A stretch of DNA of 24,000 nucleotides from an uncultured bacterium. GTDB taxonomy: Bacteria; Bacillota_I; Bacilli_A; Izemoplasmatales; Izemoplasmataceae. The notes beneath the pieces are model-generated. The model was given only the letters and a program-made list of their open reading frames with translations. It was not told where the DNA came from and did not search any database. The stretch covers positions 109,418 to 133,417 of the forward strand of contig CBFCWH010000006.1 in assembly GCA_965601585.1 (NCBI GenBank). The letters run 5' to 3'. Within the stretch, counting starts at the first letter, position 1. The number at the start of each line of letters is the position of its first letter. Both the position numbers and the translations under genes were made by a program. This document shows, piece by piece, positions 1 to 24,000 of this stretch.

Positions 1-1
1 C

Positions 2-3000
2 GACTTAAGAACACGTGTTGAAAAAATTTATTATGACTCAAAAAGACATATAGAAGAACAAGGTGTTAATATCTTATTCCTATCTTTTGGATTTGTACAA
101 TGGGAGAATCCGGTCAATGATGGAGAAATGGTAAACTCACCACTTATTTTTGTGCCTGTAAGTATTGAATCAAGTAATTACCGCAGTCTGTATGAAATCT
201 CTTTTTCTAACTCTGAGGTACTACTAAACAAATCACTAATTAAAAAGTTGGAACTAGAGTACAGTTTAAACTTTGACAAATTGAATCTAAACATCGCAGA
301 TGAAAGTGAATTTAATCCAACTGAATTTATTGGAACCTTCAACGATATCATAAAAGATAGCGGTATTAAGTTTCAATATGATTTTCATAGTATTCACTTG
401 AGTTTTTACTCGTATAACAAATTCTTAATCTATAATGACTTAGATCCAATATATTGGGAAGGAGCCTTTGATGGCTCTAATAAAAATGTATTGACAGATA
501 TATTTGTAAATAATATCTACCACGAGGTAAGCAATATTGATGATGATAAGATAATTGACAACACTCGCGAAATTGACAATATTCACAATGTTTTAGATGC
601 TGATAGTTCTCAGTTACTTGCAATTTCCAAAGTAAATCGTGGAAACTCAATAATCATCCAAGGACCTCCAGGAACAGGTAAGTCCCAAACAATTGTAAAC
701 ATCATTGCTGAGGGAGTTAGACAAAATAAAAAAGTATTATTTATGAGCGAAAAACTTGCAGCTATGGAAGTCGTTTTTAATCGATTACGTGCAATTAACC
801 TTGATCATATTGCATTGAGACTTCACTCAGACAAAGTAAGTAAAAAACAAGTTGTTTCCGAAGTTCAGTCAGTATATTATATGAACAAAATTAATGTCAA
901 AAATATTGACTCTGATATTGAGGAGAAACTTCGAAAATCACGTAATGAAATTAATCATTATTATTCATTATTAGATGCAAGTTCACTTCATTCATCAATG
1001 GATATAATTGAGGCATACCAAACTATTATGGAGTTAGAAAACTACTTTGATCAAAACGATGTAGTACATTATGATCTCGAAATACCTAATAAACTTCTTA
1101 TGGAGATGAACGATAATGAATATGAGGTACTTCATAACAATTTAGCTATTTTAGAGGACTTCTATAATAAATATGATAGGTTAGAGACATCTGATTTAAA
1201 AGGAATCTTAATTGATAAGACATTAACTCATCATGAATTAATGCGTTATCGCAGATTAATTGAAGTCGTGATTTCAGACATATCGAAGCTAACCAAGGAG
1301 TTAACATATACAAAAATACCATCGACAAAAAAAGGAATCTTTTCACTTGACGATATTACAACGCTAAAAGAAATTTCAGATTTAGATGAAAAGATCCTAA
1401 ATCATATGAAAGACATCAATCATCCAAAGATGGTTGCTTCAAAAGATTTAATTGATACTGTGCTAAAGCACTACACGGAGTCAAAACTAAGTAATACATT
1501 TATTAAAGACTCTTTACTTAAACAAGAACTTCATCTAGACCAATTAGAGTCACTTCTAAATGAACTTAAAGTGATTAATGAAACATTCAGTAAACATAGA
1601 ACTATATTTAAAAGAAGTAATAAACAGTTTAAAGATTATAAGCAAAAAGTCACTGATAAGTACTTTGTCTTAGATAATGTAGATTACAATGATATGGTAG
1701 ACTCTTTGGAGTGGTTTACACATAAAATAACATTTAAGCTTCTTTTAACAAGAGAAACACCTGTCTTTGAAACAGTATTTGGTAAAAGAATTGTAAATCA
1801 CTTTGATAATATCGACTTTATCATTGACTTATATCAAAATGTAGAAAGATTATATACTTCAATCGAGAAAATATTTAATGATACAGAAGTAAAAGAGGAG
1901 CTATATTTTGATTACTTCAAATACTTCATTAAGCAAGATGTTTCTTCTTTAAGTTTTCTTAAAGAGAAACTTGATGCAATTCATTCAAACCTTGAGATAG
2001 ATAGTCTTGAATTTTATGGAAACGAAACCTATAGTCATGTTCCAATTTCTTCACTTGCAACGAGAATGTCAAGTGTCGTTGATAAGTTGGAATCAATTAA
2101 TGACATCGTGGTTCAAAGACGTGTAAAAAGAGATCTAGAAATTGAAATTGAAGATCCATATTTATTAGGTATAATTCAAGATGAACTATACCCAAAACAC
2201 TTATCTAGTATTTTTGAATACATTCGTTGCCATTCAATTGTAAAAGAAATTCTTCAAACAAATAAAACTCTTGATGAGTTCAACTCACTTATCTTTGATA
2301 AAAAAATACGAGAGTTTATTCAATTAGATACTAAAAATATTCAAATGAATAACTTGCAATCCGTGCTGGATGCTCATTTCTATAACGTATATAACATTCG
2401 TAAAGATGAAACTTTATCCGTTGAGAAAAAAGATGAGAAGATTAGTTACTTATTGCAAACATTCAACAAAAAGCATAATATACCAACAGTAAAACAACTA
2501 TTACATGAAGCATTTGAACCAATCACTGAATTAAAACCTGTCTTCATGATGTCTCCAATATCAATATCACAATATTTAGAGCCAATTCTTGGAATGTTTG
2601 ATATTGTTGTTTTTGATGAAGCATCACAGATCAAACCACAAGATGCATTTGGCGCTTTATTAAGAGGTAAGCAAATTGTTGTCGTTGGTGATGAGAAACA
2701 GTTACCACCTACTAACTTCTTTGAGAGTTTTTATGGTAGTACTACACTATTTGAGGAAGATGCAATAAGTAACTACGAAAGTATCTTAACTCTACTAAGA
2801 GGTAGAGGAGTTCCTACAACAACACTAAACTGGCATTATCGAAGTAAGCATCATCATTTAATCCAGATAAGTAATGATCACTTTTATGACAATTCTCTAT
2901 CTATATTCCCATCACGATTCAAAAATAACCCTGATTATGGGATGAAACTAGTATATGTTGATGGAGTCTTTGATCGTGGACGTTCACGTACTAACGTGAT

Positions 3001-4426
3001 TGAAGCGAAACTTGTTGCAAAAGAAGTAATAGAACATGCTCGCACGAATCCAAGCTCATCTTTAGGAGTAGCAACAGTAAATATCAATCAAAGAGATGCA
3101 ATTCTATCTGAGATTAAGAAATTGCGTTCCAAAGAACCTGAGTTAGATCAATTCTTTGATGATTCAAAACATGAAGCGTTCTTTGTGAAAAACTTAGAGA
3201 ATGTTCAAGGAGATGAACGTGAAGTCATTTTTGTAAGTATCGGATATAGTAAAGACCAAAACGGAAATATTATTCAAAACTACGGTGCAATAAATCACCA
3301 AGGTGGAGAAAGAAGATTAAACGTTCTAATGACTAGAGCAAGGCAAAAATGTGTCATTTTCTCAGGACTAAGAGCTTCTGATTTAGAAGTGGATTACGCT
3401 ACAGCTGAGGGTGTAAAAGTACTACGAAGATTCCTAGCATTCGCAGAAGAAATGGCTACGGAAAATGAAATTAATATTACCAGTGAGACTCAAGTATTCG
3501 CGGAGGAAATCGCGAAAGAACTTGAACTAAGTGGGTATAAAACAGCATTCAATATCGGAAACGACCAATACTTTATTGATTTAGCAGTATACAATCCAGA
3601 AAATGAAACAGAGTATATATTAGGTATTGAATTTGATACATCAACATATGATCAATCCCGTACTGCTACTGAACGTGAGCGTATCCGTAATAATGTATTA
3701 CGTTCTAAAGGTTGGGTAATCTATAAAATATTTATTACGTCTTGGTTTAACAACCGTAGACAAATTTTAGATGATATTCTAGATTACTTACAAAAAATAG
3801 ATTCTAAAAGACATGTAGATACTAATCCTGAAGTTAGCTTCTATGAGGAACCAGTGAATGTAGTTACTCGCTTTGGATTTAATACATACAAAAAATATAG
3901 CAAAATGATTGAAAACATTGATTTCTTATTAAAGGACTCAAAAGACTTTAATCAATATCTTCAAAATCTAGTTTATGAGGAGATGCCAATTACTTTACCT
4001 GAAATCACAAAACGTATTAAAGAAAATTCCTATATACCTATAAAGGAAAAACGTTTATTGAAGTCAATAAAACGCGAATTACGTGATTTAAATCACGATC
4101 GTATCATTTATGAACGAGAAGGATTCTTCTATTTCCATAAAAAAGATGAGAAAATCCGATTTAGAGATCGTCGTAACGATTTTAACGACCTTTCATTAAA
4201 TGATGTACCTAATGACGAGTATATACATGCGATTAAAGAAATCGCAAAAAACAGTTTTGGAATAAACACTCAAAATATTGCGAGTATCATTTCGAATTAT
4301 CTAGGACAAGACATAGTTTCAGAGGAACTTCACTCAAAGATTGAACAGTTATCGATACGTCTTGAAAACAAAGGTGACATTATTCGTGATGAAAATCAAA
4401 ACCTTCAAATTAAGAAATATAACTAA
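2..4426 (+). CDS. Giant SF1 (Upf1/DNA2-like, COG1112-type) helicase fused to a C-terminal PD-(D/E)xK (DUF559/Vsr-like) nuclease-like module and DUF3320-like tail; 5' end lies outside the window
   Basis: The frame is open from nt 2, with no stop before the ATG at 128. Nt 2-127 encode DLRTRVEKIYYDSKRHIEEQGVNILFLSFGFVQWENP, a DUF4011-type N-region, so the track start at 128 is internal. Helicase motifs: Walker A GPPGTGKS (nt 662-685), motif II DEASQ (nt 2615-2629), VVVGDEKQLPPT, NWHYRS, VQGDEREVIFVS, GGERRLNVLMTRAR. A nuclease-like core follows: YFIDLAV...LGIEFDTSTY...RERIRNNVLRSKGW. A strong terminator lies just downstream. Confidence 0.85.
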   Translation, partial: DLRTRVEKIYYDSKRHIEEQGVNILFLSFGFVQWENPVNDGEMVNSPLIFVPVSIESSNYRSLYEISFSNSEVLLNKSLIKKLELEYSLNFDKLNLNIADESEFNPTEFIGTFNDIIKDSGIKFQYDFHSIHLSFYSYNKFLIYNDLDPIYWEGAFDGSNKNVLTDIFVNNIYHEVSNIDDDKIIDNTREIDNIHNVLDADSSQLLAISKVNRGNSIIIQGPPGTGKSQTIVNIIAEGVRQNKKVLFMSEKLAAMEVVFNRLRAINLDHIALRLHSDKVSKKQVVSEVQSVYYMNKINVKNIDSDIEEKLRKSRNEINHYYSLLDASSLHSSMDIIEAYQTIMELENYFDQNDVVHYDLEIPNKLLMEMNDNEYEVLHNNLAILEDFYNKYDRLETSDLKGILIDKTLTHHELMRYRRLIEVVISDISKLTKELTYTKIPSTKKGIFSLDDITTLKEISDLDEKILNHMKDINHPKMVASKDLIDTVLKHYTESKLSNTFIKDSLLKQELHLDQLESLLNELKVINETFSKHRTIFKRSNKQFKDYKQKVTDKYFVLDNVDYNDMVDSLEWFTHKITFKLLLTRETPVFETVFGKRIVNHFDNIDFIIDLYQNVERLYTSIEKIFNDTEVKEELYFDYFKYFIKQDVSSLSFLKEKLDAIHSNLEIDSLEFYGNETYSHVPISSLATRMSSVVDKLESINDIVVQRRVKRDLEIEIEDPYLLGIIQDELYPKHLSSIFEYIRCHSIVKEILQTNKTLDEFNSLIFDKKIREFIQLDTKNIQMNNLQSVLDAHFYNVYNIRKDETLSVEKKDEKISYLLQTFNKKHNIPTVKQLLHEAFEPITELKPVFMMSPISISQYLEPILGMFDIVVFDEASQIKPQDAFGALLRGKQIVVVGDEKQLPPTNFFESFYGSTTLFEEDAISNYESILTLLRGRGVPTTTLNWHYRSKHHHLIQISNDHFYDNSLSIFPSRFKNNPDYGMKLVYVDGVFDRGRSRTNVIEAKLVAKEVIEHARTNPSSSLGVATVNINQRDAILSEIKKLRSKEPELDQFFDDSKHEAFFVKNLENVQGDEREVIFVSIGYSKDQNGNIIQNYGAINHQGGERRLNVLMTRARQKCVIFSGLRASDLEVDYATAEGVKVLRRFLAFAEEMATENEINITSETQVFAEEIAKELELSGYKTAFNIGNDQYFIDLAVYNPENETEYILGIEFDTSTYDQSRTATERERIRNNVLRSKGWVIYKIFITSWFNNRRQILDDILDYLQKIDSKRHVDTNPEVSFYEEPVNVVTRFGFNTYKKYSKMIENIDFLLKDSKDFNQYLQNLVYEEMPITLPEITKRIKENSYIPIKEKRLLKSIKRELRDLNHDRIIYEREGFFYFHKKDEKIRFRDRRNDFNDLSLNDVPNDEYIHAIKEIAKNSFGINTQNIASIISNYLGQDIVSEELHSKIEQLSIRLENKGDIIRDENQNLQIKKYN

Positions 4427-4430
4427 GTAA

Positions 4431-4469
4431 AAAACAGTGGAATATCATTATAGATTCCACTGTTTTTTT
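4431..4469 (+). terminator. Rho-independent terminator of the helicase gene
   Basis: Perfect 13-bp stem AAAACAGTGGAAT (4431-4443) / ATTCCACTGTTTT (4454-4466) with a 10-nt loop. The T-run extends to 4469. It starts 5 nt after the stop codon. Confidence 0.85.
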
Positions 4470-4481
4470 AACTTTAAACTA

Positions 4482-4490
4482 TGATATAAT
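4482..4490 (+). promoter_or_regulatory. Candidate extended -10 promoter (TGaTATAAT) for the lipoprotein gene
   Basis: TG at 4482-4483 and TATAAT at 4485-4490, immediately after the terminator and about 90 nt upstream of ATG 4580. The -35 region is poor (T-rich). Confidence 0.4.
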
Positions 4491-4579
4491 AGGAGATACA
4501 CAGGGAAAGGTATATAGATCACTTCATGTGGTCTTTTTTTAAGGAAACTACATTTATATTACGAAGGAGATACACTGCT

Positions 4580-6181
4580 ATGAAAAGAATCATTTTACTA
4601 TTAATAATGGGTGTACTTACGCTCTCACTTAGTTCATGTATCATTGAGAGACAAGTAAAAGTAATGAACACATTTACTAATGAGGAAATTGTTGTTGAAA
4701 CAAGAAGTAGAAAAGCGAAAATCGCAATTGATTTTGTTGAGGGGTACGATTTAGAGGGTCTTTACTATGATGAAGCTTGTACAGAACTTTATTTAAAATA
4801 CGATCCAAGTGGATTATTTTTACAAGTTATTGATCAATTGCTCAATAGGAACCGATTCAATAGTCTTCCTGAATCCTCTTTATACGTTATACAAGATAGT
4901 TATGAAGGTATTGTCGATTCACCTTTAATGGAGAAAACTTATTACACTAAATGGGTCCCTAAAGAGTATTCAGTTTATACGATAGAAGAAACTACGACCC
5001 AGTTTAAAGGTATGAAATTGTTTGATAATGAGTTATTTGTTTATACTGATAAGGATATATATAAGCATTCATTATTCGAAACATATAATACTGATACTAG
5101 TGAATCCTACTTCAAGAAGCAGGATTATGACTTGGATTTAGAAGAAGACGAAGTCATTGAGGAAATATATGTACTATCTGAAGGTATTGCAGTATACACA
5201 AGTGCACATTCATTTATTTCAATTATTTATGAGAATTCGAGTTATGAGGTTGTCCGTGTATCAATCCCCTTTTCAAAAGAGAAGCTTAGGAAAATAGAGT
5301 ATAATGATAACTCCATTGCTTTTTTAACATTTGATAATCAGTTTTACGGATTCTTCTCAAATGAATATCATATTTTTGGAGATTTCCCAGATTTTACTCC
5401 AAGAAAAATTAGATATATCGGTAGTGGGTTTGCTGACATCTTTATTTCAGACAAATATTTACTTCATCTTGATAATTACAAAAGACTTTATTTATCAGGT
5501 TCAACCAGTCTTCTAGAAACTGATGAATCAATGAGTGGAATTGGGCAATACAATAGAGAAAAAGTATATACTATAGAAGAAGATAATGATATTGAGAAGA
5601 TTTACTTCTCTCAAAACGGCTCAACAATAATAATTGAATATACTAATGGACAGTATATTGCCAAAGGTTCAACTCAAAATGGATTTTTTGGTGTAGAAGA
5701 TAAATACTATAATGATTTTACAGATGTTACTAGTATTCTTGAAAACAAAATAGACGGTCTTGATATGGATAGTTTTAATATATTGGTGAATCCTGATAAA
5801 TCGATTTCTGATATTGAGGGTAATCTTTTATACGAACCGCTTCAAAATCATGGTGAGGTGATTCAAAGTTTTATTTCTAATAAAGCATATATAACTGTTT
5901 ACGAGGATCAATACATTGATGTTATTCGCTCTAGTTTCGCAAAAAGTAAAGACAATGTTAAAGAGGATAGTTTCGAGTATTCCTACAATAGATTAAGTGT
6001 TAATTACTACCATATTTTAGGATTACAATATATATATAAAGAGGAGTACTTACAGTATTATGATGAAGTTATTGATTATGCAAATAAGACACTCTTTTAC
6101 GATAAGGAGTATTTAAATCAAGTTACTATAATTGAGAAACCAACTTCAAATATTTATGTATATCATGACTCAACAGAATAA
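4580..6181 (+). CDS. Orphan lipoprotein (533 aa), beta-rich and possibly repeat/propeller-like; no family confidently recognised
   Basis: SD AAGGAGA (4564-4570) lies 9 nt before ATG 4580. MKRIILLLIMGVLTLSLSSC is a signal peptide plus lipobox L-S-S-C. The track start at 4526 has no SD. The N-terminal VEGYDLEGLYYDEACTELY resembles a Listeria/Bacteroides-type (GY.F.GWY.D) repeat. Later segments recur as hydrophobic beta-strand/Gly motifs (e.g. AKGSTQNGFFGVED). Confidence 0.8.
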   Translation: MKRIILLLIMGVLTLSLSSCIIERQVKVMNTFTNEEIVVETRSRKAKIAIDFVEGYDLEGLYYDEACTELYLKYDPSGLFLQVIDQLLNRNRFNSLPESSLYVIQDSYEGIVDSPLMEKTYYTKWVPKEYSVYTIEETTTQFKGMKLFDNELFVYTDKDIYKHSLFETYNTDTSESYFKKQDYDLDLEEDEVIEEIYVLSEGIAVYTSAHSFISIIYENSSYEVVRVSIPFSKEKLRKIEYNDNSIAFLTFDNQFYGFFSNEYHIFGDFPDFTPRKIRYIGSGFADIFISDKYLLHLDNYKRLYLSGSTSLLETDESMSGIGQYNREKVYTIEEDNDIEKIYFSQNGSTIIIEYTNGQYIAKGSTQNGFFGVEDKYYNDFTDVTSILENKIDGLDMDSFNILVNPDKSISDIEGNLLYEPLQNHGEVIQSFISNKAYITVYEDQYIDVIRSSFAKSKDNVKEDSFEYSYNRLSVNYYHILGLQYIYKEEYLQYYDEVIDYANKTLFYDKEYLNQVTIIEKPTSNIYVYHDSTE

Positions 6182-6196
6182 TGTAACCCAGGATTT

Positions 6197-6255
6197 CTCG
6201 AAAGAAAGGTGACATCATTCGTGATGAAAATTTTAACCTTCAAAAAAGAAAATAG
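6197..6255 (+). pseudogene. Relic second copy of the helicase gene 3' end (last ~16 codons plus stop)
   Basis: 6205-6244 matches 4370-4409 at 36 of 40 ungapped positions. It translates GDIIRDENFNLQKRK*, against GDIIRDENQNLQIKKYN* at the true helicase C-terminus. Upstream the frame is closed by TAA at 6184, and there is a 1-nt indel relative to 4361-4369. Confidence 0.75.
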
Positions 6256-6299
6256 AGTTAAAATCTAAGATTAATTGAAGATCACCATATAAGTAAAGT

Positions 6300-6336
6300 A
6301 AAGACACTTTCATACGATAAGTTGGGGGTGTCTTTT
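6300..6336 (+). terminator. Possible weak terminator after the lipoprotein gene / relic
   Basis: AAAGACAC (6300-6307) pairs with GTGTCTTT (6328-6335). The loop is large (20 nt) and the T tract is short. Confidence 0.4.
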
Positions 6337-6432
6337 GAATTATATAGACTTCTAGTCTGTAAAAATAAGGAAAAAGAAGTGGAATGGGTCCCTAAATTGT
6401 AAGGGCTTAACATTATTTTGAATTAATTATAA

Positions 6433-6448
6433 ATATATATATATATAT
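6433..6448. repeat. (AT)8 dinucleotide microsatellite
   Basis: Direct reading: atatatatatatatat at 6433-6448, about 50 nt upstream of the P1 -35 box. Confidence 0.9.
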
Positions 6449-6495
6449 TTACTACTCTTTTAGTTAGAAATATTGTTGAATAAGAAGGTGAAATA

Positions 6496-6524
6496 TTGAC
6501 AAAGGACATGAATAGTGTTATTAT
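6496..6524 (+). promoter_or_regulatory. Sigma-A type promoter P1 (TTGACA-17-TATTAT with TGn extension) for yhfU-yhfT-amidase
   Basis: TTGACA at 6496-6501, a 17-nt spacer, TG at 6516-6517, TATTAT at 6519-6524. It lies about 75 nt upstream of ATG 6598. Confidence 0.75.
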
Positions 6525-6525
6525 G

Positions 6526-6544
6526 AATGTACAATATTTTGTAC
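6526..6544 (+). promoter_or_regulatory. Operator O1: AATGTACAATATTTTGTAC (TGTACA-N6-TGTACA)
   Basis: This 19-nt string is identical to 9386-9404. It starts 2 nt after the -10 box, so it overlaps the expected transcription start. The TGTACA half-sites are themselves palindromic. Confidence 0.7.
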
Positions 6545-6597
6545 AACGAATAATTGAGAAGGAAAATGCCAAATTCAAAATTTGGTAAGGTGAAAAA

Positions 6598-6957
6598 ATG
6601 GTTAAAATAGTAGTCGGTGGACAAATAGATAAAAAGAGAATTAGAGATATTATTGTTACTTACTCTGGTGATAAGGCAACTGTAGACGTATTAGGGGATT
6701 TAGATGCCGCAATGGCGATGCAAACAGGACAATACGACTATTATATTGGTGCTTGTAATACTGGTGGAGGTGGAGCTTTAGCAATGGCAATCGCTATTTT
6801 AGGATTAGATCAATGTGCTACATTATCAATGCCTGGAAAAATTCTATCTGATGAAAAGATTAAAGAAGAAGTAGAATCAGGAAAAATTGCATTTGGGTTC
6901 ACTGCGCAAGATGCAGATAACGTGTTATCTGTCGTTCTTCCGCTCATTATAAAATAA
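6598..6957 (+). CDS. yhfU: YhfU-like small soluble protein (DUF2620 family), 119 aa
   Basis: SD AAGGTGA precedes the ATG. Its size and its position next to a YhfT-like membrane protein match the E. coli yhfU/yhfT pair. It has a glycine-rich loop, YYIGACNTGGGGALAMA. Confidence 0.65.
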   Translation: MVKIVVGGQIDKKRIRDIIVTYSGDKATVDVLGDLDAAMAMQTGQYDYYIGACNTGGGGALAMAIAILGLDQCATLSMPGKILSDEKIKEEVESGKIAFGFTAQDADNVLSVVLPLIIK

Positions 6958-6980
6958 AGACATAATTTGGAGGTTAATTA

Positions 6981-8264
6981 ATGGAACTTATTATCATTGG
7001 TTTGTTAGGTGCTCTCGCTTCAATACTAGCAAACAAGCAAATTGCCGTATTTCATGATGGGTTTAGACCTATCGTAGGGAATTATTTAAACGGTAAAATC
7101 GACAAGAAGACACTCGGACTTACAAGTTTCGCACTGTCATTTGGATTAGTTATTGGGTTTGGTTTACCATTCTCAATCGGGAAATCAATTATTTTAATTC
7201 ACTGTATCTTATTAGCTACAGATATAATTGGTTCAGTATCACCTACAGGCAAAAAAGGTTTAATTGTCTCAGGTGTAATTGGTGGATTATTTGGTATAGG
7301 ACTTAGTTTAGGATTAGATGTGATTATCGATGCATTTAGTTATTTACCTTATAACTTCTTACCTCATATTGGTAGTGTTGGGAAACCTGTAGTTGTAGCA
7401 TTCGCTGTATTCCCTGCTTTAGCAGTAGCTTTACAACATGATTTCAAGAAAGGACTTTATACTTTAGGAGCAATCTTTGCAACAATGGTATTAGTTAATA
7501 AATTTGGATCATTCAACATTTCTGGAAATACTGTTAAATTAAGTATGGAAGGTATGGGATTATTAGTTGGTGTAATCATGATGATTGTATTTGCAATCAA
7601 AACTGGAGAAAAAACTACTTCAAACCAACAATTAGTAAGTATCTTCGCTACAAACGTAGATAGAATAAAGAAAAACTGGCTATGGTTAGTAATAATGGGT
7701 GCGTTAGTATCTGCAGCAACAGCTGCAACAATCATTGCTGGAGACCCTATTTCATTAAACTTAATGGCAGAAGGTAAAATGAGTGAAGCTGGATTAGCAG
7801 CATTAGCAAGAGGTATTGGATTTGTACCACTTATCTTTACAACAGCTATTGCAACTGGTGTTTACGCACCTGCTGGTGTAACATTTGTCTTCGCAATTGG
7901 TATCTTTACTGGTAATCCATTCCTTGCGTTTGTATTAGGTGGAGCTATGATTGCATTAGAATTACTAGCATTAAGTGGAGCAGCAAGCTTCTTAGATAGA
8001 TTCGCTGGTGTTAAAAACATGGGTGAACACATTAGAACATCTATGAATAACGTATTAGAAGTTGCATTATTAGTAGGATCAATGATTGCTGCTAATGCAA
8101 TGAGCCCTAAATTTGGATTCTTATTCGTAGTTGCCTTATATACTCTTAACAAAACAAGTAAGAAACCACTTGTTAATATCGCAGTAGGACCTGTTGCTGT
8201 AATCGCATTAGGTATCATTCTAAATGTACTAGCAGTACTTGGACTTTGGATAGTTCCTGCATAA
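6981..8264 (+). CDS. yhfT: YhfT-like polytopic membrane protein (putative transporter), 427 aa
   Basis: SD GGAGG precedes the ATG. The whole protein is highly hydrophobic and Gly/Ala-rich with many predicted TM segments. Size and context match YhfT. Confidence 0.7.
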   Translation: MELIIIGLLGALASILANKQIAVFHDGFRPIVGNYLNGKIDKKTLGLTSFALSFGLVIGFGLPFSIGKSIILIHCILLATDIIGSVSPTGKKGLIVSGVIGGLFGIGLSLGLDVIIDAFSYLPYNFLPHIGSVGKPVVVAFAVFPALAVALQHDFKKGLYTLGAIFATMVLVNKFGSFNISGNTVKLSMEGMGLLVGVIMMIVFAIKTGEKTTSNQQLVSIFATNVDRIKKNWLWLVIMGALVSAATAATIIAGDPISLNLMAEGKMSEAGLAALARGIGFVPLIFTTAIATGVYAPAGVTFVFAIGIFTGNPFLAFVLGGAMIALELLALSGAASFLDRFAGVKNMGEHIRTSMNNVLEVALLVGSMIAANAMSPKFGFLFVVALYTLNKTSKKPLVNIAVGPVAVIALGIILNVLAVLGLWIVPA

Positions 8265-8271
8265 AAATATT

Positions 8272-8295
8272 AAAGGAGTATGCAAATACTCCTTT
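8272..8295 (+). terminator. Intercistronic hairpin (possible partial terminator/attenuator) between yhfT and the amidase gene
   Basis: AAAGGAGTA (8272-8280) / TACTCCTTT (8287-8295), a 9-bp perfect stem with a 6-nt loop, followed by T-rich TCTTATTCCTT. Confidence 0.35.
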
Positions 8296-8321
8296 TCTTA
8301 TTCCTTATAGGAGTGAATACA

Positions 8322-9350
8322 ATGAAATATAGAGATATTGAAAAATACAAAAGAAGAGAACTAAGATGTTTTCAAATACCAAAAAGTATTATTAAAGCTT
8401 TTGATAGACTAAAGGAAGTTGAAACTTGTATTGCTGACAATAAACCTTTCTATATGTTAGGTGTCAAAAACACGGATTACATAACCGACGAAGTAATTAA
8501 AAAACTGCAATCAAATAACTACTTTCCCTTTAGCATTGATAAGATGTCTAGAGGTGGCAGAGCGGTAGACATTGATTTAATCAATCCCATCACGGGTAAA
8601 GTCATGACTGGATCTTCAAGTGGAACAGCTATCAATGTATTAGAGGACATCAATGATATTGGTCTTGGTACAGATGGTGGTGGTTCAGTTTTAGCACCAG
8701 CAATGAGTTTGAATCTGTATGGAATTATCTCACCACTGTTCTATAGAGATGAAACATACATCAAGAAATCTACAGATGGAATATCCTTTGTTCCTTCACT
8801 TGGATTTATATCAAAAGATATTAAACTAATAAAGCAAACAACAAGACTGTTTATCCCTGAAACAGTAACATCAAACATAAGAGTTGTTATTCCTAAAAAA
8901 GGGAATATCATACTTGAAACAGGGCGAGATGTAAATGAAACTATTTCATCAAACTTGAGCCGTTCTGGAATTGAAGTTGAAGAAGTCATATATCCAAACA
9001 TATTTGGAGACAGACAACCTAATATATCTTTTCTATCTGAGATGTTAAATAAGTATGATGTTATTCTCTCATATGAGGGACCAATTGATTACTATGGATT
9101 TGGAGACTCAGTATTTGGATTATTTAATGATGTATCGAGGAATGACCAGGAGAAATCAATGAAAGGTCTTATTCGAGTTGTAAATATGGTGGAAGCATCA
9201 GCCTTAGTGGTACCAGCAAACGATTTTTCGAGTGGGTATGTTATAATCGCTAAATCAACACAAAAAGGTCTTCAATGCCTTTTCGAGATTGAGACAAAAC
9301 TCACAAATAAACTATCTAATACTTTATATGATAGATACTTCACTATATAG
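8322..9350 (+). CDS. Compact amidase-signature (AS) family hydrolase-like protein, 342 aa
   Basis: SD AGGAG (8309-8313) lies 8 nt before ATG 8322. The track start at 8280 sits 1 nt after an SD-like sequence that is buried in the hairpin. TGSSSGTAINVLEDINDIGLGTDGGGSVLAPA (nt 8607-8702; GSSSG at 8610-8624) follows the order and spacing of the classical AS core GGSSGG...G[ST]DxGGS[IV]RxPA. Confidence 0.55.
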   Translation: MKYRDIEKYKRRELRCFQIPKSIIKAFDRLKEVETCIADNKPFYMLGVKNTDYITDEVIKKLQSNNYFPFSIDKMSRGGRAVDIDLINPITGKVMTGSSSGTAINVLEDINDIGLGTDGGGSVLAPAMSLNLYGIISPLFYRDETYIKKSTDGISFVPSLGFISKDIKLIKQTTRLFIPETVTSNIRVVIPKKGNIILETGRDVNETISSNLSRSGIEVEEVIYPNIFGDRQPNISFLSEMLNKYDVILSYEGPIDYYGFGDSVFGLFNDVSRNDQEKSMKGLIRVVNMVEASALVVPANDFSSGYVIIAKSTQKGLQCLFEIETKLTNKLSNTLYDRYFTI

Positions 9351-9353
9351 CAT

Positions 9354-9382
9354 TTGACTAAACATCAAATTTCTTTTATAAT
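9354..9382 (+). promoter_or_regulatory. Sigma-A type promoter P2 (TTGACT-17-TATAAT) for yhfZ-yhfY-php-yhfS-yhfX-yhfW-nagB
   Basis: TTGACT at 9354-9359, a 17-nt spacer, and consensus TATAAT at 9377-9382. Confidence 0.8.
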
Positions 9383-9385
9383 TAA

Positions 9386-9404
9386 AATGTACAATATTTT
9401 GTAC
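9386..9404 (+). promoter_or_regulatory. Operator O2: AATGTACAATATTTTGTAC
   Basis: Exact 19-nt repeat of 6526-6544. It starts 4 nt after the -10 box and ends just before the SD AAGGAGG of the regulator gene. Confidence 0.7.
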
Positions 9405-9418
9405 TATAAGGAGGAAAT

Positions 9419-10333
9419 ATGGTTCTAGAATATAATAAAACATCACAAGTGGTGTTAGAAATAGTAAAAGATTTATTCACGTTAGATATTGGAGATAAGA
9501 TGAAATCTGTAAGAGCATATGTGCAATTACTAGATTCATCACAAGGTACTGTGCAAAATGCAATAAACTACTTAATTGAAACAGGTGGTATTGCTATAGA
9601 TAAACGTGGTTCACAAGGAAGCTATTTGACGAAATTTGATAAGAACATTGTATTATCGTTAATTGGAAAACAGTACATTACTGGTTGTATGCCTTTACCT
9701 TATTCAAAAAGGTATGAAGGAATCGCATCAGGATTAAGTGGACTTGGAAATGATGTAATGAGATTTCATTTAATGTATATGAGAGGTTCTACAAACCGTT
9801 TATCAAGATTAAACGAAGGTACTGTAGATTATGCGATTACTTCACATTCTGCAGCTCTAAGAGCAATACAATCAGGAATGCAATTTGAAATAGTCAAAAC
9901 ATTTGGAGAAAACTCATTCGTTTCGAAGCATGTTCTTGTGAAATCAAGATCATTTAACGGAGAGATCGATGAGAACACGATTTTAGGTATTGATAAAACA
10001 TCTATCGACCAAGTTGAAATCGCAAAACTTCTTGAGAAGAAGATTAGGATTACATTGAAGTACATTAATGCAAGTCAAATCCATAAGTATTTAGATAATG
10101 GAGAAATTGATGCAACAATTTGGAACTATGACGAAATTGCTGAAAAACAATTAAATTATGATTATCTGAATTTAGATTTTATAGAAGGTCTAGGTAAGTT
10201 TAGCGAAACTGTAATTGTAATCAAATCAGATGATCATTTCATGAGAAAAATCATGCAAGAAGAAGTAAACGTAGAAGAAATACTAAAGATTCAAAAAGAT
10301 GTAATAAATGGAATAATAACACCTATTTACTAA
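9419..10333 (+). CDS. yhfZ: YhfZ-like transcriptional regulator (N-terminal GntR-like wHTH plus C-terminal ligand-binding domain), 304 aa
   Basis: SD AAGGAGG precedes the ATG. SVRAYVQLLDSSQGTVQNAINYLIETGGIAIDKRGSQGSYL is a winged-HTH pattern. The remainder looks like an alpha/beta binding domain. Size and context match YhfZ. Confidence 0.7.
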   Translation: MVLEYNKTSQVVLEIVKDLFTLDIGDKMKSVRAYVQLLDSSQGTVQNAINYLIETGGIAIDKRGSQGSYLTKFDKNIVLSLIGKQYITGCMPLPYSKRYEGIASGLSGLGNDVMRFHLMYMRGSTNRLSRLNEGTVDYAITSHSAALRAIQSGMQFEIVKTFGENSFVSKHVLVKSRSFNGEIDENTILGIDKTSIDQVEIAKLLEKKIRITLKYINASQIHKYLDNGEIDATIWNYDEIAEKQLNYDYLNLDFIEGLGKFSETVIVIKSDDHFMRKIMQEEVNVEEILKIQKDVINGIITPIY

Positions 10334-10343
10334 AGGAGTACTT

Positions 10344-10709
10344 ATGAATAGTCAAACAAAATTAAAATTAAACATATTAAAAGAAAAACAAGTAGTATCA
10401 GAAGCTACAGTAGGGAAAGTATTTATCATCGAGAAACTACTTCGAGAAGCGGTTAAAAACATTGAAAGTTTAGATACTGATTTTATGTATACTCATCTAT
10501 CAATGGCGATTAATAGAGCTGATAAAAACGAGCAACTTACTGAAGACAACATAATAATTAGAGAACAACTTGAAATAAGCGAGTTCTTCAACGAAGCAAC
10601 AGAACTTCTTCAAACAGCATCAACACTAATTAATATTGAGTTTAGTCCAGCAGAACAAACTATGATTTTAGCTCATTTCTGTAATATGATATCTCAAAGA
10701 GGTGAGTAG
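10344..10709 (+). CDS. yhfY: YhfY-like stand-alone PRD-domain protein, 121 aa
   Basis: SD AAAGGAG precedes the ATG. The protein is all-helical, with two His in PRD-like contexts: THLSMAINR (His codon at nt 10494) and LAHFCNM (nt 10674). Size and context match YhfY. Confidence 0.6.
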   Translation: MNSQTKLKLNILKEKQVVSEATVGKVFIIEKLLREAVKNIESLDTDFMYTHLSMAINRADKNEQLTEDNIIIREQLEISEFFNEATELLQTASTLINIEFSPAEQTMILAHFCNMISQRGE

Positions 10710-10710
10710 T

Positions 10711-11589
10711 ATGAATCACAATGGTTATACCTTGATGCATGAACATCTAACAATCGATTTATCTCGAATTAAAGGTGATCCTGACACAATACTCGATGAC
10801 ATTGATGACACCATAAACGAGTTTAAGGAACTTTACAATAACGGAGTAAGAAACATCTTAGATGTTACAAATCACGAAATGGGTCGAGATGACGAATCAA
10901 TTATGCGTATTCAACAGGAAACAGGAATACATATCATAACTTCAACAGGGTACTATAAAGACCCTTTTCTATCAGATGAATATATAAATAAAAGTACAAC
11001 ACAATTAGCTGAGCAATTTATCGAAGAGTTAAATAATGGCTTTAACTCATCATTGAATATACCTAAAGTTATAGGTGAAATTGGGACTAGTAAAAATGAA
11101 ATGACACCAAATGAAAAAAAATTGTTTCAAGCTACAAGCATCGCTCAAATGAAAACTGGATGTGTAATATATACGCACACAACTCTAGGTACCTATGGAC
11201 TTGAGCAAGTAGATTTCTTTAAAGCACAAGGTGTTGAATTAAACAAAGTTATAATAGGGCATGTAGATTTATCAGGTAATAAAGAATACATTACTAAACT
11301 ACTTAAAACTGGAGTAAACGTTGGATTTGATACGATAGGGAAAATAAATTACATGAGAGACGAAATACGTGCTGAAATACTTAAACATATCCAGGATATA
11401 GGAATGATTGATCAAGTTGTTCTATCACTTGATATAACAAGAAAATCTCATTTCAAAGTACATGGTGGAATCGGATACAACTACCTCTTCACAAACTTCA
11501 TTCCTTTGTTAAAAGAATATGGGATTACAGAAGAAAGTATCGATAAAATGTTAAGGCAAAATCCAAACCGACTTTTAGGAGGAAAATAA
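10711..11589 (+). CDS. php: Phosphotriesterase homology protein (amidohydrolase-superfamily, PTE family), 292 aa
   Basis: GYTLMHEHL at the N-terminus. All binuclear-metal ligand contexts are present: HEH, GEIGTS, YTHT, IGHVD, SLDIT. It is collinear with my recollection of E. coli Php. ATG 10711 follows SD AAGAGGTGA, and the track's GTG at 10702 is too close to that SD. Confidence 0.9.
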   Translation: MNHNGYTLMHEHLTIDLSRIKGDPDTILDDIDDTINEFKELYNNGVRNILDVTNHEMGRDDESIMRIQQETGIHIITSTGYYKDPFLSDEYINKSTTQLAEQFIEELNNGFNSSLNIPKVIGEIGTSKNEMTPNEKKLFQATSIAQMKTGCVIYTHTTLGTYGLEQVDFFKAQGVELNKVIIGHVDLSGNKEYITKLLKTGVNVGFDTIGKINYMRDEIRAEILKHIQDIGMIDQVVLSLDITRKSHFKVHGGIGYNYLFTNFIPLLKEYGITEESIDKMLRQNPNRLLGGK

Positions 11590-12683
11590 TGAATACATAT
11601 CCATTAGAAAGTTTGACAGTAAAAGATGCAAAGAATTTACAGTTTCGCATCATTGATGAAATAACAAAAGAGTTTAGAGGATATGACATTCTCTCAAGAG
11701 GTGATTTAGGAGTTCGACAACCCGAAAATATTCCCTTAACTACAAGTAAAGTTGAAACTGTAATAAGTAAAATATTCCATGCACAAGCAGCAATGCTTCT
11801 ACGTGGTTCTGGAACAAACGCAATTAGACAAACTTTATCATTACTATGTGAAACTAATAAAACAGTATTAGTACACGTCGCACCAATATACCCTACAACA
11901 GAACACACATTGAAAATGATTGGAGCAGATATAGTTTACGCTGATTTCAATGATGAATTATCGATTGAGAATGTAATTAAGGACAATCCAAGCATCAAAA
12001 CAGCAATAGTTCAAATCACAAGGCAAAAACTATATGATAGATATAGCACAAGTGAGGTAATTAGAACTATTCAGAAAACTAATTGTGAAATCAACATAAT
12101 TACTGATGATAATTATGCAGTATTCAAAATCCCTCAAATAGGATGTGAAACTGGGTCAGATATATCAGCGTTCTCAACCTTTAAACTTCTGGGACCAGAA
12201 GGAATCGGATGTATCGTTGGAAACAAAGATATAATTGAAAAAATCAAAAAAATGAATTACTCAGGTGGTAGTCAAGTACAAGGACATGAAGCTCTAGATG
12301 TTTTAAGAGGATTCGTATACGCACCCGTATCTCTTGCCATTCAAGCAGAAGTAATTAATGAAGTAAACGATTATATCAACACCACTGGCGTTGAAGGTGT
12401 AGAGAAATGTTATATTGCGAATGCACAATCAAAAGTACTAATTATCAAATTAAAGAATGCGAACGCACAAGAAGTATTACGTGAGTCTGAAAAACTAGGA
12501 GCATTACCTCATCCTGTGGGAGCCGAATCAAAATATGAGTTTTCTCCAATGTTTTATCGTGCATCAGGGACATTCAGAAAAGAGGATCCTAACGCCATTA
12601 ATACGTTGATCCGTATAAACCCGAATCGTTCAGGTTCACAAACAATTTTACGTATTCTCAAAGACGCAATACGCAATGCATAG
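11589..12683 (+). CDS. yhfS: YhfS-like fold-type-I PLP-dependent enzyme (SelA/aminotransferase-like), 364 aa
   Basis: The start overlaps the php stop (TAATG), implying translational coupling. SAFSTFKLLGPEGIG resembles the Schiff-base Lys region of SelA-like PLP enzymes. Size and context match YhfS. Confidence 0.65.
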   Translation: MNTYPLESLTVKDAKNLQFRIIDEITKEFRGYDILSRGDLGVRQPENIPLTTSKVETVISKIFHAQAAMLLRGSGTNAIRQTLSLLCETNKTVLVHVAPIYPTTEHTLKMIGADIVYADFNDELSIENVIKDNPSIKTAIVQITRQKLYDRYSTSEVIRTIQKTNCEINIITDDNYAVFKIPQIGCETGSDISAFSTFKLLGPEGIGCIVGNKDIIEKIKKMNYSGGSQVQGHEALDVLRGFVYAPVSLAIQAEVINEVNDYINTTGVEGVEKCYIANAQSKVLIIKLKNANAQEVLRESEKLGALPHPVGAESKYEFSPMFYRASGTFRKEDPNAINTLIRINPNRSGSQTILRILKDAIRNA

Positions 12684-12695
12684 AGGAGTGATTTC

Positions 12696-13838
12696 ATGTT
12701 TTTAGACAAGCTAATAAAGGAAAATCAATTACTCATTGATTATTCTTTAATGATGCATAAACAAGGCGTTTTCTTACCAGATACCTATGTAATTGACATA
12801 GATCAAGTTATCGAAAATGCAAAAAGAATATTAAATGAATGTGGGAGCGATATAACCCCATACTTCATGCTAAAGCAATTAGGACGTAATCCATATATTG
12901 CAAAGAAACTTATTAACCTTGGATATAGTGGTGCAGTCGCTGTTGACTTCAAGGACGTAATAACATTGATGGAGAATGACATTCCAATACGTCATGTTGG
13001 ACATTTGGTTCAAATTCCATCAAAACTAATTCAAATGGTACTTGAGTATGGTGTTGAGTTCATAACGGTCTATAGTTATGAAAAAGCAGCAGAAATAAGT
13101 AAAGTAGCAAAAAAATTAAACATCACCCAAAAATTATTTGTCAAGATATATTCATCAAAGGAACATCTTTACAATGGACAATATTCAGGATTTCACAAAA
13201 ATGAAGCAATAAGACAAATTAAGGAAATCAATATATTACCTAATGTACAAGTAGAGGGATTAACAACTTTCCCTGCATTTATATACTCTCAAGATAAAGA
13301 TGACGTTGTCGAAACAGAAAACTTACATGCATTACTACAAGTAAAAGATGAACTACAAAAGGAAAACATTCACATAAGTGAAGTCAATCTTCCATCATCA
13401 AACTGTGTATACAACATACCTCTTGCAAAATCCTATGGCGCTACTTCAGTAGAACCAGGACATGGACTTTCAGGTACAACAATGTTACATCAAGATCATA
13501 GTTTAGATGAAAAAATTAGTTATTTATATTTATCAGAAGTATCTCATACTTTTGATAGTGATTCGTATGTATATGGAGGAGGGTTCTACGCTAGAGGTAA
13601 CTTATCAAAAGCACTTGTTACTGTAGATAAAAAACCAGTTAAAGCATATCCTTTATCTCCTGAAAGTATTGATTATCATTTACAAATTGAAGGTATACAT
13701 AAAACAGGTAGTCCTGTAATTATGTGCTTTAGAACACAAATGTTTGTTACAAGAAGTCAAATTGCGTTAGTAGAAGGGTTACACTCAAAAGCACCTAAAA
13801 TTGTCGGAATTTATAACACACAAGGTGGGCAATTATAG
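12696..13838 (+). CDS. yhfX: YhfX-like PLP enzyme with alanine-racemase-type N-terminal barrel, 380 aa
   Basis: SD GAGGAG precedes the ATG. PYFMLKQLGRNP is a candidate PLP-Lys context near the N-terminus, as in fold-type-III enzymes. Size and context match YhfX. Confidence 0.6.
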   Translation: MFLDKLIKENQLLIDYSLMMHKQGVFLPDTYVIDIDQVIENAKRILNECGSDITPYFMLKQLGRNPYIAKKLINLGYSGAVAVDFKDVITLMENDIPIRHVGHLVQIPSKLIQMVLEYGVEFITVYSYEKAAEISKVAKKLNITQKLFVKIYSSKEHLYNGQYSGFHKNEAIRQIKEINILPNVQVEGLTTFPAFIYSQDKDDVVETENLHALLQVKDELQKENIHISEVNLPSSNCVYNIPLAKSYGATSVEPGHGLSGTTMLHQDHSLDEKISYLYLSEVSHTFDSDSYVYGGGFYARGNLSKALVTVDKKPVKAYPLSPESIDYHLQIEGIHKTGSPVIMCFRTQMFVTRSQIALVEGLHSKAPKIVGIYNTQGGQL

Positions 13839-15047
13839 ATGAAAAAATTTATTGTCTTAGTATTGGATGGATTTGGAATAGGAGCTATGAAAGATGTAGC
13901 ACTTGTAAGACCTCAAGATCAAGGTTCTAATACCGCATTGCATATCCTAAAAAATACTAATGTATCACTACCAACACTTGAACTACTCGGATTAATGAAC
14001 TCATTGAATTATCAAAGCAATACTATGAAATTTTCAAACGAAGCAGTCTATGGTTCGTCTGAATTAGCTCATTGGGGTGGAGATACATTCTTTGGTCATC
14101 AAGAGATTATGACAACAAAACCCAGAAAACCTCTTAAAATGGCATTTTCACATGTTATTGATAGAGTTGAAAAAGCATTATTAGAGGCGAATTATCCAAC
14201 GGAAAGAATCAATAGAGATGGTGTATCTTTATTATCTATAAACGATGAAATATTTATTGGAGATAATCTAGAAACCGACCTTGGACAAGTTTACAACGTA
14301 ACAACTTCATTTGACTTTGTGAATTTTTTCGATGCTAAGAAAATCGCACGAATTGTTCGGGAAAATGTAGAGGTAGCTAGAGTGATTGTTTTTGGTGGTA
14401 GACATGTAACTAAAAGTGATCTGAAAGATGCAATAGAAACAAAAGAAGGAAAATATATAGGAGTGAATGCCCCTAAGTCCAAAGTATACATAAACGGTTA
14501 TAAAGTGGAACATTTAGGGTATGGAGTGGATTCTACTGAGCAAGTTCAATCAAAACTATATGAACAGAAAAAGGTGAAAACCGCCTTTATAGGAAAAGTA
14601 GCTGATATCTGCAAGAATGACTATGGAGTTTCGTATTCCATAGTTTCTACAGAAGCAGTAATGAATAAGACAATAGAAGCAGTCCAAAGCAACTTATACG
14701 GTTTTATCTGCGCTAATGTTCAAGAAACTGATCTCGCAGGACATTCAGAAAATCCAAAAATTTACGCTGATAAACTTCAAATTGTTGATGATTATTTACC
14801 AATACTAATCAACTTGCTAAGTGATGAAGATGTGTTAGTTGTTATGGCTGATCATGGAAACGACCCAACTGTAGGTCACTCAAAACATACAAGAGAAAAT
14901 GTGCCGTTATTAATATATCGTAAGAACATAAAAAACAGACAAATCGGTACCCGTAAAACACTCGCAGATGTTGGTGCAACAGTCGCTGATTTTTGGGATG
15001 TTGATAATATTCAGTTTGGCACATCATTCTGGAATAAACTACAATAA
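13839..15047 (+). CDS. yhfW: YhfW-like phosphopentomutase-family metalloenzyme (alkaline-phosphatase superfamily mutase), 402 aa
   Basis: The ATG abuts the yhfX stop (TAGATG). DeoB-like motifs: VLVLDGFGIG, GGDTFFGHQEIM, ETDLAGHSENP, MADHGNDPT...HSKHTRENVPLLIY. Confidence 0.85.
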   Translation: MKKFIVLVLDGFGIGAMKDVALVRPQDQGSNTALHILKNTNVSLPTLELLGLMNSLNYQSNTMKFSNEAVYGSSELAHWGGDTFFGHQEIMTTKPRKPLKMAFSHVIDRVEKALLEANYPTERINRDGVSLLSINDEIFIGDNLETDLGQVYNVTTSFDFVNFFDAKKIARIVRENVEVARVIVFGGRHVTKSDLKDAIETKEGKYIGVNAPKSKVYINGYKVEHLGYGVDSTEQVQSKLYEQKKVKTAFIGKVADICKNDYGVSYSIVSTEAVMNKTIEAVQSNLYGFICANVQETDLAGHSENPKIYADKLQIVDDYLPILINLLSDEDVLVVMADHGNDPTVGHSKHTRENVPLLIYRKNIKNRQIGTRKTLADVGATVADFWDVDNIQFGTSFWNKLQ

Positions 15048-15060
15048 TAGTGAGGCAAAA

Positions 15061-15783
15061 ATGAAACTACTAATTTCTAAAGATTATAACGAACTTTCAA
15101 AGAATGCATTTGAAGTATTCAATAATATAGTTAAAGACAAAAAGAACCCAAGAGTAGGGCTTGCAACAGGAAGTTCACCATTAGGACTATATAATCAAAT
15201 TATCGAGAATTATATAAACACAAGTGCAACATATAGTAATTTTGAAATATTCAATTTAGATGAATATATAGGATTAGAGGATAATAATCCGAATAAGTAT
15301 AGTGCTTTTCTATACGAAAATATTTTAGATAAGGCGAACTTTGATACCACAAAAATCGACTTAATTCTTAATAACGAACACTCTGTTGAAGATGAATGTG
15401 AAAGATATCACAAAAATCTAATTGGTAATCCTTTAGATGTTCAGATTCTTGGATTAGGGGCAAACTGTCATATAGGGTTTAATGAACCTGGGACAAGTTT
15501 TGATTCTACAACTCACATTGTGGAATTACAAGAGAAAACAAGAAAAGATAATGCTCGTTTCTTTAACTCAATAGATGAAGTACCAACAAAAGCTATAACA
15601 GTTGGAATCAAAGATATCATGAGCGCAGACAATATCATTTTGGTCGCTTCTGGGAAAGATAAAGCAGAAGCAGTTAGAAAAATGCTTAAAGATGAGATAA
15701 ATAATAATTGTCCTGCCTCAATACTACGTGTACATAAATCTGTTACCGTGATTATAGACGAGGATGCTTCTCAATTTCTGTAA
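15061..15783 (+). CDS. nagB: Glucosamine-6-phosphate deaminase/isomerase family protein (NagB-like), 240 aa
   Basis: MKLLISKDYNELS..., GLATGSSPLGLY, FNLDEYIGL, LGLGANCHIGFNEPG, ITVGIKDIM. The track start at 14968 overlaps yhfW, and ATG 15061 follows a GTGAGG SD. Confidence 0.85.
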   Translation: MKLLISKDYNELSKNAFEVFNNIVKDKKNPRVGLATGSSPLGLYNQIIENYINTSATYSNFEIFNLDEYIGLEDNNPNKYSAFLYENILDKANFDTTKIDLILNNEHSVEDECERYHKNLIGNPLDVQILGLGANCHIGFNEPGTSFDSTTHIVELQEKTRKDNARFFNSIDEVPTKAITVGIKDIMSADNIILVASGKDKAEAVRKMLKDEINNNCPASILRVHKSVTVIIDEDASQFL

Positions 15784-15832
15784 AATAAACCAATCCTGAC
15801 ATAGAACATATGAATAATTCGACAAAATTAAA

Positions 15833-15871
15833 AGAAAGACATAATAGAAATCAGTTCTATTATGTCTTTCT
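15833..15871. terminator. Perfect 17-bp stem-loop after nagB (orientation ambiguous)
   Basis: AGAAAGACATAATAGAA (15833-15849) / TTCTATTATGTCTTTCT (15855-15871) with a 5-nt loop. The T-tract (TTTAATTTT) is on the minus-strand side. The plus-strand side is followed by AAAATATT. Confidence 0.55.
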
Positions 15872-15977
15872 AAAATATTCTCAATTGTTACATTCTCTCA
15901 ATTTGGAATGACTTGTAATTATACTATTAGTACTATATACTTTAGGGGTAATCTATTAAAAAGTATAGGAGAACATA

Positions 15978-16691
15978 ATGAAAAAATTCAGAATTAATTC
16001 ATTCATGGCAGGATTCCTTTATTTACTTGGAACAGTTTTTGGAATAACAAGTGCAGCAGTTGGTGGCAAGGTAATATCATCACTCGTTCAAACGAGCCCG
16101 CTCGAAGGAGCTTCAATATTACAACAAGTAGCGAATGGGGGAAATGAGTTGCTACTAGGGTCGTTTTTTGTATTATTAATGGGTATCTCTTTAGTAGCAA
16201 TGACAGTGTTTCTGTATCCAGTCTTTAAGAAGGATAGTGAGGAACTAGCCTTAGGGATGTTACTTTTCAGAGGAGCTTTAGAAGGTACATGGTATTTTAT
16301 TACAACAATAGGATTCATTGGTTTATTTGTATTGGGCGTTGAATATTCTGGTACTGTAGGAAGTGTAGGAGCAATAGACTCAATAGGAAACTCGTTATAT
16401 CACTTTCTCGATCTTCTTGGATCAGTAGGAACTATTTTGTTTATTACAGGTACAACCTGTATATATATATCTTTCTATAGAACTAAGTTAATCCCGAAAT
16501 GGTTATCTATATGGGGACTTATTGGAGTAGTTCCATATTTACTATATGCAATACTTCATTTCTTTGAACTTGATAATGGAATAGGATTCTACTTACAAAT
16601 GCCCCTAGCATTACAAGAGATGGTTATGGCATTGTGGCTTATGATTAAAGGATTTAATAGTCTCGCTTTAAATAAATTATTAGGAAAGTAA
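15978..16691 (+). CDS. Polytopic membrane protein, 237 aa (possibly DUF4386-like)
   Basis: SD AGGAGAA precedes the ATG. There are multiple hydrophobic segments, and the N-terminal SFMAGFLYLLGTVFGI is reminiscent of DUF4386 proteins. A strong terminator follows. Confidence 0.75.
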   Translation: MKKFRINSFMAGFLYLLGTVFGITSAAVGGKVISSLVQTSPLEGASILQQVANGGNELLLGSFFVLLMGISLVAMTVFLYPVFKKDSEELALGMLLFRGALEGTWYFITTIGFIGLFVLGVEYSGTVGSVGAIDSIGNSLYHFLDLLGSVGTILFITGTTCIYISFYRTKLIPKWLSIWGLIGVVPYLLYAILHFFELDNGIGFYLQMPLALQEMVMALWLMIKGFNSLALNKLLGK

Positions 16692-16708
16692 CATTTAATA
16701 TTCCTATC

Positions 16709-16742
16709 AAACACATTTCACTTGTTGATATGTGTTTTTTTT
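16709..16742 (+). terminator. Rho-independent terminator of the membrane-protein gene
   Basis: AAACACAT (16709-16716) / ATGTGTTT (16730-16737) with inner TCA/TGA pairs, followed by a run of 8 T. Confidence 0.8.
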
Positions 16743-16940
16743 ATGGATTGATCTTAATCCTACTACATAGCTTACTTTCAATATTGCACATGTATATTAC
16801 TAGTTGCAACTACTAGTTGCTTGAATGTTATCGGGTAATCTAATAGGATATTAGTATAGATTGCGAGCGGATAGTAGTAGAATTTTTACTTATTTGCTGT
16901 AATCAATAAATAACCCTCTTTTTATTGATGTAATCAAAGT

Positions 16941-16973
16941 AAAAACCTAATTCATTTTTGAATTAGGTTTTTT
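16941..16973. terminator. Orphan bidirectional intrinsic terminator with no ORF upstream
   Basis: AAAAACCTAATTC (16941-16953) / GAATTAGGTTTTT (16960-16972). An A-run lies upstream and a T-run downstream, so it could work on either strand. Confidence 0.6.
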
Positions 16974-17030
16974 ACATTCTTGCTGAGCCTTAGTGATGAG
17001 TAATACTTATAATAAGTTTGATAAAAAGTA

Positions 17031-17059
17031 TTGACAGTGAAAAAATTAGGTGATATACT
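17031..17059 (+). promoter_or_regulatory. Sigma-A type promoter (TTGACA-17-TGaTATACT) of the YtrA-ABC operon
   Basis: TTGACA at 17031-17036, a 17-nt spacer, TG at 17051-17052, TATACT at 17054-17059. The track ORF start at 17031 falls inside the -35 box. Confidence 0.7.
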
Positions 17060-17111
17060 ACGTTACATAAGTAGTGTAGTGGTTCACATTTTACAGAAAG
17101 AGGTGGTATTT

Positions 17112-17480
17112 GTGATTATATCTACAGATAGTACAACTCCAATATACATGCAAATTGCCAATGGAATTGAAACTGATATCCTAAATGGCTTACTACAGGA
17201 AGGTGAGAGTGCGTACTCTCAATATCAAATATCAAAGCAGTATTCAATAAACCCAGCAACTGCTGCAAAGGGAATCAATGTTTTGGTAAATGAGGGGATT
17301 TTATTTAAGAAGAGAGGGTTAGGAATGTTTGTGTCTGAAGGAGCAGTAGAATTGATTATGAGTAAAAGAAAACAAGTATTTTTATCGACAACTATTGAGA
17401 ATTTTATGCAGGAAGCAGGGAAACTTGGGATTAACAAGTCGGAACTGAAAAAGATGATAGATGACTATAAGGAGGACTAA
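17112..17480 (+). CDS. GntR-family transcriptional regulator, YtrA subfamily, 122 aa
   Basis: GTG 17112 follows SD AAAGAGGTGG. PIYMQIANGIETDILNGLLQEGESAYSQYQISKQYSINPATAAKGINVLVNEGILFKKRGLGMFV is the canonical YtrA-type wHTH, followed by a short helical C-terminus. Confidence 0.85.
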   Translation: MIISTDSTTPIYMQIANGIETDILNGLLQEGESAYSQYQISKQYSINPATAAKGINVLVNEGILFKKRGLGMFVSEGAVELIMSKRKQVFLSTTIENFMQEAGKLGINKSELKKMIDDYKED

Positions 17481-17482
17481 TA

Positions 17483-18367
17483 ATGGATATAATTAGTGCA
17501 AAAGCATTACGTAAAACATATAAAGATGTTGTTGCCTTGGATAATTTAGATGTTGATATTCAAGAAAACAAAATTATAGGTTTAATTGGTAAAAATGGTG
17601 CTGGTAAAAGCACACTTCTCAAAATAATTGCTGGTAGAATTCGTCAATCCTCAGGAGAACTACACGTTTTAGATAATGACGTATTTGACAATCTTGAAGT
17701 ATTGTCTAAAATGATTTTTGTAGATGAGGAGTCCTCATATAATACTACATACAAGGTACAAGATATTTTAGATTTAGCAAAGACATACTATACGTCTTGG
17801 GATGATGTATTAGCGAATAAGTTAATCGATCACTTTAACCTAAAAAAGGATAAGAAGTTTAGAAAACTCTCAAGAGGAATGAGAACACAGGTGAATGTAA
17901 TTGTTGGAATCTGTAGTAGAATGCCAATTACTATATTGGATGAACCTACTTTAGGATTAGACCCTGCATTTAGACAAGATTTTTATCATATTCTTCTAAA
18001 TGACTTTATGAAGCATCCAAGAACTATTATAATATCAAGTCATTTGCTGAATGAAATTGAGATGTTACTAGAAGAGATCATACTGATAGATAAGGGAACT
18101 CTAGTTATGCAAACATCAATGGAAGAGTTCAGTAACTATTCAGTATTCCTAAGTGGTAGAACCGATTTCCTAAGTGATTTCACTAAAAATAAAGAGGTTC
18201 TAAGTACTAGTGATTTTGTTAGAACGTCTGAATATATTATCAAAAACAATCTCAATGAGGAAGAGTTGTCTTTACTGAAACGAAACGAAGTTCAAGTAAA
18301 GAGTGTCTCACCACAAGATTTATTCATTTATCTAACTAATAAAGGGGTGAAGTTTGATGAATTCTAG
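17483..18367 (+). CDS. ABC transporter ATP-binding protein, 294 aa
   Basis: Walker A GKNGAGKST, signature variant LSRGMRTQ, Walker B ILDEPTLGLD, H-loop SSHLL. SD AAGGAGG precedes the ATG. Confidence 0.9.
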   Translation: MDIISAKALRKTYKDVVALDNLDVDIQENKIIGLIGKNGAGKSTLLKIIAGRIRQSSGELHVLDNDVFDNLEVLSKMIFVDEESSYNTTYKVQDILDLAKTYYTSWDDVLANKLIDHFNLKKDKKFRKLSRGMRTQVNVIVGICSRMPITILDEPTLGLDPAFRQDFYHILLNDFMKHPRTIIISSHLLNEIEMLLEEIILIDKGTLVMQTSMEEFSNYSVFLSGRTDFLSDFTKNKEVLSTSDFVRTSEYIIKNNLNEEELSLLKRNEVQVKSVSPQDLFIYLTNKGVKFDEF

Positions 18368-19079
18368 TAATGTAATATTAAATGCATTTAAAGGACTATT
18401 CCTAAATCTGTATTTTGATCTTAGAAAAACTATTAAGATGAGTACGATTGTTGTCGTATCCATCGCACTATTCGATTTTGTGATGGTAGCAATGTTTCTT
18501 GGTTTAGACGAGGATATGTCAAATGATGCCTCAGGTGTTCTCGTATTCGGTACAGTAGCTATGACGGTTGCGTTTTGTGTTTACACCATTTTATCGACAT
18601 CAAAAGAGAAACTTCGTGAGAAATTCTCTTTCCCGATAAACAGAAAAATATTTGCCCTATCGAACTTTGTGTTTTACATGATTGGTTCATTGATTTTGCT
18701 AGCGATACTAACGATACTAGCACCAATGGAAGTATTAGGATATAAGCTCCTAGAGATGTTTTCCGACAAGTTCATGTATATAAGTCTTGTTACGCTTGAA
18801 TCCTATTTCGTTGGAATTATGTCTGCTTGGGCAGTAATGTTAATGTTAGGATCATTAACATACTGTATCACAATATATATAAGAAGATACATACAGTATG
18901 CACTTCCTATAATTACAGTTTTATTTGCGAGTATGTTTCTGTTTGGATGGGTTTCAAATATTTTAGAGTTCCTATTTCAAGAGCGTAACCTATTTTTAAT
19001 GGTACTGAAACTTGTTGGATTTTCCATATTATTTCACTTTCTTGGATATATAGCTTTAACTCAAACGGAGGTTGATTAA
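18357..19079 (+). CDS. ABC-transporter-associated polytopic membrane protein (putative permease), 240 aa
   Basis: It overlaps the end of the ATPase gene. ATG 18357 follows GGGGTGA. There are about six hydrophobic segments. Confidence 0.75.
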   Translation: MNSSNVILNAFKGLFLNLYFDLRKTIKMSTIVVVSIALFDFVMVAMFLGLDEDMSNDASGVLVFGTVAMTVAFCVYTILSTSKEKLREKFSFPINRKIFALSNFVFYMIGSLILLAILTILAPMEVLGYKLLEMFSDKFMYISLVTLESYFVGIMSAWAVMLMLGSLTYCITIYIRRYIQYALPIITVLFASMFLFGWVSNILEFLFQERNLFLMVLKLVGFSILFHFLGYIALTQTEVD

Positions 19080-19080
19080 C

Positions 19081-19563
19081 ATGATTAAAAAGGCAATTAT
19101 ATTTTCACTTATATATGTTGTTGCATTAGTTGCTCTTATAGCATATAATGATGATGTTGAAATCGCTTACATCAATAGTAAGACACTAACAAATACACTA
19201 ACTATAGATCCGACAAATGAGTTGAGTATTGTAACACAATATTATTCGAACTCTCAGTTCAATATGTCCGAGGAGGAGTTAGTACAGTATGCAGCTAGTA
19301 AGATAAGAATCGTCGAGTCAGAAACACTTACAAACACTGTTGAAATTTATGCAATTGACGTTCACAATAAAACAACAGAAAATACTGTAATTGAGCTAAT
19401 AGATAATGAACTTACAGTGCTAAGTGATTTAGGCCCATTGTCAATGTATAAAAGTTCAACGTTTCTTACATACGGGCAGTTTGATGCAAACTATTTCATC
19501 AGGGTTCCTGGGAGAGTCTACGAACTCCATATTCCTAAGGATATGCAATATAGTTTTAATTAA
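19081..19563 (+). CDS. N-terminally membrane-anchored protein of unknown function, 160 aa
   Basis: ATG 19081 lies 9 nt after GGAGG (19067-19071). MIKKAIIFSLIYVVALVALIAY is a single TM anchor. An internal motif recurs: SKTLTNTLTI / SETLTNTVEI. Confidence 0.7.
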   Translation: MIKKAIIFSLIYVVALVALIAYNDDVEIAYINSKTLTNTLTIDPTNELSIVTQYYSNSQFNMSEEELVQYAASKIRIVESETLTNTVEIYAIDVHNKTTENTVIELIDNELTVLSDLGPLSMYKSSTFLTYGQFDANYFIRVPGRVYELHIPKDMQYSFN

Positions 19564-19599
19564 GTATTGATCTCTATTCTATGAAAGAAGGATAATGTA

Positions 19600-20124
19600 A
19601 TGTATTGTTCAAAATGTGCGAATGAACTGACGTTAAAAGAAGTTAGAAATGAAGGCAACATCCCTTATTGTAAAAAGTGTAACGAACTGTACTTTCCAAA
19701 AGTTTATCTTGCAATGATTACAATACTAATTAATAATCTAAATCAAATTTGTCTTGTTGAGCAATCCAGCTCATCAAAATACAAAGTATTACTAGCTGGG
19801 TATATCAAACCTAAAGAACGTCTTGAGGAATGTGTAAAACGTGAAGTAAAAGAAGAGGTAGGGATTAATGTTTCAAGAGTGGAATATCTAAACAGTCATT
19901 ATTATGATCAAAAAGATGTCCTTATGTATGGGTTTGCCTCTTACACTAACGAGTATGATTTTGAGATCGATTTAGACGAGATATATAAGGCTACATGGTA
20001 TGATCAATCTGAGTGTCTACAATACATTCGAGAAGGATCTATCGCGTATAAACTAGTAAAGCAATACATAGAAAGTAATATGGAGGGTAACAATGAAAAA
20101 GTTAGTTCAAAAATATCGCAATAA
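19600..20124 (+). CDS. Nudix hydrolase with N-terminal C4 zinc ribbon (NudC-like architecture), 174 aa
   Basis: CSKC-x18-CKKC zinc ribbon. The Nudix box GYIKPKERLEECVKREVKEEVGI fits Gx5Ex7REUxEExGU exactly. I do not see the SQPWPFPxS NADH-pyrophosphatase signature. Confidence 0.85.
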   Translation: MYCSKCANELTLKEVRNEGNIPYCKKCNELYFPKVYLAMITILINNLNQICLVEQSSSSKYKVLLAGYIKPKERLEECVKREVKEEVGINVSRVEYLNSHYYDQKDVLMYGFASYTNEYDFEIDLDEIYKATWYDQSECLQYIREGSIAYKLVKQYIESNMEGNNEKVSSKISQ

Positions 20125-20494
20125 GGACTTATTCAGTTTAAATTGCGCTGAAGCAATACTATATGCTGCGAATGAGCATTATAATCTAGACCTATCAGAA
20201 AAAGCCTTAAAACTTGTATCAGGTTTTGGTGGAGGTGTCAAAGAGGGACATCTTTGCGGAATCATAAGTGGTTCTGTAGCCGTGTTAAGTATCTTATTCA
20301 AAGGAAAAGAACTGAATGAAGAAGATTTACTAACAATTACAGTTAATGAGTTCAATGCGAAGTTCAAGCAAAAATATAATAAACTAGATTGTGATTACTT
20401 AATCGAACATTATAAGGAAGAGGAACTAGGTTGTAACAATATTATATTTACATCTAGTGAAATTCTTCAAGATGTTATAGATAAATATATGTAA
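20093..20494 (+). CDS. C_GCAxxG_C_C family (putative redox-active) protein, 133 aa
   Basis: LNCAEAILYA, GFGGGV and GHLCGIISGS match the family's C-GCAxxG...CG pattern. It overlaps the Nudix gene by 32 nt. SD GGAGGG precedes ATG 20093. Confidence 0.75.
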   Translation: MKKLVQKYRNKDLFSLNCAEAILYAANEHYNLDLSEKALKLVSGFGGGVKEGHLCGIISGSVAVLSILFKGKELNEEDLLTITVNEFNAKFKQKYNKLDCDYLIEHYKEEELGCNNIIFTSSEILQDVIDKYM

Positions 20495-20515
20495 AGATTT
20501 ATAGCGTTATACTAC

Positions 20516-20559
20516 AAAAAAAGACGATATCAAATTAAATTTGAATCGTCTTTTCTTTT
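20516..20559. terminator. Bidirectional terminator between convergent transcription units
   Basis: AAGACGAT-A-TCAAAT (20521-20535) / ATTTGA-ATCGTCTT (20539-20552). It is flanked by an A7 run upstream and TTTTCTTTT downstream. Confidence 0.8.
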
Positions 20560-20562
20560 CAT

Positions 20563-21390
20563 TTAAAATTTTAAGCTTATGTCTAAAGATGTATAACTAT
20601 GCGTTAATGCACCAACACTAATATAATCTACACCTGTTTTTGATACTTCGTTAATACGAGCCACAGTCATATTACCACTTGCCTCTAATATGGATTGCCT
20701 GTTATTTAATACAACACATTCTCTCATTAAATCTGTAGTCATATTATCCAACATTATAATATCTGCTTTATAATGCAATGCCTCTTTAAACTGTTCCATC
20801 GTTTCTACTTCAATTTCAACTTTAGTTGTAAGACCGACTTTTGTTTTAATTAATTGAAGTGCTTCTTTAATTCCGCCACAAGCCTTTATGTGATTGTCCT
20901 TAATCATAACACTATCACTTAAATTAAATCGATGGTTAAACGCACCACCGTGAACAACAGCCATTTTTTCAAATGAACGAAGTAGAGGCGTTGTTTTTCT
21001 TGTATCTACAATTCTAGTGTTTGTCCCTTTTGTTTCAGAAACAAAAAGTTTTGTTAAAGAGGCAACACCACTCATTCTTTGAAGGAAATTAAGAGCAACT
21101 CTTTCTCCTTTTAAGATATTTCTTGTAGAACCAAAAATATCAGCTAATAGTTCCTTATTTTTAACTGAATCCCCATCTTTTACATGAAACGTTATTTCGA
21201 TTGACGGATCTAAAATATTAAAGACTTCCTTGAAGACTTCTATACCACTTAAAACTCCATCTTCCTTACATATAAGTTTACATTGACTAGTACTTTTTGA
21301 ATCAATTAGATTATCACTAGTAATATCAATATAATTAATATCCTCTTCAAGAGCTTTTTTTAGCGCGTCTATATTACTTAAACTTAACAT
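20563..21390 (-). CDS. nadC: Nicotinate-nucleotide pyrophosphorylase (quinolinate phosphoribosyltransferase)
   Basis: Typical NadC sequence: LKGERVALNFLQRMSGVA, TRKTTP, HRFNLSD, MLDNM. The start is moved to the ATG at 21390 because GGAGGAG lies 6 nt upstream. The track start at 21426 would overlap nadB. Confidence 0.9.
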   Translation of the reverse strand: MLSLSNIDALKKALEEDINYIDITSDNLIDSKSTSQCKLICKEDGVLSGIEVFKEVFNILDPSIEITFHVKDGDSVKNKELLADIFGSTRNILKGERVALNFLQRMSGVASLTKLFVSETKGTNTRIVDTRKTTPLLRSFEKMAVVHGGAFNHRFNLSDSVMIKDNHIKACGGIKEALQLIKTKVGLTTKVEIEVETMEQFKEALHYKADIIMLDNMTTDLMRECVVLNNRQSILEASGNMTVARINEVSKTGVDYISVGALTHSYTSLDISLKF

Positions 21391-21404
21391 ATTGTTCTCC
21401 TCCA

Positions 21405-22904
21405 TTAGTTGATGCGGTAATGACATCCAACACTTTCTTTCCGTGCTAAAGCGCTGTCTATAATATTGAGCGCAACGGTACTAATATTTAATGCTTTATA
21501 GTAGTTTTTACTATTTACTCTATGTTTCAATAAATTCTGATAATGTTTTTCTACGATATTTTTGGCTAGAAGAAGACCTTCTTCAGAACGAACAATTCCA
21601 ACATACTTACTTAATACGTCCCGAATTTCCTGACGAGTTAATTGATAAGAGTAATGTTTGGAAGGACTTGTGTTCTCAACGGTTAGAGTTTCTTTTGATA
21701 GTTTTGAACCGTTGATGTCCTGAGCGATTTTTCTTCCAAAAACAATACATTCCAATAATGAATTTGAAGCCAAACGATTCGCTCCATGTACACCACTAGA
21801 AGAGCATTCGCCACTTGCATATAGATCTTTCATACTTGTTTGACCGTTAAGATCAATCGTGATACCACCGATGCAATAATGTTCGACTGGAGATACAGGA
21901 ATATAGTCCTTATCAACATTGATATTCAATTCTGAAATGTGGTTATATATTGTAGGGAATCGATGTTTCATATATTCACTACCTAAATGGGTCACATCTA
22001 AGTAGACACAGTCACTCCAAGTATCATACATCTCTTTATAAATTGATTGACTAACGATATCTCTTGGAGCAAGTTCTTTTAGTTTATGATATTTCTCCAT
22101 AAAACGGACCCCATCAACATTTCGAAGAATTGCGCCTTCACCTCTTACCGCTTCACTAATCAAGAAACGTTGTCTGTTTGTGTTTTTTGGATTGTGAAGT
22201 GCTGTTGGATGAAACTGTATAAACTCCATATTGCTTACGTGAACACCTTTTCGTAATGCCATGGCAATTCCGTCACCTGTAGCTTCTAATGCGTTAGTAG
22301 AAGCACTAAATACCGATCCTACACCACCTGTCGCTATGATTGTCTTACTACTATGAATATTATAGAAATTATTTTTTTTATCAATTGCAGTAACTCCATA
22401 GGCCTTATTATCTTTTTCTATAATATCTATCGCCATAAAATCACCCAAAATAGTGATATTATCTCTTGAAGTTACTTGTGCTTGTAATTTCATCATAAGC
22501 TCCTTACCAGTAGCGTCTCCACCAGAACGTAAAATACGTCTATGACGGTGTCCACCTTCTCTAGCAAGAAGAATATTTCCCTTATCATCTCTATCAAATG
22601 ACACCCCTAAGTCTATAAGGGTATCAATGTTTTCTTTAGCTTCAAAAACAAGTGTCTCTAAAGCATCTTTTTTACTTAAATAAGCCCCTGCGATTATAGA
22701 ATCCTCAATATGACTTAATAAATCATCTTCTTTTTGATCCATAACTGCAGCAATACCACCTTGTGCTAATCGAGAGGACACATCTTTAAAATCATCTTTT
22801 GAAATAATAATAATTGATTTATCCAAATTGATATTAAGTGCTGTGTATAATCCAGCTAATCCACCGCCTACAATAACAACATCTGCTTTGTATGATTGTG
22901 TCAT
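21405..22904 (-). CDS. nadB: L-aspartate oxidase
   Basis: FAD fingerprint DVVIVGGGLAGL, then AQGGIAA, HPT, RGEGA, GECSSSGVHGANRLASNSLLE. It sits between nadA and nadC. Confidence 0.92.
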   Translation of the reverse strand: MTQSYKADVVIVGGGLAGLYTALNINLDKSIIIISKDDFKDVSSRLAQGGIAAVMDQKEDDLLSHIEDSIIAGAYLSKKDALETLVFEAKENIDTLIDLGVSFDRDDKGNILLAREGGHRHRRILRSGGDATGKELMMKLQAQVTSRDNITILGDFMAIDIIEKDNKAYGVTAIDKKNNFYNIHSSKTIIATGGVGSVFSASTNALEATGDGIAMALRKGVHVSNMEFIQFHPTALHNPKNTNRQRFLISEAVRGEGAILRNVDGVRFMEKYHKLKELAPRDIVSQSIYKEMYDTWSDCVYLDVTHLGSEYMKHRFPTIYNHISELNINVDKDYIPVSPVEHYCIGGITIDLNGQTSMKDLYASGECSSSGVHGANRLASNSLLECIVFGRKIAQDINGSKLSKETLTVENTSPSKHYSYQLTRQEIRDVLSKYVGIVRSEEGLLLAKNIVEKHYQNLLKHRVNSKNYYKALNISTVALNIIDSALARKESVGCHYRIN

Positions 22905-22907
22905 TGT

Positions 22908-23819
22908 TTACTTAGAAAGCTCCAACATGCGATCTAGAGCTTGCTTCGCTTTTTTTGATATTTCCTCGTCTACGATTACTTCATGTTGTTCGTATTTTAA
23001 GGCGTTATAGACATCTTCTAAATATGTTAGCTTCATATCAAAGCAACTTAGACCTTCATCTAATAAATGGAATATCTTATCTGGATTGTGTTTTTTCATT
23101 TGGTGGAGGATTCCATTCTCAGTTCCTACTAAAAACTCTTTATGACTACTTTTTGTAACATATTCAAGTAATCCTTTTGTTGAACCTACAAAATCAGCTG
23201 CATTAATTATGTCAAGCTGAGTTTCTGGATGAACGATTAATTCAGCATTTGGATAACGTTCTTTCATCTTGTCAACGATTTCAATTGTAACATTGTCATG
23301 GATGCAGCAAAATCCTGGCCATACTTCCATATTAAGACCAAATTTTGTTTTCATGTATGTTCCTAGGTTTTTATCTGGAACGTATAACATCTCTTTATCT
23401 TTAAAGTTCGAAATAATTTTCTCCGCGTTTGAAGAAGTAACACAAATATCTGACAAAGCTTTAACTTGAGCTGTACTGTTTACATAACAGACAACAAACT
23501 TTTCAGGGTGTTTTTCTTTATACAAAGAAAGTTTTGCAGCTGTCACCATATCAGCCATCGGACATCCTGCTTCTTTAACCGGAAGAAGTACTTTTTTATC
23601 AGGAGATAAGATTTTTGCGGTCTCTGCCATGAAATGCACTCCACAAAATACTATAATATCAGCATCTGTAGTTGCAGCAATTTGTGATAACGCCAAACTA
23701 TCACCACAATAATCCGCTACATCTTGAACAGGACCACGTTGATAATAATGTCCTAAAATAACAGCATTCTTTTCCTTTTTAAGTCTACTTATTTCTTTCA
23801 TCATTTGCTCATTTGTCAT
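22908..23819 (-). CDS. nadA: Quinolinate synthase
   Basis: Typical NadA sequence: ILGHYYQ, VHFMAETAKIL, CPMA, YVNS, VHPE. It is the first gene of the nadABC operon. Confidence 0.92.
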   Translation of the reverse strand: MTNEQMMKEISRLKKEKNAVILGHYYQRGPVQDVADYCGDSLALSQIAATTDADIIVFCGVHFMAETAKILSPDKKVLLPVKEAGCPMADMVTAAKLSLYKEKHPEKFVVCYVNSTAQVKALSDICVTSSNAEKIISNFKDKEMLYVPDKNLGTYMKTKFGLNMEVWPGFCCIHDNVTIEIVDKMKERYPNAELIVHPETQLDIINAADFVGSTKGLLEYVTKSSHKEFLVGTENGILHQMKKHNPDKIFHLLDEGLSCFDMKLTYLEDVYNALKYEQHEVIVDEEISKKAKQALDRMLELSK

Positions 23820-23888
23820 ACTATAACCTTCTATCTATAATTATCTTATATATATATTACTTATTACTACAATAGTATAGTATATTTT

Positions 23889-23917
23889 ATCATAATTAAC
23901 AAATACTTTGATATCAA
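23889..23917 (-). promoter_or_regulatory. Candidate sigma-A promoter of nadABC (TTGATA-17-TATGAT on the minus strand)
   Basis: The minus-strand -35 is plus-strand 23912-23917 (TATCAA). The -10 is plus-strand 23889-23894 (ATCATA). The spacer is 17 nt. Confidence 0.55.
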
Positions 23918-23993
23918 AAAAGCCTTAAATCGTACCTCGTTTTCTATTTATGATAAAATATAAATAAGAAGGTGTTGGATAGGAGGAAAGATT

Positions 23994-24000
23994 ATGAAAA
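23994..24000 (+). CDS. Probable start of a further gene running off the right edge
   Basis: AGGAGG (23981-23986) lies 7 nt before ATG 23994. Only 7 nt are visible, so no product call is possible. Confidence 0.3.

Follow-up and report, generated by a model that had tools for sequence, protein, structure and literature searches.

The window, a 24,000-nt stretch of DNA from an uncultured bacterium of the Izemoplasmataceae, carries a cluster of plus-strand genes at positions 6496–15871 that is arranged as two units, U-T-[amidase] and Z-Y-php-S-X-W-nagB. All ten genes (10/10) appear in the ORF list on the plus strand at the positions given in the first-pass annotation, and profile-HMM searches matched all ten families. 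The first unit consists of a yhfU homolog (6598–6957, 119 aa; DUF2620, 145 bits), a yhfT homolog (6981–8264, 427 aa; YhfT family, 517 bits), and a short AS amidase-like gene (8322–9350, 342 aa, or 356 aa from an alternative upstream ATG at 8280; PF01425). The second unit consists of homologs of yhfZ (9419–10333, 304 aa; YhfZ_full, NF041241, 271.5 versus a cut-off of 260), yhfY (10344–10709, 121 aa; PRD, 27 bits), php (10711–11589, 292 aa, or 295 aa from a possible GTG at 10702; PTE, 259 bits), yhfS (11589–12683, 364 aa; YhfS-like_C; fold-type I PLP enzyme), yhfX (12696–13838, 380 aa; Ala_racemase_N and YhfX-like_C), and yhfW (13839–15047, 402 aa; PRK12383, 556.7 bits versus a cut-off of 254), followed by a nagB-type gene (15058–15783, 241 aa; TIGR00502, 239.4 versus a cut-off of 236.9). 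Coordinates, junctions, and family matches bear out the tight packing that had been described. The yhfX stop codon (TAG, 13836–13838) abuts the yhfW start codon (ATG, 13839–13841), so TAGATG at 13836–13841 stands as reported; the php stop codon (TAA, 11587–11589) overlaps the yhfS start codon (ATG, 11589–11591), which places TAATG at 11587–11591 rather than at 11586–11591.

Eight of the products belong to the yhfU/T/Z/Y/php/S/X/W set of E. coli, as first proposed. All eight have profile matches, and seven of the eight pairs align over their full length with 29%–52% identity to E. coli K-12 (BLASTP). Sizes agree within 7 residues, and the E. coli sizes given in the first-pass annotation are those of RefSeq K-12 (117/434/301/120/292/361/387/408 aa). 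The exception is YhfY, which has no BLASTP match in E. coli K-12 at E < 1e-3 and was placed by its PRD match, its gene position, and an alignment of 78 sequences that includes E. coli YhfY. In E. coli K-12, the same eight families form one co-directional cluster, yhfZ-yhfY-yhfX-yhfW-php-yhfU-yhfT-yhfS (b3383–b3376). Gene order differs, being Z-Y-X-W-php-U-T-S in E. coli and U-T-A / Z-Y-php-S-X-W-N in the window, and the E. coli cluster lacks the AS amidase and nagB. Judged by these matches, the ten-gene locus is a true, expanded relative of the E. coli php-yhf cluster. The exact gene order is not new; it is already present in the published genome of Candidatus Izimaplasma sp. HR1 (CP009415.1, ~1,548,800–1,558,000) as U-T-amidase-Z-Y-php-S-X-W-nagB, where each promoter again carries the operator motif seen in the window. 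HR1 is a different species, with identities to the window of 90% for YhfT, 81% for YhfU, 68% for NagB, and 61% for the amidase, and with a GH38 mannosidase and AraC upstream where the window has a PDC-S37-type helicase-nuclease flank. The cluster had been described as having no assigned substrate, and full-text literature searches found no paper that gives it one; the RefSeq K-12 proteins are still annotated as “putative” or “uncharacterized.” The accompanying statement that Php alone has a structure does not hold: PDB 4J8L is YhfS and PDB 4KBX is YhfX.

Each unit is preceded by a promoter-like site on the plus strand. The site upstream of yhfU (6496–6524) reads TTGACA-17-TATTAT with TG and agrees with the consensus at 11 of 12 positions, a consensus match only; its −35 box begins at 6496, the start originally given for the locus. 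The site upstream of yhfZ (9354–9382) reads TTGACT-17-TATAAT, again with 11/12 consensus matches. Just downstream of each −10 box lies an 18-bp operator-like palindrome, ATGTACAATATTTTGTAC (GTACAA-N4-TTGTAC), in two identical plus-strand copies (6527–6544 and 9387–9404), where ~0.1 matches would be expected by chance in the window even at up to 3 mismatches. In Izimaplasma HR1, the motif is kept upstream of yhfU and is also found 30 nt upstream of yhfZ. Across 1.5 Mb of related loci, 19 of 33 occurrences (one substitution allowed) lie 10–72 nt upstream of the first cluster gene, and in many other related loci the palindrome lies 24–72 nt upstream of that gene. Because the same operator is found at both promoters and the motif recurs at the 5′ end of related clusters, the two units look like one regulon. 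YhfZ, which has a GntR-type HTH and a YhfZ_C ligand domain (29% identity to E. coli YhfZ), is the presumed regulator binding the palindrome. YhfY is a stand-alone PRD domain with both conserved histidines; H51, R58, and E104 are invariant in 78/78 aligned sequences and H111 is found in 75/78, whereas E. coli YhfY has Asn in place of the second PRD His. Between yhfT and the amidase gene (8272–8295, plus strand), a 10-bp hairpin with a T-rich run after it possibly serves as a partial terminator or attenuator. A terminator-like 17-bp hairpin flanked by A/T runs closes the cluster (15833–15871, no strand assigned).

The amidase scores 30.2 bits against PF01425 (cut-off 27) with only 44 residues matched, and it reaches no NCBIfam amidase model. 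Its start is most likely ATG 8322, which is preferred because GGAG lies 8 nt upstream and because an exact 342-aa database entry and homologs start there. The predicted structure (pLDDT 94.7) matches the AS amidase fold in Foldseek (prob 1.0, TMq 0.58–0.67), and the Lys-Ser-Ser triad (K49, S98/S99, S122) is invariant across 39 amidase sequences. Fold, Lys-cisSer-Ser triad, and the GSSSG...GGGS motif are shared with AS enzymes such as GatA, malonamidase E2, allophanate hydrolase, and ClbL, but those enzymes have 410–600 residues versus ~340 here, and identity is 10%–16%. Gene neighborhoods were compared at 80 loci, those scoring best against the query YhfT alignment, in which 5/6 sequences are from Izimaplasma or Bacillota. 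The sample is mostly Bacillota and biased toward the query lineage, so percentages among the 68 complete clusters counted are not unbiased. Within this sample, the amidase is present in 57 of 68 clusters (84%), at four or more different positions, and its homologs lie within yhf clusters in 7/7 sampled contexts. The window amidase is, by these sequence criteria, its own short AS family, so far found only inside yhf clusters. The first-pass annotation had treated the gene as an addition; it is rather a standard member of most sampled clusters, and the E. coli cluster, the form without it, is a reduced one.

In 12 of the 68 clusters, spread over ~7 lineages, nagB comes directly after yhfW. The shared operator on both units, together with this recurrence and that of the amidase, makes both genes look functionally linked to the yhf genes. 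The catalytic residues of NagB are kept (equivalents of D72, N141, H143, E148, and K208), and family membership suggests a glucosamine-6-phosphate deaminase. Could nagB instead be a housekeeping amino-sugar gene that sits at the 3′ end of the operon by chance, and hence be uninformative about the product of the yhf pathway? The gene is missing from 56/68 clusters (82%), and the linked NagB proteins are ordinary in their catalytic residues and form no distinct close clade (37%–58% identical to each other). In addition, HR1 has a nagA-like gene within a few genes of the cluster, so the locus may just be an amino-sugar neighborhood. However, nagB keeps the same position and strand after yhfW in the ~7 lineages, with a gap of ≤105 nt in 11/13 loci, a recurrence far above expectation for a single-copy gene. 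In the window, yhfW and nagB are 10 nt apart with no promoter-like site as good as those of the two units, and the one strong terminator of the locus comes downstream of nagB. Chance placement is unlikely.

Sugar-phosphate chemistry is suggested by the phosphopentomutase type of YhfW, the proximity of Php to phospho-furanose lactonase, and the RpiB-like YhfU with its C-x-T-G loop. YhfW is a phosphopentomutase-like metalloenzyme with 52% identity to E. coli YhfW. YhfU (37% identity to E. coli YhfU; invariant Cys53-x-Thr55-Gly) models as a mini RpiB-like protein (pLDDT 96.6), with RpiB as the top Foldseek matches (TMq 0.62–0.70, rmsd 3.0–3.7 Å, E ~2e-3). The Cys-x-Thr-Gly loop that follows its third strand corresponds in the alignment to the C66/T68 loop of RpiB. 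The sequence link is weak, being a motif-level match to RpiB/LacAB (E 0.026–0.08), and there is no match to Pfam LacAB_rpiB. YhfU has 119 residues versus ~150 in RpiB/LacAB and shows no clear equivalents of the N-terminal Asp-His or the C-terminal phosphate-binding residues of RpiB; yhfU, unlike RpiB/LacAB genes, always occurs together with yhfT, a membrane protein gene. Assignment of YhfU as a PTS EIIB was rejected, given no match to EIIB and the RpiB-like model. YhfT (34% identity to E. coli YhfT) matches neither UlaA nor any PDB sequence and is the predicted membrane transporter of the cluster.

Php (42% identity to E. coli Php; PDB 1BF6/4LEF, 262 bits) keeps all six metal ligands, including the bridging Glu, and on this evidence is a PTE-family binuclear metal hydrolase; its nearest named NCBIfam relative is phospho-furanose lactonase (113 bits, far below the family cut-off). 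YhfS (48% identity to E. coli YhfS; PDB 4J8L, 360 bits) has weak SelA-family matches far below cut-offs, as does its homolog at locus L098. YhfX is a fold-type III racemase-like PLP enzyme (42% identity to E. coli; PDB 4KBX, 325 bits). The lactonase and SelA matches would suit breakdown of a glucosaminate-type compound, either an amino-sugar acid or the phosphorylated lactone of one. Specifically, Php would open the phospho-lactone, YhfX would epimerize the alpha-amino carbon, YhfS would remove ammonia like D-glucosaminate-6-P ammonia-lyase, and YhfW and YhfU would adjust the sugar phosphate. The Salmonella DgaE lyase is SelA-like, and a racemase-like enzyme fits a D-configured alpha-amino acid. 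We nonetheless consider this substrate quite improbable, since the matches are all far below family cut-offs, no aldolase or dehydrogenase is linked to the clusters, and NagB (12/68), the amidase (57/68), and the secreted PBP4B-like protein described below would have no role.

The lead toward the cell wall comes from a PF00144 gene that adjoins the cluster in 14 sampled loci and also in L098 and L099. The proteins of the 14 loci all have a signal peptide or lipobox (14/14) and are 33%–38% identical to E. coli YfeW; PBP4B/YfeW is the best NCBIfam match for the six representatives tested, and in two Clostridium loci the cluster operator motif lies upstream of the gene. The PBP4B-like gene accompanies ~1/5 of yhf clusters and is missing from ~80% of sampled clusters and from the window; it or nagB could be a lineage-specific neighbor. 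In E. coli, yfeW occupies the third position in the MurNAc operon murQ-murP-yfeW (PMC5061867). MurNAc operons and the proposed yhf pathway have in common the catabolism of wall-derived amino sugars, ending in GlcN-6-P/NagB chemistry, and the E. coli operon shares its secreted PBP4B/YfeW-like protein with that fraction of yhf clusters. The B. subtilis operon, murQ-murR-murP-amiE-nagZ-ybbC, encodes AmiE, a PF00144 family member. Unlike the MurNAc operons, the window lacks a MurQ etherase, PTS EIIBC, and a PBP4B-like gene, and nothing in the mur pathway corresponds to the yhf PTE, two PLP enzymes, mutase, DUF2620 protein, and AS amidase. Breakdown of an amino-sugar/amino-acid compound is indicated by the related clusters, with the bacterial cell wall as a possible source; a cell-wall-type amino-sugar conjugate is our best guess for the substrate.

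Where does the phosphate come from? None of the 68 clusters has a linked kinase or PTS EII component. Genes for a kinase, PTS EIIA/B/C, a glycosidase, or MurQ are likewise absent beside the cluster in the window and do not recur beside it elsewhere, so the preferred reading below leaves the phosphate source unexplained. A kinase would be unnecessary if the substrate were an already phosphorylated wall-polymer fragment; teichoic-acid units of ribitol- or glycerol-phosphate carrying D-Ala or GlcNAc are one example. Three enzymes of pentose-phosphate type (YhfW, Php, and the RpiB-like YhfU) would fit such a substrate, as would a racemase-like PLP enzyme and a secreted hydrolase of PF00144, the family that takes in FmtA, a teichoic-acid D-Ala esterase; nagB could deal with GlcNAc decorations. 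This support is purely circumstantial, and the PF00144 proteins best match PBP4B/YfeW. Moreover, no phosphodiesterase or polyol dehydrogenase is linked to the clusters, and no relation of YhfT to organophosphate transporters was found. A teichoic-acid substrate is very unlikely.

The E. coli cluster runs against a wall-derived substrate: amidase, nagB, and yfeW are all absent in and beside it, and it directly adjoins frlABCDR, the fructoselysine operon. That adjacency favors breakdown of a glycated amino acid (Amadori or Heyns product), with the NagB-type enzyme acting as a deglycase/deaminase on an N-substituted hexosamine-6-P and the two PLP enzymes processing the released amino acid. NagB-type chemistry is suited to 2-amino-2-deoxy sugar phosphates, and both PLP enzymes are of amino-acid type. 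Yet frlB-, frlC-, and frlD-type genes are found in the clusters of 0/84 related loci (a few related MAGs have distant matches), no kinase is linked, and the amidase and secreted PBP4B-like lipoprotein would be left unexplained. A glycated amino acid is also quite improbable as the substrate.

Our preferred reading, tentative and given somewhat less than an even chance, is one inducible catabolic regulon of two units with a shared operator for breakdown of a wall-type amino-sugar/amino-acid conjugate. The original proposal, in which an amide- or amine-linked amino-sugar/amino-acid conjugate would be taken up and degraded via phosphorylated intermediates to fructose-6-P, is plausible. Gene content, homology, conservation of catalytic residues, the operator motif common to both units, and the synteny counts are observations; the individual steps are all inferred from family membership, and the regulator-operator pairing and the substrate are likewise inferred. 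Both units would be controlled via the palindromic operator, most likely by YhfZ, with YhfY probably providing extra control through PTS/HPr phosphorylation. YhfT would import a small molecule in which an amino sugar (or sugar phosphate) is joined to an amino acid or amine, and the short AS amidase would open the amide bond. On the sugar part, YhfW would shift the phosphate, YhfU would act as an RpiB-like Cys/Thr isomerase, and Php would hydrolyze a lactone or ester; in the window lineage, this part would exit as glucosamine-6-P, converted to fructose-6-P and ammonia by NagB. The racemase-like YhfX and the aminotransferase- or lyase-like YhfS would process the amino-acid part. The most likely source is bacterial cell-wall (muropeptide-type) material, perhaps freed extracellularly in many relatives by the secreted PBP4B/YfeW-like lipoprotein. 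Since Izimaplasma-type bacteria are wall-less (bioRxiv 10.1101/2020.11.18.388454), the window organism would be scavenging such material rather than recycling it. A wall source is also in keeping with one Sporomusaceae genome in which the yhf and mur clusters are adjacent, with a GntR gene, a MurP-like PTS gene, and murQ coming after the yhf genes.

The ten ORFs run head to tail on the + strand at 6598-15783, in a window of ~32% G+C, and together they co-encode all eight php-yhf protein families on one strand, as judged from Pfam and NCBIfam matches. Profile searches place yhfU in DUF2620, yhfT in the YhfT family, yhfY among PRD proteins, php in the PTE family, and yhfS and yhfX with the YhfS-like and YhfX-like proteins. 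For yhfZ, the NCBIfam model NF041241 scores 271.5 against an equivalog cut-off of 260, and yhfW matches the YhfW-type mutase PRK12383 at 556.7 bits (cut-off 254). BLASTP against E. coli K-12 gave full-length alignments at 29-52% identity for seven of the eight protein pairs. The exception is YhfY, for which BLASTP is too insensitive; it was placed by its PRD match, its position and a 78-member family alignment, E. coli YhfY included, in which the first PRD histidine, one Arg and one Glu are invariant. The six binuclear metal ligands of Php (H-x-H, a bridging Glu, H, H and D) all align with those of E. coli Php, numbered as in the 1BF6 paper. The protein scores 303 bits against NF007373, under the cut-off of 486, and its nearest named relative is a phospho-furanose lactonase. 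The first-pass annotation had recognized a yhf homologue, with the right gene sizes, and both of the start/stop junctions that it described (php-yhfS and yhfX-yhfW) hold apart from a one-base slip. Its statement that only Php has a structure is wrong because YhfS (4J8L) and YhfX (4KBX) are also in the PDB, alongside Php (1BF6, 4LEF).

How does the locus compare with its relatives? A scan with a YhfT alignment, using one genome per species, confirmed relatives in at least 481 stretches. The neighbourhoods of the best 80 loci were labelled by our own ORF calling and BLASTP, and a complete core, defined as yhfT, php, yhfS, yhfX and yhfW, is present in 68. Among these, the amidase is found in 57/68, yhfU in 64/68, yhfZ in 65/68 and nagB directly after yhfW in 12/68, proportions that are indicative only because the sampling favours relatives of the query. 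Thus, the amidase, which had been taken for an added gene, is a usual member of these clusters, and the E. coli cluster is a reduced form; nagB is accessory, yet recurrent. With U, T, Z, Y, S, X and W for the yhf genes, P for php, A for the amidase and N for nagB, the order UTPSZYXWA is that of Lactobacillales and ZYUTAPSXW(N) that of Clostridia; among the sampled loci, UTAZYPSXWN occurs only in the window and in Candidatus Izimaplasma sp. HR1. The pairs U-T, php-S, X-W and Z-Y are kept throughout the 68 complete clusters, and the window has all four. The ten-gene form is already in the published genome of HR1 (CP009415.1), the closest relative of the window (YhfT 90% identical), and a nine-gene form is already named in the public annotation of other genomes, such as a Cetobacterium megaplasmid. 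We class the locus as a variant form of an orphan cluster already on record rather than as a novel type of system. A further variant is carried by a B. thuringiensis plasmid (NZ_CP126475.1, 9184-19711), where two ATP-grasp genes and one for an MFS transporter come after a reduced cluster of PRD, DUF2620, YhfT, PTE, YhfS-like and racemase-like genes, with no YhfW, YhfZ or amidase annotated in the incomplete PLSDB gene table for that plasmid.

The amidase probably starts at ATG 8322, giving 342 aa, because a GGAG lies 8 nt 5' of this codon, the alternative upstream ATG falls inside a hairpin, and homologues, among them an exact database match of 342 aa, begin at the same position. That hairpin, at 8272-8295 directly 3' of the yhfT stop, is a perfect 10-bp stem with a T-rich run and covers the alternative ATG at 8280; it could dampen transcription that continues from yhfT into the amidase gene. 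The match to PF01425 amounts to 30.2 bits across 44 residues of the amidase signature, no curated AS model is matched over its full length, and all NCBIfam amidase models score far under their cut-offs. The Lys-cisSer-Ser triad (K49, S98/S99, S122) is invariant in a 39-sequence alignment, and the Gly/Ser-rich signature aligns with GatA. An AlphaFold (AF2) model has a pLDDT of 94.7, and the top 50 PDB fold matches listed are all AS enzymes (TMq 0.58-0.67, 10-16% identity). Given this triad and these exclusively AS fold matches at such low identity, the protein is a minimal, divergent AS enzyme and a predicted amidase. A truncated pseudogene is ruled out by ~1,100 homologues of similar length (314-413 residues among the 120 matches listed), the invariant triad and the confident model. 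The named homologues among the matches listed come from Bacillota and Izimaplasma, and homologues lie inside a yhf cluster in all seven genomic contexts sampled.

The two gene sets, U-T-amidase and Z through nagB, each begin behind a promoter-like sequence. Specifically, the two best such sites of the region, both with 11/12 consensus matches, are at 6496-6524 before yhfU and 9354-9382 before yhfZ, and the only strong terminator-like hairpin of the region (15833-15871) is 3' of nagB. Just 3' of each -10 box is an identical 18-mer, ATGTACAATATTTTGTAC (6527-6544 and 9387-9404), an inverted repeat of the form GTACAA-N4-TTGTAC for which chance alone would yield ~0.1 matches even with three mismatches allowed. 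The same palindrome is found at both promoters of the HR1 locus. Across 1.5 Mb of related loci, with one substitution allowed, 19 of 33 matches lie 10-72 nt 5' of the first cluster gene. Such a pattern would be expected of an operator for YhfZ, the GntR-type regulator that the cluster itself encodes, and YhfZ is predicted to bind the palindrome. The occurrence of one shared candidate operator at both promoters argues that the two units are co-regulated. A scan of the whole window with Rfam gave no match at gathering thresholds, with neither a known riboswitch class nor a RAT-type element found. An (AT)n run, tatatatatatatata, is located at 6434-6449, ~50 nt 5' of the first promoter-like site. 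The YhfZ homologue of a metagenomic locus (L098, 3849-4772) has a faint Phosphonate-bd (PF12974) match on its C-terminal domain, which hints that the YhfZ ligand pocket may be of the periplasmic phosphonate/anion-binding type.

Three links, each independent and each confined to a minority of loci, connect the cluster to amino-sugar/peptidoglycan catabolism: nagB, a PBP4B-like gene and mur genes. First, the window NagB scores 239.4 against TIGR00502, marginally over the equivalog cut-off of 236.9, and 268 against NF001684, under the cut-off of 326. The residues at the positions of E. coli D72, D141, H143, E148 and K208 are D, N, H, E and K, respectively; Asn at position 141 is found in 10 of 13 cluster-linked sequences, including that of the window. 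The cluster-linked NagB proteins form ~7 groups that are mutually 37-58% identical, with the catalytic residues kept in all. That nagB merely happens to be co-located, as its presence in a minority of loci could suggest, is unlikely in our estimation. Second, a PF00144 gene adjoins the cluster in 14 sampled loci, plus the metagenomic loci L098 and L099. All 14 proteins have an N-terminal signal peptide, most have a lipobox, and their identity to YfeW of E. coli is 33-38%; the best NCBIfam model for six tested representatives is PBP4B/YfeW, at 230-307 bits (under the cut-off of 385). The palindrome, as (G/A)TACAAAATTTTGTAC, precedes the PBP4B-like gene in two Clostridium loci (L040, 6456-6471, and L059, 704-719), which suggests that this gene would belong to the cluster's regulon. 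The MurNAc operon of E. coli comprises murQ, murP and, in third place, yfeW (PMC5061867). Third, in Sporomusaceae bacterium UBA7701 (L060, 16912-21062) the genes directly after the yhf cluster, in the same orientation, encode a HutC/GntR regulator, a MurP-like PTS IIBC, an unassigned 357-aa product and the MurQ etherase (427 bits). No PBP4B-like gene is present in the window. The Izimaplasma group has been described as wall-less (bioRxiv 10.1101/2020.11.18.388454), and therefore any wall-derived substrate would come from other organisms.

Where does the phosphate come from? The cluster has four enzymes of sugar-phosphate type, namely the YhfW mutase, an RpiB-like YhfU, Php and NagB, and no phosphorylation step is visible in its gene content. 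The assignment of YhfU draws on several comparisons. Its model (pLDDT 96.6) has type B ribose-5-phosphate isomerases as best Foldseek matches (TMq 0.62-0.70), and the highest-ranking proteins in profile searches are RpiB/LacAB-like, with weak PDB E-values of 0.08-0.5. The DUF2620 loop G-A-C-x-T-G-G-G, which contains C53 and T55, is invariant, and hhalign pairs its Cys-x-Thr with RpiB C66/T68 at a weak E of 0.026. Pfam LacAB_rpiB did not match YhfU, for which DUF2620 was the sole match even at E up to 10. A PTS EIIB identity for YhfU has been set aside for now, since hhalign with GatB/UlaB was empty and the 50 best fold matches listed include no EIIB. Similarly, YhfT could not be assigned to a known transporter family, with no PDB profile match, no UlaA match and, even at E up to 10, no Pfam family besides its own. 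Across the sampled loci, EII genes show no recurrent link to the cluster, the PRD protein being the only PTS-related component present. Among the 78 co-directional neighbours of 84 loci there is no kinase; dehydrogenases, aldolases and glycosidases are likewise not recurrent, and recurrence is limited to the genes for the amidase, NagB and the PF00144 protein. It is possible that the substrate is imported already phosphorylated, that a housekeeping kinase or PTS component acts on it, with which the PRD protein would be consistent, or that the family-level assignments mislead.

What might the cluster do? All eight E. coli genes are putative or uncharacterised in the RefSeq K-12 annotation, and no functional assignment of the cluster was found in the full-text literature, where subscription journals are thinly covered. 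The first-pass annotation had proposed breakdown of an amino-sugar/amino-acid conjugate to fructose-6-P; its interpretation is partly supported, in that the homology and the link to amidase and NagB stand, whereas the amidase as an addition and the lone Php structure do not. Our own reading, held tentatively and at somewhat less than even odds, is that the genes form a single catabolic regulon under the control of YhfZ, serving an imported amino-sugar/amino-acid conjugate with an amide link, with exit here via GlcN-6-P and NagB. The leading candidate for the origin of the substrate, if a doubtful one, is cell-wall-type material. Glycated amino acids we regard as distinctly unlikely; no conserved linkage of the cluster to frl genes was found in the related loci. 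Amino-sugar acids or lactones, with the lactonase relationship of Php in mind, seem just as improbable, and teichoic-acid fragments, another wall material, more improbable still. Extended to its full form, the cell-wall reading would make php-yhf a widespread, undescribed scavenging route for a peptidoglycan-derived amino-sugar/peptide conjugate. Such a route would bring three enzyme types new to wall recycling, namely a new family of minimal AS amidases, a "mini-RpiB" isomerase that pairs with transporters of a new family, and a Php-type metallohydrolase. In wall-less Izimaplasma it would serve purely for feeding on other bacteria's walls, with GlcN-6-P and NagB as its end. We consider this whole scenario unlikely.

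The php-yhf genes are among the larger conserved, functionally unassigned blocks in E. coli, with relatives in at least 481 species-level genomes. The window and its relatives convert an orphan list into statements open to testing: an operator and a regulator as candidates, an amidase specific to the cluster whose catalytic triad is intact, recurrent NagB and PBP4B-like links, a fold assignment for DUF2620 and a consistent absence of kinases. If the cell-wall lead is true, it would represent a new branch of bacterial wall-fragment catabolism and would explain why a wall-less sediment bacterium retains these genes; should it prove false, these clues would nonetheless limit where to look for the substrate. 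Hence, an old open question has become more testable, with no surprising new mechanism demonstrated.

The flanks of the cluster contain other genes. Upstream, 128-4426 (+) encodes a 1432-aa helicase/nuclease (AAA_11, AAA_12, REase_MTES_1575) that matches PADLOC PDC-S37, a candidate defence model, at 1065 bits and Hhe at 467 bits; the following 551-aa ORF (4526-6181, +) has no Pfam or PADLOC match, and the two may form a defence module directly upstream of the cluster. Downstream, the genes at 15978-20494 (+) look unrelated to the cluster: they encode a DUF4386 membrane protein, a YtrA-like short GntR regulator grouped with an ABC ATPase and two ORFs that lack annotation, and a NUDIX hydrolase accompanied by a C_GCAxxG_C_C protein. 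Beyond them, on the opposite strand, nadC, nadB and nadA (20563-23819, -), encoding quinolinate phosphoribosyltransferase, L-aspartate oxidase and quinolinate synthase, make up a de novo NAD operon.

Follow-up and report, generated by a model that had tools for sequence, protein, structure and literature searches.

The php-yhfSTUVWXYZ gene cluster is conserved in E. coli and many Firmicutes and is orphan as to its substrate. An uncharacterised ten-gene version, concerned with nutrient use, lies in a 24,000-nucleotide stretch of DNA from an uncultured member of the Izemoplasmataceae (the whole of which is called the window here), where the same short repeat follows two strong predicted promoters. 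The locus raises the question of which factor, if any, reads this repeat, and to what effect. We consider it likely that the two copies, O1 (6529-6544) and O2 (9389-9404), serve as operators for YhfZ, a regulator encoded at the locus, which would repress both promoters through them. This reading is supported in silico by conservation, position, genome specificity, co-occurrence with yhfZ, and a link between the recognition helix and the half-site. The initial annotation held that the YhfZ family had no known operator, and no published one was found in the literature searched.

The gene calls were correct, with yhfZ as the first gene after the second promoter, and the locus is laid out as follows (window coordinates):

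6496-6524, plus strand: predicted promoter P1 of the yhfU-yhfT-amidase unit, with a -35 box TTGACA (6496-6501), a 17-nt spacer and an extended -10 box TGtTATTAT (6516-6524; TG at 6516-6517).
6524-6549, no strand: predicted operator O1 in its 26-bp extended palindrome frame, with the 16-bp dyad GTACAATATTTTGTAC at 6529-6544, beginning 4 nt after the -10 box.
6598-9350, plus strand: transporter unit, comprising yhfU (DUF2620, 6598-6957), yhfT (6981-8264) and an amidase-like gene (8280-9350), from Pfam matches.
9354-9382, plus strand: predicted promoter P2 of the yhfZ operon, with a -35 box TTGACT (9354-9359), a 17-nt spacer and a -10 box TATAAT (9377-9382).
9384-9409, no strand: predicted operator O2 in its 26-bp frame, with the 16-bp dyad GTACAATATTTTGTAC at 9389-9404, beginning 6 nt after the -10 box.
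9419-10333, plus strand: yhfZ, encoding the 304-aa regulator proposed to bind O1 and O2.
10344-15783, plus strand: rest of the yhfZ operon, comprising yhfY (PRD protein), php (phosphotriesterase family), yhfS, yhfX, yhfW and nagB.
15833-15871, no strand: stem-loop after nagB with a 17-bp stem, the likely end of the operon.

The true start of nagB is probably at 15061, and the stem-loop downstream of it has a terminator-like score on the minus strand only. No terminator was found between the amidase stop (9350) and P2, so transcripts from P1 may read through into the yhfZ operon. The window holds yhfU, yhfT, yhfY, php, yhfS, yhfX and yhfW, which are also present in most of 80 related loci. P1 and P2, both consensus predictions, do approach consensus as proposed, each scoring 11/12 and together making up two of only three such matches between 6000 and 17200. 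The third, at 17031, belongs to a GntR-like gene outside the yhf locus.

Two exact copies of the 19-mer AATGTACAATATTTTGTAC were confirmed, at 6526-6544 and 9386-9404, starting 2 nt (P1) and 4 nt (P2) past the -10 hexamer. The unit had been described as TGTACA-N6-TGTAC; as a repeat this stands, with one refinement. TGTACA is itself self-complementary, and the comparative data below point to the inverted repeat GTACAA-N4-TTGTAC (16-mers at 6529-6544 and 9389-9404), instead of a direct repeat of TGTACA, as the meaningful unit, with an invariant core, TACA-N6-TGTA, inside a palindrome of 22–26 bp. The ribosome-binding site AAGGAGG (9408-9414) follows O2 at a distance of 3 nt. Both dyads lie just past their predicted -10 boxes, overlapping the -10/start region as the site of a steric repressor would.

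The region is AT-rich, where short AT-rich matches are common, and the repeat might be a functionless chance match or the remnant of a local duplication; we regard this as extremely improbable. When up to 3 mismatches were allowed, the 19-mer had 3 matches in the window against 0.06 expected, a count reached in 0/100 shuffles, and the sequences flanking one copy are unrelated to those flanking the other. Both sites are also kept where YhfZ is only 68–77% identical, and the motif is enriched in distant loci. The third window match (17756-17774, 3 mismatches) lies inside an ABC-ATPase ORF and looks like chance.

A search of the 2.18-Mb genome for the 17-mer core, allowing as many as 2 mismatches, gave O1 and O2 only. 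Scanning the same genome with a relaxed family motif gave 60 matches versus 69 for the control, with no enrichment elsewhere, and the single other perfect match to the family motif fell inside an ORF; a wider regulon was rejected on these grounds. As read from sequence, the regulon is strictly local here, consisting of two promoters.

Homologues were identified by searching whole genomes and with a profile built from 28 homologues, and a conserved dyad upstream was present in both near and far relatives. In two close relatives, G071 and G020 (YhfZ 77% and 68% identical to that of the window, respectively), the yhfU-yhfT-amidase-like gene order is kept and exactly two GTACAA-N4-TTGTAC sites occur, one at each of the two corresponding promoters. 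Across the six sites of the three genomes, none of the 12 arm bases varies; the centres do (TATT, AATG, AATA, GATT), and surrounding columns are only 45–56% invariant. The -35 and extended -10 boxes of P1 are kept in both relatives, with a diverged spacer, and the TATAAT of P2 is invariant in the three genomes, again with diverging spacers. The sites have been kept along with the regulator, the pattern of a phylogenetic footprint.

Among 74 genomes of the same family that lack yhfZ, 64 had no site, nine had one and one (G043) had two; this total of 11 is below the reversed-pattern control, and the centres are mostly GC-rich. For a class-level sample, the flanked pattern ATRTACA-N6-TGTAYAT was used, which misses the window's own sites (their 3' flanks deviate); it matched in 9/26 yhfZ-positive and 44/375 yhfZ-negative genomes, with a control of 41/401. 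In seven of the nine yhfZ-positive genomes with a match, this was on the yhfZ contig and no more than 8 kb from the gene.

At 26 distant yhf loci, 5 sites with at most one arm mismatch were found versus 0.35 expected, and 3 versus 0.017 within 200 nt upstream of yhfZ. Perfect TACAA-N4-TTGTA occurred 47 times in 80 distant named loci against 3.0 expected (about 15-fold), and TACA-N6-TGTA 142 times against 28.1, although such enrichment statistics overstate significance because related genomes are not independent. A site lay in the cluster and outside yhf ORFs in 62/80 loci. The other 18 had no perfect core in the cluster, and may have variant sites or promoters beyond the fetched DNA. Sites tracked operon starts (39 before yhfZ, 21 before yhfU and 18 before yhfY), and they were still at operon starts in Enterococcus and Carnobacterium, whose yhfZ lies within the operon. 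Flanks were symmetric, giving the 26-bp palindrome consensus TcAAT-RTACAA-wwww-TTGTAY-ATTgA. The distance from the -10 box peaked at +4 and +6 (+6 being the commonest), the values of O1 and O2 in the window, and 52% of distant sites fell within -12 to +12 of a -10 box, compared with 20% of control positions.

These distributions bear on whether the dyads might serve another transcription factor, encoded elsewhere, with YhfZ binding something else. The link between YhfZ and the sites is one of sequence comparison, and AT-rich palindromes of similar shape serve other regulators, NrdR boxes being an example; these require CAC/GTG arms and are associated with nrd genes. Against a foreign factor, sites in the window's own genome are confined to the yhf locus, genomes without yhfZ have them at background rate only, and the dyads accompany yhf clusters in Clostridia, Bacilli and Erysipelotrichales. 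The cluster encodes no DNA-binding protein besides YhfZ, no other conserved DNA-binding gene was found across the 80 loci, and the half-site shifts where the helix of YhfZ shifts (see below). We judge this explanation improbable.

The dyads could alternatively act in RNA, as a stem-loop at the 5' end of each transcript that stabilises it or is bound by a protein, for example the PRD protein YhfY encoded in the operon. Both copies are at predicted 5' ends and fold as 6–7-bp hairpins (the P2 leader at -5.5 kcal/mol, z = -2.2). The base pairing is not maintained, however: 25 sites have A-C and 27 have A-T at position pair 0/15, A-A occurs at pair 5/10 in 31/76, and only the 4-bp core is always complementary. 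These uncompensated asymmetries argue against an RNA stem, and the hairpin was rejected for want of compensatory change. Furthermore, the conserved left flank (AA at -3/-2 in 81/82 and 76/82 sites) precedes the expected start site when the geometry is modal, several of the distant sites fall within promoters, and YhfY consists of a PRD domain, with no RNA-binding domain detected. An RNA element is accordingly a highly improbable explanation, and DNA operators bound by YhfZ remain our preferred one.

YhfZ has the architecture expected of such a regulator. It matched the NCBIfam equivalog NF041241 (271.5 bits versus a cutoff of 260, residues 5-304) and two Pfam domains, HTH_41 (PF14502, 37.6 bits) and YhfZ_C (PF14503, 181.5 bits). 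An AlphaFold2 model (pLDDT 91.5) has a winged helix at residues ~7-73, with winged-helix topology (helices 7-19, 31-38 and 42-54; strands 58-62 and 68-73; pLDDT >90), followed by a type-2 periplasmic-binding-protein-like effector domain at 75-304. The C-terminal domain matches PDB 2OZZ, and Foldseek matches of the effector domain included 2OZZ and the type-2 periplasmic binding proteins MetQ, TauA and SsuA; the protein also weakly matched the 121-aa regulatory protein 6SBS (E = 0.006). The recognition helix, xRGT[VI]QNAL, is conserved. No recognition-helix difference was found between Firmicutes loci with and without a detected site, where at least 8 of the 26 "no site" loci reflect a strict filter and were recovered with a shorter core.

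The initial annotation called the regulator GntR-like, which holds loosely. The NCBIfam name ("GntR family") and the modelled winged helix agree with it, but the N-terminal domain scored 12.3 bits against Pfam GntR (PF00392; gathering threshold 27, E = 0.13), so that GntR structures serve here as analogues. Foldseek detected no recognised GntR-subfamily C-terminal domain in YhfZ. The classical GntR subfamilies are FadR, HutC, MocR, YtrA, AraR and PlmA, and the type-2 periplasmic-binding-protein fold is unlike theirs.

This fold raises the possibility that YhfZ binds the dyads as an activator or dual regulator, for example by promoter remodelling, rather than as a steric repressor. A winged helix joined to a type-2 periplasmic-binding-protein domain resembles LysR-type regulators such as OxyR, to which YhfZ had a full-length Foldseek match (~330 columns), and LysR-type regulators are often activators. 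Moreover, at offsets of -19 to -29, some of the distant sites are within the promoter spacer or upstream of it. The OxyR alignments are, however, at an rmsd of 12–15 Å, and no LysR HTH (Pfam HTH_1) was detected in the whole of YhfZ or in its N-terminal 80 residues at E values up to 10. LysR regulators are also usually activators that act as tetramers and are encoded divergently to the genes they control, whereas yhfZ heads the operon that it would itself regulate. With 11/12 matches to consensus at P1 and P2 and the TG extension of P1, activation should be unneeded, and the modal site, at +4/+6 after the -10 box, lies over the start site. Activation is unlikely in our estimate, if somewhat less so than a foreign factor.

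Repression by YhfZ would proceed as follows. A YhfZ dimer would place one winged-helix domain on each half-site of the core TACA-N6-TGTA, present in this clade as AATGTACAA-N4-TTGTAC. Each site would span roughly +1 to +20 of its near-consensus sigma-A promoter, where bound YhfZ would block RNA polymerase. The yhfU-yhfT-amidase unit and YhfZ's own operon (yhfZ-yhfY-php-yhfS-yhfX-yhfW-nagB) would be switched off jointly, until a small-molecule effector on the periplasmic-binding-protein-like C-terminal domain caused release from DNA. As nagB is the last gene of the operon, that effector could be a derivative of an amino sugar or an intermediate of the pathway. We infer from sequence and modelled structure that YhfZ physically binds the sites, that it does so as a dimer and that it represses; where transcription starts and what kind of effector acts are inferred in the same way.

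The mechanism is textbook, a local repressor acting on its own promoter and that of a transporter; what the analysis adds is a well-supported candidate operator motif for the YhfZ family. FadR-type GntR repressors, the prototype of the superfamily, are local winged-helix dimers with palindromic, promoter-overlapping operators and metabolite-triggered release; the effector domain of FadR itself is all-helical and its operator of the TGGT-N-ACCA type, and YhfZ is unlike it in both effector domain and motif. NagR/DasR (GntR/HutC) is a dimeric winged-helix repressor with more or less palindromic dre operators of ~15–16 bp at the promoters of the operons for amino-sugar catabolism and transport under its control, and its effector alters DNA affinity (PMC4333415). 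The window's cluster also ends in nagB. The two regulators differ in that the effector domain of NagR is of HutC type whereas that of YhfZ has the type-2 periplasmic-binding-protein fold, and in the HTH of YhfZ being below the Pfam GntR threshold. NagR makes Arg-guanine contacts (PMC4333415), whereas the YhfZ operator is unrelated in sequence, TACA-N6-TGTA with an A/T centre. The motif provides a handle for regulon definition, for inducer screening by reporter or in vitro release, and for a testable recognition rule (TACA versus TTCA half-sites).

This last point comes from E. coli and Leptotrichia. YhfZ of E. coli K-12 belongs to the same family (NF041241; 29% identity over the full length) and the same php-yhfSTUVWXYZ gene set, and RefSeq labels it only a "putative" regulator. 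No TACAA-N4-TTGTA site was found upstream of yhfZ in E. coli K-12, so that not every member of the family has this exact motif. In both E. coli and Leptotrichia, TTCA-N6-TGAA dyads, without TACA dyads, occur just upstream of yhfZ, and the recognition helix starts S-V-G-L instead of S-Q-G-T or A-R-G-T. The E. coli dyads are two in tandem, with the same N6 spacing as in the window but the half-site TTCA instead of TACA. The joint change of helix start and half-site ties the motif to YhfZ, in a correlation that comprises two lineages possibly sharing ancestry.

We tentatively suggest, as a possibility that goes well beyond the operator assignment, that YhfZ is a distinct class of regulator, combining a GntR-like winged helix with a type-2 periplasmic-binding-protein effector domain. 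Its operator, TnCA-N6-TGnA, would be conserved from Firmicutes to Enterobacteria, with the helix start setting the half-site (R/Q-G-T for TACA, V-G-L for TTCA). If true, this would be a simple and transferable recognition code, and the operator/repressor pair could be used as a biosensor to find what induces the orphan php-yhf pathway and what its substrate is. The two clusters also differ in layout: the E. coli genes form one operon, headed by yhfZ, whereas the window has a separate upstream transporter unit with its own operator. The window's cluster additionally contains the amidase-like and nagB genes, and on the view of YhfZ as a distinct class the inducer and substrate of the pathway would, given nagB, probably be an amino-sugar derivative.

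The initial annotation described a 19-nt repeat, AATGTACAATATTTTGTAC, and a search of the window recovered it as exact copies at 6526-6544 and 9386-9404. When up to three mismatches were allowed, the window held three matches (0.06 expected), a number reached in 0 of 100 dinucleotide-preserving shuffles. The third match (17756-17774, three mismatches) lies within an ABC-ATPase ORF and was attributed to chance. A search of the complete 2.18-Mb assembly for the 17-mer core, with ≤2 mismatches allowed, found only these two places. The near-consensus promoters said to accompany the repeat, P1 for the yhfU-yhfT-amidase unit and P2 for the yhfZ operon, also held up, each matching 11 of 12 consensus positions; only three such matches were present in 6000-17200, the third (17031) being the promoter of a GntR-like gene outside the yhf locus. 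This short GntR/YtrA-like gene (17031-17480), whose 11/12 promoter overlaps its TTG start, has ABC-transporter genes downstream. It does not keep synteny with the yhf cluster in G071 or G020, two yhfZ-positive relatives of the same family, and a link to the dyads is therefore unlikely.

Predicted promoters, dyads (O1, O2) and genes of the yhf locus
6496-6524: P1, TTGACA-17-TATTAT, 11/12, TG extension at 6516-6517
6529-6544: O1, 16-bp dyad GTACAATATTTTGTAC, starting 4 nt past the -10 hexamer
6598-6957: yhfU, DUF2620
6981-8264: yhfT, YhfT
8280-9350: amidase-like, Amidase signature
9354-9382: P2, TTGACT-17-TATAAT, 11/12
9389-9404: O2, same dyad, starting 6 nt past the -10 hexamer
9419-10333: yhfZ, HTH_41 + YhfZ_C
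10344-10709: yhfY, PRD protein
10702-11589: php, Phosphotriesterase family
11589-12683: yhfS, YhfS-like
12696-13838: yhfX, YhfX-like
13839-15047: yhfW, Metalloenzyme superfamily
to 15783: nagB, TIGR00502 (239 bits vs cutoff 237)

As listed, the 271-aa nagB ORF (14968-15783) overlaps the end of yhfW, and its NagB match begins at residue 32; the real start is therefore probably the ATG at 15061, within the listed ORF and with a GTGAGG ribosome-binding site, giving a gene (15061-15783, 240 aa) as long as its counterparts in G071 and G020. Since no terminator-like site was found between the amidase stop (9350) and the P2 -35 box (9354), P1 transcripts may run on into the yhfZ operon. Two potential stem-loops were also noted in the P1 unit. 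In the yhfU leader, a hairpin (6567-6587, CCAAATT-CAA-AATTTGG) separates the operator from the AAGGTG ribosome-binding site. G071 and G020 retain it, both partners having changed in 3 of 10 pairs; in this comparison of three sequences only, the hairpin might serve as a stabiliser or as a control element in the leader RNA. The second, a 10-bp stem-loop immediately past the stop codon of yhfT (8272-8295, AAAGGAGTA-TGCAAA-TACTCCTTT, then TCTTATTCC), includes both the ribosome-binding site (AAAGGAG) and the ATG (8280) of the amidase-like ORF; it may sequester this start of translation or terminate transcription in part.

Conservation of the dyads was examined among close relatives. YhfZ is encoded in only 2 of the 76 other same-family genomes, G071 (same genus, 77% identical) and G020 (68%), and the 18 kb around each locus contains exactly two GTAC-N8-GTAC sites, placed as in the window directly past the -10 boxes of the yhfU and yhfZ promoters. 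All twelve bases of the GTACAA and TTGTAC arms are identical in the six sites of the three genomes, while the four central bases vary (TATT, AATG, TATT, TATT, AATA, GATT), the -35/-10 spacers of both promoters have diverged, and invariant alignment columns number 73 of ∼161 for the yhfU promoter and 68 of 122 for the yhfZ promoter. In these alignments, the arms stay fixed while centres and surroundings vary, as is typical when selection maintains a protein-binding site. Across the 77 same-family genomes, GTACAA-N4-TTGTAC occurs exactly twice in each of the three yhfZ-positive ones, only at the locus; among the 74 yhfZ-negative genomes, 64 had no site, nine had one and G043 had two. These 11 sites fall below the reversed-pattern control and mostly have GC-rich centres, e.g. 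the recurring GTACAACACCTTGTAC. In a class-level sample of 401 genomes, the flanked pattern ATRTACA-N6-TGTAYAT was matched in 9/26 yhfZ-positive and 44/375 yhfZ-negative genomes (reversed-pattern control, 41/401), counts to be read descriptively, since related genomes do not count as independent; seven of the nine matching yhfZ-positive genomes had the match on the yhfZ contig, ≤8 kb from the gene. Within the window's own genome, RTACAA-N4-TTGTAY with one mismatch gave 60 matches vs 69 for the control, and the only other perfect match is inside an ORF; the predicted regulon is the two promoters of the yhf locus.

Dyads were also enriched at distant loci. Twenty-six same-class loci (YhfZ 27-36% identical) contained five dyads with ≤1 arm mismatch (0.35 expected), with three in the 200 nt upstream of yhfZ (0.017 expected). 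A profile of 28 YhfZ sequences retrieved 80 named loci from Clostridium, Erysipelotrichaceae, Enterococcus, Carnobacterium, Paenibacillus, Oceanobacillus, Thermoanaerobacter, Leptotrichia and Chloroflexota, in which perfect TACAA-N4-TTGTA occurred 47 times (3.0 expected) and perfect TACA-N6-TGTA 142 times (28.1 expected); 62 of the 80 had at least one site within the cluster and outside yhf ORFs. Based on gene maps from blastp against the window's proteins, the sites track operon starts, with 39 before yhfZ, 21 before yhfU and 18 before yhfY; where yhfZ is internal (Enterococcus, Carnobacterium, Jeotgalibaca, Alkalibacterium), they lie ∼3.8 kb upstream, before yhfU. The consensus of 82 compiled sites is a 26-bp palindrome, TcAAT-RTACAA-wwww-TTGTAY-ATTgA, with symmetric flanks (A at -3 in 81/82, T at +18 in 70/82) although flanks were not used for site selection, and the start of the window 19-mer, AAT-G-TACAA, is exactly its left flank. 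On the coding strand, most loci have an A-rich dyad centre (positions 5-10; TACA-AAAWAW-TGTA), and the window's sites a T-rich one; the G071 yhfZ site exactly reverse-complements that of the window, so the centre has no fixed orientation. Tandem dyads 12, 31-35 or ∼70 nt apart are present in many leaders of yhf operons (e.g. L059, L066 and L089 from Enterococcus; L071, L084, L016, L025 and L027), suggesting that binding in those species is cooperative or involves looping; the window sites are single.

Steric repression classically involves a site that covers a strong promoter from approximately +1 to +20. For the 52 sites that had a predicted promoter scoring at least 9/12 close by, spacing between the -10 box end and the 16-mer peaked at +4 (7 sites) and +6 (9 sites), the window's own two values, and 52% of sites lay within -12 to +12 of the -10 box vs 20% of control positions in the same loci. 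The proposed steric-repression geometry is thereby supported, and from established promoter biology we infer that binding at these predicted promoters would block transcription. Each dyad copy is also able to fold as a 6-7-bp hairpin and might work as RNA; this is unlikely because departures from symmetry across 76 distinct sites are one-sided (at pair 0/15, 25 sites have A-C and 27 have A-T; at pair 5/10, 31 have A-A), the only always-complementary pairs being the four TACA/TGTA pairs, which never vary. Furthermore, the conserved left flank would fall upstream of the expected start site, some distant sites are inside promoters, and no RNA-binding domain was detected in the PRD protein YhfY. 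The repeat is real, and sequence comparison supports its reading as a DNA operator, with the motif definition and family assignment refined.

A local repressor with its operators is a known kind of system: NagR and DasR are dimeric winged-helix proteins with ∼15-16-bp operators at their own catabolic/transport operon promoters, modulated by metabolites (PMC4333415), and the yhf arrangement would work like such local GntR-type repressors. No published operator was found in the literature mentioning YhfZ, in agreement with the view that none is known for this regulator family, and the RefSeq label of E. coli YhfZ is still 'putative'; a YhfZ operator motif makes this widely conserved orphan gene cluster accessible to experiment.

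YhfZ, the cluster's only DNA-binding protein, has 304 aa, is 29% identical over its whole length to E. coli K-12 YhfZ, and passes the NCBIfam equivalog 'GntR family transcriptional regulator YhfZ' (271.5 bits vs 260). In the AlphaFold2 model (pLDDT 91.5, pTM 0.85), residues 7-73 form three helices and a two-stranded wing, followed by an alpha/beta domain for which Foldseek returned the YhfZ fragment 2OZZ first and then the type-2 periplasmic binding proteins MetQ, TauA and SsuA; OxyR aligned full length with poor rmsd. The modelled YhfZ thus couples a winged helix with a ligand-binding fold. The suggested GntR-like recognition stands as to the winged-helix fold and NCBIfam name; Pfam GntR scored below threshold, however, and the effector domain is not that of a classical GntR subfamily. 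Firmicute YhfZ proteins share a highly conserved predicted recognition helix ([AS]-R-G-T-[VI]-Q-N-A; S-Q-G-T-V-Q-N-A in the window clade), in keeping with the conserved operator. In E. coli K-12 and Leptotrichia this helix begins with S-V-G-L, and no TACA dyad was found at either locus; in E. coli, two TTCA-N6-TGAA dyads lie in tandem immediately before yhfZ (L035 12345-12420), and Leptotrichia has a single one in 9.2 kb, ∼50 nt before yhfZ (L043 5944-5967), as the extended palindrome AAATTTTCA-N6-TGAAAATTT. The TTCA and TACA dyads have equal spacing and differ by one arm base, in step with the helix; this helix/half-site change, in two lineages only, is the best available evidence and supports YhfZ itself as the reader of the dyad. 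A second helix-base correlation, not strict in that some R-G-T loci also have G, may exist at residues 40-48, where the window clade has Gln and nearly all other Firmicute YhfZ have Arg (SSQGT vs ARGT): the outer arm position is G/C in 6/6 clade sites (GTACAA...TTGTAC), whereas A/T predominates elsewhere (57 A vs 22 G).
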